A stretch of 64,000 nt of DNA from an uncultured Gemmatimonadota bacterium (lineage in GTDB: Bacteria; JAAXHH01). The notes below the pieces were generated by a model that did no database searches, was not told the origin of the DNA, and was given only the letters and a program-made list of their open reading frames with translations. Within the stretch, counting starts at the first letter, position 1. Each line of letters opens with the position of its first letter. The DNA lies in NCBI GenBank assembly GCA_951812955.1, contig OX638340.1:3328001-3392000 (forward strand). Reading direction: 5' to 3'. Shown one piece after another: positions 1 through 64,000 of the stretch. The translations under genes and the position numbers were made by a program.

Positions 1-692
1 CGACCACCTCGGGCGAGGAACTCATGGTGGACAACCCGGCCGACATGCCCGACGCATCGCTCATCGACAGCGTGGAGGAGCCGTTTATCCAGGCCCAGAT
101 CGTGGTACCGCAGGACTATATCGGCAACATCATGAAACTGACCCGTGACCGCCGGGGTGTATACAAGGCCATGGAATACCTCGACCCGACCCGGGTCGCC
201 CTGCAGTACGAACTGCCGCTGTCGGAGATCGTATTCGATTTCTACGACCGGCTGAAATCGATCAGTCGCGGGTATGCTTCCTTCGACTACGACTTCCTCG
301 AATACCGCGCCTCCCCGCTGGTCAGACTGAACCTGCTGCTCAACGGGGACCTGGTGGACGCCCTGTCGATCATCATCCACAAGGACAAGGCCTATGAATG
401 GGGCCGTGAGCTTTGCCAGCGGCTGCGCAAGATCATACCGCGGCAGATGTTCGAGGTCGCCGTCCAGGCCGCCATCGGAGGCAGGGTCATCGCTCGGGAG
501 TCGATCCGTCCCCTGCGCAAGAACGTCACGGCCAAGTGTTACGGCGGCGACGTCACCCGTAAGCGCAAACTGCTGGAGAGACAGAAGGAAGGCAAACGGC
601 GCATGAAGCAGGTCGGAAACGTCGAGCTGCCGCAGGAAGCCTTCCTGGCCGTGCTCGATATCCGGGGCGAAGGTGCGGCGGTAGGTGGCTGA
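1..692 (+). CDS. lepA: Elongation factor 4 (LepA), C-terminal portion; 5' end lies outside the window
   Basis: The reading frame is open to the window edge. The C-terminal sequence ...[39 protein letters not shown] is the conserved LepA tail. It is followed by lepB, matching the classical lepA-lepB operon. Confidence 0.9.
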
Positions 693-747
693 CACCCGGT
701 ACCGCGCATCATTCAGGTTTAATCTTAACGCAAGAGGATAGGGAATC

Positions 748-1455
748 TTGGCGAAAGAAAAGTCCCTGCTTAGAGAGTACCTGGAAATTGTGCTGTTCAC
801 GGTGCTCCTCTTTCTCTTCATCAGGGCGGAGGTCGTCCAGGCCTTTCGAATCCCGTCGGAGTCCATGGAAGCCACCCTGCAGGTGGGAGATTTCCTGTTG
901 GTCAACAAGTTCATCTACGGACCCGGCGTTCCATTCACCGATTTACGCATGCCCGCCTGGCGCGATCCGGAACCCGGCGATATCCTGGTATTTCCCTATC
1001 CCCGCAACCCGGCGCAGATGTTCATCAAGCGGTGTATCGCCGTCGCCGGCCAGAAGGTCGAGATCCGGGACAAGCAGGTATACGTGGACGACGCGCTGGT
1101 GGAGAATCCGCCGCACGTCAAGTTCGATGACCCGTCGGTCAGGGCGGCGACCCGCAGCACGCGGGACAACTGGGGACCCAAGATCGTACCCGCGGGATCC
1201 CTGTTCGTCATGGGCGACAACCGGGACTACAGCTCGGACAGCCGGTACTGGGGTTTCGTGGAAATGAAGGACGTCGTCGGAAACGCCTTCATCATCTACT
1301 GGTCCTGGGAACGTCACCGGGAAGACCCCGAACTGGTCTGGCAGTCGTCCAGACCCCTGGAGAGCGTTGCCTCCATAGTCTACGTACTGGGTTACAACAT
1401 CGTGCATGTCCCCTGGCGCGTGCGCTGGAATCGCGTCGGAAGATTCGTCATGTAG
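748..1455 (+). CDS. lepB: Signal peptidase I
   Basis: N-terminal transmembrane helix, then the SESMEATL catalytic-Ser box, and GDNRDYSSDSRYWGF (box D/E). It lies immediately downstream of lepA. A TTG start is likely. Confidence 0.88.
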   Translation: MAKEKSLLREYLEIVLFTVLLFLFIRAEVVQAFRIPSESMEATLQVGDFLLVNKFIYGPGVPFTDLRMPAWRDPEPGDILVFPYPRNPAQMFIKRCIAVAGQKVEIRDKQVYVDDALVENPPHVKFDDPSVRAATRSTRDNWGPKIVPAGSLFVMGDNRDYSSDSRYWGFVEMKDVVGNAFIIYWSWERHREDPELVWQSSRPLESVASIVYVLGYNIVHVPWRVRWNRVGRFVM

Positions 1456-1472
1456 ATCGGGACTCAAACACT

Positions 1473-2606
1473 TTGGCCGGTCTTTACATCCACATCCCCT
1501 TCTGTACCCGCGCCTGTCCATATTGCGATTTTTCCTTCGAGCTGCTGAAAGACGGACGGGTGGACGGTTTGCTGGCGGCCGTGGAGAAAGAAGCCGGGCG
1601 CCGTGGCCGGGAAGCGCCCTGGTCCGACCACGTCATCAACACGATCTTCCTGGGCGGAGGCACCCCCACCTGCCTTACGGATCCTCAGTTGGAACGGGTC
1701 TTCGGGATGATCCACGATCGTTTTCGCATCGATCCCGACGCCGAAATCACCGTAGAAGCCAATCCCGAAACCATCAGAGTCTCCAAGCTGCAGCGGCTTC
1801 GAGGTCTGGGTGTCAACAGGATCAGCATCGGCGTCCAGTCCTTCTCCGATGAAATCCTGCGACGTCTCGGACGAAGTCACACGGCGGACCAGGCCGCCCG
1901 CGCGATCGCCCATGCCCGTGAAACCGGTTTTGATCATATCAACATCGATCTCATGTTCGGCGCGCCTGGACAAATGCCGTCGGAATGGGCGGAAACGCTG
2001 GATCACGCGGTGGACCACGATCCGGATCACGTGTCGATCTACGGGTTGACGATAGAGCCGGGAACGGAATTCGCCCGGCTGGAGGAAGAGGGCCTGCTCG
2101 ACCTGCCGGACGATGACCGGCACGTCGGTTGTTATTTCCAGGCCCTGGACCGGCTGACCGGTGCGGGTTACCGGCATTACGAAGTTTCCAACCTGTCTAA
2201 ACCCGGCGCCGAATGCAGGCATAACGTATCTTGCTGGAACGGCGGCGACTACCTGGGACTGGGTCCGTCGGCCCATACACACTCGGGTGGAAGGAGAACG
2301 GCCAACACCCGCGACCTCGCCGGATACCTGACGGCCATGGAGGAACGGGGGGAGGCCGTTGACATGGATGAAACGCTCTCGGTGGATGAGCGTATACACG
2401 AGTATATCCTGCTGAGCCTGCGCTCCATCGAGGGCATGGACACCCTGGCCTTCCGCGACCGCTATGGCGACGATGCCATGGGGAGGCGGGAACCGGCGAT
2501 TCGAACGCTCGCCGCCGAGGGGTTGCTGTCGGAGCGCGGATCGCGGCTGTGCCTGACTCGAAAAGGGCTGGCCCTGGCGGACAGCGTCTGCGCATATCTC
2601 ATGTAG
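1473..2606 (+). CDS. hemW: Radical SAM heme chaperone HemW (HemN-like, oxygen-independent coproporphyrinogen III oxidase family)
   Basis: The YIHIPFCTRACPYCDF motif gives the CxxxCxxC radical SAM cluster. About 377 aa with a HemN C-terminal-like domain. Conserved position after lepAB. Confidence 0.85.
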   Translation: MAGLYIHIPFCTRACPYCDFSFELLKDGRVDGLLAAVEKEAGRRGREAPWSDHVINTIFLGGGTPTCLTDPQLERVFGMIHDRFRIDPDAEITVEANPETIRVSKLQRLRGLGVNRISIGVQSFSDEILRRLGRSHTADQAARAIAHARETGFDHINIDLMFGAPGQMPSEWAETLDHAVDHDPDHVSIYGLTIEPGTEFARLEEEGLLDLPDDDRHVGCYFQALDRLTGAGYRHYEVSNLSKPGAECRHNVSCWNGGDYLGLGPSAHTHSGGRRTANTRDLAGYLTAMEERGEAVDMDETLSVDERIHEYILLSLRSIEGMDTLAFRDRYGDDAMGRREPAIRTLAAEGLLSERGSRLCLTRKGLALADSVCAYLM

Positions 2607-2648
2607 CGTGATGGCAAGATCGAAATGGAGACAGAAAGTGAAGACGCC

Positions 2649-3737
2649 ATGAAGAAGATCAGGGTAGGGATACTGTGCGGAGGCAGGTCTGCGGAACACC
2701 AGGTCTCGCTCCAGTCGGCACGCAACATCGTGGACGCTATCGACCGGAATCGCTACGAGGTAGTCCTGATCGGAATCGACCGCGCCGGTCAGTGGCACCT
2801 GGGCGATACGGCGGAATTCCTCCTCAACGCCCACGATCCGAAACTGATCGCCTTGAATCGCCTGAGCGAGACCGTGGCCCTGGCTCCGGGCGCGGACAGC
2901 GATCAGGTGACGACGAGGACGTCCAATCGTCCTGCCGGAAACATCGACGTCATATTCCCCGTTCTCCATGGACCGTTCGGCGAGGACGGCACGGTACAGG
3001 GACTGCTCAAACTGGCCAATCTGCCCTTTGTCGGATCGGGCGTCCTGGGTTCGGCGGTAGCCATGGACAAGGACGTGATGAAGCGTCTGCTTCGCGATGC
3101 CGGCATCGCCACACCCCGTTTTCTGACCTTTACGTTATCCGGCAGGGACCGGATCGATTTCGAAGCCGTGCGAGACCGGCTGGGCATCCCGTGTTTCATA
3201 AAACCCGCCAACCTGGGTTCATCCGTCGGCATCACCAAGGCGCACGATGCCGGAGAATTCGAAGCAGGCGTCCGGGAAGCCTTTCGGTACGACCGGAAAA
3301 TCCTGGTAGAGGAGTATGTGCGCGGCCGCGAGATCGAATGCGCGGTGCTGGGGAATGACCATCCCGAAGCTTCCGGCCTGGGTGAAGTCCGGTCCAACCA
3401 CGCATTCTATTCCTACGAGGCGAAGTACATCGACGAGCACGGCGCCGAGCTCGTTATACCTGCCGCGCTGCCGCCAGAACTGACGGAGAAAATCCGCGCG
3501 ACCGCCGTGGAAGCCCACCAGGTCGTGGCCTGCGAGGGCATGTCCCGGGTCGATTTCTTCCTGAGGGAAGACGGCGAGATCCTGGTCAACGAGCTCAACA
3601 CGATACCGGGTTTTACCCGGATCAGCATGTTCCCCAAGCTCTGGGAGGTCGCCGGGATCTCATACGGCGACCTGGTCGACCGGTTGATTCAGCTCGCGTT
3701 GGAACGGTTCGATGAAGAGAAATCGCTTGAAACATGA
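2649..3737 (+). CDS. ddl: D-alanine--D-alanine ligase
   Basis: MKKIRVGILCGGRSAEHQVSLQSA N-terminus and ATP-grasp motifs (ELNTIPGFT, MSRVDFF). The ORF-track start at 2625 is probably an upstream extension; the ATG at 2649 fits ddl N-termini. Confidence 0.9.
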   Translation: MKKIRVGILCGGRSAEHQVSLQSARNIVDAIDRNRYEVVLIGIDRAGQWHLGDTAEFLLNAHDPKLIALNRLSETVALAPGADSDQVTTRTSNRPAGNIDVIFPVLHGPFGEDGTVQGLLKLANLPFVGSGVLGSAVAMDKDVMKRLLRDAGIATPRFLTFTLSGRDRIDFEAVRDRLGIPCFIKPANLGSSVGITKAHDAGEFEAGVREAFRYDRKILVEEYVRGREIECAVLGNDHPEASGLGEVRSNHAFYSYEAKYIDEHGAELVIPAALPPELTEKIRATAVEAHQVVACEGMSRVDFFLREDGEILVNELNTIPGFTRISMFPKLWEVAGISYGDLVDRLIQLALERFDEEKSLET

Positions 3738-3850
3738 CCGGAGCAGGTGACGGCATGACTGGAGCAGGTGGCGGTCTGACCGAAGCAGGTGGCGGTTTGA
3801 CCGGGAGCGCGGGTTACGGAGCAGGTGACGTCCTGACCGGAAGCGAAGGG
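3734..3850. repeat. Imperfect ~21-bp tandem direct repeat array (about 5 units, TGACCGGAGCAGGTGRCGG-like), beginning at the ddl stop codon
   Basis: Read directly from the sequence: tgaccggagcaggtgacggca / tgactggagcaggtggcggtc / tgaccgaagcaggtggcggtt / tgaccgggagcgcgggttacggagcaggtgacgtcc / tgaccggaagcgaaggg. Confidence 0.7.
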
Positions 3851-3873
3851 TCGCGGGCCGGACCCTATTTCGC

Positions 3874-3903
3874 TTGACAGGACGCGGTGCGTCTGGTTAG
3901 AAT
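3874..3903 (+). promoter_or_regulatory. sigma70-type promoter for tRNA-Gly (TTGACA - 18 bp - TAGAAT)
   Basis: TTGACA at 3874-3879 and TAGAAT at 3898-3903, about 37 bp upstream of the tRNA 5' end. Confidence 0.55.
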
Positions 3904-3939
3904 CAGACGGGCAGTGGCCATTATAGACCGAGCCCACCC

Positions 3940-4012
3940 GCGGGAATAGCTCAGTTGGTAGAGCATCAGCTTCCCAAGCTGAGGGTCGCGGGTTCGAGCC
4001 CCGTTTCCCGCC
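3940..4012 (+). tRNA. tRNA-Gly (anticodon CCC)
   Basis: Cloverleaf readable by eye. Acceptor GCGGGAA pairs with TTCCCGC. D-arm AGCTCAGTTGGTAGAGC, anticodon loop TTCCCAA (CCC), T-arm GGTTCGAGCCC. 73 nt; no encoded CCA. Confidence 0.9.
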
Positions 4013-4052
4013 TGTCCGCCCTGTGGTCCGTCCATTCGCAGGGCCTTTTCAT

Positions 4053-4682
4053 ATGAGGGAGGTACCCGTGCGCCGATCGGCGGTCTGTCTGGGTCTGGTC
4101 ATCGCGGCACTGGTGTTCGCCCGATGCGGGGTGAGCACCATGCAGTATTCCGATTCGCTCGATACGCCCGAGGCCGAGTATGCGAAGGCGCTGAGTCTGT
4201 TGGAATCCGGCGCCCTTGACGAGGCGGAAGCGGCTTTGCGCAGGACGATGCAGCTCGATGACGGCTTCGCGCCGGCCTACGTGGGGATGAGCCGCCTGTT
4301 CTTCGAACGGGGCGACGTGAAGGAGGCCATCCGGTACGTGCACATGGCCAGGGTTCGGGACGTCGATTACGTGCCCTGCTGGCTGATGGCCGCCCGCCTG
4401 TACGATGCCGCCGGCCGGTACGAAGCGGCGGTGGTCGAATACCGGGAAGCGATTTCCAGGGACCGGAACCGGCTATGGGCGGTCGAGAGCTATTTCGATC
4501 TGGGCCGAACCCTGGAGAAGCTGGATAGACTGGAAGAAGCCCACGACGCCTACATGGAGACGATCGCCCTCGACCCCCTTCATCTGGAAGCCCGGTCCTC
4601 GGTCACGCGAATCTGGAAGACGCTCGGTCCCGAATTCCTGATGCGGCTGCGATACGAGAACCGGGATATCATTCTGCCTTGA
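4053..4682 (+). CDS. TPR-repeat protein, probable lipoprotein (start ambiguous; GTG at 4068 after the AGGGAGG RBS is an alternative)
   Basis: Signal-peptide-like RRSAVCLGLVIAALVFARCG, then TPR-like repeats (AEYAKALSLLESGALDEAEAALRRTMQLD...). GC3-rich codon usage. Confidence 0.6.
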   Translation: MREVPVRRSAVCLGLVIAALVFARCGVSTMQYSDSLDTPEAEYAKALSLLESGALDEAEAALRRTMQLDDGFAPAYVGMSRLFFERGDVKEAIRYVHMARVRDVDYVPCWLMAARLYDAAGRYEAAVVEYREAISRDRNRLWAVESYFDLGRTLEKLDRLEEAHDAYMETIALDPLHLEARSSVTRIWKTLGPEFLMRLRYENRDIILP

Positions 4683-4686
4683 CGGG

Positions 4687-5502
4687 TCAGTATAATTCCC
4701 CAATCATGCCCTGGATGAACTTCACCGACCACGTCAGGGCCTCGCGTCTCTCCGTTTCGTCGTCCCCCGTGATACCGCATTCATAGGCCAGGTACCCGTC
4801 GAAACCGATGTCCTTGAGGGCCGAAAGCCCCGCCCTCCAGTCGATGTCCCCCGAACCCGGCTCCTGGCGCGTATTGTCGGCCATGTGAACGTGGCCCACG
4901 TACCGCCGTCCCGCTCTTCGCAGCGTGGCGGGCGTGTCCGTCTCCTCGATGTGCATGTGGAAGAAGTCGCACAGCAGGCTGGCCGACGGCGGATCGCCGG
5001 CCCGCTTGATGATCTCGATACCCCGCTCCTGCTGCCTGAGCAGGTGCTCCTCATAGCGGTTCAACGGTTCCAGCAGCACTTTCGTGTTCTGCTCCTCGGC
5101 GCATTCCGCCAGATCCCGGACGATCTCCGTCAATAGCTGCATTTCCAGGGTGATGGCGTCGGCCAGCGGCGTGAGGTCCGGGAGTCGAGGCGGTCCGAAT
5201 ATGGGCGGCAGGATCAGGCCCACGGCGCCGAAATGCCCGCACACCCGCAGATTTTCCTTCGCCTCGGCGATGCTGTGGTTCCGCTTGTCGATGTCTGGAT
5301 CCAGGAAGTCGAAAGTGCCCTGGCCGCACAGCGAGACCAGCCGTATGCCGCGATTGCGGAGCGCGGACTCGAGTTCATCGATCCGCCGGGCCGGACCTCG
5401 TCCGGAGATCTCGAGGCCCTCGACGTTCAGGGACTCGGCGAAATCGAGTTTTTCGTCCAGCGTGCCGCCCGGTAGCAGGCCTTCCTGCAGCGCGATTTTC
5501 AT
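4687..5502 (-). CDS. Sugar phosphate isomerase/epimerase (xylose isomerase-like TIM barrel) family protein
   Basis: MKIALQEG start preceded by a GGAGA RBS. The HVHMAD and FDGYLAYE motifs are typical of AP-endonuclease 2 / xylose-isomerase-like TIM barrels. The ORF-track N-terminal extension to 5619 was rejected. Confidence 0.7.
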   Translation of the reverse strand: MKIALQEGLLPGGTLDEKLDFAESLNVEGLEISGRGPARRIDELESALRNRGIRLVSLCGQGTFDFLDPDIDKRNHSIAEAKENLRVCGHFGAVGLILPPIFGPPRLPDLTPLADAITLEMQLLTEIVRDLAECAEEQNTKVLLEPLNRYEEHLLRQQERGIEIIKRAGDPPSASLLCDFFHMHIEETDTPATLRRAGRRYVGHVHMADNTRQEPGSGDIDWRAGLSALKDIGFDGYLAYECGITGDDETERREALTWSVKFIQGMIGELY

Positions 5503-5521
5503 TTCGTCTCCTTGGTATGGA

Positions 5522-6202
5522 TCAGACAGCGTCGGCAATCCGTTTCGAAGTCGCCCAGACCGTCGATGAATCGGGCACATCCGCGTTTCGGTAGGTGGGG
5601 ATGAAGGACCAGCGTTCACGGCCGGACCGGTTCGGATGGGAACTGTGCAGCAGCCTGTCGTGAAATACCAACGCGTCCCCGCGTTGCATTACCACGTCCA
5701 TCATCTGTTCGTCCCCCAGATCATCGTCCGAGATGCGGTTATTGAATCCCCGGGCGTCCCGCACGGACGCATGGTCCCACTTCCGGAGGTGGGAGCCGGG
5801 AATGACTCGCAGGCACCCGTTCTCCGGCGTTGCGTCTTCGAGCGCGATCCACGCGGACATCTTGGTCGCGCCGCCCCAGTAGGCCTCGTCCTGGTGCCAG
5901 GGCGAGGCAAAGTGGACCCTGGGAGACTTGTAAACGGGCTTTGCACTGAGGAACTCGATGCGGGAACCGATCAGCGGCCGGAGGATGTCCGCCATCCGGG
6001 GATCGCAGGAAATCGATTCGAAAAGGGGCGGGATAGTGTCGCACATCCAGACATGTACGCCCGACGACCCCGATGTGTTTTCGACCAGCTCTTTTGCCGC
6101 GGCCTTGCAGGCCATCATTTCTTCCGCAGTGAAAACGGCTTCGGCCATGAGGAAGCCGTTCTTTGCAAAAGATGATCGGGCTTTGTCCGTTACTTTCTGC
6201 AT
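5522..6202 (-). CDS. Phytanoyl-CoA dioxygenase (PhyH) family Fe(II)/2-oxoglutarate oxygenase
   Basis: PhyH-like motifs (WHQDEAYW with an HxD pattern, distal His in LHSSHPN). Start chosen at MQKV, which has a GGGAGA RBS. Confidence 0.65.
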   Translation of the reverse strand: MQKVTDKARSSFAKNGFLMAEAVFTAEEMMACKAAAKELVENTSGSSGVHVWMCDTIPPLFESISCDPRMADILRPLIGSRIEFLSAKPVYKSPRVHFASPWHQDEAYWGGATKMSAWIALEDATPENGCLRVIPGSHLRKWDHASVRDARGFNNRISDDDLGDEQMMDVVMQRGDALVFHDRLLHSSHPNRSGRERWSFIPTYRNADVPDSSTVWATSKRIADAV

Positions 6203-6218
6203 TTCAGTCTCCCAGGAT

Positions 6219-7934
6219 CTAGTGCGAGTCTCTCGCCACCGGGGCGCCACTTCCGCCGACCAGGAAATCGAAGTCCACGCCCCGGTCGGCCTGGAGCACG
6301 TGGTCCACGTATAATCGGCAGTACCCCCGGTCCGTTGCCGGTTCGGGCGGTGACCAGCGGGTCCTCCTCCGGGTCAGTTCATTCTCGGGCACATCGAGCT
6401 CAAGACGACGTTCGCCCACGTCAAGCTCGATGATGTCGTCGTCCTGCACGAGGGCCAGCGTGCCGCCCGCCGCGGCTTCAGGCGCCGTGTGGAGCACGAC
6501 CGTGCCGAAGGCCGTGCCGCTCATGCGCGCGTCGGAGATGCGGACCATGTCCGTGACGCCCTGTTGAAGCAGTTTCGACGGCAGGGGCATGTTTCCCACC
6601 TCGGCCATGCCGGGATAGCCCTTCGGTCCGCAATTTTTGAGCACCAGGACGCTGCCGGCCTCCACGTCCAGATCCGGGTCGTCGATGCGGTCGTGAAGGT
6701 CTTCAATGTTCTCGAAAACCACGGCGCGGCCGCGGTGCTTCATCAGCTCGGGCGACGCTGCCGAGGGTTTGATGATGGCGCCGTCGGGACACAGGTTGCC
6801 TTTCAGCACGGCGAGTCCGCCGGTCGGGGTCAACGGCGTGGACAGCGTCCGGATCACGTCCCTGTCGTGGCAGGGCGCGTCGGCCGTGTTTTCGCCGATG
6901 GTCTTGCCGTTCACGGTCAGGGCGTCGCGATGGATCACACTGCCCAGTTCCCGGATCACGGCAGGCAACCCGCCCGCGTAGTAGAAATCCTCCATCAGGT
7001 ACCGACCCGACGGCATCAGGTTCACAATACACGGGATGTCGCAACCCAGGCGGTCCCAGTCCTGCAGGGAAAGATCGACACCGAGCCTGCCGGCGATGGC
7101 CAGCAGGTGCACGACCGAGTTGGTGGAGCCCCCGATGGCGCCGACTACCCGTATGGCGTTTTCGAGGGCCTTGCGCGTGACGATATGGGACATGCGCAGG
7201 TCCTCCCGGACCATCTCCACCACCCGCCGGCCCGCCTCGTGAGCCAGCTTCATCCGCCGTGCATCGGCCGCGGGAATAGCGGCGTTGCCGGGCATGCCCA
7301 GGCCCAGCGCTTCCACGACGCTGGCCATGGTGGAGGCCGTACCCATGGTCATACAGTGACCCGTGGACCGGTTCATGCACGATTCCGCTTCGAGGAAATC
7401 CTCCTCGCTCATCGTGCCGGCGCGCACCTCGTCGCTGAACTTGTAGACGTCCGTCCCGGACCCGATATCCCTGCCCCTGAACCGTCCGTTTAGCATGGGG
7501 CCGCCCGAGATCGCCAGGGTAGGCAGATCGCAGCTCGCAGCGCCCATGAGCAGGGCCGGGGTCGTCTTGTCGCAACCGACGAGCAATATGACTCCGTCGA
7601 GGGGATTGGCCCGGATGGTCTCCTCCACATCCATGCTGACCAGGTTCCGGAAGAGCATGGTGGTGGGCCGCATCAGGGGCTCGCCCAGGGACATGACGGG
7701 AAACTCGACCGGGAATCCCCCCGCTTCGTAAACCCCGCGGCGAACCCGCTCCGCGATGATCCGGAAATGGGCGTTGCACGGCGTCAGATCCGACCAGGTG
7801 TTGCAGATGCCGATGACTGGCCGGCCGTCGAAGACGTGATCCGGATGCCCCTGGTTCTTCATCCAGCTTCGGTGAATGAATCCCACTTTGTCTTTGGGAC
7901 CGAACCAGCGGGTGCTGCGAAGGGGTGATGACAT
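6219..7934 (-). CDS. IlvD/EDD family dehydratase (dihydroxy-acid or sugar-acid dehydratase)
   Basis: 571 aa. Includes CDKTTPA (Fe-S cysteine region), MGTASTMA and the GGSTNSVVHLLAIA motif diagnostic of the IlvD/EDD family. Its neighbours point to a sugar-acid dehydratase role rather than ilvD. Confidence 0.8.
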   Translation of the reverse strand: MSSPLRSTRWFGPKDKVGFIHRSWMKNQGHPDHVFDGRPVIGICNTWSDLTPCNAHFRIIAERVRRGVYEAGGFPVEFPVMSLGEPLMRPTTMLFRNLVSMDVEETIRANPLDGVILLVGCDKTTPALLMGAASCDLPTLAISGGPMLNGRFRGRDIGSGTDVYKFSDEVRAGTMSEEDFLEAESCMNRSTGHCMTMGTASTMASVVEALGLGMPGNAAIPAADARRMKLAHEAGRRVVEMVREDLRMSHIVTRKALENAIRVVGAIGGSTNSVVHLLAIAGRLGVDLSLQDWDRLGCDIPCIVNLMPSGRYLMEDFYYAGGLPAVIRELGSVIHRDALTVNGKTIGENTADAPCHDRDVIRTLSTPLTPTGGLAVLKGNLCPDGAIIKPSAASPELMKHRGRAVVFENIEDLHDRIDDPDLDVEAGSVLVLKNCGPKGYPGMAEVGNMPLPSKLLQQGVTDMVRISDARMSGTAFGTVVLHTAPEAAAGGTLALVQDDDIIELDVGERRLELDVPENELTRRRTRWSPPEPATDRGYCRLYVDHVLQADRGVDFDFLVGGSGAPVARDSH

Positions 7935-7998
7935 GTAGGCTCCTGACTTGATTCGAAAACGGCACGGCCGCGGCCTGAGACTTATCGCGACTTACGGC

Positions 7999-8640
7999 CT
8001 ACCCGGTCCGCCTGGACGCCGCCCAGGCCGCGCGAAGCGTGGAGGGAGATAGGACGAACCTGGCAGCGGGCAGAAACAGGGAAAAGGGGATTATACGGAT
8101 CTCGCCCCGTCCATCCAACTCGAATACGGCCTCGTTAAATTCGGGTTCGACTTGAAACCTCACGCGTTTCGAACCATGAAGGAACCCCACGAACGCGCAA
8201 ATGCTTCCCCAGAGGCGGCCGGTGTCACAGGGATCGTCCAGTCCGATGCGGCCCGCGACGTGCAGAGATACGATACGCACGCATCCTGTCAGGCCACGCA
8301 GCAACTTCAGCACGCCCCGCACGAATCCCCGGCTTTTCAGCAACCGGGTGAAGCGTTTCGCCGTGGAACGCGGTGCCTTAGGGGACGCTTTGCGGGGCGC
8401 CTCCTCCGTTTCGGTCCGTGGACTGTCCGGACGCCTTCGCTTCTTCCGGTCATCGCGGCGCCCGGTGACTGAAGGGGTAAAACGCAGCAGTCCGTACAAC
8501 CACCCGATGGTGATCGTGGCCGAGCATGATTCCCTTCGAACGATCGAGAAGGAAATCGTCACGGGGATGAGGAGAATAAACAGGACCGCGAGCAGTACCG
8601 CGGCGGGTACAAGTAAAACCGGTTCGAAGATCGGGGCCAC
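7999..8640 (-). CDS. DUF2953-like membrane protein (YtfI-like)
   Basis: N-terminal hydrophobic helix and basic linker. Lies directly downstream (4-bp gap) of a GerW/YtfJ-like gene, the architecture seen in the Bacillus ytfI-ytfJ pair. Assignment from memory of the family, not a search. Confidence 0.45.
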   Translation of the reverse strand: MAPIFEPVLLVPAAVLLAVLFILLIPVTISFSIVRRESCSATITIGWLYGLLRFTPSVTGRRDDRKKRRRPDSPRTETEEAPRKASPKAPRSTAKRFTRLLKSRGFVRGVLKLLRGLTGCVRIVSLHVAGRIGLDDPCDTGRLWGSICAFVGFLHGSKRVRFQVEPEFNEAVFELDGRGEIRIIPFSLFLPAARFVLSPSTLRAAWAASRRTG

Positions 8641-8643
8641 GGC

Positions 8644-9000
8644 TCAGCTTTCTTTTTCCGGCCTGGATTTCCTCCACCGGTCCAGCGCCGACTTCACGAG
8701 ATCCACCACCGTGTGCGTGGCCGAGGAGAACCCGGACTGGCCCGACATGCGCTCCAGCCGGACTTCGCCGTCCCTGACCACCAGCACGGCGACCGGTTGC
8801 ACGCCTCCGCCGCCGCCGGTGCCGCCGCGTTCCCCATCTTTTCCCGATGTGCCACCCCCGCCGAAGCCGAATCCGAGTTTGACCAGGGGGATGACCGTCG
8901 TCTTCCCGACTTCGACGGGATCGCCTACGACGGACTGTGCCTTCGCCACTTCCCTGAGTTCGCCCAGCGTGGTCTTGACAAGATTCTCCAGATCAGCCAT
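8644..9000 (-). CDS. GerW/YtfJ family protein
   Basis: About 118 aa with a conserved Gly-rich loop (LVKLGFGFGGGGTSG...GGTGGGGGV) flanked by beta-strand-like segments, as in GerW/YtfJ. Confidence 0.5.
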   Translation of the reverse strand: MADLENLVKTTLGELREVAKAQSVVGDPVEVGKTTVIPLVKLGFGFGGGGTSGKDGERGGTGGGGGVQPVAVLVVRDGEVRLERMSGQSGFSSATHTVVDLVKSALDRWRKSRPEKES

Positions 9001-9065
9001 GCAAATTCTCCATTTTGGTTATCGGACCGTAATTCCGGTTGCCGAACGAGTTACGAAATACCCGG

Positions 9066-9746
9066 TCAGTCGCCCCACAGTTCTTCCAGGCGTCGGTCCC
9101 GGCCGCAATTGTACCGGTAGAACTTGTACCGAAGCGGATTCTTGATGTAGTAATCCTGGTGGTATTCTTCGGCCCGGTAGAATCTCGAAGCCGGCGTGAT
9201 TTCGGTCACCACGCGATCGAAACGTCCGGAATCGACGATTTTCCGCTTGGAAGCCTCGGCCAGCGCTTTCTGTTCGGCGTTGTGGTAGAAAACACCCGCG
9301 CGGTACTGGCTGCCCTTGTCGCAGAACTGGCGGTCGTCCACCGTGGGATCTATGTTTACCCAGAATACGTCCAGCAGTTCCTGGTAGGTGATTTTCGACG
9401 GGTCGTAACGGATTTCCATGGCTTCCGTGTGTCCCGTACTGCCGGTGGATACCTCGCCGTAAGTGGGATTGCGCCGAGTTCCGCCGATGTATCCCGCTAT
9501 CGTGGAAATGACGCCGTCCAGTTCATCATAGGGCGGTTCCATGCACCAGAAGCACCCGCCCGCGAAGGTCGCCAGCGCAAACTCGCTGGTCTGCCCGGAC
9601 TGCCCGGATTGCCCGGACTGCCCGGTCTGCATGATCTCGCCGGATCGAGGAGCCGGTTCGCCCCCTGGCCTGGCCACGGTGTACACGGTAAACGCGAACA
9701 GTCCCGCTATGAGCGCGACCGGCAGGGTGTATTTTGAACGAAACAT
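9066..9746 (-). CDS. msrA: Peptide methionine sulfoxide reductase MsrA (secreted/periplasmic, with a low-complexity QSG-repeat linker)
   Basis: GCFWCME catalytic motif, plus HTEAMEI and YHQDYY. N-terminal signal/anchor helix followed by a QTGQSGQSGQSGQT linker. Confidence 0.9.
   Translation of the reverse strand: MFRSKYTLPVALIAGLFAFTVYTVARPGGEPAPRSGEIMQTGQSGQSGQSGQTSEFALATFAGGCFWCMEPPYDELDGVISTIAGYIGGTRRNPTYGEVSTGSTGHTEAMEIRYDPSKITYQELLDVFWVNIDPTVDDRQFCDKGSQYRAGVFYHNAEQKALAEASKRKIVDSGRFDRVVTEITPASRFYRAEEYHQDYYIKNPLRYKFYRYNCGRDRRLEELWGD
9591..9630. repeat. 9-bp tandem repeat (ctgcccgga x4) inside msrA, encoding the (QSG)n linker
   Basis: Read directly: ctgcccgga ctgcccgga ttgcccgga ctgcccggt. 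Confidence 0.8.
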
Positions 9747-9798
9747 GGGGGTCTCCTTTCTCGATGGACGGCCCGCCCCTCCTGCTCGGGGAGCGGTT

Positions 9799-12700
9799 CT
9801 ATCCGAACAGACTCAGCTGATTCGACGGCTTCGATTTAGCCCTTCTCCGCCGGCGCCGGTCCGGTCCTTGCGGCCGGTCGTACTGCTTCAACTGTTCTTC
9901 TATGTCGGTCAGGTAGGGCGACGGCCGGGTCGAACGCATCTCGCCGAAGAGCATGCGCTTGCTGGATCGTACCATGTAAAGCCGTTCCCTTGCACGGGTC
10001 ATGGCTACGTAAAACAGGCGGCGTTCCTCTTCCACGTCCGACGCCTCTCCGCCGTGTTGCAGGGGCACCAGGCCGTCTTCACAGCCCACGACGAAAACGA
10101 CAGGGAATTCCAGCCCCTTGGACGCGTGTAGTGTCATGAGATGCACATGTTCCGCCGCTTCGCCGTAAGCGTCGTATTCCTGGCTGAGCAGCAGCTTGTC
10201 GAGCAGGACCGGCAAATCCGTTTCGATTCGGGCGTACCGGGTCAATTCGCGCAGGCTTTCGTCCGCCTTGGGATAGCGCCACTTCAACTTGTCCCAGATG
10301 GAGGTGTGCGCCAGGTTTTGCAAAATGTGGACCGCCGTCCGATTCTCCAGGTCTGTATTGATCGTCTTCAGGTCGCTCATCAGGGCTTCGACGCCATTCC
10401 TGGATCGCTTCATGAGCAAGCGCGGGTGATCCATCAGTTCCCGTACGTGGTCGATCGTGACCTGCGTGCGCTGCTTCCACCGGTCTTCGATGAGTTCCAC
10501 TGTCCGGTCTCCCAGCCCGTCAATCGTCGACGACAGGCACCGCAGCGCCGAACCGGTGGTGACGGTCCGTCCGTCACCCAGTTGAAGCAGGGTCACCATC
10601 TCCTGCACCCCCGGCCTGTTGATGAGGGAAGTGTCCCCTGCGACCTGGTAGGGTATACCGCTGCGTTCGAAAGCTTCCACCAGGACGGACTGCTGGCTGT
10701 TCATCCGGTACAGCACGGCGAAGTCTCCGAAGGATCGTTCCTTGCCGGAATCCACTCCACCATCCAGCCGCCCCGAATCCTGGGAGAAATGGCTGGTTCC
10801 ACCCACCGCGCGTTCGATCTGGTGCACGACGTATTCGGCTTCGGCCCGGTCCGACGGGGTTTCCCGAATGACCAGGCCTCCCTGTATGTAGAGCGCGGCG
10901 ACCAGCGGCGGCGCCGATGCAGCGCCGGAAGCACGCATGACCTGGGACGAAGCGTCGAGCAGGTCGGCCGCGGAACGGTAGTTCTCCCGCAGGTACTGTA
11001 CCTTCGCACCTGGGAAATCGTCCACGAAGGAGTGAAAGTAACGGGTGTCCGCTCCGCGAAAGCCATAAATGGCCTGGTTGGGATCGCCGATGGCGGTTAT
11101 CCGGGCGCCGCCTTCCACCAGGATCTTCAGCAGGACGTGCTGGGCCGGATTGATGTCCTGGTACTCGTCCACGAAAACGAAATGGAACCGCTCGTGAACG
11201 CTCTGCCTGAACCGCTCGTCCGACCTCAGGAGCTTGGCGGTTTCCAGGATAACGTCGTCGAAATCCAGGAGCCCATGCCGCCGCAGGAGTCGGGTATAGG
11301 CCGAAACCGCTTCCGGGATTTCACCGCCGCGGCCCGACGCCTTCCATCGGGCGACCTCCTCCAGCCTCCTCCTCCGTTGCGCGGTGCTGTCCTGTGGCCA
11401 CTGCGCGCGTGCCAGCCGCTCCTGGTCGTCGGGCGTCGCCACGCTCAGGCTGAACGGGATGCTCGCATGGCGGGACCACTGGCGCATCAGGGCGAGACAG
11501 ATCCCGTGGAACGTACCGACCATGACATCCTGCGACCGGCCGTCGAGCAGCTCCTCCAATCGCGACTTCAGCTCACCGGCGGCCTTGTTGGTAAAGGTCA
11601 CGGCCAGCATATGGCCGGGCATGGTTTCATGACGCGCAAGGTAGGCCATGCGGTGGGTCAGGGTGTGGGTCTTTCCGGTGCCGGGTCCCGCCACGATCAG
11701 CAGATGCCCCTCGCGGTGTATTACGGCCTTCTGTTGATCTTCACTGAGGGGACCGTTCATCAGCGCTTCGTCGACCGGTGTCTCAAGCATTTCGAGCACG
11801 GTCACGGAAGGTTCCGAAGGCGCGGGTCCATGAGGGTCCGGCGAAGTATCCGCGACATCGGGTCCCGCGGACGCCGCCACACCCGGCCCTGTGGACGCCG
11901 CTATCTCAGGCCCCGTGGGTTCCGCCGTCTCCGGTACGGCTGGCAGTGGATCCGTTTCTTCGAACATCCCGTTGGTGTCCCCCGGAATCTCTTCCTCTGT
12001 CTCCGGACTGTCGTCCGACGCGGGATCCTTTCGCAACGGCTTCTTCACCTTCGCCGGAAATTCCTCCAGCAGGGCGATCTGCGTATCGCCGCCGAGGCGG
12101 TCTTCCGGGTTGAACAACTTGATCACCCCGTAATCTCCATCATACCCCGGGAGTATATCCACCTCTCCGACACGCATGCGGCGTATGCCCTCGGCGATCA
12201 GGGAACCGCCGACCTGCGCGATGTCGTCTTCCGGGATATCGAGGAGTATGTCGAGTTCGCTGCCGAGACGCGAGACCATGGCCTGGAAAATCGTATCCAC
12301 AGTTTTGGTTCCGGGCCCGACCTGTTTGGCCTCTCCGATGATCTCGGGCAGGGGTATCACACTGTAGAAGTGGCGCGCGCGGGGGGACTTTTCCCCCTCT
12401 TCGCGGTCCGAGAGTTCCTCCACGCGGGCCATGACCCCCACGGTCACAGTCTTGCCGCAATCCGGACACAGGCCCCCGGCGGCGATCGTTTCCCCGGGGT
12501 GCATCCTTCTCCCGCACTTCCTGTGCCCGTCATAGTGGTACTTGCCCTCTTCGGGATAGAACTCCACCGTCCCGGTCAGCCCTTCGTCTTCCGGATCGGA
12601 AAGGGCGCTGTAGATCGCGGGATAGCTGCAGGAAGTGTCGAACAGGGTGGTTTCCCGGCCGAGCTTTCCGGGAGAATGGGCATCGGAGTTGGAGACCAGC

Positions 12701-13350
12701 ACGTAGTCGTCGAGCTGTTGCAGCCGCCAGTTCATGAGCGGGTCGGACGAAAGGCCGGTTTCGACGGCGAAGATATGCTCCGTGAGGTCGCCGTAACAGT
12801 CCGATATGAGGTCGAAACCTCCCCTGGACCCCAGGGCCGAGAACCAGGGCGTCCAGATGTGGGCGGGGATGAGGCTGGCCATCGGGTCTGATTCGAGGGT
12901 GATCTCCAGCAGATCCCGGGAGTCCAGACCCAGGATGGGCCTGCCGTCCGACCGGATATTGCCGATGGCCCCCAACCGGGCCTGGATGGATTTGGCGGCC
13001 TCGAATCCGGGGGCAAGAATGATGTTATGAACTTTGCGCACGCGGCCGAGCCGTTTGTAGATGTTGGAGATCTCGACCGTCAGCATGAAACGCACCGGCG
13101 CCCGGCAGGCGGCCGGTACCTGATCCTGCATCACCCTTTCGTGCTCGGGTTTCAGGCGGAACAAACCCTCTTCGGCCGGCTGCAGTTTCTCTTCCAGCTC
13201 ATCCATCCATCCCGGATGAACGAAATCCCCGGTACCCACCACCCGGATACCCTTCAACTGGGCCCACTTGTAGAGGTGCTCCAGGTTCAGGTTCTTGCTG
13301 GTCGCCCTCGAGTAATGGGAGTGGAGATGCAGATCGGCGTGGAAGGGCAA
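9799..13350 (-). CDS. Fusion protein: N-terminal PHP-domain nuclease (Endonuclease Q / TIGR00375-like) + zinc ribbon + disordered linker + C-terminal UvrD/PcrA-like SF1 DNA helicase
   Basis: N-terminus MPFHADLHLHSHYSRATS...VVGTGDFVHPGW...NSDAHSPGKLGRE (PHP His/Asp metal-binding motifs), then CGRRMHPGE...CPDCGK (zinc ribbon). A Pro/Ala/Thr/Gly/Glu-rich linker with TGPEIAAS/TGPGVAAS repeats follows. The helicase part starts at LSEDQQKAV with Walker A GPGTGKT, then TFTNKAA (motif Ia), DEYQD (Walker B/motif II), YRS and VAMTRARERL (motif VI). 1183 codons with no internal stop; probable TTG start. Confidence 0.8.
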   Translation of the reverse strand: MPFHADLHLHSHYSRATSKNLNLEHLYKWAQLKGIRVVGTGDFVHPGWMDELEEKLQPAEEGLFRLKPEHERVMQDQVPAACRAPVRFMLTVEISNIYKRLGRVRKVHNIILAPGFEAAKSIQARLGAIGNIRSDGRPILGLDSRDLLEITLESDPMASLIPAHIWTPWFSALGSRGGFDLISDCYGDLTEHIFAVETGLSSDPLMNWRLQQLDDYVLVSNSDAHSPGKLGRETTLFDTSCSYPAIYSALSDPEDEGLTGTVEFYPEEGKYHYDGHRKCGRRMHPGETIAAGGLCPDCGKTVTVGVMARVEELSDREEGEKSPRARHFYSVIPLPEIIGEAKQVGPGTKTVDTIFQAMVSRLGSELDILLDIPEDDIAQVGGSLIAEGIRRMRVGEVDILPGYDGDYGVIKLFNPEDRLGGDTQIALLEEFPAKVKKPLRKDPASDDSPETEEEIPGDTNGMFEETDPLPAVPETAEPTGPEIAASTGPGVAASAGPDVADTSPDPHGPAPSEPSVTVLEMLETPVDEALMNGPLSEDQQKAVIHREGHLLIVAGPGTGKTHTLTHRMAYLARHETMPGHMLAVTFTNKAAGELKSRLEELLDGRSQDVMVGTFHGICLALMRQWSRHASIPFSLSVATPDDQERLARAQWPQDSTAQRRRRLEEVARWKASGRGGEIPEAVSAYTRLLRRHGLLDFDDVILETAKLLRSDERFRQSVHERFHFVFVDEYQDINPAQHVLLKILVEGGARITAIGDPNQAIYGFRGADTRYFHSFVDDFPGAKVQYLRENYRSAADLLDASSQVMRASGAASAPPLVAALYIQGGLVIRETPSDRAEAEYVVHQIERAVGGTSHFSQDSGRLDGGVDSGKERSFGDFAVLYRMNSQQSVLVEAFERSGIPYQVAGDTSLINRPGVQEMVTLLQLGDGRTVTTGSALRCLSSTIDGLGDRTVELIEDRWKQRTQVTIDHVRELMDHPRLLMKRSRNGVEALMSDLKTINTDLENRTAVHILQNLAHTSIWDKLKWRYPKADESLRELTRYARIETDLPVLLDKLLLSQEYDAYGEAAEHVHLMTLHASKGLEFPVVFVVGCEDGLVPLQHGGEASDVEEERRLFYVAMTRARERLYMVRSSKRMLFGEMRSTRPSPYLTDIEEQLKQYDRPQGPDRRRRRRAKSKPSNQLSLFG

Positions 13351-13496
13351 GGAGGCCCCCTATTCGTTGACCCATCGCGGATTCCGTCCCTCGGAAGCAC
13401 CTCGTTCCAGGTCCTTCCGGCGTGCTAAGCACCTGTTGGAAAGATGGGGGAATTCACGGGTACGGGCAAGGAGTTTGTAAGGCTCGGGACATGCAG

Positions 13497-16400
13497 TCAG
13501 GAAGCCGGAGTCTCGACCGCCTCGGCGGATTCCAGCACCTGTCCTCTCAGCCTGTTCCGGGCGCGGGCCACGAAGGCGAGGCCGTCCTCGAGGATGTAGT
13601 AACAGATGGGTACGAGAATCAGCGTGATGGCCGTGGCGAAGAGCACCCCGAATCCCAGGGAGATGGCCATCGGTATGAGGAACTGCGCCTGGAGGCTTTT
13701 CTCCAGCAGGATGGGCGTGAGTCCCGCGAAGGTCGTGAGCGAGGTAAGCAGTACGGGCCGGAATCGGGCTACGCCCGCGTTGCGGATGATCTCGTGCAGA
13801 TCCGCGCCCTCGCCTGCCCGTTCGCGCCCGCGGTTGATGAAGTCCACCAGCACCAGGCTGTCGTTCACCACGACGCCCGACAGCGCGACGATGCCGAACA
13901 GGGAAAGCAGCGAAATGGCGAATCCCATGATCAGGTGCCCCATTACGGCCCCCACGATGCCGAAGGGAATGACGCTCATGATGATCATGGGCTGCACGTA
14001 GGACTTGAACGGGATGGCCAGCAGTCCGTAGATCACGAGCAGTGCGACCAGGAAGCCGAAACTCAGGCTTTCGATGGACTCCTGCTGATTGCGCTGCTGT
14101 CCTTCGAGCGTGTAGGTCAGGTTGGGGTATTTCGCCATCAGTGAGGGCAGGTATGAAGAGGTGAGATCGGTCAGTATATCATTGGAGCTCGCGACGGCGT
14201 CGTCCACATCGGCGGTGATGGTGACGACGCGCTTCCGGTCCGTTCGCCGTATATTGGAATAGCCTCTGCCCATCTCTGCACGGGCGGCGAGCGAGAAGGG
14301 CACTTCGATTCCCGCCGGCGTACGGATCCGCATGTTCTCCATGTCCCCCAGGGACCGTCTGTCCGATTCGGGATAGCGCACCATGACGCGGACGTCGTCC
14401 CGGCCCCGTTGGATCCTTTGCGCTTCCTCGCCATAAAAGGCCTGCCGGACCTGCCGGGACAGACCCGCCATGGTGATGCCGAGGGCCTCGCCTTCGGGCG
14501 TGACGTGCAGTCTGATTTCCTGCTTGCCGGGCCGGAAATCGTCGGCGACGTCCATGACGCCGTCGTAATTGGCCACCGTCCGCTTCAACTCGGCGGTCGC
14601 CTGCTGCAGGTCATCCGGATTGGGGCTGGACAGCTCGATGTTGATCGCCTCGCCCGCGTTAAATAGCGAGGAGGTGAAAGAGAGTTCCACCACATCGGGA
14701 ATCGGTCCGATCAGTTCCCGCCAGTGGTTCACGATTTCTTCGCCGCTTATATTTCTGGTCTCTGATGGCGACAGGCCCAATACGACTTCCCCGATGTGGG
14801 ACGACGTAGCGGAGCCGGTGAGACTTCCGGCGTTCTGTTGCGCCCGGGCGGCATTCGGTTGTTCGCCGATGGCCGCCATGATGTTTCGTATCACGTGCGT
14901 ATCGCCCCCGGCATCGTCGCCGGGCATCTCGCCGCCAAGTTGTTTCTGCAGTTGAACGGCGCTGTCCTCGATCAGCGAAATGTACCGGTCGGTGACTACC
15001 ACGGGGGTCCCCTCGGCCAGGGTGAGGTGCGCCGATACGAACTCGTTCTCTACTGGGGGGAAAAACACGAAACGGAGGATGCCGCCGGCCACGAGTCCGA
15101 TGGTCAGGATGATCGCTCCCACCCCGATGGAAAGCGTGACGTACCGCCAGGCGAGCGCGTTCTTCAACAGGGGAACATATACGCCTTCCACGAAGCGCCG
15201 GAGCAGGCGGGACACGTTGTCCTGGAGTTCATGAAGCCACTTGTCGGCGTAGAAAAGCGTAAGGTAAAAGGGCCTGACCAGGACGAAAACATGGGGCAGC
15301 GGACTTTCCTTGCGCTCCGGCTGTCCGTGGCGGAGGTGAGTCGGCAGAATGAGCAGCGATTCGACCAGGGAAAAGAGCAGCATGAGGATGATTACGATGG
15401 GGAAAACCTCGAAGAACTTCCCCATGAGCCCATCTACGAAAAACATGGGCGAGAAGGCGACGATGGTCGTCAGGATCGCGAAGGTAATGGGCTTCGCGAT
15501 TTCCTGCACACCCATCCGTGCGGCCGTGCCCGGCTCCACACCCCTTTCCTGGTGCGCGTAGATGTTCTCCCCCGCTATGATGGCGTCGTCCACCACGATA
15601 CCCAGCACCATGATGAAGGCGAAAAGCGAAAGCATGTTGATTGAAGCGCCCAGCAGCGGCATCATCCAGAAGGTGCCCAGGAAGCAGATGACGATACCCA
15701 TGGCTACCCAGAACGCCAGCCGTATGCGCAGGAACAGCGCCAGGCAGAGAAAGACGAGCAGAAAGCCCAACTGGCCGTTGTTGACCATCAGATCGAGCCG
15801 GCTTTCGAGGAGACGGGACTGGTCCTGCCAGGAGATCAGCTCGATGCCGTCGGGCAGTTCCGACTGCTTCGCGGCCACGTAGCTGTGCACGGCGCCGGAG
15901 ACGTCCAGGATGTTCTCGTTGCCTACGCGGAATACCTTCACCAGGGCGGCCGGTTTACCGTCGAAACGGGAGAACACGTCCGTTTCGGCGAAGCCATCGA
16001 CGACCCGGGCCACGTGGCTGAGCAGGAGGCGGGTGCCGTCGGACCGGGACCGGAGCACGATCCGGTCGAACTCGGATCCGACCAGGGCCTGCCCCTTCGA
16101 CCGAAGCAGGATCTCGCCGCCGGGTGTCTTCACCGACCCTCCCGGCAGGTCGAGCGAGGAACTGCGCACGGCGCTGACGACTTCGGAGAACGTCAATCCA
16201 TAACGGCGAAGCGCGGCTTCCGACACCTCTATGGATATTTCGTACGGTCGTACGCTCGCAAGCTGCACCTGGCTGATTTCCGGCAGGTCCAGCAGGTCTT
16301 CCCGGATATCTTCGGCGAGCCGTTTCATGGAGGACTCGTCCAGGTTCCCGGCCACGGCGACGTCGATGACCTGGCGCCTGAAGATGATCTCCTGGATCAC

Positions 16401-16778
16401 CGGTTTTTCGGTTTCCTCGGGAAAAGTGTCGATGGCATCCACGCGGGACTTCAGGTCATGGAGCAGGGTGCGGGCGTCGGCGCCGGGGTCCACTTCGACC
16501 TGGATCCTGCCGACCCCTTCCGACGCGGTGGAGCTCAGTTTCTTGATGCCGTCCAGGTCCTGGATGGCTTCTTCCACCCGGACACAGACCGCTTCTTCCA
16601 CTTCGGCCGGCGCCGCGCCCAGGTACGGGACCGTGATGATGACGATATCGGTCTCGAACTCAGGGAAGATCTCGACCTTGATCCTGGAGATCATCAGCAG
16701 GCCGCCCACGATGATCGTCATCATGAGCAGGTTGGCCGCCACGTTGTTCCGGGCGAACCAGGCGAGCACGTAGTTCAT
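13497..16778 (-). CDS. RND efflux transporter, inner-membrane pump (AcrB/HAE1 family)
   Basis: 1093 aa, 12-TM architecture with two large periplasmic loops. Starts with the conserved N-terminal helix IFPEFETDIVIITVPYLGAAPAEVE. Confidence 0.9.
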   Translation of the reverse strand: MNYVLAWFARNNVAANLLMMTIIVGGLLMISRIKVEIFPEFETDIVIITVPYLGAAPAEVEEAVCVRVEEAIQDLDGIKKLSSTASEGVGRIQVEVDPGADARTLLHDLKSRVDAIDTFPEETEKPVIQEIIFRRQVIDVAVAGNLDESSMKRLAEDIREDLLDLPEISQVQLASVRPYEISIEVSEAALRRYGLTFSEVVSAVRSSSLDLPGGSVKTPGGEILLRSKGQALVGSEFDRIVLRSRSDGTRLLLSHVARVVDGFAETDVFSRFDGKPAALVKVFRVGNENILDVSGAVHSYVAAKQSELPDGIELISWQDQSRLLESRLDLMVNNGQLGFLLVFLCLALFLRIRLAFWVAMGIVICFLGTFWMMPLLGASINMLSLFAFIMVLGIVVDDAIIAGENIYAHQERGVEPGTAARMGVQEIAKPITFAILTTIVAFSPMFFVDGLMGKFFEVFPIVIILMLLFSLVESLLILPTHLRHGQPERKESPLPHVFVLVRPFYLTLFYADKWLHELQDNVSRLLRRFVEGVYVPLLKNALAWRYVTLSIGVGAIILTIGLVAGGILRFVFFPPVENEFVSAHLTLAEGTPVVVTDRYISLIEDSAVQLQKQLGGEMPGDDAGGDTHVIRNIMAAIGEQPNAARAQQNAGSLTGSATSSHIGEVVLGLSPSETRNISGEEIVNHWRELIGPIPDVVELSFTSSLFNAGEAINIELSSPNPDDLQQATAELKRTVANYDGVMDVADDFRPGKQEIRLHVTPEGEALGITMAGLSRQVRQAFYGEEAQRIQRGRDDVRVMVRYPESDRRSLGDMENMRIRTPAGIEVPFSLAARAEMGRGYSNIRRTDRKRVVTITADVDDAVASSNDILTDLTSSYLPSLMAKYPNLTYTLEGQQRNQQESIESLSFGFLVALLVIYGLLAIPFKSYVQPMIIMSVIPFGIVGAVMGHLIMGFAISLLSLFGIVALSGVVVNDSLVLVDFINRGRERAGEGADLHEIIRNAGVARFRPVLLTSLTTFAGLTPILLEKSLQAQFLIPMAISLGFGVLFATAITLILVPICYYILEDGLAFVARARNRLRGQVLESAEAVETPAS

Positions 16779-17983
16779 CTGCCTGTACCTTCCTCTTCCT
16801 GTACGACGGCTTCGGCGGATTCCGTTTCAAGTACCCGTACTTCCATACCTTCCACCTGGGTTTCGAGGGCGGACAGGCAGATACGTTCTCCTTCCTGGAT
16901 CCCGCTGCGGATGAGGACCTGGTCGTTAACTATCCGGAGGACGTCGACGTTCCGGAACCTCAGCCGGTTTTCATCATCGATAACGGCCACCCGGTTCTCG
17001 CCATGCATGGCCGTTCGGGGCAAGACCGTCACGTCCGGGTAACTTTTCCCCAGGATCTCGGCCTCGATGAACAGGCCGATCCCCAGGGGCGGCCGGTCCG
17101 GATCCGTCCCGCGGCCGTAGGGGTTCTGGACCCTGGCCACCGCGTAGACCATCCGGCTCAAGGGGTCGATCTCGCCTTCCATGCGGACCACCCTCCCATC
17201 CCACCGGTGTCGCCGGCCCGCGAACTCGGCGCTGATCACGACCGGAGGGCCCTCCGACCTGGCCGTCTCACCGCGGAATTGCATGGGGGTGTCGAAGTAA
17301 GCCAGTTCCTCATCGGGAATAGGCAGCCGTATCTCGGCATAGTCGATCGCGTAGATGGTCGCCAGCGCATCGCCCCGCCGGAGGAACTGGCCCACGTCCA
17401 CGTTCTTCTTTCGCAACCTGCCGGCGTAAGGCGCGCGGATTTCCGTCCGTTCCAGGTTAAGCTTCGCCTGCTCCAGTGCCGCGACGGACGCTTCCAAATT
17501 GGCGCGGGCCTGGGCAAGTTGCGGTTCCCTAAGGACCAGCGGCATAGGCGCACCCGAACCCAGTTGGCGCCACTCGTCCTGCGCCAGGCGGGCTTCCTCC
17601 GCTTCGATCTGCAGCGCGGTGGCAAACCGGGCCGTATCCGCCGCTGCCCGGGTGACCGCCAGTTCCGCGTCGCGCGGGTCGAGTCGCACCAGCAGCTCCT
17701 CACTTTCAAAGAACCCGCCGGGCGCGAAGGACGGCGAAACGTAGACGATCAGACCGTCCGTCTCCGCCGAAAGCGCGCTCTCGGTCCTCGGGATCACGGC
17801 GCCCTGGGACCGCACCGTGAGCCGGACCGTGTCCAGGGTCGCGGTGGTTGTGCGCACAATCGGAGGCGGGACGACCGGCGGCTTGCTTTCCACCACGGGT
17901 CTGCTGCGTACCAGGAATACGAGGACCAGCACCGATCCCGCGACGATGGCGAGCGGCAGGAATGTCTTGACCCATCTGTTCAT
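16775..17983 (-). CDS. RND efflux periplasmic adaptor (membrane fusion protein, HlyD/AcrA family)
   Basis: N-terminal anchor, coiled-coil alpha-hairpin (LQIEAEEARLAQDEWRQ...LEQAKLNLERTEIRAPYAG), lipoyl and beta-barrel regions. 4-bp overlap with the pump gene. Confidence 0.85.
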   Translation of the reverse strand: MNRWVKTFLPLAIVAGSVLVLVFLVRSRPVVESKPPVVPPPIVRTTTATLDTVRLTVRSQGAVIPRTESALSAETDGLIVYVSPSFAPGGFFESEELLVRLDPRDAELAVTRAAADTARFATALQIEAEEARLAQDEWRQLGSGAPMPLVLREPQLAQARANLEASVAALEQAKLNLERTEIRAPYAGRLRKKNVDVGQFLRRGDALATIYAIDYAEIRLPIPDEELAYFDTPMQFRGETARSEGPPVVISAEFAGRRHRWDGRVVRMEGEIDPLSRMVYAVARVQNPYGRGTDPDRPPLGIGLFIEAEILGKSYPDVTVLPRTAMHGENRVAVIDDENRLRFRNVDVLRIVNDQVLIRSGIQEGERICLSALETQVEGMEVRVLETESAEAVVQEEEGTGR

Positions 17984-17986
17984 CCG

Positions 17987-19417
17987 TTACTCCTGTATTT
18001 CCCCTGTTTCCGTTATCCTGCGTTCGAATCCACCGCCGAGGGCCAGATAGAGATCCACCCGGGCGTCCAGCCGTTGACGCCGCACGGCCAGGTATTGACC
18101 CTCGGAATCGAAGGCGCGCCGCTGGGCGTCCAGCATGGTAATCACGTCGCTCAGTCCGCCATGGTAACGCGACTCAGCCAGTTCGCGGGCGGCCGCGGCC
18201 TGCGTCGAGGCTTCCAGTAGCGCGGCTTCCCGCTGTTTCAGCAACCCGTCCGCCACCAGGGCGGATTCCACCTCACCGTAGGCGCGAAGGGCCTGGCCCG
18301 CGAAGTTTGCGAGGACCTGGTCCCGGCTGGCCTCGGCAAGGTCCACGCCCGCGCTCAGGCGTCCGCCCTGGAACAAGGGCTGCAGCAGGCTGGATACGAG
18401 GCTCCAGACGATGAAATCGCCATCGAGCAGGTCGGTCAGCGACGCCGTGGACGATCCTCCCGAACCGGTCAGGCGTACGGCCGGATACCGCGCTTTCTTC
18501 GCGACGCCGATACGGGCTCCGGCCGCCGCGAGTTGCCGCTCGGCCAGCATCAGGTCCGGCCGCCGCGCGATGAGATCGGCGGGCAGTCCCGCGGGTACGG
18601 CGTCGGGTACCGGGGGCAGGTCGGATGCAACCGTCAATTCAGCCGATGGATACCTGCCAAGGAGTATTTCCAGCTGGCGAACCGCGCTGTCATACTGCTG
18701 CATGCGCTGCAGGACCACCGCTTCCGCCGTGGCCACGTTGGACCGCGAAAGGCGCAGGTCGAGGGACGGCCTGAGTCCTCTCGCGTACCGGTTTTCGATC
18801 CGTTCATTCACTACCTGGAAATTGTCCCTGGTGGCCCGTGCAAGCTCCAGCTGCCTGTGGGCTTCTATGGCGGCGAACCACGCCTTAGCGGTTTGCCCGG
18901 CAACGGACGACCGGGCTCCGTACAGGTCGGCCTGCGAACCCTGCAGATCCGCCAGCGCGGCTGCTTTGTCGTCGCTCAGCCGCCCCCACAAATCGATTTC
19001 CCAGTTGATGTTGGTCGACACGCCGTAATTTGTCGTTGTCGTATTCAAAACACCGCCGTTGCCGCCGGGAATGGGAAACCCGATGAAGTTTCGGCGCGTT
19101 CTGGTACGGCTGAAGTCCAGACTCGCCTGGGGGAGCAGGGGGGCGCCGACTATCCGTGCCTGGGCCCGGGCGGCCCGCATCCGGCCAGTGACAGTCTTGA
19201 GTTCGAAATTGCGTGAAAGGGCTTCATCGATGAGGGCATCCAGCCTGGTGTCGCTGAAGCCGGTCCACCAGCCGGACCCGACCGGATCGCCGACAGGCGC
19301 CGAGGCGGTCCATCGGGCAGGGAGGTCGGTATCAAGTGTGGGATGCTGTAACTTCGGAGCCGAAGCGCAACTCAAAACCAGCGCCGCGGTCGCGAGCAAG
19401 GTACCTGCCGATCGCAA
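17987..19417 (-). CDS. Outer membrane efflux factor (TolC/NodT family lipoprotein)
   Basis: Lipoprotein signal (LVLSCAS), duplicated TolC-like helical/beta repeat structure. First gene of the three-gene efflux operon. Confidence 0.8.
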   Translation of the reverse strand: MRSAGTLLATAALVLSCASAPKLQHPTLDTDLPARWTASAPVGDPVGSGWWTGFSDTRLDALIDEALSRNFELKTVTGRMRAARAQARIVGAPLLPQASLDFSRTRTRRNFIGFPIPGGNGGVLNTTTTNYGVSTNINWEIDLWGRLSDDKAAALADLQGSQADLYGARSSVAGQTAKAWFAAIEAHRQLELARATRDNFQVVNERIENRYARGLRPSLDLRLSRSNVATAEAVVLQRMQQYDSAVRQLEILLGRYPSAELTVASDLPPVPDAVPAGLPADLIARRPDLMLAERQLAAAGARIGVAKKARYPAVRLTGSGGSSTASLTDLLDGDFIVWSLVSSLLQPLFQGGRLSAGVDLAEASRDQVLANFAGQALRAYGEVESALVADGLLKQREAALLEASTQAAAARELAESRYHGGLSDVITMLDAQRRAFDSEGQYLAVRRQRLDARVDLYLALGGGFERRITETGEIQE

Positions 19418-19670
19418 GATACACCCCTGTTTGACGGTGGAAACGGTACTCCGTACTTGCCGAACCGGACATACAGTGAACTACAAAGGGAAACTCCAGA
19501 TAACCCGGGTCTCAGTCAAGGCATTTAGTAGTTGGAACACCCGTCGGACCAAACCATGCGGATCAATTTATATATCAGTTGCAATTCGTCGGAAGATCCC
19601 TAATATGGTATGCGCTGAAACGGGATGGGGATCGATTGCGGCTGGAACCGGAAAATGAAGGCGTCGGACT

Positions 19671-20207
19671 ATGGCTGGCGGACCGCGCGAGGCGCAAGGA
19701 CCATTCGTACTCTGGCTCACCGGTCTGTCGGGATCGGGAAAGAGTACCATCGCGGACCGGATCTACACGAGACTTAAAGAAAAAGGCATCAAGGCGGAGC
19801 GGCTGGATGGCGACGAAATCCGGGCCGTTTTCCCCGACACGGGTTTCGACAGAGCGGGACGCATGGCCCATATCGCCCGCGTGGGTTATCTGGCGTCGGT
19901 CCTTGAGCGGAACGGCATCTGTACGATCGTGTCCCTCATTTCACCTTACAGGGAAGCCAGGGACGAAGTCAGGCAACGCTGCGACCGGTTCATCGAAGTG
20001 CACGTTTCCACTCCCCTGGAAGTGTGCGAGGAACGGGACGTTAAGGGACTGTACGCAAAATCGAGACGGGGCGAAATCATTGGTTTTACCGGAATAGACG
20101 ATCCCTACGAAGAACCGGTAGAGCCGGAACTGCATATCGACACCTCGCGGCTGACGGTCGCGGATGCCGAGGCGGCGGTCATGAACCACATTGCGTCCTA
20201 TCTGTAG
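19671..20207 (+). CDS. cysC: Adenylyl-sulfate (APS) kinase
   Basis: Walker A LTGLSGSGKSTIA, about 178 aa, typical APS kinase. Confidence 0.88.
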   Translation: MAGGPREAQGPFVLWLTGLSGSGKSTIADRIYTRLKEKGIKAERLDGDEIRAVFPDTGFDRAGRMAHIARVGYLASVLERNGICTIVSLISPYREARDEVRQRCDRFIEVHVSTPLEVCEERDVKGLYAKSRRGEIIGFTGIDDPYEEPVEPELHIDTSRLTVADAEAAVMNHIASYL

Positions 20208-20263
20208 ACGCATGTTTTTAAGGTGCACCGCGTTTCCGGCGAGAAGATTACTTGTGGAAGACA

Positions 20264-20323
20264 TGAAGAAAGCGCTGGGGAAAAGGCGCTAGGGAAGAAA
20301 ACGCTAAAGAAGAAGGCACTGAG
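20264..20323. repeat. Imperfect ~14-bp tandem repeat x4 (AAGRCGCTRGGG-like) in the cysC-cysD intergenic leader
   Basis: gaaagcgctgggg / aaaaggcgctaggg / aagaaaacgctaaag / aagaaggcactgag, read directly. Confidence 0.6.
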
Positions 20324-20370
20324 TTTCAAAAACTACCCGTTCATTCTGTCAGCCGGTTACTGATCCGTCC

Positions 20371-21276
20371 ATGCCCAAGTATTCCATTTCCCACCTGATG
20401 CAGCTCGAAGCCGAGAGCATCCACGTCATGCGCGAAGTCGTCGCCGAATTCGAACGCCCGGTGATGCTGTATTCGGTCGGGAAGGATTCCTCGGTCATGC
20501 TGCACCTCGCGCGCAAAGCCTTCCATCCGGAGAAACTGCCCTTCCCGCTCATGCACGTGGATACGGGGTACAAGTTCGAGGAGATGTACGACTTTCGAAG
20601 GCGCATGGCCGAGGAATACGACGCGGACCTGATCGTCTACCGCAACGAGGAAGCCATCTCCGACGGCGCCAATCCCTACGACCTGGGCACGCAGCGTTGC
20701 TGCGGCCTGTTGAAGACGCAGGCCCTGCTGGATGGGCTTCGGGCGGGACGTTTCGACGCCGCGCTGGGCGGCGCACGGCGAGAAGAGGAGAAGTCGCGAG
20801 CCAAGGAGCGGTTTTTCTCTTTCAGGGACCGTTTCGGCCAGTGGGACCCGAAAAACCAGCGGCCCGAACTGTGGAACCTGTACAACTGCCGCATCGGCCA
20901 GGAGGAGTCCATCCGGGTGTTTCCGCTCTCCAACTGGACCGAACTGGACATCTGGATGTACATTCACCGGGAAAACATCCCCGTCGTTCCCCTGTATTTT
21001 GCCAGGGAGCGCCCGGTCGTGATCCGCGGGGACCAACTGATACCCGTGGAGGGACAGGCCCGCATCCTTCCCGGCGAGACGCCGCGGTCCATGGTCTGCC
21101 GTTTCCGCACGCTGGGCTGCTCACCCTGCACGGGCGCCGTCAAGTCCACCGCATCTTCCGTCGAAGAGATCATCGAGGAAATGATGGTGGAACGCATTTC
21201 CGAACGTTCCACGCGCATCATCGATCACGACCAGGAAGGATCGATGGAACTGAAGAAGCGGGAAGGCTATTTCTAA
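20371..21276 (+). CDS. cysD: Sulfate adenylyltransferase subunit 2
   Basis: PAPS-reductase-like fold with the [10 protein letters not shown]-loop. 301 aa; directly upstream of cysN. Confidence 0.9.
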
Positions 21277-21323
21277 AGGCGATCCGATCGCCGGCCCCGA
21301 TCCGAACGCCGGCCCATGGTGAA

Positions 21324-23237
21324 ATGACCGACATTCAGACATTCCTCGCGCAGAACGAAGAAAAGGAATTGCTCCGCTTCAGTACGGCGGGTAGCGTGGA
21401 CGACGGCAAATCCACGCTGATCGGCCGGCTGCTGGCCGACTCGAAGAACATCTACGAGGACCACCTCGCCTCGCTCAAGAAGATGGTCCGCCAGGACGAG
21501 GCGCCCGATCTGGCCATGTTGCTGGACGGTCTCAAGGCCGAACGGGAGCAGGGCATCACCATCGACGTGGCCTACCGGTATTTTTCGACGCCACGGCGGA
21601 AGTTCATCATCGCCGACACGCCGGGCCACGAACAATACACCCGAAACATGGCGACCGGCGCGTCCAGCGCCAACCTGGCCATCGTGCTGGTCGACGCGCG
21701 ACACGGGATCCTGACGCAGACCCGGCGCCACGCTTTCATCACCTCTCTGCTGGGCATTCATCACCTCGTGGTAGCCGTGAACAAAATGGACATGGTGGAT
21801 TTCGACGAACAGATCTTCGACGACATCCGCCGGGCGTTCCTGGATTACGCCGCCAAGTTAAACGTGAGCGACATCCGCATCGTGCCGGTCAGCGCGCTCC
21901 TCGGCGACAACGTGGTGGAAAGGAGCAGCCGCACGCCATGGTATCACGGACAGACCGTGCTGGACATCCTGGAGGACGTGCAGTTCCTGACCGACCGCAA
22001 CCTGGTCGACCTGCGCTTTCCGGTGCAGTACATCATTCGACCCCGCCAGAAGGAGCGATACTACGCGGGATCGGTGTTGTCCGGCGTGGTGCGACCGGGA
22101 GACGAGGTGCTGGTTCTCCCGGGCCAGAACCGCACCCGGGTGAAGTCCGTCTCCAGCTACGACGGCGACCTGGACGAGGCCTACCCGCCCATGTCCGTTT
22201 CGCTTCAGTTGGAAGACGAAGTGGATGTAAGCCGGGGTGACATGATCGTTCATCCGAAGAACCTGCCCCACGTGGATCGGCGGTTCGAGGCGATGTTGGT
22301 CTGGATGGACGAGACCCCCATGGATCCTTCCCGTCACTACCTGATCAAGCAAACCACCCAGACCGCCCGCGCGAGCATCGACCACGTCGACTACCGCATC
22401 GACGTGGATACCCTGCACAAAGTCGGCGTTCCCCACCTTTCGCTCAATGAGATCGGCCGGGTCGCGCTGACTTCCAACCGGGCACTCTTCCACGACGCGT
22501 ACCAGAACAACCGGCTGACCGGCAGTTTCATCCTGGTGGATTATCTTTCCAACAACACCGTTGCCGCGGGCATGATCATCGATCGGCTGCCGGAAGACCG
22601 CGTGCCCATGGACGTTGACGCCGATTCCGAACCCAGGGCCTCGACTGCGCGCAGATCCAGCCTGGTGGATCCGGATCACCGTACGGAACGGTATGGGCAG
22701 AAACCGTGTACGATCTGGATCACGGGCCTGGTGGGCTCGGGAAAATCTTCCGTCACTTACGGCCTGGAGAAAGTACTGTACGAGGAAGGTTATTCGGTGG
22801 TCGTGCTGGACAGTTCGGTCGTTCGCAGCGGCCTCAGCCGCGACCTCGGCTTTTCGGCGGCGGACCAGGCGGAGAACCTCCGGCGGGTATCCGAAACCGC
22901 GCGCATGCTCAACGACACGGGACTCATCGTCCTCGCCTCTTTCATCTCTCCGAGCGAAGACGGCCGCCGCCAGGTAGCTGAACGCATTGGAACGGACCGG
23001 TACGTGGAGGTCTTCGTCGACGCGCCTATGGCCTGGTGCCGAAAGCATGACGCCACGGGGTGTTACGAGCAGTCCGACCGCGGCCTGCTGCGCAATCTCG
23101 CGGGTGTGGACTATCCCTACGAAAAGCCCCGCGATCCGGCGGTGACCGTCTCGTCTGAGACCGATCCGGTTGACCGGTCGGTCGATCGCATCGTTGCTTT
23201 GATGAAAGAAAAAGGTTACCTGCTGCCCGGGCGGTAG
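21324..23237 (+). CDS. cysN: Bifunctional sulfate adenylyltransferase subunit 1 / APS kinase (CysN-CysC fusion)
   Basis: GTPase motifs [18 protein letters not shown] in the N-terminal two-thirds. The C-terminal ~200 aa has a second APS-kinase Walker A ([11 protein letters not shown]). Start taken at ATG 21324 (MTDIQTF); the ORF-track extension back to 20697 overlaps cysD and was rejected. Confidence 0.88.
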
Positions 23238-23362
23238 TGCCTGGACCCAGTCCCCCGCCTACCCTTGTCAGACCTCGAATCCCGATCTTAGGCCGCGCTC
23301 CTGACCTCAGGCCGTGCGCCTGAAACCGTCAGGAGTCGCCCGCCTGCCGGCAGAAGTCTCCG

Positions 23363-24781
23363 TCACCACCCCGCCAGTCCCATGATCCAGTAGGCCGTCT
23401 GGGCGACGATGAAGAGCAGGATGAAGGCGATGGCCAGAGGCATAAGACCGCTGACGACGGTCCACTTCACGCTCTTGGTTTCGCGGTAGACCGTCCACAT
23501 GGTCGTGGAACACGGATTGTGCAACAGGGAAAAGAGCATGAGGCAGACGGCGGTGAGGAGCGTCCATCCCTCCTGGACCACCAGGAGTTGCCGCAGTTCC
23601 GCCATCGTATCCAGTTCAATCATCATCCCGGCGCCCGTATAGGCCATGATGATGGTCGGGACCACGATTTCGTTGGCCGGGATGGCGATGATGTAGGCCA
23701 GCAGGATCACGCCGTCCAGACCGATGGCCCGTCCCACGGGTTCCAGCCACTGTGAAACCCACACCGTCAGGCTCTGACCCCCGGCGTAAATGTTACTCAG
23801 CAGCCAGATCGCGCCGCCCGCCGGCACGGCCATGACCACCGCGCGCCAGAGGACGAATATCGTCCGGTCTATGAGCGAGGTGTACAGCACGCGAAGAATA
23901 CTGGGACGCCGGTAGGGCGGAAGTTCCAGCGTGAAACTGCTGGCTTCGCCCCGCAGGAAGGACCGGGACAGGATGGCCGACACTAGCAGGGTCGTCGCGG
24001 CGCCGATCAGGACGATCAGAACCAGGGACCCGGCCGCGGCCATGGCCGCGAAGGCCGGCGGGAAGGCAGCCGCCACGAAGAGGGTGGCCAGTATGATCAG
24101 CGTGGGCCACCTGCCGTTGCAGGGCATGAAATTATTGGTGAGGATGGCGATCAGCCGCTCACGGGGCGAATCGATGACCCGGCAGGCCACGACCCCGGCC
24201 GCGTTGCAACCCAGGCCCATACTCATGGTGAGGGCCTGCTTGCCGTGGGCGCCGGCTTTCTTGAACAGCGCGTCGACGTTGAACGCCACGCGGGGAAGGT
24301 ACCCCAGGTCCTCCAGTATGGTGAAAATGGGGAAGAATATGGCCATGGGAGGAAGCATAACGGCGATCACCCAGGCCAGTCCCCTGTAGACGCCGTGCCA
24401 GATGAACCCGGTGACCCACCAGGGCATGCCCAGGGCTTCGAACAATGCGACGCCCTGCGCGCCCAGCCAGAAAAGCCCTTCGGCCAGCATGGCGGAGGGC
24501 ACGTTCGCCCCCGAAATCGTGATCCAGAAGACGACGGCCAGGAGCAGGGCCATGAAGGGCAGTCCCCAGATCCTCGAGGTAACGATGCGGTCCAGCTTCT
24601 GGTCCCAGGGATAAGAAGCCGTTTCGCCGGTTTGAACCACCTTCCGGGTGATGGCCTCGGCGTCCTGGTAGATGGCCTCCACGATTTCGTCGCGATACGA
24701 TCCGTCCAGGTCCCTCTGCATTTCTTCCACCCGGCCCAGGATGTCCTCGCCGGTGGAAGGTGTTGCCGTCGTTTTGCTCAT
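23363..24781 (-). CDS. feoB: Ferrous iron transporter FeoB, membrane (permease) portion - a split feoB
   Basis: Polytopic membrane protein with FeoB gate-region motifs. It starts with ATG overlapping the TGA of the upstream G-domain gene (ATGA), so the split is genuine rather than a frameshift. Confidence 0.8.
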   Translation of the reverse strand: MSKTTATPSTGEDILGRVEEMQRDLDGSYRDEIVEAIYQDAEAITRKVVQTGETASYPWDQKLDRIVTSRIWGLPFMALLLAVVFWITISGANVPSAMLAEGLFWLGAQGVALFEALGMPWWVTGFIWHGVYRGLAWVIAVMLPPMAIFFPIFTILEDLGYLPRVAFNVDALFKKAGAHGKQALTMSMGLGCNAAGVVACRVIDSPRERLIAILTNNFMPCNGRWPTLIILATLFVAAAFPPAFAAMAAAGSLVLIVLIGAATTLLVSAILSRSFLRGEASSFTLELPPYRRPSILRVLYTSLIDRTIFVLWRAVVMAVPAGGAIWLLSNIYAGGQSLTVWVSQWLEPVGRAIGLDGVILLAYIIAIPANEIVVPTIIMAYTGAGMMIELDTMAELRQLLVVQEGWTLLTAVCLMLFSLLHNPCSTTMWTVYRETKSVKWTVVSGLMPLAIAFILLFIVAQTAYWIMGLAGW

Positions 24782-25587
24782 GTCGTTTGATCCCCGGCGG
24801 GTAGTTCCGCCTGGACGCCCATCCGGCTGAATTCGCCCTGTTCAAGAGCCTGGCGCACCCGGTAGTCGCCGTCGAGCAGCCTGAAGGCGATCCAGCGGGG
24901 GTTCGGAAGGTCAGGGTAGGATGCGTGCAGCATGCCCGTGATCGTATCCACGGTCCGGTCTAGTTCGTCGTTGCCCGTTATGCGCCGGGGCGCGTTCTTG
25001 ATCGTACCCTGGATCACGTCGGCGACGGTGCGCATCAACAGGCCCAGCCCCTCCTTCTTCCTGGCCGAAACCGGCACGACCGGCACGCCCAGTTCCCGTG
25101 ACAGGGCGCGGTGATCCACTGAGATCCCCTTGCGTTCGGCTTCGTCCATCAGATTCAGGCAGACTACCGTTTTTTCCGTGATCTCCAGCACCTGGAGCAC
25201 CAGGTTGAGATTGCGCTCGAGCATGGTGGCATCGACGACGGCCAACGTGCAGTCAGGCCTGCCGAAGAGGATGAAGTCCCTGGCGATCTCCTCGTCGATG
25301 GACGCCGAGAGCAGGGAGTAGGTCCCGGGCAGGTCGATCATCTTGAACCTTCTGCCGTTGAACTCGAATCCTCCCTCGGCCCGGTTCACCGTCTTTCCGG
25401 GCCAGTTCCCCGTATGCTGCTTCAGTCCGGTCAACGCGTTGAAGACCGTGCTCTTGCCCACGTTCGGGTTCCCTGCCAGGGCGATGACATAGTCCCACCG
25501 GTCCAGCGTAATACCCATCTGTACCAGGTTCTCCTGCAGCGCGCACGACGCGCAGTCGTGTCCGGGCGGTGCGGAATCGATGCTCAT
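24778..25587 (-). CDS. feoB: Ferrous iron transporter FeoB, N-terminal GTPase (G-domain + GDI-like) portion
   Basis: G1 GNPNVGKST, G3 DLPG, G4 NLMD; about 269 aa. Confidence 0.85.
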   Translation of the reverse strand: MSIDSAPPGHDCASCALQENLVQMGITLDRWDYVIALAGNPNVGKSTVFNALTGLKQHTGNWPGKTVNRAEGGFEFNGRRFKMIDLPGTYSLLSASIDEEIARDFILFGRPDCTLAVVDATMLERNLNLVLQVLEITEKTVVCLNLMDEAERKGISVDHRALSRELGVPVVPVSARKKEGLGLLMRTVADVIQGTIKNAPRRITGNDELDRTVDTITGMLHASYPDLPNPRWIAFRLLDGDYRVRQALEQGEFSRMGVQAELPAGDQTT

Positions 25588-26600
25588 ACGGTGATCTCCC
25601 GTTCCTGCCGCGTTCCTTGGTCAATTAAGATCAGGTCGGACTGTTCCCGGCGCAGCGCGATCATCGTACCGCGCACCCGGTAAGCCGTGGGATCGCTGAA
25701 GGCGCTTTGCATGACGCGCTCGACACGGACGCCGGGCGTGAGGCCCAGGTCCAGGAACCTTCGGCGGGTCAAGCCCTGGCAGGCCGGTGACAGCGCGACG
25801 ACCCGGCCCTGCTCGCCGTGTTTCAGCGCCGTGAGCGGCACGCCTGACGGTTCGACCCGGTCAATGGGCGCCTCCCGCACGGATATGTTTGCCGCGACGA
25901 CCGGAGCCAGCACGTGCTCGTTTTCCGGTGTGCCTATGACCACCCGTACGGATGAGATGTCCAGGATCGTGATCACCATGCCGGGATGGAGATCCTCGGC
26001 GATGATCTGGGCGTACACTTCCGGTGGTTCGTCCTCGATATGCACGATCTGCGCCGGAACGCCCGCCGGCCATTCGACGAGTTTCTGGCTCTTGATCTCC
26101 TTCATGTCGCCCGCGGCGTTCGGGATCGGATCTCCCTGGGGATCGAAGGCGGGGTGGCCCATGTCGGCGTCCATCTTGTCGACCTGCGCCTCGCTCACCG
26201 TGTGTTCCAACTGGTGGGCATGGGCATGTATTTTCTCCCGGGGCACGGAGGTCTCGTCGGCCAGGTACCGCTCGAACAGGCGATGCGCCCTGACGATCTG
26301 GAGCGCCCAGCGATGGCCGGCGGCCGTGAGGCGCATCCCCTGGCCCGTCACGGCTACCAGATCCATCTGCGCCATTCGGTCGACCAGGATCAGCGTGTGA
26401 CCGGTCGAAGTGCCCAGGGTATTGGAAAGGGATTCCACGGACGCCGGCCGTCCGTCGTGCTGGAACTGGTGCAGATGGGCCAGGGCGTCCTCGACGGCCT
26501 GGCGGGATTGCACCCACCTCCTGCGCCGGTAGCGCCAGTACAGTCCGTATTGGGGCAGGAAGAGCACCCCGAGGGCAATCAGCACGATGATACCGGTCAT
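25584..26600 (-). CDS. DtxR/MntR-family metalloregulator paralog with an N-terminal transmembrane helix and two C-terminal FeoA/SH3-like domains
   Basis: Starts with a hydrophobic helix (MTGIIVLIALGVLFLPQYGLYW RYRRRRW). A winged-helix/DtxR-like region follows (LILVDRMAQMDLV...RLTAAGHRWALQIVRAHRLFERYL), with metal-site residues in HAHAHQLEH. Two FeoA-like segments follow (...VITILDISSVRVV... and ...GEQGRVVAL...LGLTPGVRVERV...). Overlapping stop/start (ATGA) with the flanking genes. Confidence 0.6.
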   Translation of the reverse strand: MTGIIVLIALGVLFLPQYGLYWRYRRRRWVQSRQAVEDALAHLHQFQHDGRPASVESLSNTLGTSTGHTLILVDRMAQMDLVAVTGQGMRLTAAGHRWALQIVRAHRLFERYLADETSVPREKIHAHAHQLEHTVSEAQVDKMDADMGHPAFDPQGDPIPNAAGDMKEIKSQKLVEWPAGVPAQIVHIEDEPPEVYAQIIAEDLHPGMVITILDISSVRVVIGTPENEHVLAPVVAANISVREAPIDRVEPSGVPLTALKHGEQGRVVALSPACQGLTRRRFLDLGLTPGVRVERVMQSAFSDPTAYRVRGTMIALRREQSDLILIDQGTRQEREITV

Positions 26601-27334
26601 GAACCTGCCCGCCCATCGTTTTTCGTTTCCTCGGCCGGTACGCTTTCGACCAGGACGCTGCGGGCGACCTGGTGCCCGACGTGTTGTTCCTCACCGCCAA
26701 CACGCAGAAACATGGGTCCATCGAAGGGCTCTTTGCTCAGTACTTCCACGACGTTTTCCGGCCGGAGGCCGAGTTTCGCAAGATAACGGAGCAGGGCCGG
26801 ATCCGTGTCTTTCACGCGGCGAACAATCACAGTGCGACCGGGTTCCATGTCGGACAGCCTGTCGTGGTTGGTACTGGCAATGGATAGATCTTTCGCCGGT
26901 ATGGGCGAGCCGTGAGGGTCCGTGGTCGGGTGCCCCAGCATGGCATCGATCTTGTCCTCGAATTCTTCGGAGATCACGTGTTCGAGACGCTCCGCTTCCG
27001 CGTCCACCTGGTCCCACGTAAATCCAAGCGCTTCAGCCATGTACACCTCCAGCAACCGGTGATGGCGAATGATCTCGAGCGCGATCTTTCTTCCGGCGTC
27101 GGTCAGCCTGATCGCCTGGTAGGGCCGGTGTTCGACCAGGCCCGACTCCGACAGCCTCTTCATCATGTTGGTGACGGAGGCGGCCGATACGCCCATCCGG
27201 TCCGCTATGGCATTGGTCGACGCGGCTACTGCGTTCTCCTGCAACTTGTAGATGGCCTTCAGGTAATCTTCCGTGGCGGGCGTGGGCATGAGTATATCCG
27301 AAAACCGGTCTCGACTTTGCATGGAGTGTGCCAT
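26597..27334 (-). CDS. DtxR/IdeR-family iron/manganese-dependent transcriptional repressor with a C-terminal FeoA/SH3-like domain
   Basis: EDYLKAIYKL, the HTH region (IADRMGVSAASVTNMMKRL) and the dimerisation/metal-site region (RHHRLLEVYM...DAEAERLEHV) match DtxR/IdeR. The real start may be the internal Met (MPTPATEDYLK, about 27289). Confidence 0.8.
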   Translation of the reverse strand: MAHSMQSRDRFSDILMPTPATEDYLKAIYKLQENAVAASTNAIADRMGVSAASVTNMMKRLSESGLVEHRPYQAIRLTDAGRKIALEIIRHHRLLEVYMAEALGFTWDQVDAEAERLEHVISEEFEDKIDAMLGHPTTDPHGSPIPAKDLSIASTNHDRLSDMEPGRTVIVRRVKDTDPALLRYLAKLGLRPENVVEVLSKEPFDGPMFLRVGGEEQHVGHQVARSVLVESVPAEETKNDGRAGS

Positions 27335-27341
27335 CGATTTT

Positions 27342-27360
27342 TTAGTTGAGACTAAATATA
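27342..27360. promoter_or_regulatory. Candidate DtxR/IdeR-type operator (AT-rich imperfect palindrome TTAGTTGAGACTAAATATA) upstream of the dtxR-feoB operon
   Basis: Lies in the AT-rich region 27335-27500, just upstream of the first gene of the minus-strand operon. About 11/19 match to TTAGGTTAGCCTAACCTAA; the half-sites TTAGT and ACTAA are inverted. Confidence 0.3.
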
Positions 27361-27546
27361 TAGTTAAATAATATATGTGTCAATAATTAGATTTGAAAAA
27401 AGTCTAAGCCGGTCCGGTCGGCGCATGGCAAATCCATCCGCGGAACATGCGTCGAGCCGAAACAATACCCTTGTTTCAGGTGGAATACCGCCCTTATATT
27501 CGGATTGCCGAAGCGCAATAAACCGATTTTATGCGACCCTGGAGCC

Positions 27547-27933
27547 ATGATGGCCGGCCATATCGTCCTCGTCGTGGTGGACGACCTGTTTTTCTCTTCG
27601 AAGATCGGTGAGACCATACGTCAACTGGGCGGCGAACCACGTTTCGCGGCGGAAGCGGGCGAGATCCCGGATGATCCCGAATGCGGTCCGCCGTCCGCGA
27701 TCATCGTGGACCTCGATCTCACGCGGACCGACGCCGTGGACCTGGTATCTCTCCTGAAAGACCGTGAAGCGACCAGGGATATACCGATGATGGCGTACGG
27801 CCGGCATACGCGGCCCGAAGCCTTCGTGCGCGCCCGGGAGGCGGGCTGCGAACGGGCCGTGCCGAGGTCGGAGTTCGTAAAGAGGCTGCCGGAATTCATC
27901 GAATCCTGTTGGCGGCATGGCCGCGACGCATGA
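27547..27933 (+). CDS. Single-domain response regulator receiver (CheY-like) protein, possibly atypical
   Basis: The VLVVVDD acidic pocket and the IIVDLDL phospho-acceptor region are present, but the conserved Lys is not obvious. Start assumed at MMAGH. Confidence 0.55.
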   Translation: MMAGHIVLVVVDDLFFSSKIGETIRQLGGEPRFAAEAGEIPDDPECGPPSAIIVDLDLTRTDAVDLVSLLKDREATRDIPMMAYGRHTRPEAFVRAREAGCERAVPRSEFVKRLPEFIESCWRHGRDA

Positions 27934-27961
27934 AGAACGAGCGCCGGTACGGAAACCAGAT

Positions 27962-29683
27962 ATGACCAACAAACAGATCGGCAAAGTCCTCAGCCAGATT
28001 GGATCGCTACTGATCCTTCAGGGCGAGAATACCTTCAAGACTCGTGCCTACGCGAATGCCGCGCGCCGGGTGGAAACCCTCTCCGAGCCGGTGGAGGACA
28101 TGGTGCATGAAGATCGGCTGGGCAAGGTTCCCGGCCTGGGCGCGTCCATGGTTCGTCACATCACGGAACTCGTCCGGGACGGGCAGTCGAGCTATCACCA
28201 GTCCCTCGTGAATACGGTGCCGGCCGGGTTCCAGGAAATGCTTACCATATCGGGACTCGGCGCGAAGAAAATCAGAACGATTCACGACCATCTCGGCATC
28301 GATACCGTGGGGGAACTGGAATACGCCTGCATGGAAAACAGGCTGGTCAAGCTGAACGGGTTCGGCGCCAAGACACAGGAGCGCGTGCTGAAGGGGATCG
28401 ATCTGATTAAGCGGTCGCGCGGATTCCATCGCCTGGACCGGGCATTGAAGGAGGCGAAATCCCTGGCGGACGACCTGCTGCGCCACCCCGACGTCTGGCG
28501 GGTCGAGATAGCGGGAGATGTCAGACGCAGGATGGAAGTCATCAGCGAGATCGACCTGGTCGTCAGTCATCCTGACCGGGACAGGATCAGGCCCATCCTG
28601 GATCGTTTCGGCCAGGTGCAGGCGGAGGACGGCCAGGACTTGACCGTCATCGGCCCAACCGGACTGCCCGTGCGGGTCCACTGCGTACCGGATGAGACTT
28701 TTGCCGTAACGCTGTATCACTGGACGGGCAGCGATGGTCACCGAACACGGATCGCCCGGCACGCCGACGACCGGGGGATCACCATTACCGACCGGCACGT
28801 CATTCACGACCGCACCGTGATTCCCTGTCCCGACGAATCCGCGATCTATGACCTGCTCGGTCTTCAATTCGTTCCCCCGGAACTGCGCGAAGGGGGTGAA
28901 GAGGTCGCCAGGGCCGCGGAAAACACGCTGCCGAAACTGCCGGTCAGGTCGGATATCCAAGGTGTGATCCACAACCACACGTCCTACAGTGACGGGATGC
29001 ACAGCCTCCGCGAAATGGCCGAGGGCGCACGGGCCAGGGGATTCGGTTATATCGCGGTCTGCGATCACAGCCGGACCGCCGCTTATGCCCATGGACTGAG
29101 CATTGAACGGGTATTGGAACAGCAGGAGGAAATCGATGCCCTGAATGCCCAATTCGACGATTTCCGCATCCTCAAGGGCATCGAGTCCGACATCCTGCCC
29201 GACGGAAGCCTGGATTATCCCGACGAGGTCCTGGCCTCCTTCGACCTGGTCGTGGCATCCGTGCACTCCATGTTCAATATGTCCGAAGCGGATATGACCG
29301 AACGCATGGTCAAGGCGATACGGAATCCGCACACGACCATACTCGGACATCCCACGGGCCGGCTGCTGCTGGCCCGGGACGGCTATCCGGTGGACGTGGT
29401 ACGCCTCATCGACGAAGCGGTCGCAAATGACGTCGCCATCGAGGTCAACGCCAATCCCCACCGCCTCGACCTGGACTGGCGGCATCTCGAGTATGGCATG
29501 AACAGGGGCGCCCGGTTCAGCATCGGACCCGACGCCCATCACGTGGATGAATTGGATTACGTGGACTATGGACTTTACATGGTCCGCAAGGGCGGAGTAA
29601 CGCCGGATCGGCTCCTGAACACACTGACTGCGGAAGAACTGATCCGGATGAAGACCGGGAGTCTCAGCACGGCGGCGAGTTGA
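27962..29683 (+). CDS. DNA polymerase X family protein with C-terminal PHP phosphoesterase domain
   Basis: N-terminal helix-hairpin-helix/8-kDa motifs (GENTFKTRAYANAA, ISGLGAKKIRTIHDHLGIDT). Pol beta-like nucleotidyltransferase core (LVVSHPDRD). C-terminal PHP (IHNHTSYSDG, AVCDHS, GIESDI, VNANPHR). Confidence 0.85.
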   Translation: MTNKQIGKVLSQIGSLLILQGENTFKTRAYANAARRVETLSEPVEDMVHEDRLGKVPGLGASMVRHITELVRDGQSSYHQSLVNTVPAGFQEMLTISGLGAKKIRTIHDHLGIDTVGELEYACMENRLVKLNGFGAKTQERVLKGIDLIKRSRGFHRLDRALKEAKSLADDLLRHPDVWRVEIAGDVRRRMEVISEIDLVVSHPDRDRIRPILDRFGQVQAEDGQDLTVIGPTGLPVRVHCVPDETFAVTLYHWTGSDGHRTRIARHADDRGITITDRHVIHDRTVIPCPDESAIYDLLGLQFVPPELREGGEEVARAAENTLPKLPVRSDIQGVIHNHTSYSDGMHSLREMAEGARARGFGYIAVCDHSRTAAYAHGLSIERVLEQQEEIDALNAQFDDFRILKGIESDILPDGSLDYPDEVLASFDLVVASVHSMFNMSEADMTERMVKAIRNPHTTILGHPTGRLLLARDGYPVDVVRLIDEAVANDVAIEVNANPHRLDLDWRHLEYGMNRGARFSIGPDAHHVDELDYVDYGLYMVRKGGVTPDRLLNTLTAEELIRMKTGSLSTAAS

Positions 29684-29746
29684 CCGGTCGGCGGCGAGTT
29701 GACCGGTCGGCGGCGAGATGACCGTTTGGCGGCGGACGCTGATCCG
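29670..29746. repeat. ~19-bp tandem direct repeat x4 (CGGCGGCGAGTTGACCGGT-like) spanning the PolX stop codon
   Basis: cggcggcgagttgaccggt x2, cggcggcgagatgaccgtt, tggcggcggacgctgatcc, read directly. Confidence 0.7.
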
Positions 29747-29828
29747 AGTTACCGTCCCTGCCGGATTCCGCCGCGTTTGCAGAACGGCAATCGCCCGGCA
29801 CGGACCGGTCCCCAGGAGCAACTGACAG

Positions 29829-30467
29829 ATGCCGAGCAGGAAAGCCCAGCAGGAACGCATGGGTGAAGCGCTGGACCGCCTGAAGAAGACCTACCCCGCC
29901 GTTGCCCCCGCATTGAACTTCACCACGCCGTTCGAACTGCTGGTCGCGACCATCCTGTCGGCGCAGTGCACGGACAAACAGATAAACGTGGTCACGGAAC
30001 CACTCTTCAGGAAGTATCCATCCCCCGGACACTTTCTGGATGCCGCGCCGGAAGAACTTGAAGCGGATATCTTCACGACAGGCTTCTACCGCAACAAGGC
30101 GGCCAATATCCGGAAATGCTGCCAGGCGTTGATCGATCTCCACGGCGGTGAGGTCCCCACTGGCATGGAGGAACTAACGAACCTGGCCGGTGTGGGGCGT
30201 AAGACGGCCAACGTCGTGCGGGGTAACGCCTTCGGTATACCGGGGATCGCCGTGGACACCCACGTAAAGCGACTGTCCGCTCTGCTCGGTTTTACGAAAC
30301 ACACCGACCCCGACCGGATCGAGTCAGACCTGATGCAAATCGTGCCGGAGTCCGACTGGACCGGCCTGGGACACCTCCTGGCGGCCCACGGCAGGAAGAC
30401 CTGCGTCGCCAGGCGGCCGAAATGCGACGAATGCGTCCTGAGCGACCTGTGTCCATCGGCCAAGTAG
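29829..30467 (+). CDS. nth: Endonuclease III (DNA glycosylase/AP lyase)
   Basis: HhH-GPD motif LAGVGRKTANVV and the C-terminal 4Fe-4S cluster loop CVARRPKCDECVLSDLC. Confidence 0.9.
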   Translation: MPSRKAQQERMGEALDRLKKTYPAVAPALNFTTPFELLVATILSAQCTDKQINVVTEPLFRKYPSPGHFLDAAPEELEADIFTTGFYRNKAANIRKCCQALIDLHGGEVPTGMEELTNLAGVGRKTANVVRGNAFGIPGIAVDTHVKRLSALLGFTKHTDPDRIESDLMQIVPESDWTGLGHLLAAHGRKTCVARRPKCDECVLSDLCPSAK

Positions 30468-30532
30468 GCGTCAGTAGCCGTCCCGGACGCTGTTTTGTAT
30501 TTTCAACAGGTCCCTCGCCGGGTATATTTCCT

Positions 30533-30568
30533 GTACCTGGTTACTGTACCTGGTTCAGGTACCTGGTG
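30533..30568. repeat. Three tandem 13-bp direct repeats GTACCTGGTT(nnn) immediately upstream of phoB
   Basis: ctGTACCTGGTTactGTACCTGGTTcagGTACCTGGTgg, about 85 bp upstream of the phoB ATG. Confidence 0.7.
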
Positions 30569-30653
30569 GAGATCCACCCGCGCATGCGGCGTTTTTTTGC
30601 TTTTTTGCCCGGCGAATGGGTAAAGACCCGATAGGGAACCGAGGGGATCGAAA

Positions 30654-31331
30654 ATGCGCCATACGATACTGGTCGTAGACGACGAACCGGATATCGTGGA
30701 AATTATCCAGTATAACCTGGAGAAATCGGGCTTCGACGTCACCGTTGCGGCGGACGGACCCACCGCCGTTGAAAAAGCCCGCGACGAGACCCCCGATCTC
30801 ATCGTGCTCGACCTCATGCTGCCCGGGCTTGAAGGCACCGATGTATGCCGGATTCTGAAACAGGACGACCGCACGAGATCCATTCCCATCCTGATGCTCA
30901 CCGCGAAAAGCGAGGAAATCGACCGGATCATCGGCCTCGAACTGGGGGCGGACGACTATGTGGTCAAACCCTTCAGCCCCCGGGAGATCGCGCTGCGCAT
31001 CCGAAACATCCTGCGCCGTCGCTCCGCGCCGGATTCCCCGGGCCCGGTCCGGGCGGGTCCCCTGGTCATTGACGTGGAAGGCCATCACGTGTCCGTATCG
31101 AACCGTACCGTATCCCTGACGGCCACCGAGTTCAAATTACTGGCCATTCTATATCAGCGCCGCGGCAGGGTGCAGACGAGAGAGGAACTGCTCGACGTGG
31201 TGTGGGGATATGATTACATGGGGTACGGCCGTACCGTAGACGCCCACATCAAGCGCCTCAGAGAGAAACTCGGCGAGGCCAGCGGCATGGTGGAAACGGT
31301 GCGCGGGGTGGGTTACCGCTTCACCAGGTAG
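30654..31331 (+). CDS. phoB: OmpR/PhoB-family response regulator (probable phosphate regulon regulator)
   Basis: Receiver domain (ILVVDDEPDI, LIVLDLMLPG, T and K present) plus winged-helix trans_reg_C (LTATEFKLLAIL...YRFT). Context: adjacent phoR-like kinase, pstCAB-phoU and ppk within 15 kb. Confidence 0.75.
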   Translation: MRHTILVVDDEPDIVEIIQYNLEKSGFDVTVAADGPTAVEKARDETPDLIVLDLMLPGLEGTDVCRILKQDDRTRSIPILMLTAKSEEIDRIIGLELGADDYVVKPFSPREIALRIRNILRRRSAPDSPGPVRAGPLVIDVEGHHVSVSNRTVSLTATEFKLLAILYQRRGRVQTREELLDVVWGYDYMGYGRTVDAHIKRLREKLGEASGMVETVRGVGYRFTR

Positions 31332-31339
31332 ACCGTGTC

Positions 31340-33202
31340 ATGCGATTTTCGCTCCAGACAAAGATATTGGTAGGCTACGTCGCCTTCACCCTGGTGGTGG
31401 CGGCCGCGGTGTACATCTACCTGAACACTTCCCTGCGCGCGGATGTCAGCGGCCATACCCGGCAGCAGTTGCTCAACGACGCGCGCCTGATCCAGTCCTA
31501 CCTCGAAAACACGCCTCTCCAGTCGCTTGCCCCCGGGACGATCGATCCGATCGCCGACCGGCTGGGCGAGCAGTGCGGCGCCCGGGTCACCGTGGTGAAG
31601 GACGACGGCGTCGTGGCCGGTGATTCGTCCATCCCCCTTTCCTCCGTTCCCCTCATGGAGAACCATGGCGACCGGCCGGAAATCCTGGAAGCCGTCGCGT
31701 CGGGCATCGGAAATAGCATTCGCTACAGCAATACGCTGGAAACCGACATGGCCTACGTGGCCGTCCCCTTCCGGACCGAACGGGCAAGAGGCGTCGTACG
31801 CGTCGCCCTGCCGCTACAGCAGTTCCAGTGGATCGAGTCCCACATATGGAAGATCGTGCTCGCGGCCCTTGGCATCGGCCTCGTGTTGAGCGTTGTGTTG
31901 AGCTGGGGCACGGAAAGACTGGTATCCCGTCCGATCGAACGCATGACGGAGGTCGCTCGGCGCCAGGCTGCCGGCGATCTCACGGTCACGGCTTCCGCGC
32001 CAACGCACGTCGAACTGTCCTCCCTGGCGGCCGCCCTGAACGAAATGGCCGCGCAATCAAAGGAAAGGCTTTCGCAGATCCGGGAAGAAAACGCCCAGCT
32101 CGAAGCGGTGCTGTCCGGCATGGCGGAAGGCGTAATGGTGACCTCCGCGGAAGGGCGTATCCTGATGGTCAACCCGGCTTTCAAGCGCATGATGGACGTG
32201 GACGCATGGTGCCTGAACAAGCGGCCCATCGAGGTAGTCCGCAACCACGACCTGCAAAGCGTTGTGGAGGCCGCGATCGATTCGGCGCCCTCCCTGCACG
32301 AGGATGCCGTGATCGACCTGACGCTGGAGTGGAGCCAGCGCATCTTCCAGGTGCATCTGACCCCTATACGCATCGGCGAGCGGCTTCATGGCGTGGTTGC
32401 CGTGTTTCACGACATGACCGAACTGCGCCACCTGGAGCAGGTTCGGAAAGACTTCGTGGCCAACGTGTCCCACGAACTGCGGACGCCCCTGACCTCCATC
32501 AAAGGCTATGTCGAAACGTTGCTGGACGGCGCCATGGAGGATTCCGACGCGCTGCGCCGATTTATGACGTCCATCCAGCACCATGCCGACCGGCTGCAGG
32601 CGCTGGTCGAGGACCTTCTGCAACTGTCCAGAATAGAGTCGGGCCGGTACGAGGTCGAATTCACGGCCTGCCACCTGGACCGGGTTTCGGAGCGGGTCGC
32701 CGAGATCTTCGCGAAGCAGATCGACCGCAAGCAGCTTGTTTTCTCGTTGCGGTTCGAAACGGACAACCCGGCGCGCGGAGACCCCGAACTCATGGAACGG
32801 GCCCTGTCCAACCTGGTGGACAACGCCGTGAAATACACGGAGAAAGGCGGATCGATCGCCATCCGCACCGTGGAAAGGGACGACGAAATCATCCTGTCGG
32901 TCGCCGATACGGGACCGGGCATACCGTCCGATGCGCTCCCACGTATTTTCGAACGCTTTTTCCGGGTGGACCGGGCACGGTCCAGGGCGCTGGGCGGAAC
33001 AGGCCTGGGTCTCGCGATCGTCCGGCACACCATGGAATTGCTCGGTGGCAAGGCATGGGTCGAGAGCAGGCTCGGCGAAGGCGCGACCTTCTACCTTTCC
33101 CTGCCCGTGTGGGCGGAGGATGAGCAAGCCGGCGATTCGAACCGTGCGCTTCGGACGGCGCGGGAAGAAAACCCCGAAACCCCAACGGGCAGTCAGGCTT
33201 AA
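31340..33202 (+). CDS. phoR: Sensor histidine kinase (PhoR-like; TM-periplasmic-TM, HAMP, PAS, HisKA, HATPase_c)
   Basis: H-box VANVSHELRTPLTSIKGY, N-box LSNLVDNAVKYT, G-boxes DTGPGIP and GGTGLGLAIV. PAS region LEAVLSGMAEGVMVTSAEGRILMVNPAF. Confidence 0.75.
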   Translation: MRFSLQTKILVGYVAFTLVVAAAVYIYLNTSLRADVSGHTRQQLLNDARLIQSYLENTPLQSLAPGTIDPIADRLGEQCGARVTVVKDDGVVAGDSSIPLSSVPLMENHGDRPEILEAVASGIGNSIRYSNTLETDMAYVAVPFRTERARGVVRVALPLQQFQWIESHIWKIVLAALGIGLVLSVVLSWGTERLVSRPIERMTEVARRQAAGDLTVTASAPTHVELSSLAAALNEMAAQSKERLSQIREENAQLEAVLSGMAEGVMVTSAEGRILMVNPAFKRMMDVDAWCLNKRPIEVVRNHDLQSVVEAAIDSAPSLHEDAVIDLTLEWSQRIFQVHLTPIRIGERLHGVVAVFHDMTELRHLEQVRKDFVANVSHELRTPLTSIKGYVETLLDGAMEDSDALRRFMTSIQHHADRLQALVEDLLQLSRIESGRYEVEFTACHLDRVSERVAEIFAKQIDRKQLVFSLRFETDNPARGDPELMERALSNLVDNAVKYTEKGGSIAIRTVERDDEIILSVADTGPGIPSDALPRIFERFFRVDRARSRALGGTGLGLAIVRHTMELLGGKAWVESRLGEGATFYLSLPVWAEDEQAGDSNRALRTAREENPETPTGSQA

Positions 33203-33337
33203 AAGAACCATCCCCCCTGATCTCTGCGCCTGGTTGGACCGGGGACGGTCCAGCCGAAGCCGCAGGTACCGCGGTCTGTTCATCAGAAAAACACCATCGG
33301 ATCACGGGTGTTTTCAGGGCAAAACACACATTAGCCC

Positions 33338-33368
33338 TTGACAGTCCCAACCCTCCGGCATTTATTAG
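33338..33368 (+). promoter_or_regulatory. Putative sigma70-like promoter (TTGACA ... TTTATTAGGT) for the tandem small membrane protein genes
   Basis: TTGACA at 33338-33343 with an AT-rich -10-like hexamer 17-19 bp downstream. A 5' leader of about 240 nt lies before the ATG at 33616. Confidence 0.35.
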
Positions 33369-33615
33369 GTACATAATCCAAAAAACGCAATAGAACAATC
33401 GGGAATCAGGCCCGATTTCGCAGGACTCCGACCAGGCTTCTGAAGGCAGTCATGACGCGCGGACGCGTGCGCTTGACTGAACCGGTTTGAAGGAAGTTAG
33501 CGACCGGTGCGGCTTACTGTGCGTACCCGACGCAAGTTCGTCTCGCCGTCGTTTCACGTCATCGGTGCGCGAATGCGGATGCGGTGGCATAACCATTCTC
33601 CTCCAGGAGGTAGGT

Positions 33616-33945
33616 ATGGCAACCAGAGTTATTGTGGGACTGATCGCCCTTCTGTCCATCGTGCAGGGTTTGGCAGGCGGCATGATGGCAGATGGCGGTA
33701 TCGTGATGCTCGTGATCGTGCTCCTGGGCATCATTTACGGTTTCATGGGGGTGGACGCGGAGGACGCGACGGACTATCTCGTCGTGACAATTGCGGTCGG
33801 CGCGGCGGCGAGCGCAAATGCACTGAGCGGAATACCGGGCATTGGGATGCACTTGGACAATATACTCGATCCCGCGAGCATGGCCCTCTACGCCAGCGTA
33901 GCTTCCATTCTGATCATGCGTACGGTCAACCGGATGAAGGGTTGA
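33616..33945 (+). CDS. Small multi-pass membrane protein, unrecognised family (paralog 1 of 2)
   Basis: 110 aa. Strong RBS (caGGAGGtaggtATG). Three or four hydrophobic helices. Central acidic motif GVDAEDATDYLVVTIAVGAAAS shared with the downstream paralog (about 50% identity). Confidence 0.6.
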   Translation: MATRVIVGLIALLSIVQGLAGGMMADGGIVMLVIVLLGIIYGFMGVDAEDATDYLVVTIAVGAAASANALSGIPGIGMHLDNILDPASMALYASVASILIMRTVNRMKG

Positions 33946-34039
33946 CGATCGCGCCCGTGGATCCCTGGAACCAGTCCGGGCGATTCACCTGGAACGGTCG
34001 CATTTAGGATTCGCAATCCCCGTTTAGGAGGTTAGGTCT

Positions 34040-34369
34040 ATGGCAACACGAATTATCGTTGGACTTTCGCTTCTGCTGGCGGTGGTAGAAACACTGGCGC
34101 CCGGCGCCCTGTTATCATCAATGATCGTGATGATGGCGCTGGCGATCCTTGGCCTGCTCTATGGGCATATGGCGATCGATGCGGAAGATGCGACGGGCTA
34201 CCTGGCGGTCACGATAGCCGTAGGTGCGGCGTCGGGCATGGACGTGCTAGGTAATATCCCGGCAGTCGGCAGCTACCTCGACGGCATCATGGACATGGTC
34301 ACCGTCGTCCTATACGCCGGCGTCGCATCCATACTCGTCAAGCGGGTGAAAGCCCGCATCGGGTGGTAG
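34040..34369 (+). CDS. Small multi-pass membrane protein, unrecognised family (paralog 2 of 2)
   Basis: 109 aa. RBS (ttAGGAGGttaggtctATG). Same helix/motif layout (AIDAEDATGYLAVTIAVGAASG). Confidence 0.6.
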   Translation: MATRIIVGLSLLLAVVETLAPGALLSSMIVMMALAILGLLYGHMAIDAEDATGYLAVTIAVGAASGMDVLGNIPAVGSYLDGIMDMVTVVLYAGVASILVKRVKARIGW

Positions 34370-34401
34370 TGTCGTAAAAAAGAAGCAGACGTAGAAAAAA
34401 A

Positions 34402-34450
34402 CAGGCGGATCGGGGAGTCCTTGAACTTCCCTGGTCCGCCTGTTTCGATA
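34402..34450. terminator. Probable bidirectional intrinsic terminator (hairpin CAGGCGGA...TCCGCCTG followed by TTTCG) between the small membrane protein pair and convergent ppk
   Basis: 8-bp perfect stem with a ~25-nt loop and a T-run on the plus strand. Located between convergent genes. Confidence 0.4.
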
Positions 34451-34504
34451 ATACCAAACTTAAAAAGGGTCCTGGCCGGCCCTTATAAGGATCCTTTCTC
34501 CCCT

Positions 34505-36772
34505 TCAGGCTTCCGTCCTGCCCTTCAAAGGAGCCGTCCTCCCCTTCAGGCTTCCGGCCCCACGCGTACGAGCGCGTTTCGAGCCGTTGTTGACCCTGAC
34601 CGTTTCACAGGCCTGTTCGTATAATTCCCTCTGAGACTGTAAACGACTACCCGCCTTCTTCACGTACCGGTACGTTCCATCCGACTGCAATTCCCGCGCC
34701 TTCACGTTGTCCTTCAACTGGATTTTCAAATACGCCCACAGTTCCGCCTGGAGCGCACGGTCGACGACCGGGAAGGAAACTTCAACGCGCCGGTTGAGAT
34801 TCCGGTCCATCCAGTCCGCGCTGGAAAAGTAATACTCCGGGTCTCCGTCGTTGTAGAAATAGAAGAGGCGGACGTGTTCGAGAAACCGGTCGACGATGCT
34901 GATGACGCTGATGTTCTCGCTCAGACCCGGAACACCTGGTCTCAGGCAGCATATGCCCCGAATGATCAGCTGAATCTGCACGCCGGCCTGTGACGCCTGG
35001 TACAGCTCGACGATCATGTCCGGGTCGACGAGCGAATTGATCTTGGCGATTATGAGGGCCGGCTGGCCGTTTCGGGCCCGCTCGCTTTCCCTCCGCAGCC
35101 TTTTAACCATGTCCTCCCGCATCGACGTGGGAGAAAGGATGAGGTGGTGAAAGTGCTTGGGCAGCGCGTAACCCGTCAGCAGGTTGAACAACTGCGTTAC
35201 GTCCTCGCCGAATTCCTCCTTGTCCGTGAACAGGCCGAAATCGGCGTATATCCGTGCCGTCTTGTCGTTGTAATTCCCCGTGCCCAGGTGACAGTAGCGG
35301 TGAATTGCGTCGCCTTCGCGGCGCACCACCAGGCAGGCCTTGCAATGGACCTTTATGCCTGGTATGCCGTAGATGACGTGGGCCCCCGCTTCCTCGAGCT
35401 GCCTTGCCCACTGGATGTTCGCCGCCTCGTCGAACCGGGCCTTCAATTCCAGCAGCACCGATACTTCCTTGCCGTTTTCCGCCGCCCGGGTCAGCGCCCG
35501 TGTAATCGGCGAGTTTGCGCTCACTCGGTACAGCGTCATCTTGATGGCGAGCACGCTGGGGTCTTCCGCCGCTTCCGAAACGAAACGGACTACCGCGTTG
35601 AACTGATGGAAGGGGTGGTGCAGCAGGATGTCTTCCTTCTTGATGGCGTCCCATATGGAAGGGGCTCCCTCGAAGGACATCGCCGGCTGGGGCGGGAAGG
35701 GTTCGTCCATGAGATCCGGCCGGTCGATGGCATCGTAGAACTCGATGAGATCGGAAAAGGCGGTGAAACCCTCCGTGGGGTAAAGGTCCTCCTGCTCCAG
35801 TTCCAGTTCGTCCACCAGGATGTCCAGGACGCGGGTGGATAACTCCGGATCGTACTGCAGCCGGACGGCAGCCCCGTTTCGCCGGTTTCTTATGCCCTCC
35901 TCGATGACCGTCAGCAGGTCCTCCGCGCCTTCCTCCTCGTAGTCCACGTCGGCGTCCCGCGTCACGCGGATCGACGCGCAGTTCAGCACCTCGTAGCCGT
36001 TGTAGAACAGGTCGAGGTTCATGAGGATGACGTCCTCCAGCATGAAGAACGCCTGCCGGCCGTTCTCGGACGGTAGTTCGAGGAATCGCGGCATGACGGA
36101 TGTGGGCAGGTGGATGACTGAAAGGTTTGTGTGGGGAAAGACGGACCGCTGGATCTTCCGGATTTCAGCCACCAGGCAGAGCGTGCCGTTGGCCAGGTAG
36201 GGAAAGGGATGTCCCGGGTCTACCGCCAGCGGGGTCACCACGGGCAGTATGGTCTTCCGGAAGTACTCGTCCAGGTAGGCCTTCTGCGAAGGGCTGAGCT
36301 GTTCGGGCTTGAGTATGTCGATGCCCTGCTCGGTGAGCTGCGGGAAGATCTCGTTGATGAACAAGCCGTGCTGCTTGTTGACCAGTTCGTGCATCCTGGC
36401 CGAAAGGGCGGTCATCACCTCTCTGGGACTCAGGCCGTCCGCGGTCCGCGTGGATTGGATCTGCGCATCGATCTGTCTTTTGACGCCGGCGACGCGGATC
36501 ATGAAGAATTCGTCCAGATTGGTACTGAATATGGCCAGGAACTTCACTCGTTCCAGCAGGGGCACCGACGGATCGAGCGCTTCCTCGAGCACCCGCGCGT
36601 TGAACTCCATCCAGCTGAGTTCCCGGTTGAAGAAGTGCTCCGGGCGCCAGTAGTTCGTCACCAGCGGTGCCGTGGACGGCCGGGGCTTTCGGGTGAAGCG
36701 CCGGCCGGCTCGCTTAGAGGCGATGGTTCGAACCGTTGCGGTCCTGGCGTTGTTTCTTTTTGCAGTTGGCAT
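34505..36772 (-). CDS. ppk: Polyphosphate kinase 1
   Basis: The N-terminal FFNRELSWMEFNARVLEEA motif is diagnostic of PPK1, and the two PLD-like C-terminal domains follow. Start chosen at MPTAKRNN (the ORF-track start at 36802 is also possible). Confidence 0.9.
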   Translation of the reverse strand: MPTAKRNNARTATVRTIASKRAGRRFTRKPRPSTAPLVTNYWRPEHFFNRELSWMEFNARVLEEALDPSVPLLERVKFLAIFSTNLDEFFMIRVAGVKRQIDAQIQSTRTADGLSPREVMTALSARMHELVNKQHGLFINEIFPQLTEQGIDILKPEQLSPSQKAYLDEYFRKTILPVVTPLAVDPGHPFPYLANGTLCLVAEIRKIQRSVFPHTNLSVIHLPTSVMPRFLELPSENGRQAFFMLEDVILMNLDLFYNGYEVLNCASIRVTRDADVDYEEEGAEDLLTVIEEGIRNRRNGAAVRLQYDPELSTRVLDILVDELELEQEDLYPTEGFTAFSDLIEFYDAIDRPDLMDEPFPPQPAMSFEGAPSIWDAIKKEDILLHHPFHQFNAVVRFVSEAAEDPSVLAIKMTLYRVSANSPITRALTRAAENGKEVSVLLELKARFDEAANIQWARQLEEAGAHVIYGIPGIKVHCKACLVVRREGDAIHRYCHLGTGNYNDKTARIYADFGLFTDKEEFGEDVTQLFNLLTGYALPKHFHHLILSPTSMREDMVKRLRRESERARNGQPALIIAKINSLVDPDMIVELYQASQAGVQIQLIIRGICCLRPGVPGLSENISVISIVDRFLEHVRLFYFYNDGDPEYYFSSADWMDRNLNRRVEVSFPVVDRALQAELWAYLKIQLKDNVKARELQSDGTYRYVKKAGSRLQSQRELYEQACETVRVNNGSKRARTRGAGSLKGRTAPLKGRTEA

Positions 36773-37067
36773 TACCAGGTCACCAGAGATGATTGCGGAC
36801 ATGCGGCGCGTGACGGTCTCGCGCGCACTACCGCATCACGAATGCTGTTCAGATGTCAGCGGACCGGACGGGACCGGATTGGGCCAGACCGGGCCGGATC
36901 AATATGAATTGCGCCCCGGTCCGAGTAACAATAAAGCGGGACGCAAGGCGATGTTGTCAAGCCGTCTTTACCCTGTCGATCGTGTCTAACAAGAAAAATG
37001 CACATTAGTCATATCGTCATTGCGCCGTCATGGTTTTGTCATTCGACATCGTTATAATAAGCCGTGA

Positions 37068-37613
37068 ATGAACGAAGAACTGACAAAGAATCGTGGAGAA
37101 GTCATGCAAAAGAGTCGTGGCGAAGTCATGAAAATGAATGAAGTGTTGGATGTACTTAAAGGAAGCCTGGCCAAGGTAGACGGCATGAAGTTCTTGCTGG
37201 ACTACGAGGATCTCATCTGGCGCATGGCGCCGAACGCCCAATCCGTACAGGCGTTGCTGGAAGATATGGTCGACGCGGAACAGCAACTCTGGTCCGCCCT
37301 GCTGCCAGGGTGCCTGGAATCCCGGCAACGCCGCATCTTTCAAGATCGTCTCCGCGAACGGAATCGATTCTGGCAAAAGAACGACAACCGCCTCGGCATT
37401 TTCAACCAGTTTCTCAGCAACCGGCGCATTACGCTGCTTCTGCTCGAAGATTTAGCGGGAAATGACTGGAACAGGAATGCCCCCGACGGAATGGATGAAG
37501 GATCCGTCGTCGACCAGGTCGATCGCCTGATCGAGCGCCAGAACCAGTGCCTTACCATGATCCAGGGGATACTGAACGAGCGGTTCGAAGCAATGAAGAA
37601 AAGCGCCGTATGA
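37068..37613 (+). CDS. Hypothetical protein, no recognisable family; lies in a lower-GC patch (start uncertain, possibly MKMNEV at 37129)
   Basis: 181-aa ORF, predicted largely helical. The N-terminus carries a duplicated RGEVM from a 21-bp direct repeat. Codon usage is less GC3-biased than the neighbours. Confidence 0.4.
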   Translation: MNEELTKNRGEVMQKSRGEVMKMNEVLDVLKGSLAKVDGMKFLLDYEDLIWRMAPNAQSVQALLEDMVDAEQQLWSALLPGCLESRQRRIFQDRLRERNRFWQKNDNRLGIFNQFLSNRRITLLLLEDLAGNDWNRNAPDGMDEGSVVDQVDRLIERQNQCLTMIQGILNERFEAMKKSAV

Positions 37614-37664
37614 GGAACCTGGTGTCTACCACCCGATCTCCGGGAATCACGCCATCAATAAACT

Positions 37665-37726
37665 CTGTCCTTGTCATGGCCTTGTATGCTGTTCGTCACA
37701 GAATCGTCAAACAACCTCTTTATAAT
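37665..37726 (+). promoter_or_regulatory. Candidate Pho box: four TGTCA-like half-sites phased exactly 11 bp apart, ending 9 bp upstream of a perfect TATAAT -10
   Basis: TGTCA at 37672, TGTAT at 37683, CGTCA at 37694, CGTCA at 37705 (plus CTGTCC at 37665). TATAAT at 37721-37726. There is no -35 hexamer, as expected for PhoB-activated promoters. Confidence 0.5.
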
Positions 37727-37816
37727 GCCCGTGTCAATCATGTCTATCATACCAGACTCTCGCATAAAACACGCCTGCAATCGGGTTCATAGAACACAAA
37801 CAGAGGGAGATGCCGC

Positions 37817-40759
37817 ATGACGAATGTCTACCTGTTCTGCAATAACCGGATCTCGAAAACCGGGCCGGGCCGTGTGGCCAGGTCGATGCTCGTCGCAGTG
37901 ATCGCCGTCGCGGTCCTGGTGGGCGCGGCCGCGGAGGCCGGCGCACAGCAGTCCGTGGGCCGCATATCCGGAACGATAGTCGACGCGGAGACCGGCGATT
38001 CCCTGATCGGCGCGACGGTGATGGTGGTGGGACTCGAACTTGGCGCGATGGCCGATCTTGAAGGCGCCTTTCTCATCCGAAACGTCCCCGCCGGCCGGCA
38101 CACCATCCTGGTATCCATGATCGGGTACGGGCAGAAGCGGGTCACCGAGATCCAGGTCGACCCCGGACAGGTGAGTCGAATAGACATCGCCGTCGAGCAG
38201 GAACTTCTCGTGGCGGACGTGGTTGAGGTGACGGCCCGGGCCCTGGAAAACACGGAAGCGGCGCTTCTGAAGCGCCGTCAAAACGCCCTTTCCATCAGTG
38301 ACGCCATCAGCGCGGAGGATATCTCGCGGGGCGCACAGGGCGACGTGGCCGCGGCCATGACCCGCGTCACCGGCGCGTCGGTGGTGGACGGCAAGTACGT
38401 CTACATTCGAGGTCTGGGCGAACGGTACAGCACCGCGCAGTTGAACGGCACGACCTTGCCGAGTACCGATCCCAACAGCCAGTCGGTGCAGATGGATATC
38501 TTCGCGACGAACCTGCTGGACAACATCACCACGGAGAAGTCCTTTACGCCGGACAAACCGGGCAACTTCACCGGCGGCAGCGTCAACGTCAAGACCAAGT
38601 CGCTTCCCGAGTCCTTCACCATGTCTTTCTCCACGTCCACGAAATACAACTCCCAGTCTTCCTTCAAGGACATGTTGAGTTACGACGGCGGTGAATACGA
38701 TTTCCTGGGCTTCGACGACGGCACCCGGGATATACCCCTGCCCCTTCAGAATCCCGAGTTGGATATACCCAGCATTACCAGTGCGTTCCGGGACCCGGAA
38801 GCCGCCCAGTTGCTGGATCTCTATTCCAAGTCGTTCGCAGATAAGTCGATGACGCCGACCACAATAAAAGGCGGACTCGGTCAGAGCTACTCATTTTCGA
38901 TGGGAAACCAGACGACGGTTTTCGACCGCCCGTTCGGGATGTTGGGAAGCGTGAGTTACAATCGAAACATTTCGGCGTACGAGAACGGCGTTTCCGGTAT
39001 ATGGAAACGCGTGTCCAGGGAATCCGAGGGGCTGAACAGAGAGCGGTTCGCCACGGACATGAGCGGTTCCGAGGAGGTGCTCTGGGGCGGACTGTTAAAC
39101 GCCACCTACCAACCGAGCATCACGCACGAAATCGGCGCCAACGTGCTATACAATCGCAGCGGTGAGAAGCTGTCCAGGTTTCAAACCGGCGCCTGGCCTT
39201 CCTCCCTGCCCGGCGACAACGTTCGGTACGAGACCCGCGTGCTGTCCTTCATCGAGCGTGAAATGCGTTCCCTGCAGTTCCGCGGCAAACATGTCCTTCC
39301 GTCCGTATCCAACATGGAAATCGAGTGGACCGGCGCTTTCATCAGGTCTACGCAGGACGAACCGGACCTGCGCTACTTCACCAACGAGTTCCGGACGGTC
39401 GACGCGGCCGGCGAAGGAACTCCGGAAGTGGACAGCTATACAATCGCGCTCTCGAACTACGCGGCACCGACGCGATACTTCAGGAATCTGGAAGAATCGA
39501 ACAGGGACTTCAGGCTGGACCTGACGCTGCCTTTCTCCCAGTGGTCCGGACAAACCGCCCGCCTCAAGGTAGGCGGCGCATACCTGGACAAGGACCACAC
39601 CTTCCGCGAGAGACGCTTTTCCTTCTTCCAGGACGACTTGCAGTACAGGAACGATCCATCAGTCTTCTTTTCCTCCGATCGCACCGGGATACTGCCGGCC
39701 GAGCTCCAAACCACCCCCGGCTTTACCCGGTTCGGGAATTTCGTGTCCGAGGATTCCAAACTCAGAAACAATTACGACGGTGATCAGCAAATCGGCGCCG
39801 GTTACCTGATGCTGGACCTGCCGCTCAGCAGGCAACTCAAGGTCGTTGGCGGCGTCCGCTACGAGTCCACCCTGCTGGACGTGGTCAGCCACGACGATTT
39901 GCTTTCGCCAGGCAGCATGGACGAGAAGGACTGGCTACCGTCGATGAACGTGGTGTACCAGGTCGTGGACGACATGAATGTACGAGGCGCTTTCAGCCGT
40001 ACCCTGGCCAGACCTTCGTTCCGCGAACTTGCGCCGTTCGCTTCCTTCCTCTTCGTCGGCGACTACACTTTCGTCGGCAACAGCGAGTTGAAGCGAACCC
40101 TTATCGAGAATTACGATCTCCGCTGGGAGTGGTTTTCACGGCCCGGCGAGATATACGCCCTCAGCTATTTTTACAAGAAGTTCGAAAACCCGATCGAGCG
40201 CGTGATTGTAACCACGAACGGCGAAATCCAGTTTCAGAATGTCGACAATGCATATGTTACGGGCGTGGAAATGGAATTCCGGAAGCAGCTCGACCAGGTC
40301 CATCCGTTTTTGAGCAACTTCCAGATCGGCGGAAATCTCTCCCTGGTCAGGTCCCAGGTGGATATCGCGCAGTCGGAACTCGCCATTATTCGAGCTCTCG
40401 ATCCAACCGCCGGGGACTCCCGAAAATTGCAGGGCCAGTCACCCTACGTGGTAAATATCGATGCCATGTACGACAACCTCGATACCGGGACCCTGGTCAG
40501 CGTTCATTACAACGTGTTCGGCGAAAGACTTGCCGAGGTCAGCACGGGCGGAACGCCGAACGCCTTCGAGCAGCCCGCGGGCATGCTCGATTTCACGGGC
40601 TCGCAGCGGCTCGGAGACCGGGTGACGCTGAAGTTTTCGGCCAAGAACCTCCTCGATCCCGACATCAAGAAAGTCCATCCCTTCAACAACGCGGAGTTCA
40701 TCCGCAGCCTCTACAAGCGGGGAAGAACGTTTACCCTGGGTCTCTCATACGGGATATAG
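37817..40759 (+). CDS. TonB-dependent outer membrane receptor (SusC/RagA-like) with N-terminal carboxypeptidase-regulatory-like domain
   Basis: Signal peptide, then a CarbopepD_reg-like beta-sandwich (GRISGTIVDAETGDSLIGATVMVVG...AGRHTILVSMIGY). Plug region (ISDAISAEDISRG...TRVTGAS...YIRGLGERYS). 980 aa total, consistent with a 22-strand barrel. Confidence 0.85.
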   Translation: MTNVYLFCNNRISKTGPGRVARSMLVAVIAVAVLVGAAAEAGAQQSVGRISGTIVDAETGDSLIGATVMVVGLELGAMADLEGAFLIRNVPAGRHTILVSMIGYGQKRVTEIQVDPGQVSRIDIAVEQELLVADVVEVTARALENTEAALLKRRQNALSISDAISAEDISRGAQGDVAAAMTRVTGASVVDGKYVYIRGLGERYSTAQLNGTTLPSTDPNSQSVQMDIFATNLLDNITTEKSFTPDKPGNFTGGSVNVKTKSLPESFTMSFSTSTKYNSQSSFKDMLSYDGGEYDFLGFDDGTRDIPLPLQNPELDIPSITSAFRDPEAAQLLDLYSKSFADKSMTPTTIKGGLGQSYSFSMGNQTTVFDRPFGMLGSVSYNRNISAYENGVSGIWKRVSRESEGLNRERFATDMSGSEEVLWGGLLNATYQPSITHEIGANVLYNRSGEKLSRFQTGAWPSSLPGDNVRYETRVLSFIEREMRSLQFRGKHVLPSVSNMEIEWTGAFIRSTQDEPDLRYFTNEFRTVDAAGEGTPEVDSYTIALSNYAAPTRYFRNLEESNRDFRLDLTLPFSQWSGQTARLKVGGAYLDKDHTFRERRFSFFQDDLQYRNDPSVFFSSDRTGILPAELQTTPGFTRFGNFVSEDSKLRNNYDGDQQIGAGYLMLDLPLSRQLKVVGGVRYESTLLDVVSHDDLLSPGSMDEKDWLPSMNVVYQVVDDMNVRGAFSRTLARPSFRELAPFASFLFVGDYTFVGNSELKRTLIENYDLRWEWFSRPGEIYALSYFYKKFENPIERVIVTTNGEIQFQNVDNAYVTGVEMEFRKQLDQVHPFLSNFQIGGNLSLVRSQVDIAQSELAIIRALDPTAGDSRKLQGQSPYVVNIDAMYDNLDTGTLVSVHYNVFGERLAEVSTGGTPNAFEQPAGMLDFTGSQRLGDRVTLKFSAKNLLDPDIKKVHPFNNAEFIRSLYKRGRTFTLGLSYGI

Positions 40760-40831
40760 CGCAGAATGACGACTTGCGGGGACGCTCGACCTTTTCAATC
40801 TCAACTGCCAGCTCAATTAAGGAGGAGTAGT

Positions 40832-43800
40832 ATGTTTCGGCGGAATGCCATCGCTGCAATTTTGGTATCGTTGTTTTTACCAGTCCTCGCAGAAGCACAA
40901 TCCAACCCGGTCGTTTCAGTCACAGACTCGGACATCGTGGGTAACGTGACCTTCACGTCGAACAACACGTACCTGCTCTCGGGCCTGGTGTTCGTGGAGG
41001 ATGGCGAGACGCTTACGATCGAACCCGGCACGGTGATCAAGGCGCGTCCGGCGGACGCCGACGGTGTGGTCTCGGCATTGATTGTAGCGCGCGGCGGGAA
41101 GATCTTTGCTGACGGTACGGCGATGGATCCCATCATCTTCACGGCCGAGGCCGACAATGTGGACGATCCGGACGACATCCTGCTCACCTCGGAAGCGGCC
41201 TCGCGGGGGTTGTGGGGCGGCGTGATCATCCTGGGCAGGGCATCGATCAACGCGGCCACGGGCATGAACAACATAGAAGGCATAGACACGACTGAGCCGC
41301 GGGGCATCTACGGCGGCGGCTCGTTCCCCGACGATAACGACAACTCGGGCGTGTTTCGCTACGTGTCGATCCGCCACGGCGGCGCGCGGATCGGAGCGGA
41401 CAACGAGATCAATGGGCTGACGATGGGCGGCGTGGGGCGTGGCACGACGATAGAGCACGTGGAGGTGTTCTACAACCAGGACGACGGGTTCGAGTGGTTC
41501 GGGGGCACGGTGAATACGCGTTACCTGGTGGCGGCCTTTGCCGGCGACGACAGCTTCGACTACGACGAGGGCTTCCGCGGTGAGCACCAGTTCTGGTTCT
41601 CTATCCAGGATCCGGCCGTAGGCGACCACGCCGGCGAGCACGACGGCGGCACCAAGCCGGAGGATGGCAGGCCGTACGCCAGTCCCACGATCCTGAACGC
41701 CACGTACATTGGGCGGGGCGCTTCCTCGATGGGGGGCAAGGCGAATAACGCCCTGATCTTCCGCGACAACGCGGGGGGCATGTATTTCAACAGCATCTTC
41801 ACCGAGTTCCAGGGCCGGATGCTGTCGATCGAGGACCTCGAGGGCAATGCGGGCACGGACAGCCGCGCGCGTCTTGAGGCCGGCGACCTTGCGTTCCAAA
41901 ACAACATCCTGGGTGCCTTCGGCGCGGGCAACACGCCATCGCAACTCGCCGCCGAGTCCGAGGATCACACGGCCATGGTGCTTTCAGATCCCGGGAACAT
42001 GATCCGAATCGTAGATCCACAATTGCAGGGCATCAACTGGAACCGCAACCGGGGGCTGGACCCACGACCCGGTACCAACAGTCCTGCCTGGGATGCGAGC
42101 CAGCTCAAGGAAGAACCCCGGAACACCGGGTTCTTTACGGACGTCGATTACGCAGGGGCATTCGGTACGGAAAACTGGGCGGCGGACTGGTCGGCCCTCG
42201 CGGACCTGGGCTATTTCAGCACCGCACCTCCACCCGAGCCGCCGGAGCCCGGGGTTGTTACTGTCACAGACTCGGACATCGTGGGTAACGTGACCTTCAC
42301 GTCGAACAACACGTACCTGCTCTCGGGCCTGGTGTTCGTGGAGGATGGCGAGACGCTTACGATCGAACCCGGCACGGTGATCAAGGCGCGTCCGGCGGAC
42401 GCCGACGGCGTGGTCTCGGCATTGATTGTAGCGCGCGGCGGGAAGATCTTTGCCGACGGTACGGCGATGGATCCCATCATCTTCACGGCCGAGGCCGACA
42501 ATGTGGACGATCCGGACGACATCCTGCTCACCTCGGAAGCGGCCTCGCGGGGGTTGTGGGGCGGCGTGATCATCCTGGGCAGGGCATCGATCAACGCGGC
42601 CACGGGCATGAACAACATAGAAGGCATAGACACGACTGAGCCGCGGGGCATCTACGGCGGCGGCTCGTTCCCCGACGATAACGACAACTCGGGCGTGTTT
42701 CGCTACGTGTCGATCCGCCACGGCGGCGCGCGGATCGGAGCGGACAACGAGATCAATGGGCTGACGATGGGCGGCGTGGGGCGTGGCACGACGATAGAGC
42801 ACGTGGAGGTGTTCTACAACCAGGACGACGGGTTCGAGTGGTTCGGGGGCACGGTGAATACGCGTTACCTGGTGGCGGCCTTTGCCGGCGACGACAGCTT
42901 CGACTACGACGAGGGCTTCCGCGGTGAGCACCAGTTCTGGTTCTCTATCCAGGATCCGGCCGTAGGCGACCACGCCGGCGAGCACGACGGCGGCACCAAG
43001 CCGGAGGATGGCAGGCCGTACGCCAGTCCCACGATCCTGAACGCCACGTACATTGGGCGGGGCGCTTCCTCGATGGGGGGCAAGGCGAATAACGCCCTGA
43101 TCTTCCGCGACAACGCGGGGGGCATGTATTTCAACAGCATCTTCACCGAGTTCCAGGGCCGGATGCTGTCGATCGAGGACCTCGAGGGCAATGCGGGCAC
43201 GGACAGCCGCGCGCGTCTTGAGGCCGGCGACCTTGCGTTCCAAAACAACATCCTGGGTGCCTTCGGCGCGGGCAACACGCCATCGCAACTCGCCGCCGAG
43301 TCCGAGGATCACACGGCCATGGTGCTTTCAGATCCCGGGAACATGATCCGAATCGTAGATCCACAATTGCAGGGCATCAACTGGAACCGCAACCGGGGGC
43401 TGGACCCACGACCCGGTACCAACAGTCCTGCCTGGGATGCGAGCCAGCTCAAGGAAGAACCCCGGAACACCGGGTTCTTTACGGACGTCGATTACGCAGG
43501 GGCATTCGGTACGGAAAACTGGGCGGCGGACTGGTCGGCCCTCGCGGACCTGGGCTATTTCAGCACCGCACCTCCACCCGAGCCGCCGGAGCCCGGGGAA
43601 CCGGAAGAAGAAGCGCCGGACGCGTTCAGCCTGTCGCAGAACAGTCCGAACCCCTTCGGCATGACCACGAATATAGAGTACGCAGTATCTTCGACGAGCC
43701 ACATACTGATCGAGGTGTACAACATTCGGGGCCAGCGGGTAGCCATGGTCGTTAACGATATCAGGCTTCCGGGGCAGTACTCGGAGATATGGGACGCTCA

Positions 43801-43897
43801 GCACCTTTCAAGCGGCGTATATTTCTACCGCTTCGAGGCTACGGCGGATGGGCGGACCGCCCACGTTTTTAACAGGAAGATGACGCTTCTGAAGTGA
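40832..43897 (+). CDS. Large secreted cell-surface protein with two near-identical 448-aa repeats (beta-helix-like) and a C-terminal T9SS type A sorting domain
   Basis: AAGGAGG RBS and a signal peptide (MFRRNAIAAILVSLFLPVLAEAQ). The repeat body is rich in GxxGG/DDGFEWFGG/GDDSFDYDEGF beta-solenoid-like motifs. The C-terminus (SPNPFGMTTNIEY...GVYFYRFEATADG...KMTLLK) is a por secretion CTD. Probably co-transcribed with the upstream TonB receptor (72-bp gap). Confidence 0.75.
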   Translation: MFRRNAIAAILVSLFLPVLAEAQSNPVVSVTDSDIVGNVTFTSNNTYLLSGLVFVEDGETLTIEPGTVIKARPADADGVVSALIVARGGKIFADGTAMDPIIFTAEADNVDDPDDILLTSEAASRGLWGGVIILGRASINAATGMNNIEGIDTTEPRGIYGGGSFPDDNDNSGVFRYVSIRHGGARIGADNEINGLTMGGVGRGTTIEHVEVFYNQDDGFEWFGGTVNTRYLVAAFAGDDSFDYDEGFRGEHQFWFSIQDPAVGDHAGEHDGGTKPEDGRPYASPTILNATYIGRGASSMGGKANNALIFRDNAGGMYFNSIFTEFQGRMLSIEDLEGNAGTDSRARLEAGDLAFQNNILGAFGAGNTPSQLAAESEDHTAMVLSDPGNMIRIVDPQLQGINWNRNRGLDPRPGTNSPAWDASQLKEEPRNTGFFTDVDYAGAFGTENWAADWSALADLGYFSTAPPPEPPEPGVVTVTDSDIVGNVTFTSNNTYLLSGLVFVEDGETLTIEPGTVIKARPADADGVVSALIVARGGKIFADGTAMDPIIFTAEADNVDDPDDILLTSEAASRGLWGGVIILGRASINAATGMNNIEGIDTTEPRGIYGGGSFPDDNDNSGVFRYVSIRHGGARIGADNEINGLTMGGVGRGTTIEHVEVFYNQDDGFEWFGGTVNTRYLVAAFAGDDSFDYDEGFRGEHQFWFSIQDPAVGDHAGEHDGGTKPEDGRPYASPTILNATYIGRGASSMGGKANNALIFRDNAGGMYFNSIFTEFQGRMLSIEDLEGNAGTDSRARLEAGDLAFQNNILGAFGAGNTPSQLAAESEDHTAMVLSDPGNMIRIVDPQLQGINWNRNRGLDPRPGTNSPAWDASQLKEEPRNTGFFTDVDYAGAFGTENWAADWSALADLGYFSTAPPPEPPEPGEPEEEAPDAFSLSQNSPNPFGMTTNIEYAVSSTSHILIEVYNIRGQRVAMVVNDIRLPGQYSEIWDAQHLSSGVYFYRFEATADGRTAHVFNRKMTLLK
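40919..43606 (+). repeat. Intragenic tandem duplication, 2 x 1344 bp, near 100% identical (a few SNPs)
   Basis: Identical text from gtcacagactcggacatcgtgggtaacgtgacc at 40919 and again at 42263; both copies end at ...gagccgccggagcccgggg. The antisense ORF-track entries are duplicated accordingly (for example the 124-aa and 73-aa ORFs recur exactly 1344 bp apart). Confidence 0.95.
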
Positions 43898-44099
43898 TCC
43901 TGAAGCCGGCATAGTGGGCCGCAACCGGTATACTTCACCGATGCGGACCGTTCAGAGAGTCGATTGGGGCCTCGCGTATGTACTTATGCGGGGCCCTGTT
44001 GTTTTATACGGCGTTCCGCCGGGGTTGACGCGGTACGGGGCCACATCTATTTTTAACACGTTGCCCCCATTGTATCAATCCACTATCCAGGACTATCGG

Positions 44100-45230
44100 A
44101 TGACTGATCGCGCCCGGGGACGCCGGATTGACCGGCGCCGTCTGCTGGACTTACTGTTCGGTCGCCTGGCCGCACTGGGCGGTATTGCGCTGATACTGAC
44201 CATACTGGCGGTCTTTGCCGTGATACTGTGGGTCATTTACCCCTTGTTCCTGTCGCCCGCGGAATACCGCTGGGATACCCCCGGTCCCGATGGAATCGAG
44301 TCCGGATACGGCATCCTGCCCCTGATCTTCGGGACCCTGAAAGGCGCGGTGTACACCCTGCTTTTTGCGGTGCCCGTTTCGGTGCTCGCCGCGCTCTACG
44401 CGTCGCAGTTTCTGCCACGGTCGCTGAAGGAAAACCTGAAACCGCTGGTGGAAATCATGGCCGCGGTGCCGAGCGTCGTGCTCGGATTTATCGGCGGCAT
44501 ATGGCTCGCACCGTTCCTGGCGTCCCACGTTTTCGCACTCTTCCTCGCGCCGGTATTTATCGCAGGCACCGTTTTGACCGCTTTTCTGGTCAGACACCAT
44601 GCCCCGGTCCGGTTTCTGGTATTTAATCATCCGGGCAGGGAATTCTGGCTGCTCCTGGCCGCCGTGTTGGCCGGGGGATGGCTGGCCCTGGAATGCGGGG
44701 CGTTGCTTGAGGCCGCCTATCTGCATGCGGGCTACGAAACGTGGCTTGAAGAATCCCTGGGACTGACCTACGAGGAACGAAACGCGATTGTCGTGGGTAT
44801 GGTCATGGGGCTGGCGGTGACCCCGATCATATTCACCATATCCGAGGAAGCGCTTTCCGCTGTGCCCCGTTCGTTTTCTGAAGGATCCATGTCGCTGGGG
44901 GCCTCACGCTGGCAGACCGCCATACGCATCGTCCTTCCCGCCGCGGGCGCCGGGATCCTGTCCGCCGTCCTGCTGGGATTCAGCAGGGCGATCGGGGAGA
45001 CCATGATCGTGCTGTTTGTTTCGGGCAATGTCCCGGCCATGGACTGGTCCGCTTTCTCCGGGTTCAGGGCGCTGTCCGCCAACGTAGCGCTCGAATTGCC
45101 GAACGCTGCGCGGGACGACAGCCTCTACCGGGTCCTGTTTTTCGCCGCCTTTCTCCTCCTCGTTTCGACTTTTGCGATTAACATCGTGGCCGAACTGGTT
45201 CGACGACGACTGAGACGGCGGTATGCCTAA
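44100..45230 (+). CDS. pstC: Phosphate ABC transporter permease PstC (long form)
   Basis: 6+ TM helices and an EAA-like loop (GASRWQTAIRIVLPAA). Order pstC-pstA-pstB-phoU. Start taken at MTDRARG; the ORF track extends to 43914. Confidence 0.8.
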   Translation: MTDRARGRRIDRRRLLDLLFGRLAALGGIALILTILAVFAVILWVIYPLFLSPAEYRWDTPGPDGIESGYGILPLIFGTLKGAVYTLLFAVPVSVLAALYASQFLPRSLKENLKPLVEIMAAVPSVVLGFIGGIWLAPFLASHVFALFLAPVFIAGTVLTAFLVRHHAPVRFLVFNHPGREFWLLLAAVLAGGWLALECGALLEAAYLHAGYETWLEESLGLTYEERNAIVVGMVMGLAVTPIIFTISEEALSAVPRSFSEGSMSLGASRWQTAIRIVLPAAGAGILSAVLLGFSRAIGETMIVLFVSGNVPAMDWSAFSGFRALSANVALELPNAARDDSLYRVLFFAAFLLLVSTFAINIVAELVRRRLRRRYA

Positions 45231-45265
45231 GCGCCGGGCGGTCCGCCCGCACGCAAGGAGATACG

Positions 45266-46693
45266 ATGGGTTCGAAGTGGTCAAAGGATGACGCCTTGAT
45301 CTGGTTGTCCGGGGGGGGTCTGGTCCTCGGCTGCCTGATGGTGGCGGGACTGTTCCTGGTGATCGTCGTACATGGACTGGACCGGTTCTGGCCCCAGGAC
45401 CTGACACGGTACACGCTGCACGACGGCGGGGTTGTCCTGGGCCACGAGGCGTCCCGTGAGGACGTACTTACAACCAACGCCAGGGGTGAGCGTTCTGTGG
45501 CATACCGTTTGAGGATCCGGACCGGTGACCGGGACCGGTATCCGGACGACTACGTCTGGCTGGAGGAAGGCCGCGTCACTTGGCGGGATGTCCCACGCGA
45601 GGCCGTGGTGGTGGAACAGGTTCGGGGCGGGGACTTATTCGGATTCCTGGATTCCTTCGTGGACGATGGCACGGTCGTCGCCCTGGGTTACGATGACGTC
45701 TGGGCACTTTACCAGGAGGGGTACCCGGAACTGGAACGGCTGCGCCGGCAGAGGTCGCTTTCTATCGTCCTGTCTTCGGCGGATGGCCGGCCGAGCACCA
45801 TTTCACTTGCTGACGTCCAGCGGATCTATACGCCAAATGCGATGACGGCGTGGACAAGGATCCGCCACTATATGGCCAGTGCGTGGTCCTACCTGTGGGC
45901 GCCCCCGCGGGACGAAAACCGCCAGGGCGGGGTCTTTCCTGCTGTCTTCGGCACGGCGGCGATGGTCATCCTCATGTCGGTCGTTGTCATGCCCTTCGGC
46001 GTGCTCGCGGCCTTCTACCTGAGAGAATACGGAAAACCGGGTCCGTTCCTGAACGCGGTACGTATCGCCGTAAACAGCCTGGCCGGAGTGCCGTCCATCG
46101 TCTTCGGGGTTTTCGGGCTCGGTTTCTTCGTGTATTTTGTGGGAGGCATCCTGGACCGTCAGTTCTTCCCGGAGGCACTTCCGGGACCGACATTCGGCCG
46201 GGGCGGCATCCTCTGGTGCTCACTGACCCTGGCCTTGCTCACATTGCCCGTGGTCATCGTGGCCGTGGAGGAAGGCCTGGCCGCCGTGCCATCGGGACTC
46301 CGCGAAGCGTCCCATGCCCTGGGTGCGACGCGGTTCGAGACGCTTTGGCGCGTCGTCGTACCCGTGGTGCTGCCATCCATTCTCACGGGTCTGATCCTGT
46401 CCGTGGCGCGGGCGGCCGGTACCGTGGCGCCGCTCATGATCGCCGGGGTCGTCGCCTTTTCTGCCGATTTGCCCGTGGACGGCGAATGGCCGTTCGTGCA
46501 CCTGGATCGCGAGTTCATGCACCTGGGATTTCATATCTTCGACACCGGTTTCAGGCCCGGCGAAGGAGATGCGGCGCTATCCATGGCCTACACTTCCACC
46601 CTGTTGCTGCTGGCCATCGTGGTCGCACTGAACGCGGCGGCGATCGGGCTCAGAAGCCGGTTGAGGAGACACTATTCGCTGGCCGCGCCATAG
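45266..46693 (+). CDS. pstA: Phosphate ABC transporter permease PstA (long form)
   Basis: EAA loop ([15 protein letters not shown]); position between pstC and pstB. Confidence 0.8.
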
Positions 46694-46766
46694 GCGTACC
46701 CGGTCCGCGTACGATCCCGATCCGCGGCATACGAGATCCCGGTCCGCTTACAAGAGGTATAATCGC

Positions 46767-47564
46767 ATGACGATGGAAAATGCGCCGTTCACGCCGAAGA
46801 TCATGCGCGAAGAAACAATCATCGATGTCGAGAACGTGTCCTTCTGGTACGGGGACAGGGCCGCGCTGAGGAACGTTTCCATGGCGATCGATCGCCATGT
46901 CATCACGGCCTTCATCGGACCGTCAGGCTGCGGCAAGACGACATTGCTGCGGCTGTTCAACCGCATGAACGACCTGGTTCCCCAGACCCGCATGACGGGA
47001 TCGATCCGGATGAACGGAGCAGACATCTACGGCCCGGATACCGACGTCACGCGTCTGCGCCGGCGCGTGGGCATGGTCTTCCAGCAACCGAATCCCTTTC
47101 CCAAGTCGATCTATGAGAACGTAGCCTATGGCCCCCGAATCCATGGGGTGAAGTCCGGGGAATTTCTCGACGAGATCGTGGAACGGTGCCTGCGAAGGAC
47201 GGTGCTGTGGGACGAGGTTCAGGATCGGCTCGAAGAAAGCGCGCTCAAACTCTCCGCCGGACAACAGCAACGGCTTTGTATCGCGCGGGCGGTCGCCGTC
47301 GAACCGGAAGTCCTGCTCATGGACGAGCCGTGCTCGTCACTGGACCCGGTCGCCACGTCCAGGATCGAGGAATTAATGCTTGATCTGAAGGATGATTACA
47401 CCATTGTTATCGTGACACACAATATGCAGCAGGCAGCGCGTGTGTCGGAATACACCGGGTTCATGCTCAAGGGCGAACTGGTGGAAATGGGTGTGACCGA
47501 CGTGATGTTCACCACGCCGGGGGACCGGCGCACGGAGGATTACATTACGGGTCGTGCGGGATAG
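46767..47564 (+). CDS. pstB: Phosphate ABC transporter ATP-binding protein
   Basis: Walker [10 protein letters not shown], signature LSAGQQQRL, Walker B LLMDEP; about 265 aa as in PstB. Confidence 0.9.
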
Positions 47565-47595
47565 CGACCCGTGATACTGACCGAATAAGGCGACC

Positions 47596-48300
47596 ATGGA
47601 GACCCACCTTCAGCAACAACTGGAAGACCTGAAATCCGCCCTGCTGAGGATGGCGGCGCTGGTCGAGGAACAGATCGCGCGGTCGATTACCGCTATGATG
47701 GAGCGGGACGTGGAATTGTGCGACCAGGTCATCCGCGGAGATCAGCCCATTGACGCCATGGAACTGGAGATCGACGATCAGTGTATCAGGTTGCTTGCTC
47801 TCCAGCATCCCATCGCGCGGGACCTTCGCTTCGTTGCGGCCAGCATGAAGATTACGATCGACCTGGAACGGTTGGGCGACATCGCAGTCAACATCGCCAA
47901 GAAAACGAAACGGCTCGTGGGGATGCCCCTCCTGAAACCGATCGTCGACATTCCGCGCATGGCCGAAATGTCCCAGTCCATGGTGAAGGACAGCCTCAAC
48001 GCCTTCGTCCGCGGAGACGAGCAACTGGCCGTGGACGTCTGCGTAAGGGACGAAGCGGTAAATCAACTGCAGGACCAGGTCTTCCAGGATCTGGTGACTG
48101 CCATGGTGGAAGATTCGGCGACGGTGCCCCAGGCGCTCCAGTTGATCTTCATATCCCGCCACGTCGAACGGCTCGCAGATCACGCCACGAACATCGCCGA
48201 AGGGGTGGTGTATTTCTCAGAAGGCCGCGTGATCAAGCATCATGGGAATGACGATCCGAATCAGCCACCCAATCGTCCAGTATCCGGTGGGCCTGCGTGA
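47596..48300 (+). CDS. phoU: Phosphate signalling complex protein PhoU
   Basis: Two PhoU repeats (E/DxxxD metal-binding motifs: DQVIRGD, ELEIDDQ and VCVRDEAVNQ). Follows pstB. Confidence 0.85.
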   Translation: METHLQQQLEDLKSALLRMAALVEEQIARSITAMMERDVELCDQVIRGDQPIDAMELEIDDQCIRLLALQHPIARDLRFVAASMKITIDLERLGDIAVNIAKKTKRLVGMPLLKPIVDIPRMAEMSQSMVKDSLNAFVRGDEQLAVDVCVRDEAVNQLQDQVFQDLVTAMVEDSATVPQALQLIFISRHVERLADHATNIAEGVVYFSEGRVIKHHGNDDPNQPPNRPVSGGPA

Positions 48301-49240
48301 CCGTATCCACCTGGACGAGGCTGGTCCGCAGGTGAGACGCGTTGGGAAAGCCCTTGAAGTAGGAAGCGAAGAACTTGCGCATTTCCATCACGCCGACCTT
48401 TTCCCCCTTGTACTCCACCATCATGCCCAGGTGATCCCGCGCGAGACGGACCCGCTCGGAGAATGTGGGGGTCACGTCGCCGGAGAAGATGTAGGGGTTG
48501 TCCCGCGCGGCCCGGGCGATCATCACGCCGGCGCATCCGGTCTCATCCACCATGCGCACCGCGTCCTGGTAGGTGAACACGTCGCCGTTCCCGAAGATCG
48601 GCACAGGGGAGACTTCCGCGGCGCGCGCGATCCATGACCAGTCCGCGGTCCCGTTGAACTTCTGGGCTACGGTCCGGGCGTGCACCGCCACGGCGTGGGC
48701 GCCGGAATCCGCGGCGCGTTTAACCACCTCCAGAATGCTGATGTTGTCGTGGTCCCAGCCCAGCCGCGTCTTGATGATCACCGGGATCGAGACCGCGTCG
48801 GCCACGCTGCGCACCGCGTTCATCATCCGGTCGATGTCCTTGAGGAAGGCGGCGCCGGAGTCTGATCGCAGGATCTTGGGCACGGAGCATCCGAAGTTGA
48901 TGTCCATGATCTGCGCGCCTTTATCCTCCAACACCCGGGCCCCTTCCACCATGCGGCCGATGTCGTTCCCGTAGATCTGCGCCGCGAGCAGCGACATCCC
49001 GGTATCGCGGTAGATGTCGGCGTCGCAGAAGTTCATCATCTGAAGCGTCTTCGGGTTCTCGTGGAGAATGGCGTTGCAGTTGATGAATTCCACGCCGACC
49101 ATCTGTGCACCCATTTTCGCGCAGATCAGCCGGAACGGCCAATTGCTGATGCCCGCCATGGGCGCCAGCGTGAGGACCGGCATGCCCGGTCTGAGCGACT
49201 TTATGCGATGAGGGCCTATGGTTATTTCGTGAGCCATGGT
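48233..49240 (-). CDS. tRNA-dihydrouridine synthase (DusB-like)
   Basis: LAPMAGISNWPFR FMN-binding N-terminus, catalytic Cys in DINFGCSVPK, and a C-terminal helical tRNA-binding domain. Its 3' end overlaps convergent phoU by about 68 bp. Confidence 0.85.
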   Translation of the reverse strand, partial: TMAHEITIGPHRIKSLRPGMPVLTLAPMAGISNWPFRLICAKMGAQMVGVEFINCNAILHENPKTLQMMNFCDADIYRDTGMSLLAAQIYGNDIGRMVEGARVLEDKGAQIMDINFGCSVPKILRSDSGAAFLKDIDRMMNAVRSVADAVSIPVIIKTRLGWDHDNISILEVVKRAADSGAHAVAVHARTVAQKFNGTADWSWIARAAEVSPVPIFGNGDVFTYQDAVRMVDETGCAGVMIARAARDNPYIFSGDVTPTFSERVRLARDHLGMMVEYKGEKVGVMEMRKFFASYFKGFPNASHLRTSLVQVDTVTQAHRILDDWVADSDRHSHDA

Positions 49241-49446
49241 TTCGTGTCGGTTTTGCGTGTTCGCCTTTGACGTTGACAACGACTAACCGTGCAGATAGAT
49301 TGCGTCACGACTGACTGTCCGCGTTGAAGTTAAGCCGAATTCCCGTTTAGTCGCAAGCTGTTTGTCCTCTACACGGGACTTATCGATCCCGTACCCGGCG
49401 TTCCGTATCTTCGCGGGACGCCGAGACATCATGGGAGCGTGTCATT

Positions 49447-49764
49447 ATGGCAGTTGCCTACGTACCGGATCGGAAGCGTTTTTCGGAAGAGAAGTTTCAG
49501 AAGGTAAATCTCTTCGATACCGAACGCATGTTCTGCGATATCTACTGTTTCGAGCCGGGACAGGAACAGAAGGCTCACAGCCACGCCGAAAACGACAAGA
49601 TCTACTACGTGCTGGAGGGCGCCGGTGATTTCACGGTCGGTGAGGATACTGTAAAGGGCGTTCCCGGTACGGCGGTACTGTGTCCCCCGGGCGTGGACCA
49701 CGGCGTGTGCAACACGGGTGGTGAACGTCTGGTCGTGCTGGTGTTTATGGCGCCCCATCCATGA
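49447..49764 (+). CDS. Cupin-domain protein
   Basis: 105 aa; the cupin motif HSHAENDKIYYVLEGAGDF ... PPGVDHGVCNTG supplies two His plus Glu then a His ligand set. Confidence 0.7.
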   Translation: MAVAYVPDRKRFSEEKFQKVNLFDTERMFCDIYCFEPGQEQKAHSHAENDKIYYVLEGAGDFTVGEDTVKGVPGTAVLCPPGVDHGVCNTGGERLVVLVFMAPHP

Positions 49765-50053
49765 ACGGATCGGTTCGGCCGATTGCGGATGTATTCGACG
49801 TTCCGACCGGCGCCGGACACGATGCGTGCAGTATCCGAGCCGTCCTTTACGATCTCCGACCCGGACACGGCCCGTTCCCAACCCGCCGCCCCGGGAACGC
49901 GCTAAGGCATCGGTCCGCGTAAGCCGGCCGCTGGCCGTCATCTGGGTGTCCCTTCAGAATTTTCTATATCTAATCATTGACACGTGTATATTATAACTAT
50001 ATATTTAGCCTAGTCTAAAAATAGAGAGGTTATTGCACCGGTTATAAACACAA

Positions 50054-51223
50054 ATGAATCGATACGACAGAATACTTCTCTCGATAGCCGTTGCGCTCCT
50101 GGCGGCCATCCGGGTGGATCCAGCCGCGGCGCAGGACGCGTCAGTTGAAGCAGAGCCGGGTCTTATTCCCGGTCACATCGAAGTCGGCGGCGTGGTGCAA
50201 CTTTCGGCATCCCACGAACAGTCGTACGGAGGCGGAAGCACCACGTCCACCGCCGCCGAGCAACTGGAACTCGGGATCGGGATCGAACTGCACGAGTGGG
50301 TTGGAACCGAGGTCATCTGGATCCACGAACATGAAGACGAGGAAGCCGGCGACGAGCATGGACACGACCTGGGATTCTTGACGGCCACGGTCATTGTCGG
50401 TCCCCACGAAGGCTCCTGGTGGCTAAAGGGCGGGGTGCAATTCCTGCCCTTCACCCTATTCGAACTCGCCAGTGTGCACGCCGTACACGACGCGACCATT
50501 GGACCCTTCGAGTCGGCCGCGATCGTCGACCCGTTGTCCTTCGAGTACGGAGAAAAGCTGGAGAAATCGTTGCAGCTGGGGGTTTCGGTGGGTCAATTCG
50601 AAGGAAGTCTCTTCGGTTTCTACGGTGACGACCCACGGTCGTCCGGCAACAGGGCTGGATACGGTGCTGCGATCGGGTACAAGGATGCCCTGGACAGTGG
50701 TCCCGAATTCGCGGTAAACGTTTCTTTCATCGATGATCTCGGCGGACTGGATCTTTTCGCGGAGGAGCTATTCGATGAATCAGGGGCGGCAGATGGAGCG
50801 CACCAACGCACCGACGCGAACGAAGATGACCGTGTTCCCGGCTGGGCGGCGGCCACGCAGCTTGCGTTTCAGTACCTGACGGTTACGGGTGAATTCATGA
50901 TTGCCCAGGACCGGTTCAGTCCCTCGGTACTAACATTCGGTGACCGGGGGGCCCGGCCTTCGGTATGGGTACTCGAGGCTGGTTTCGCCTTCGAGTTGGC
51001 GGGTAGATCGGGAGAAGTCGTAGTGGCAAGCCACGGGACCTCGGAAGCGGCCGGCCTGGCCCTGCCCGCGACGCGATTCGTGGCGGCTCTCAACGTCGAC
51101 CTGTGGAACGAGAGGCTGATCGGCACCGTCGAATGGGTACGTGACAGCGACTACGGGACGTCGCACGACGGCACCGGTGGAGTCTTGAATACATACACCG
51201 CTCAATTGGGCATGGAATTCTAA
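50054..51223 (+). CDS. Putative outer-membrane beta-barrel protein/porin with an acidic His/Glu-rich N-terminal segment
   Basis: Signal peptide (LLSIAVALLAAIRVDPAAAQ), alternating amphipathic strands, and a C-terminal aromatic residue (…AQLGMEF) typical of BAM substrates. HEHEDEEAGDEHGHD motif near the N-terminus. Confidence 0.55.
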   Translation: MNRYDRILLSIAVALLAAIRVDPAAAQDASVEAEPGLIPGHIEVGGVVQLSASHEQSYGGGSTTSTAAEQLELGIGIELHEWVGTEVIWIHEHEDEEAGDEHGHDLGFLTATVIVGPHEGSWWLKGGVQFLPFTLFELASVHAVHDATIGPFESAAIVDPLSFEYGEKLEKSLQLGVSVGQFEGSLFGFYGDDPRSSGNRAGYGAAIGYKDALDSGPEFAVNVSFIDDLGGLDLFAEELFDESGAADGAHQRTDANEDDRVPGWAAATQLAFQYLTVTGEFMIAQDRFSPSVLTFGDRGARPSVWVLEAGFAFELAGRSGEVVVASHGTSEAAGLALPATRFVAALNVDLWNERLIGTVEWVRDSDYGTSHDGTGGVLNTYTAQLGMEF

Positions 51224-51254
51224 TGGAACCCGGATCCACCCTGTCCGGCCAGCG

Positions 51255-51509
51255 TCAACGCCCGACACCCCGGTCGCCGAAGGGCGTGGTCGGAATGTGA
51301 CGCTCGTTCAGGGCGAGTCCCAACCGGGACAGGCCTTCGGGATCTCCCCAGGCCAGGACCGATTTTCCGGCACGTGTCTGGTCGAGCACGCGGCTGATGC
51401 ACCGGTTAAAGAACGGTTTCGCCGGAAACATCACGGTAACCCGGTCCGATTTCCCCCGGCTCCACTTGAACACCTTATTGCCTTCGAATCCGCGGTAAAT
51501 GATTACCAT
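51255..51509 (-). CDS. Hypothetical small protein (84 aa)
   Basis: Open frame between the porin-like gene and the kynurenine operon; no recognisable motif. May be spurious. Confidence 0.3.
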   Translation of the reverse strand: MVIIYRGFEGNKVFKWSRGKSDRVTVMFPAKPFFNRCISRVLDQTRAGKSVLAWGDPEGLSRLGLALNERHIPTTPFGDRGVGR

Positions 51510-51787
51510 ACTCTACCCCTTTCCGAAAGCATCCCAGAATTACTAAACATAAGATAAGCATAAACTGGTAAGTTGTCAACTTTTTACCGGTTTTTTTAGT
51601 TTAGCAATCGGCCAAGCATCGCGTTCTGGCAAAGATCCGGCTTTCCACACGGAAACATCCCGCGTATGGAGTCCGGGGTACGCTGAAACGCGCTGCTTGA
51701 TGCTTATATTCAATCTTTCAGTCGGAAAAGGGCTCGAAAATCCGTGAAAAACGTAGAGATCCGGCTTCGCGCCGCGTTATTTCCTGG

Positions 51788-52312
51788 TCACCCGCCTTCC
51801 GGTTTCGGCATGACGGCGCCGCAAATCTTGCAGGTCCGGTTCTCCTCGCTGCTGAAGAACCGGTTCATGACGGGCGGCAACTGGCTGACGATGTCTTCCA
51901 GTTCGAAACGTTCCTCGTAGAGTTTTTTCCCGCAGCTTTCGCAGTACCACATGAAACCGTCGATCTCACCGCTTCTGCGCCTGGTCTCCATTACCAGGCC
52001 TACGGTATCGGCCGGCCTCTGGGGCGAGTGCGGCACGCCGGCGGGCAGCAGGAAGATCTCGCCTTCCCGGATCGGGACGTCCACCGGTTTCCCGTCCTCG
52101 ATGATCTTCAGTATGATGTCCCCCTCCACCTGATAGAAAAACTCCTCGCCCTCGTTGTAGTGGTAGTCCTTTCGGGCGTTCGGTCCGCCGACTACCATGA
52201 CGATGAAGTCTTCCGCCTCCGTGTAAACGCACTGGTTGCCGACCGGGGGTTTGAGGAGGTGCCTGTGTTCGTCTATCCAGGCCTTGAAGTTGAAAGGAGC
52301 CGTTACCGGCAT
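51788..52312 (-). CDS. nbaC: 3-hydroxyanthranilate 3,4-dioxygenase
   Basis: Cupin with 3-hydroxyanthranilate 3,4-dioxygenase (3-HAO) motifs (HYNEGEEFFYQ, GEIFLLPAGVPHSPQR) and the C-terminal rubredoxin-like CESCG...CKICG site. Confidence 0.88.
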   Translation of the reverse strand: MPVTAPFNFKAWIDEHRHLLKPPVGNQCVYTEAEDFIVMVVGGPNARKDYHYNEGEEFFYQVEGDIILKIIEDGKPVDVPIREGEIFLLPAGVPHSPQRPADTVGLVMETRRRSGEIDGFMWYCESCGKKLYEERFELEDIVSQLPPVMNRFFSSEENRTCKICGAVMPKPEGG

Positions 52313-52328
52313 GATCGAACCTCCTTTT

Positions 52329-52742
52329 TCAGATGGTGGCGATGCACTTCAGTTCGATGGCGATTTTGGTCGGCAGGCGCGAAACGCCGACCGTGGTGCG
52401 GCAGGGCTGGTTGTTCTTGAAATACTCGCGGTAGACCCGGTTGAACACGGCGAAGTCCGCCTCCATGTCGGTGAGGTACACGGTAATGTCCACGAGGTGC
52501 TCCCAGTCACTGCCCGCGTCTTCGAGGATACTGCGGACATTGCGGAACACGGAGTGGCACTGCGCCTCGATATCGTAGGACTCGACCTCTCCGTCCGGCC
52601 CCAGCGTCACGCCCGGGATATCCTGCCGGCCCCTGGCCCGGGGCCCGATACCCGAAAGAAACAGCAGGTTCCCCACCCGGCGGGCATGGGGGTAGGGTCC
52701 GACAGGTTCGGGCGCGCGGTCGGAATCATAATGCGGATGCAA
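52329..52742 (-). CDS. RidA/YjgF family deaminase (probable 2-aminomuconate deaminase)
   Basis: RidA fold motifs (PVGPYPHARRVGNLLFLSG...TTVGVSRLP); its position in the 2-aminomuconate branch operon supports the assignment. Confidence 0.75.
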   Translation of the reverse strand: MHPHYDSDRAPEPVGPYPHARRVGNLLFLSGIGPRARGRQDIPGVTLGPDGEVESYDIEAQCHSVFRNVRSILEDAGSDWEHLVDITVYLTDMEADFAVFNRVYREYFKNNQPCRTTVGVSRLPTKIAIELKCIATI

Positions 52743-52790
52743 AGATAGCCTCCAATTCGACCTGCAATGCCTGGTTCCGCATAAAATCTC

Positions 52791-54230
52791 CTACATCTTG
52801 ATACACACGTTCTTGGGTTCCGTGAAGAAACGCAGGGCCTCGATTCCTCCCTCCCGGCCGACCCCCGACTGTTTCATGCCACCGAATGGCGTACGGAGGT
52901 CCCGCAACATCCAGCAGTTGATCCAGATGATGCCGGCGTGCAGACGTTCGGCGACGCGATGGGCCCGGCCCAGGTTTTCGGTCCACAGCATGGCGGCCAG
53001 GCCGTATGGCGTACCGTTGGCCTGGGCGATCACGTCCTCCTCGGTATCGAAAGGCAGGAGCGAAACGACGGGACCGAAGATTTCCTCCTGGTTGGTCCGG
53101 CAGTCCGGTGGCAGGCCTTCGATCACCGTAGGCGCTACGAACCAACCGTCCCGACAGCGCCCGTTTACCCGAACCCGTTGGCCGCCGCAGAGGACCCGCC
53201 CGCCTTCGTCACCGGCCAGTTCGATGTAGGCGAGGATCTTGTCCATGTGGTCCGCGGAAACGACGGCGCCGAGCCGGTTGCCCGCAGACCTTGGATCGCC
53301 GACGGTCAGTTGCCGGGTCCGTTCGACGAAATCGTCCCGAAAGGTGTCGTAGAGCGGCCTTTCGATGAAGATGCGCGGACCGCACAGGCAGATCTCGCCC
53401 TGGTTGGAGAACGAGGAAAGCAGGGCGGTCTGTAATGCATCCTCATAGGGACAGTCCGCGAAGACGATATTCGGGTTTTTCCCGCCCAGTTCGAGGGAAA
53501 TCCGCTTGAATAGGGGCGCGGCCGCGGCCGCGATCTTCCTGCCCGTGTCCGTTCCTCCGGTGAAGGATACTGCGTGAACCCGGGGATGTTCCACCACGGC
53601 CGCTCCCGCCTTGTGGCCGTAGCCGTGCACGATGTTCAGCACACCCGCCGGCAATCCCGCTTCCCTGCAGATCCCGGAGAGCAGGAACGCGGTGGTGGGG
53701 GTAAGTTCGGACGGTTTGCCGATCACGCAGTTTCCGGCGGCCAGCGCCGGCGCGATCTTCCACGTCAGCAGGTAGAGGGGCAGGTTCCAGGGCGATATGC
53801 ACCCGGCGATACCGATGGGGCCGCGCAGGGTATAGTTGAGGGCGCCTTTACCCATGGCGTGGGATTCGCTGGAAAAGTGCTCGATGGCCGTGGCGTAGAA
53901 CCGGAAGTTGCTCGCGGCGCGGGGGATATCCACCGATTCCGCCAGGGCAACGGGTTTGCCCGTATCGTCCGATTCCGCGAGGGCCAATTCATCTCGCCTC
54001 TCCTCGATCAGGTCGGCAATGCGGTGGAGATACCCTGACCGATCCTGGACGGACAGGGATGACCAGTCCGGAAAGGCGTTTTCCGCCGCGTTCACCGCTT
54101 CTTCCACATCCCGGCCGTCCGAGTCGGGAATCCCGCCCAGTACGGTGGCCGTGGCGGGATCGACATTGTCCAGGTAGCCGCCGCCGACCGGTTCGCGCAA
54201 TTCGCCGCCGATGTAATTGAGTATGTGCAT
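52791..54230 (-). CDS. 2-aminomuconate-6-semialdehyde dehydrogenase (NAD-dependent aldehyde dehydrogenase)
   Basis: Aldehyde dehydrogenase (ALDH) catalytic Cys (EICLCGPRIF) and Glu (LELGGKNP) motifs. Context between kynurenine 3-monooxygenase and the RidA deaminase. Start at MHILNYIGG (the ORF-track extension to 54329 was rejected). Confidence 0.8.
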   Translation of the reverse strand: MHILNYIGGELREPVGGGYLDNVDPATATVLGGIPDSDGRDVEEAVNAAENAFPDWSSLSVQDRSGYLHRIADLIEERRDELALAESDDTGKPVALAESVDIPRAASNFRFYATAIEHFSSESHAMGKGALNYTLRGPIGIAGCISPWNLPLYLLTWKIAPALAAGNCVIGKPSELTPTTAFLLSGICREAGLPAGVLNIVHGYGHKAGAAVVEHPRVHAVSFTGGTDTGRKIAAAAAPLFKRISLELGGKNPNIVFADCPYEDALQTALLSSFSNQGEICLCGPRIFIERPLYDTFRDDFVERTRQLTVGDPRSAGNRLGAVVSADHMDKILAYIELAGDEGGRVLCGGQRVRVNGRCRDGWFVAPTVIEGLPPDCRTNQEEIFGPVVSLLPFDTEEDVIAQANGTPYGLAAMLWTENLGRAHRVAERLHAGIIWINCWMLRDLRTPFGGMKQSGVGREGGIEALRFFTEPKNVCIKM

Positions 54231-54337
54231 TTGCAGAGAGAACCGTCGGGAATGCTGTGTCAGAGACGTCAGGTACGAGCCGCCTCGCAGGGTAACCGGT
54301 AATGTAGACCTGGCCGGACGGCCTGTCAAGCCGGGGG

Positions 54338-54460
54338 CCGCCGCTCACCAAAGCCTCTCCGCGGCCGTTGCCATGCTGTTTCGTGGCCGCTGCTCACCAG
54401 GGCCTCTTCGCGGCCATTGCCCTGCTTCTTCGTGGTCGCCGCTCACCAGGGCCATGCTTC
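54338..54460. repeat. ~48-bp tandem direct repeat x2.5 in the kmo-ALDH intergenic region of the kynurenine operon
   Basis: gccgccgctcaccaaagcctctccgcggccgttgccatgctgtttcgtg / gccgctgctcaccagggcctcttcgcggccattgccctgcttcttcgtg / gtcgccgctcaccagggccatgcttc. Confidence 0.75.
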
Positions 54461-54497
54461 AAAACCACGCACGCCGTGTTTCACGTGCCTGCCGTCA

Positions 54498-55874
54498 TCA
54501 GGTTCCGAGCCGCTCGCTGACCAGCCGTTCCGCCAGGTCCCAGTCCACCTGCTCTTCCGCGGATATGGAATCGCAGATTTCCCGTAAAATGCCGTCCTGG
54601 ATTTCACCGCTGCGCAGCGCCTCGCTATAGGGAAACCGGTGGAATGACACCATGGAATAACGGGGGATATACAGGTCGGGAAACTTCCGTTCCAGCAGGA
54701 AACCCACCTTCTGCCTGAGTTGAAACCCCGGGTCGCTCACCTGGTCGCGCATCTCGACGTAATTGGCCAGCGCCATGTCGGCGATGGCATCCGTGTCTTC
54801 CTTCCTGCGGCGCCCGAAGGACTCGAATACCGTTTCCCAGTCCGGCCAGTATGCCTCGATACATTCGTCGAGGACGGTGCAGTCCTCGAAAGCGCAGTTC
54901 ATCCCCTGGCCGAAGAAAGGCACGATGGCGTGCGCGGCGTCGCCCAGAAGGAGGACCCGGTCACGATAGTGCCAGGGAAAACACTTGAGCGTGACCAGCG
55001 ATCCCGTGGGATTGTCGAGGTACAGCGTGGTCAGATCGGGCATCAGCGCCGCGGCATCTGGGAACTGCGACTTGAAAAAGTCCAGTATCTGCCGCGGGTC
55101 CAGGAGGCTGGCGAAACTGTAATCGCCTTCGTGGGGGAAGAAGAGGGTGCAGGTAAAGCTGCCGTCCAGATTCGGCAGCGCGATCAGCATGTACAGGCCC
55201 CGCGGCCAGATGTGGAGGGCATTGGGCTCCATCCTGTACGCACCGTTCGTCCCCGCTGGAATGGTCAGTTCCTTGTATCCGTGGGTCAGGTACTGCTGGG
55301 AGAGGTCGAACCGGCCCACGTTCATCATGGCGGTTCGTATGGCCGAAGCGGAGCCGTCCACCCCGATGATCCGCTTCGGGCGGAGCGAGTGGACGTGATT
55401 GGTCGCGTCGTCGCGGACATACAGCACACCGGTACGGAACTCCACCCCCGTGCACCGGGCGTTGAAATGCAGCCGTACGCCGTCCTGCCGTTCCGCGGCG
55501 CTGAGCAGGACCCGGTTCAGTTCGCCGCGGGATACGGAGTAGATGACCTCTTCGTCCCGCTGGCCGTAAGGCTGGAGGACCCGTTCGCCTTTCACGGGAT
55601 GAATCAGCCGTCCCGCCATGGGTATCGCCATGCCCAGGACTTCGTCTTTGAGACCGACCTGCTGTAGCGCATGGAGTCCACGGGCGGACATGGCCAGGTT
55701 GATCGACCGGCCGGCTTTACCGGCGCCAGTCGAAACCCGACGGATATCGGGCCGCTTTTCGTATACTTCGACCCTGAAACCCCGGCGGGCGAGAAAAACC
55801 GCCAGCAGGGATCCTGCGAGACCCGCGCCTACCAGGGTTATGGTCTCCCGTTTGACACCCATGGGTACCCACAT
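54498..55874 (-). CDS. kmo: Kynurenine 3-monooxygenase
   Basis: FAD-binding ITLVGAGLAGSLLAVFLARRGFRVEVYEKRPD, plus DGSASAIR and GDAAHAIVPFFGQGMN fingerprints of group A flavin monooxygenases. Start at MWVPMGVK or MGVK (55874/55862); the ORF-track extension to 55955 overlaps kynU. Confidence 0.88.
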   Translation of the reverse strand: MWVPMGVKRETITLVGAGLAGSLLAVFLARRGFRVEVYEKRPDIRRVSTGAGKAGRSINLAMSARGLHALQQVGLKDEVLGMAIPMAGRLIHPVKGERVLQPYGQRDEEVIYSVSRGELNRVLLSAAERQDGVRLHFNARCTGVEFRTGVLYVRDDATNHVHSLRPKRIIGVDGSASAIRTAMMNVGRFDLSQQYLTHGYKELTIPAGTNGAYRMEPNALHIWPRGLYMLIALPNLDGSFTCTLFFPHEGDYSFASLLDPRQILDFFKSQFPDAAALMPDLTTLYLDNPTGSLVTLKCFPWHYRDRVLLLGDAAHAIVPFFGQGMNCAFEDCTVLDECIEAYWPDWETVFESFGRRRKEDTDAIADMALANYVEMRDQVSDPGFQLRQKVGFLLERKFPDLYIPRYSMVSFHRFPYSEALRSGEIQDGILREICDSISAEEQVDWDLAERLVSERLGT

Positions 55875-55902
55875 TCGGTTCGAAACCGGAATGAAAACCA
55901 GG

Positions 55903-57195
55903 TCAGCCGACCGAGCCCAACTCCCCCGCCATGACCTCCACGAAACGATGGACATCCGTGTAGCGGTTGTAGAGCGGAACGGGGGCGACGCGGATCACGT
56001 CGGGTTCCCGCCAGTCGCACCGGATGCCGTGCTCCGACAGAATCCCGTGTACGCGGCGTCCTGCCGGCCCCGTCCTGATCGAAAGCTGGCATCCGCGCTG
56101 TACCGGGTCCGGCGGCGAGATGATGGACAGCTCTTCCGGCAGGCGGGTCCGGAGCAGGTGTTCCATGTACCCGGTCAACCGCATGCTCTTGTTTCGCAGC
56201 CGGTCCATGCCCGCCTCGTCGAAGAGTTCCAGCGAGGCGCGCAGGGCCGCAAGGGGCAGGATCGGCGGATTGCTCAGCTGCCAGCCTTCCGCCCCCGGGA
56301 TCGCCTCGAAAGCCGGTGGCATCCGGAACCGGGTGGACTTGTCATGTCCCCACCAACCGGCGAACCGGGGGAGATCGTCCCTTCGGCCATGCCGTTCGTG
56401 GACGAAGCACCCGCCGACGCAGCCGGGTCCCCCGTTCAGGTACTTATAGGAACACCAGGCGGCGAAGTCGACGTCCCAGTCGTGGAGCCGCAGGGCCAGG
56501 TTGCCCATGGCGTGGGCGAGGTCGAATCCCACGACGCACCCTTGCCGGTGACCCGCCCGGGTGATCCGTTCCATGTCGAAGGCCTGTCCGGTCAGGTAGT
56601 TCACCCCACCCAGGAAGACCAGGGCGATGGTCTCGCCTTCCCGTTCGATCAGGTCCTCGATGTCGGACGTGCGGATCGTGTCCTCCCCTTCCCGGGGCCG
56701 CAGCTCGATCACGCTTTCGGCAGGGTCGTATCCATGCCAGGCGGCCTGCGAAGCCACGGCGTACCGGTCCGAGGGGAATGCGGAGCCTTCGATGAGGATC
56801 CGGTTTCTCCCCGGCGTGGGGCGGTAGAAAGAGACCATCATCAGGTGCAGATTCACCGTGAGGGTGTTCATGGCCACGACCTCTCCGGGCCCGGCGCCTG
56901 CGAGACGGGCCAGCGGGTCCGTGAGCGCTTCGTGGTAGGACATCCAGGGGTTATCTCCCTCGAAATGTCCTTCGACGCCCAGCCTTCGCCAGTCTTCGAG
57001 TTCCCGGTCCACGTAGTCCCGGGCGGCTACCGGCTGGAGTCCCAGCGAATGGCCCACCAGGTAGACCGCATCCCCCCCGTTTTCAGCGCGGGGAAAATGA
57101 AAGCGGGACCGGAAGGCCGAAAGGTCATCGGCGGCGTCCAGTTCTGCGGCGTCGGTTTCTGTGGCGTTCATTGGGAAATCGATTCGATCATTCAT
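55903..57195 (-). CDS. kynU: Kynureninase
   Basis: PLP fold-type I; WCSYKYLNGGPG with the Lys carrier and about 430 aa, typical of bacterial KynU. Confidence 0.88.
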   Translation of the reverse strand: MNDRIDFPMNATETDAAELDAADDLSAFRSRFHFPRAENGGDAVYLVGHSLGLQPVAARDYVDRELEDWRRLGVEGHFEGDNPWMSYHEALTDPLARLAGAGPGEVVAMNTLTVNLHLMMVSFYRPTPGRNRILIEGSAFPSDRYAVASQAAWHGYDPAESVIELRPREGEDTIRTSDIEDLIEREGETIALVFLGGVNYLTGQAFDMERITRAGHRQGCVVGFDLAHAMGNLALRLHDWDVDFAAWCSYKYLNGGPGCVGGCFVHERHGRRDDLPRFAGWWGHDKSTRFRMPPAFEAIPGAEGWQLSNPPILPLAALRASLELFDEAGMDRLRNKSMRLTGYMEHLLRTRLPEELSIISPPDPVQRGCQLSIRTGPAGRRVHGILSEHGIRCDWREPDVIRVAPVPLYNRYTDVHRFVEVMAGELGSVG

Positions 57196-57198
57196 GGG

Positions 57199-58251
57199 CT
57201 AAACGGTTTCTCCAAAATACCGGTCGGCTTCCAGGTTCAGCCAGGCCAGGGCGGAGCGGTACAGCAGCCTGGACTTGACGTCATCGTCCAGGTGGTCCAT
57301 GGATTCGATCATCCTGCCGGGCACCGCTTCGCCGAGGGGGAACGGGTAGTCGGAGCCCAGGGCGATGTGGTCCGGGCCGATAAGGTGGATCAGGTAGTCC
57401 AGGATGCGGCTGTCATGGACGAGGGAATCCAGGTAGAATCTGCCCAGGTAGGCACTGGGAAGCACGTCGTTGTCCACCGCGCACAGATCGGGGCGTGTCT
57501 TAAAACCGGAATCGATGCGCCCGATGGTCGCGGGAAAAGAACCACCGCCGTGGGCGAATGCCACGCGCAGCTTCGGCAGGCGCTCGAATACACCGCCGAA
57601 GATCATGGAACAGATCGCCCGGGAAGTCTCGGCCGGCATGCCCACCAGCCAGGGCAGCCAGTACTTCTCCATGGTCTCCTGTCCCATGATGTCCCAGGGA
57701 TGAATGAACACTGCCGCGCCCAGTTCAGCCGCCGCTTCGAACACCGGGAACAGGTGGGGTTCGCTCAGGTTGTTCCCATTGATGTGGGTACCGATCTCAA
57801 TCCCTGAAAGCCCCAGTTCCCGGACGCAACGCTCCATTTCCCGGATGGCCATGTCGGGCGCCTGCATGGGTACGGTGCCCAGGCCGATGAACCTCCGGGG
57901 CCAGGTGTGGATCACTTCGGCAATGTGGTCGTTCAGCATGCGGGACAGGTCCAGCGCGTCCGCCGGCTGGGCCCAGTAGCTAAACATGACCGGGACAGTG
58001 GAAAGGACCTGTACGTGCACGCCCGCTGTTTCGCATTCGCCGAGCCGGGTCAGCGGGTCCCAGGAATTGGCCTGGATTTCGCGGAACCGCCTGCCGTCGA
58101 TCATCATGCGCGCGCAGCCAGGATGGTAATGTTCCAGTTCGACGAATCCGCCGTACCCGTACCGTTTGCGCAGGTCAGGCCAGTTTTCCGGCAGGATATG
58201 GGTGTGGATGTCGATCTTGGGTATGGGCCTGGGGCCGGTGTAGTCGCACAT
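57199..58251 (-). CDS. 2-amino-3-carboxymuconate-6-semialdehyde decarboxylase (amidohydrolase-2 family)
   Basis: IDIHTHILP metal-binding HxH, FIHPWD and GSDYPFP motifs of ACMSD. First gene of the operon, 3 bp upstream of kynU. Confidence 0.85.
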   Translation of the reverse strand: MCDYTGPRPIPKIDIHTHILPENWPDLRKRYGYGGFVELEHYHPGCARMMIDGRRFREIQANSWDPLTRLGECETAGVHVQVLSTVPVMFSYWAQPADALDLSRMLNDHIAEVIHTWPRRFIGLGTVPMQAPDMAIREMERCVRELGLSGIEIGTHINGNNLSEPHLFPVFEAAAELGAAVFIHPWDIMGQETMEKYWLPWLVGMPAETSRAICSMIFGGVFERLPKLRVAFAHGGGSFPATIGRIDSGFKTRPDLCAVDNDVLPSAYLGRFYLDSLVHDSRILDYLIHLIGPDHIALGSDYPFPLGEAVPGRMIESMDHLDDDVKSRLLYRSALAWLNLEADRYFGETV

Positions 58252-58492
58252 GGTTCTAGGCGGGGTTATGGGCGGCGGGACGTGGGGACCGCCTGCCGAT
58301 GAGCTCGATGACGGCGCGTTCCAATACCCGGCCGGGGACCGGTAAATGCAGAATCAGGATAACGGGTAACGCGCCCTGTTGTCAAGGGTATTGCGGGAGG
58401 TCATATCCGTGCTGCCCGGGCGGGAATTTCGGCCCCCGCGACCACTCCGGCGGCGTTATCGCCTCTTTGGACCGTGCCCCCAGAGGCCGCGC

Positions 58493-59464
58493 TCAGGGTA
58501 ACGCTTCACGATAGGGGGACAGATCGATCCCCGGGAAGGCATGCTCCAGCAGTCCGAGGGTCTGTGCCGTGTAGTAGGGATGACCGGGCTCGGGCCAGCC
58601 GAACAGCGACCGCACCCGAGGCGTCGTCCGCGTGATGAATGGCAGCATGTATTCCCGCTCTCCGTAGATGAAGGGATTCGAGAACCGGGTCCACCGGTCG
58701 GCGTCGCATCGGCACATGGACAGCGTCCACAAAGCCCGCTGTTTCTTCCGATTCTCAAAGGGTTGCGCCGAATGGAGCAGGTAGGAGGAATAGAAGAGCG
58801 CGCTTCCCCGCTTGCCCACGGCTGGGATCGGATCTTCCAGGCCGGCCTTGCGGATGTCCCGGACGTGACTTACGCCCGCCATGTTGCCGGATTCCCAACC
58901 ATCGGCGAATACCCCGGCCGCCCGCGTGTGCGAACCGGGAACGAGCAGCATGGGCGCACCGTCGTCGTCGACGTCATGGAGGTACACGCCGGAATTGACG
59001 TAAGAAAACCGTCCGGCGTCATCGGACGGCGGAAGTACGCAATTGGTGTTGTGATCGACGTGGTACCCGCTCCAAGGTTCGTCCGGATACCGCTCGTCCA
59101 CCGGCCCCGTGCGCATGAAGAGATGGGCGTTGCAGTAACTGGGCCTGTCGCCCAGGAACAATTCAAAAAGATCGAGATAACGGTCGTTCTCGATGAGCCG
59201 GTCCAGGCGCGGATCTCCCACGGGAAACTGGGACCGTCCCGCCACCTCGTCCTGCTTCGTGGTGAACCCGTCTCCCACGGATCCATGTTCGCCGCGTTCG
59301 AAGTCATCGAGCCAGGATGCGTACGACTTGCCGTAGAGATTCCCCTCCATGGCATCCAGTGCGGCGTCCATTTCCACGTCGCTGAAGACGTCCGGAACCA
59401 GGATGTAACCATCGCGTTGAAACTGTTCCAACATGGCGCTCCTCCGGGTGTCGTTGACGACCAT
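58493..59464 (-). CDS. Phytanoyl-CoA dioxygenase (PhyH) family Fe(II)/2-oxoglutarate oxygenase (second copy in the window)
   Basis: YHVDHN facial triad and a later LHSAQP His region; 323 aa. Confidence 0.65.
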   Translation of the reverse strand: MVVNDTRRSAMLEQFQRDGYILVPDVFSDVEMDAALDAMEGNLYGKSYASWLDDFERGEHGSVGDGFTTKQDEVAGRSQFPVGDPRLDRLIENDRYLDLFELFLGDRPSYCNAHLFMRTGPVDERYPDEPWSGYHVDHNTNCVLPPSDDAGRFSYVNSGVYLHDVDDDGAPMLLVPGSHTRAAGVFADGWESGNMAGVSHVRDIRKAGLEDPIPAVGKRGSALFYSSYLLHSAQPFENRKKQRALWTLSMCRCDADRWTRFSNPFIYGEREYMLPFITRTTPRVRSLFGWPEPGHPYYTAQTLGLLEHAFPGIDLSPYREALP

Positions 59465-59469
59465 CGAGA

Positions 59470-60879
59470 TCAGTCGTTGCGTATCAGGTCATTCCACGGC
59501 GGCGAGATACCGTCCCGCCTGCGACGGGATACGTTCATTACGGGTCCGTCGGGGCGGACGCCATGACGCATGATCACGTCGAAATAGGGTTCCCGCGTGG
59601 CTTCCAGCAGTTTCAGCAGGCGCGTCCGCATGTCTCGCACTACATCAGGATGCGACTGGACCAGGCTGCGCATTTCATAGGGGTCTTCCCACAGGTCGAA
59701 GAGCAGTTCGTGCCCGGTCTCGTAGTAGGCGTACTTCCAGCGGTCCGTGGCCAGGCCGCGCCAGTCGGCATAGTCGAAATGCACCCGCGGCGCCCCCACC
59801 ATTTCGAGCAGGACCTCCCGAGGTCCGTCTAATTCCTCCCCCCTGCAGGCAGGGGAGAAATCGGTCCCCTGCATGTGTTCGGGTACGGGTACACCGGCCA
59901 GCCCCAGGGTCGTGGGTGCCATGTCGACCAGGCTGAAGAGGTCCGTTCGCCCGCCCTGGGCCTGCAGCAATCCGGGACCATGGAAGATCGCGGGAACCCG
60001 GGTGGACTCTTCATGGGGATGACCCTTGTCCTCCATCTGGTCGTGGCTTCCCATGAAGTCGCCGTGGTCGGAGAAATAAACGGTGACCGTGTTGTCCTGG
60101 AATCCGCCGATGCCCTCCACGGCGGCTAGCAGGCGGCCGATGTTCCAGTCCAGGTTCTCGACCATGGCGTAGTATGCCGCAAGCCGCTCGCGGAAATCGG
60201 GTTTGCCGCCGAAATTGGGGCGGGTCCGCAGGGACGCGGGATCGAACCGCATGTATGCATCCGGCGCTTCCAGTGGCCAGTGGGGCGGCTCCACGCTGAG
60301 GACGAGAAAGAGCGGGTGCTCCCTGTCGTATTCGGTCAGGTACCCGATGGCCATGTCGGTCAGCGCGTCGGTCTGGTAGCCCGGCATGCGCGTGGGATCG
60401 ATATCGTTTTCGCGGTAGTAGAATCCCTTGAAAGGCGCGTTGTTCATCTCGAAGCCGTACCAGTCCTGGAATCCGCCCCGGTGGAACTCCGGCGTGCGCG
60501 GCGCCGCTTCCACGCTGTAGTAGTCCGGATCGCGCCGCACTTCAGGGGGAATCTGGTCGCGGACCGTCCCGCAGTGCCACTTGCCGAAATAGGCGGTATG
60601 GTAGCCGCCCTCGCGAAGGATGGTGGCGGTACTCGGCGCAGCCGGCTTGTACACGTCGTGGAATCCCTGCACCGGTCCGGCGTGGGCGTGTCTGCCTGAG
60701 AATATGGTGCCACGGGAGGGTGTGCAGACCGGACAGTTTGCCCGGGCGCGTACAAAACTCATGCCTTCCACGGCCATGCGGTCCATGTTGGGGGTCCGCA
60801 GGTTTGGATCCCCGGCGTGACCCATGGCCTGTCCCGCGTGTTCGTCAGACAGGATGTAGAGTATATGCGGTCGGGGCAT
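59470..60879 (-). CDS. Sulfatase (formylglycine-dependent arylsulfatase family)
   Basis: The N-terminal YILSDEH motif and the CTPSRGTIFSGR sequence (C-x-P-x-R formylglycine signature) are diagnostic. Also GKWH. Confidence 0.85.
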   Translation of the reverse strand: MPRPHILYILSDEHAGQAMGHAGDPNLRTPNMDRMAVEGMSFVRARANCPVCTPSRGTIFSGRHAHAGPVQGFHDVYKPAAPSTATILREGGYHTAYFGKWHCGTVRDQIPPEVRRDPDYYSVEAAPRTPEFHRGGFQDWYGFEMNNAPFKGFYYRENDIDPTRMPGYQTDALTDMAIGYLTEYDREHPLFLVLSVEPPHWPLEAPDAYMRFDPASLRTRPNFGGKPDFRERLAAYYAMVENLDWNIGRLLAAVEGIGGFQDNTVTVYFSDHGDFMGSHDQMEDKGHPHEESTRVPAIFHGPGLLQAQGGRTDLFSLVDMAPTTLGLAGVPVPEHMQGTDFSPACRGEELDGPREVLLEMVGAPRVHFDYADWRGLATDRWKYAYYETGHELLFDLWEDPYEMRSLVQSHPDVVRDMRTRLLKLLEATREPYFDVIMRHGVRPDGPVMNVSRRRRDGISPPWNDLIRND

Positions 60880-60888
60880 GGTTCCGTT

Positions 60889-62277
60889 TCATTTCACGAC
60901 AGGCGAGTCGGCCGACTGGCGTTTTTTCCAGTAAAAATAGAAGGGCAGGCCCACGGCCAGGATCGCGAGTCCAAGCAGCGGCCGCGTAAAATCTGTAATG
61001 AGGGAGTTGGCCAGGACCCCGACGGCGATCAGGAGGAACAGGATCGGTGTTACCGGATACCCCCATACCCGGTATGGCCGGTGCAGGTCCGGTTCCTTCT
61101 TGCGTAAGATCATGAGACCGATCACAGCCAGTGTCAGGAACACGTAGGTGTAGAACATGGCGAAACTGACAATCTCGACGAAAGTGCCGGTCAGTGCGAA
61201 GACCGAAGCCCACAGTCCCTGCATTACAATGGATGCCACCGGGGTCCGGAACCGGGGATGGACGTACTGGCAGACCTTGAAGAAGATCTCGTGGTTGGCC
61301 ATGGCGTGGTAGACCCTGGGAGCTACCATCAACTGGGCGTTGACCGTACCGAATGTGGTCAGCATGATCGCCGCCGAAATGGCCATCGCCCCGGTGGGTC
61401 CTACCAGGGCCTGAAGCGTATCTGCGGCCGGCCGGCGGGACATTTGCAGTTCCTCGAAAGACAGGACGGTCAGGTACACGACATTGGCAAGGATATAGAC
61501 CGTGGCCACGATCGCCAGCGCGGCAAAAATCGCCCGGGGTATGCTCCGTGCCGGGTCCTTGATTTCGGTCGCGATGAACGTCACAAAAAACCACCCGTTG
61601 TAGGCGAACAGCGCCCCCAGGATCGCCAGGCTCAGACCGCCCAGGAGCGCGGTCCCGGTCTCTTCCTGAACAAGCGGGGTCCAGGAGACCTCCGTACCCG
61701 ATGCCAGGGTGAACCCGAGCAGGATGACGGCCAGGACGGCGCCGACCTTGATGAAGGCGAACACGTTTTGAACCGACCCGCCGATCTTGACGCCCAGGCA
61801 GTTGACCACCGTCAGGAAGAGGATGCATCCCACGGCCAGCAACCGTTCAGTCCAGAGGTCTTCGATGGCGAAGAGGCCGCCGGCGTACCGGGCGAAGACG
61901 GTGGCCACCGCGCCCATTGCGCCGGTAATGATGATGAAGAGAAAGGCCCACCCGAAGAGAAAGGCGATCAGGTCCGTGTTGTACGCCCGCCTGAGGAAGG
62001 CGTAGGTTCCCCCGCTCCTCGGTATGGCCGCGCCGAGTTCCGCGTAGCATAGCGCGCCTGCCAGGGCGAGCATGCCGCCGATAATCCACACGAACAGACT
62101 GAGCGAGGGCGAGCCGACCTGGGAGGCCACCGTGCTCGGTACCATGAAGATGCCCGAGCCGATAATCGCTCCGATGATCACCGCCGTACCCGTTTTCGCC
62201 GTCAACACGCGAAGCAGTCTGGGTTGACCAGCCGGCAATATCTCCTCTACGAGTTCGTCGTCATGGGTATGTGACAT
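60889..62277 (-). CDS. Amino acid/polyamine permease (APC superfamily)
   Basis: 12-TM APC topology with the consensus IIGAIIGSGIFMVP N-terminal motif. Confidence 0.85.
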   Translation of the reverse strand: MSHTHDDELVEEILPAGQPRLLRVLTAKTGTAVIIGAIIGSGIFMVPSTVASQVGSPSLSLFVWIIGGMLALAGALCYAELGAAIPRSGGTYAFLRRAYNTDLIAFLFGWAFLFIIITGAMGAVATVFARYAGGLFAIEDLWTERLLAVGCILFLTVVNCLGVKIGGSVQNVFAFIKVGAVLAVILLGFTLASGTEVSWTPLVQEETGTALLGGLSLAILGALFAYNGWFFVTFIATEIKDPARSIPRAIFAALAIVATVYILANVVYLTVLSFEELQMSRRPAADTLQALVGPTGAMAISAAIMLTTFGTVNAQLMVAPRVYHAMANHEIFFKVCQYVHPRFRTPVASIVMQGLWASVFALTGTFVEIVSFAMFYTYVFLTLAVIGLMILRKKEPDLHRPYRVWGYPVTPILFLLIAVGVLANSLITDFTRPLLGLAILAVGLPFYFYWKKRQSADSPVVK

Positions 62278-62340
62278 GAGGGCTCCTGTTGGTATGCAAT
62301 CTGGACGTTCTACAACCGGTCTGGATGTTCATCAACCGGT

Positions 62341-63336
62341 TCATTCCGGCGCGATGACCGGTGCGGCTTCCAGCTGTGAAGGAACGGGTTCGACTCCGTG
62401 AAAACGGGTGCCGTGCTCGAACCAGGACCGGGGGGCGGCCTGTCCCCACAGGGTCTGCCGCCGGGTGTCCTTCAGGTCCCATATCCGCGCGGGATGATCC
62501 GGGTCGACGGTGACGTAGTCTCCCGTGAACAGTTCGATCCGGTGTCCGTCCCGGTCGAAGAGGTACAGGAAGAAGGCGTTCGAGATGCCGTGGCGTCCCG
62601 GTCCCCGTTCGAAGGCGTCGCGGTGCTCCGAACTGGCCAGGCGGTCGCAGAAGTGGATGATGTCCATGGCCGTGGGCACGTAGACCCCGATGTGGTGCAG
62701 GCGGGGTCCGATGCCGTTCGTAAAGGCGATGTCGTGAACGCCGCCCCGGCGGTGCAGCCAGGTGGCCCACAGGTCCGAGTCCTCGTCCCCGATGTCCGCC
62801 ACCGTCACTTCAGTCGGCCGGAATCCCAGCGACTCAGCGTAGAAGGCCGTCATCCCGTTAACGTCATGGGAAAACAGGTTGAAATGGTCGATGCGCTGGA
62901 TGTGTGCGCCCCGGTATCGGCTGTACGCCTGCAGCAGGAGCTCCCGCCGTTCCATTTCGTGGTAGAACTCCAACGGAATGCCGTAGGGATCCTCCACGTG
63001 CAGCGTCCGGCCCTGGGCGTACCGTTCGACGAAAGCCGTCCGGCATCCGGCCGAGCCGTAGAATGCCTCCGCCCGGTCCAGGTCGGCTTCGCAGGCGACC
63101 TTGAAGGCGATGCGGTACACGACCGGTTCATCCGCCTTCGTCAGGATCAGCGAATGGTGGTTCCGTTCCTCCATGCCGCGGAGGTAGAGCGCGTCGCCCG
63201 TATCGTCCTCGCAGACATAACCCAGCAGGTCGACATAGAAGTCTCGCGCGTAGTCCAGGTCCGTTACGCCCCACTCCGCGTGGCTGGCGCGGATGATGTT
63301 GAAGGGCGGGGAATGATTCGCATTCGGAACGGCCAT
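62341..63336 (-). CDS. Type I extradiol ring-cleavage dioxygenase (VOC superfamily; catechol/3,4-dihydroxyphenylacetate 2,3-dioxygenase-like)
   Basis: Two-module VOC fold. The His ligands lie in HHSLIL, HDIAF and HHIGV. Followed by a hydroxymuconic-semialdehyde-type ALDH. Confidence 0.75.
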   Translation of the reverse strand: MAVPNANHSPPFNIIRASHAEWGVTDLDYARDFYVDLLGYVCEDDTGDALYLRGMEERNHHSLILTKADEPVVYRIAFKVACEADLDRAEAFYGSAGCRTAFVERYAQGRTLHVEDPYGIPLEFYHEMERRELLLQAYSRYRGAHIQRIDHFNLFSHDVNGMTAFYAESLGFRPTEVTVADIGDEDSDLWATWLHRRGGVHDIAFTNGIGPRLHHIGVYVPTAMDIIHFCDRLASSEHRDAFERGPGRHGISNAFFLYLFDRDGHRIELFTGDYVTVDPDHPARIWDLKDTRRQTLWGQAAPRSWFEHGTRFHGVEPVPSQLEAAPVIAPE

Positions 63337-63384
63337 GGCCGACCTCTCGCTCGGATCTAACGCGGTATGGGATTCATGCGCGTG

Positions 63385-64000
63385 TCATCCCTTGCCTAGC
63401 TTCGGTACCGGGTGGCGCGCAAGGGCGATGTCGATATTCTTCGTTTCCATGTAGAAATCAAAACTGTAGTCGCCCCCGTCCCGCCCGATCCCGCTCGACT
63501 TCATGCCGCCGAAGGGCGTGGGGAGATGGCGCACGTTTTCGGAGTTCACCCAGACCATGCCGGCTTCGAGCCGCCGGGCAAAGTCATGGGCGCGGGTGAC
63601 GTCGCTCGTCCACAGGTAGGCGGCCAGGCCGTAATCGACGTCGTTGGCGATGTCCAGCGCTTCCGCTTCCGTGTCGAAGGGGATGGCGGTGAGAAAGGGC
63701 CCGAAAACCTCTTCACGGGCGATGCGCATGGACCGCTCGGCGTCACCGAAGAGCGTGGCCTCGAAATAGTTCCCGGAGCCGGCGTTCTCCGGGCATCCTC
63801 CACCGGCGATCAGCGTTGCGCCTTCTTCCTTTCCAGCGGACACGTAGCCTAGGACCTTCTCGAGGTGCAACGGGTGGATCAGGGGACCCAGTTCGGTGGC
63901 CGGGTCGAAGGGGTTTCCCAGGCGGATGCGCTTCACGCGCTCCGCGAGCCGGCCGGCGAAATCATCGTAGACCGTCCGCTCCACCAGCACGCGGCTGCCC
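63385..64000 (-). CDS. NAD-dependent aldehyde dehydrogenase (meta-cleavage semialdehyde dehydrogenase-like), C-terminal part; 5' end outside the window
   Basis: ALDH C-terminal motifs (EEVFGPF, PFGGMKSSGIGRDGG). The reading frame is open to the window edge. Confidence 0.8.
   Translation of the reverse strand, partial: GSRVLVERTVYDDFAGRLAERVKRIRLGNPFDPATELGPLIHPLHLEKVLGYVSAGKEEGATLIAGGGCPENAGSGNYFEATLFGDAERSMRIAREEVFGPFLTAIPFDTEAEALDIANDVDYGLAAYLWTSDVTRAHDFARRLEAGMVWVNSENVRHLPTPFGGMKSSGIGRDGGDYSFDFYMETKNIDIALARHPVPKLGKG

Follow-up and report, generated by a model that had tools for sequence, protein, structure and literature searches.

In Caulobacter crescentus, ElpS (CC0170) is a surface-exposed, phosphate-starvation-induced protein of about 50 kDa which is encoded beside the TonB-dependent receptor CC0171, and which has one module, an N-terminal lipid anchor and type II secretion-dependent release (PMC2996285). 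Phosphate depletion of Flavobacterium johnsoniae induces, among the strongest responders, the lipoproteins FI, FII and FIII (Fjoh_3856, Fjoh_0546 and Fjoh_4889); Fjoh_0546 and Fjoh_3856 lie beside a low-phosphate-induced transporter, Fjoh_0546 within a phoBR cluster, Fjoh_4889 is listed as an orphan, and the three proteins model as a pectate-lyase/polygalacturonase-like fold and are reported to be 31-36% identical to ElpS (PMC8115612). BT4055/BT4056 of Bacteroides thetaiotaomicron are a TonB-dependent transporter and its proposed surface 'lid'; BT4056 was placed in the pectin-lyase superfamily when no Pfam family was available for it, and its same-strand proximity to the transporter is conserved in 621 genera of Bacteroidota and Proteobacteria (bioRxiv 10.1101/2023.03.17.533168).

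Here we analyzed a 64,000-nucleotide stretch of DNA (hereafter, the window) in which the gene of a two-module beta-helix protein lies directly 3' of a TonB-dependent receptor gene, on the same strand (Table 1). Its module most likely belongs to the ElpS/BT4056/Fjoh_0546 (FI/FII/FIII) family, an assignment that draws on relatives and genomic context and not on an alignment with those three proteins. The reported mass of ElpS is about that of a single window module, and both genes have a receptor gene as neighbour, whereas the window protein, likened to ElpS by description and through relatives, differs in having two modules behind a plain signal peptide and, at the C-terminus, a type IX secretion system (T9SS) anchor. 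Unlike the window protein, FI, FII and FIII are single-module lipoproteins for which neither tandem modules nor concerted evolution has been described. The BT4055/BT4056 pairing was mirrored in our material, since a homologous same-strand receptor, mostly directly adjoining the beta-helix gene, was present in 69 of 82 related loci from many phyla, and the pairing was also seen in Parabacteroides; however, the lid idea supposes one lipoprotein per barrel, and proteins that have two to five 48-kDa modules and are attached by their distant C-terminal end do not fit a simple lid.

Table 1. Coordinates of the features of the locus, numbered from the first letter of the window.
Feature	Position	Strand	Remarks
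ppk1 (polyphosphate kinase 1)	34505..36802	-	Divergent from the locus; TIGR03705 882 bits; all four PP_kinase Pfam domains
Pho-box-like promoter P1 (putative)	37015..37058	+	Upstream of ORF 37068-37613; CGTCATT-N4-CGTCATG-N4-TGTCATT, TATAAT about 10 nt downstream
Pho-box-like promoter P2 (putative)	37671..37726	+	Upstream of the receptor gene; TTGTCAT-N4-TTGTATG-N4-TCGTCAC-N4-TCGTCAA, TATAAT 37721-37726
TonB-dependent receptor, 980 aa	37817..40759	+	CarboxypepD_reg, Plug and beta-barrel domains (Pfam, NCBIfam)
T9SS-anchored two-module beta-helix protein gene	40832..43897	+	1021 aa from ATG; mechanical ORF starts at 40766
Predicted Sec signal peptide	40832..40897	+	MFRRNAIAAILVSLFLPVLAEA, then QS; translation judged by eye
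Repeat copy 1 (beta-helix module 1)	40919..42254	+	Modelled domain 40904-42253
Unique junction	42255..42262	+	With the partly matching 42253-42262 encodes ...EPG-VVT...; junction sequence GAGCCCGGGGTTGTTACTGTCACAGA
Repeat copy 2 (beta-helix module 2)	42263..43598	+	Matches copy 1 at 1334/1336 nt
T9SS type A C-terminal sorting domain	43646..43894	+	PF18962, TIGR04183
Terminator-like hairpin (putative)	43965..43998	+	Gap between beta-helix gene and pstC; 14 pairs, then TTGTTTTATA; consensus scan only
pstC, 376 aa	44101..45230	+	TIGR02138 213 bits; ATG 44101 from the L001 gene call and the sequence; mechanical ORF from 43914
pstA	45266..46693	+	TIGR00974 212.9 bits
pstB	46767..47564	+	TIGR00972 385.8 bits
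phoU	47596..48300	+	98% identical to the L001 gene carrying PF01895 PhoU

The translational start of the beta-helix gene is likely the ATG listed in Table 1, which is preceded by AAGGAGG, a strong ribosome-binding site, and the same Met starts the gene calls of the relatives P0043 (98% identical) and P0048 (96%). No lipobox cysteine was found in the signal peptide, so the lipoprotein anchor of the described family members is absent. The first-pass annotation of this DNA, made from the letters alone, had called the protein a T9SS surface protein, and profile searches agreed that it is T9SS cargo, with PF18962 scoring 28.1 bits (cut-off 27) and TIGR04183 28.9 bits (cut-off 23); the Por_Secre_tail matches covered residues 961-1026 of the 1043-aa ORF, behind a Pro/Glu-rich linker (43599-43645). 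The protein is predicted to be exported and to be held at the cell surface by this C-terminal domain, by way of the T9SS. Replacement of the lipid anchor by a C-terminal T9SS anchor is a variant architecture in the family.

The module was assigned to PF28492 (Beta_helix_4) through the precomputed match on P0043, and the same match was present on all 120 homologues listed. A right-handed parallel beta-helix (pectin-lyase-like) fold was found for the module. Structure prediction used a 38-row alignment. In the full-length model (pTM 0.54) the two modules were independent and their orientation to each other was not confidently placed; they were followed by the linker, with pLDDT below 50, and by a beta-sandwich at the T9SS domain. 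No PDB entry matched in a sequence search at E up to 1, structural comparison with the PDB by Foldseek yielded weak generic beta-helix matches only (all E above 1e-3), and a literature search found nothing on PF28492 or Beta_helix_4.

The link to the described family was made through relatives with which the module could be aligned: the lipoprotein P0121 of Sphingomonas (41% over 212 aa, E 7e-32) and proteins encoded next to TonB-dependent receptors in Parabacteroides, Alteromonas and Brevundimonas (E 1e-34 to 1e-48). Homologue searches aimed at Caulobacter reached Brevundimonas, of the same family as Caulobacter, as well as Sphingomonas and Luteimonas. The proteobacterial relatives were PF28492 lipoproteins of about 500 aa adjoining a receptor gene, with LSAC or LAAC lipoboxes, situated at about residues 17-20 in Brevundimonas, Sphingomonas and Luteimonas; the receptor partner was also present in the Indioceanicola, Alteromonas, Sphingomonas, Brevundimonas and Parabacteroides loci. 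Type II secretion genes lay beside the receptor/lipoprotein pair in Sphingomonas and Indioceanicola, which is the arrangement drawn for elpS. The SusC/SusD systems of Bacteroidota likewise combine a TonB-dependent barrel, bearing an N-terminal carboxypeptidase-regulatory-like domain, with a surface partner encoded by the adjacent gene, but SusD has a TPR-like fold and the window partner is a beta-helix unlike SusD. A SusC/SusD pair was rejected for the window: no SusD Pfam match was obtained, and the receptor matched the SusC/RagA model (TIGR04056) at its N-terminal domain only, reaching 35.8 bits where the cut-off is 368.

Pho-box-like repeats 10 nucleotides upstream of TATAAT, together with pst/pho neighbours, give indirect support to a possible induction of the window gene pair by phosphate starvation. 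The pattern GTCA-N7-GTCA-N7-GTCA had one match, at P1, and GTCA-N7-GTCA-N11-TATAAT was found at P1 and P2 only (expected 0.00, for a pattern picked after the sites had been seen). The P2 block was kept upstream of the receptor in L083 and in L003-L005, and its version in L006 reads TTGTCAT-N4-CCGTCAC-N4-TTGTCAT; the exact window pattern had no match in the other fetched loci, where the block carries one or two substitutions. At least five separate lineages had genes of the pst/pho group near family members, and in several phyla the neighbours were pstCAB-phoU or phoBR/pstS. No pstS was found in the window. The hairpin that separates the beta-helix gene from pstC hints that the receptor/beta-helix pair may be transcribed apart from pstCAB-phoU.

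The near-perfect tandem repeat reported in the first-pass annotation is real. Self-comparison of the window gave an offset of 1344 nucleotides (448 codons) and 1334 identical positions out of 1336, a match that cannot have arisen by chance. The two mismatches (41065 T vs 42409 C; 41110 T vs 42454 C) are synonymous and fall at third codon positions, in Gly100 and Ala115. As had also been claimed, the period keeps the frame within ORF 40766-43897 and an entire large domain has been copied in frame. The description as exactly two 1344-bp units held for the near-identity and failed at the edges: only 7 of 10 nucleotides matched upstream (40909-40918 vs 42253-42262) and none of 8 downstream (43599-43606, the last 8 nucleotides of the second unit as then drawn, vs 42255-42262), so that the repeat amounts to about 1.99 copies. 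Nor were the few substitutions expected in translation observed, the modules being identical in protein inside the tract; differences were confined to the junction (NPVVS vs PGVVT), where copy 2 starts with GTT GTT ACT and copy 1 with GTC GTT TCA (3 differences in 9 nucleotides). The junction is in frame and occurs nowhere else in the gene, and the 64-kb window contains no second long direct repeat. Tandem Repeats Finder did not report the 1344-nt repeat because the longest period it handles is 500.

Comparison with related strains, which the first-pass annotation had proposed as a check, revealed that copy number varies, with one module in some relatives and two or three in others. The two loci colinear with the window at 95-98% nucleotide identity (L001 and L083) carried one module each, as did L003-L006 (77-81% protein identity); P0003 had two modules and P0001 three, and module number across the family ranged from 1 to about 5. 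The two-module relative L002, at about 80% nucleotide identity, had the same ...EPG|VVT... junction form as the window. The name of the L002 contig, ctg336969l, looks like the naming of a long-read assembler. The exact two-module protein had no record elsewhere in the assembly collection, and neither the exact nor the degenerate junction pattern was found in JGI metagenome contigs. More than two copies at this locus are possible.

Both window copies shared 34 differences from the L001 module, and each had one private change. Between the copies dN was 0 and dS 0.006, compared with a dS of 0.08-0.10 between strains. Values of dN/dS for the module (0.12 for the window vs L001, 0.18 for the window vs L083 and 0.22 for L001 vs L083) indicate that it is under purifying selection between strains. 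In each of the 106 multi-module homologues the best-matching modules of the protein were 69-98% identical, whereas identity across proteins from different lineages was about 48-55%, and the nearest neighbour of 233 of the 276 modules sat inside the same protein. Positional orthology of modules was seen only among close relatives and not across deep lineages. An ancient multi-module architecture with positional orthology was rejected, as no diagonal signal was present across lineages.

In other loci of the family, identical internal tracts of about 700-1140 nucleotides within diverged sequence are the unmistakable mark of gene conversion. An 809-nt identical run in L041 had both flanks diverged by up to about 30%, identical runs between modules measured 716 nucleotides in L007 and 1143 in both L024 and L035, and the mosaic of identical internal tract and diverged flanks was clear in these four loci and in L010. 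L068 contained a second near-perfect duplicate, 99.6% identical. The window tract ends within about 10 nucleotides of both module edges, and the 9-nt junction patch also varies between strains. Because the identical tract spans almost the whole module, that patch is the sole local sign of an older event. The first-pass suggestion of a very recent duplication or of ongoing gene conversion and copy-number variation was thus well founded, given the one-module strains at 95-98% identity, the 34 shared differences and the conversion tracts elsewhere.

Taken together, the evidence makes a real in-frame module duplication in an ElpS-type phosphate-scavenging partner, with copies homogenized by recombination, the probable explanation overall. 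A brand-new duplication, in which a single unequal crossing-over or replication slip in recent ancestry produced the repeat and no gene conversion followed, is nearly as good a description of the window locus in isolation because the tract runs almost edge to edge; that the identity covers essentially the whole module, that the nearest strains are single-module and that each copy has one private change only all speak for it. We nevertheless consider it rather unlikely, because three differences in the first 9 nucleotides of copy 2, against 2 in 1336 elsewhere, have an estimated probability of about 4e-7 under a uniform rate, because the junction form recurs in a relative only 80% identical, and because other members of the family demonstrably undergo conversion. 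An origin of the junction by joining at the shared CCCGG microhomology was discarded, since it would break the reading frame, and this too tells against such a simple event. An assembly artefact, with a true module number of one or some other value and an assembler that miscounted the repeat loop, was another concern. Near-identical 1.3-kb tandem repeats are difficult for short-read assemblers, the exact protein is without a record elsewhere and short-read assemblies of close relatives contain a single module. A pure artefact is very improbable, however, because the in-frame junction sequence recurs nowhere else in the gene and could not be supplied by a one-module genome; besides, two synonymous changes tell the copies apart, the contig is unbroken through the repeat with nothing else duplicated in 64 kb, and there are relatives with two and three modules, found on a contig named in long-read style and on one of megabase size. 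The first-pass warning that short-read assemblies may miscount such genes was nonetheless fair.

Least credible of all is the contingency locus under diversifying selection that the first-pass annotation had envisaged, in which the repeat would serve to vary the protein antigenically or functionally or to switch it on and off. The protein is surface-exposed and close strains do differ in module number, as this reading would have it. Yet the copies encode the same protein, a pattern of homogenization and not of diversification, and the between-strain dN/dS given above points the same way. Neither a simple-sequence tract nor an on/off switch was found in the gene with Tandem Repeats Finder, and there is no short tandem repeat in the gene or in promoter P2; a change in copy number cannot switch the gene off because the unit is 448 codons in frame. 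The genomic context is one of nutrient uptake and not of host interaction. In the Rib and alpha C proteins of group B streptococci, repeats of about 80 residues serve immune evasion and are kept identical by recombination. The window gene resembles them in its long, in-frame, near-identical DNA repeats, in a number of repeats that varies between strains and in homogenization within the gene, but it differs in the nature of its repeat, a module of 448 residues that is probably functional, in its nutrient-uptake setting and in being under purifying selection.

According to the favoured explanation, module duplication followed by homogenization, one complete 448-residue right-handed beta-helix module has been duplicated in tandem and in frame. 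The near-identity of the copies would stem from homologous recombination, either gene conversion or an unequal crossing-over re-creating copy 2, dated after the split from the single-module relatives; recombination is demonstrated in relatives, and we infer it for the window locus. At the cell surface, the modules may capture or act on a substrate that contains phosphorus and pass it to the receptor, after which the Pst system may import the released phosphate. Additional modules probably provide more binding sites or a longer reach, and not diversity. The window repeat is the most extreme case of a family-wide habit of changing module number while keeping neighbouring modules alike; the mechanism is ordinary, and it is the family that is biologically interesting. 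More speculatively, and with a low probability in our estimation, the multi-module T9SS-tethered members might act as surface 'fishing lines' and not as lids, their modules capturing or depolymerizing a phosphorus-rich polyanion (such as polyphosphate, extracellular DNA, phosphoglycans or phosphodiester polymers akin to teichoic acid) and feeding the partner receptor. The pair would then replace pstS at the head of the pst operon in this clade, with recombination tuning module number adaptively and gene conversion keeping all modules active.

ElpS-family proteins are among the strongest phosphate-starvation responders in Caulobacter and Flavobacterium and are partners of a TonB-dependent transporter in hundreds of genera. 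To these the present locus adds T9SS-anchored forms with two to five modules, a module number that differs even at 95-98% DNA identity, and recombination that keeps the modules alike. Natural one-, two- and three-module alleles exist for experiments. Module multiplicity, strain variation and homogenization are hard to reconcile with a one-to-one transporter 'lid', and point to a role in which the number of binding sites or the reach from the cell surface matters.

A direct-repeat search of the region returned a single repeat family, whose copies start 1344 nt apart, and in a base-by-base comparison at that offset positions 42263-43598 equalled 40919-42254 except at 41065 and 41110 (T/C in both cases), both synonymous third positions. 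Flanking this tract, the copies matched at 7 of 10 nt on the 5′ side and at 0 of 8 nt on the 3′ side, so that the array amounts to about 1.99 copies with a unique junction. The period corresponds to 448 codons, in frame within the ORF 40766-43897; translation probably begins at the ATG at 40832, which AAGGAGG precedes, and gene calls of the nearest relatives begin at the same methionine. No second repeat of comparable scale was found anywhere in the 64-kb window, and Tandem Repeats Finder did not report the 1344-nt repeat solely because its period limit is 500. The duplication described in the first-pass annotation is thus real; it probably originated by ordinary homologous recombination, and the module number in the source genome would be two or more. 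The accompanying proposal of a contingency locus under diversifying selection was not borne out, since module dN/dS between strains was 0.12-0.22, both copies encode identical protein, and Tandem Repeats Finder detected within the gene no short repeat able to switch expression.

The encoded protein opens with a Sec signal peptide, followed by the two 448-residue modules, which are identical, by a linker rich in Pro and Glu and by a T9SS type A sorting domain, the last of these above curated cut-offs in profile searches. The module had no match in the Pfam copy searched; precomputed annotations assign PF28492 (Beta_helix_4) to its homologues. In a full-length structure model (pTM 0.54) the domains were confident and the linker disordered; so modelled, the modules resemble a string of beads and not a rigid rod. 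In a comparison of residues 59-131 of the Sphingomonas homologue P0121 with residues 344-420 of the window module, the short module-ending motif (...FFTDVDYAGAF) had its sole, weak match (E 0.93) near the N-terminus of P0121, ahead of the beta-helix. There are hints that module boundaries may be circularly shifted between the proteobacterial branch and that of the window.

Compared with the single module of the contig L001, copies 1 and 2 had 34 differing sites in common and one private change apiece, and dS was 0.006 between the copies versus 0.08-0.10 between strains, which places the last duplication or homogenisation later than the split from the single-module strains. As to which of the two it was, copy 2 starts with GTT GTT ACT and copy 1 with GTC GTT TCA, i.e., 3 differences in 9 nt versus 2 in the remaining 1336 nt, and the locus L002, only 80% identical, has a junction of the same form (...EPG followed by VVT...). 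A join at the shared CCCGG would not keep the reading frame. Taken together, the evidence at this locus speaks for an older junction whose interior was homogenised rather than for a fresh duplication; the 9-nt patch varies between strains too, so that the argument is suggestive, short of decisive. In P0093, a two-module protein of 735 aa from a 24-kb ENA contig, the C-terminal third is frameshifted-looking, Arg/Pro-rich nonsense, so that the gene is a pseudogene or the assembly has an indel within the repeat.

Evidence for conversion across the family is stronger than that of the window's own junction. Each of the 106 multi-module homologues examined had a best within-protein module identity of 69-98%, the mean between proteins of different lineages being about 48-55%, and 233 of 276 modules had their nearest neighbour within the same protein. 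Same-position modules across lineages were not more alike than different-position modules, and positional orthology was kept only among close relatives. At the DNA level L041, L007, L024, L035 and L010 are mosaics, and their identical runs (see table) were each longer than in every permutation. In L041, L007 and L024 adjacent modules are mosaics, with perfect internal tracts of 716-1143 nt in surroundings up to ~30% diverged; this is what gene conversion leaves behind. An identical core between two diverged flanks can arise by conversion but not by recent duplication. A second near-perfect duplicate is present in an unrelated Bacteroidota genome (L068). The window would thus lie at the far extreme of a process at work throughout the family. 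Across lineages, the first, second and third modules of three-module proteins all have their best match most often in the other protein's first module; this N-terminal module, which lies at the greatest distance from the anchor, may be either the usual conversion donor or the most constrained of the modules.

Ahead of the receptor gene, four 7-mers (TTGTCAT, TTGTATG, TCGTCAC and TCGTCAA) follow an exact 11-bp period and stop 10 nt short of TATAAT, the arrangement of the E. coli Pho box. The pattern GTCA-N7-GTCA-N11-TATAAT, picked after the sites had been seen, matched twice in 64 kb (expected 0.00), both times at the Pho-box-like sites. The block upstream of the receptor is kept in relatives whose proteins are only ~80% identical, one of which carries a textbook triple repeat. 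The 181-aa ORF opens with a 24-nt tandem repeat (2.5 copies, 37081-37139). In L003-L005 the counterpart of window 36925-36975 lies ~100 nt upstream of the receptor Pho box, leaving no room for this ORF, which therefore resembles an insertion of ~650 nt that would have duplicated the promoter. Downstream, the mechanical ORF 43914-45230 overruns both the hairpin and the promoter-like site, and pstC itself probably begins at the ATG at 44101; given these two predicted elements, the receptor/beta-helix pair and the pst genes may be on separate transcripts. Neither the window nor the close-relative loci (L001, L003-L006) contained a homologue of pstS or of a phosphate porin, including near pstCAB-phoU. 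In the window clade the pair sits where pstS usually heads the operon.

Features of the window and of related loci (positions refer to the window or, for L007-L085, to the named locus)
Feature or locus	Position	Orientation	Description
ppk1		divergent	upstream
Pho-box-like promoter	37015-37058		11-bp-period 7-mers 10 nt before TATAAT
ORF, 181 aa	37068-37613	+	no family match; own Pho-box-like promoter (37015-37058)
Pho-box-like promoter	37671-37726		11-bp-period 7-mers 10 nt before TATAAT
TonB-dependent receptor gene	37817-40759	same strand as beta-helix gene	980 aa; upstream of beta-helix gene
Beta-helix gene	40832-43897	+	two modules
Terminator-like hairpin	43965-43998		strong; between beta-helix gene and pstC
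Promoter-like site	44025-44053		after the hairpin
pstC, pstA, pstB, phoU			downstream of beta-helix gene
L001, Logan contig	39074-50580 of window	colinear	95-98% nt; 1 module
L083, ENA contig			96-97.5% nt; 1 module
L003-L006, four genomes labelled Latescibacterota or 'bacterium'			77-81% protein; 1 module
P0003 (L002), contig ctg336969l, name of long-read style			81% protein; 2 modules, 90% alike
P0001, 3.9-Mb contig			76% protein; 3 modules
L007	8723-11300		716-nt identical run, adjacent modules
L010			288-nt identical run between modules
L024	10133-12700		1143-nt identical run
L035			1143-nt identical run
L041	8624-11390		809-nt identical run, adjacent modules; both flanks up to ~30% diverged
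L068	4520-7201		two-module gene; copies 99.6% identical in DNA, 1317-nt perfect run; module 42% protein identity to window module
Opitutaceae genome			pair, porin O/P, two pstS, pstCAB, phoU
Pontibacter		divergent from pair	phoU-pstBAC-pstS and porin O/P; T9SS PhoX close by
L085, Alteromonas macleodii plasmid pBGP9	1-15218		phoB, phoR, pstS, 2OG-Fe(II) oxygenase, 1356-aa three-module protein, TonB-dependent receptor, DUF3450, ExbB, ExbB, ExbD, TonB

Of 82 related loci, 69 have on the same strand a receptor homologous to that of the window, mostly directly adjoining the beta-helix gene (Latescibacterota, Rhodothermales, Ignavibacteria, many Bacteroidota, Zixibacteria, Fibrobacterota, Opitutaceae and Gemmatimonadales), and phosphate genes near the pair recur in separate lineages. 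By its gene content, L085 is a predicted complete Pho-linked uptake island, borne on a plasmid. Searching plasmid proteins brought up the module in Pseudoalteromonas, Alteromonas, Marinobacter, Indioceanicola and Sphingomonas (25-41% identity), and further matches came from gut Bacteroides, Phocaeicola and Parabacteroides. Brevundimonas (Caulobacteraceae), Sphingomonas and Luteimonas have PF28492 lipoproteins of ~500 aa, their lipobox falling around residues 17-20.

Relatives and gene context make it very probable that the window protein belongs to the family of ElpS, BT4056 and Fjoh_0546. ElpS (CC0170) of Caulobacter is a ~50 kDa surface lipoprotein with a link to extracellular phosphatase activity. 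Phosphate starvation induces it, and its gene is followed by CC0171 and gsp genes (PMC2996285); the Sphingomonas and Indioceanicola loci, ordered module protein, receptor and type II secretion genes, share this arrangement. The Flavobacterium lipoproteins FI, FII and FIII, polygalacturonase-like and 31-36% identical to ElpS, were the exoproteins most strongly induced by phosphate depletion, and two of them adjoin low-phosphate transporters (Lidbury et al., PMC8115612). BT4055/BT4056 were described by Price as a transporter and its putative lid, a type of pairing kept in 621 genera; BT4056 shares 40% identity with Fjoh_0546, and its relation to ElpS is distant (bioRxiv 10.1101/2023.03.17.533168).

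What is less ordinary here is the family itself, the T9SS-anchored multi-module architecture and the family-wide evidence for conversion with changing module number. A lid would sit one-to-one on its transporter, whereas proteins of the window type are multi-module and T9SS-anchored; this form, together with the likeness kept by conversion and the changing number, fits such a lid poorly. These features suggest that, instead of a lid role, it is the number of putative binding sites, or the reach from the surface, that matters.
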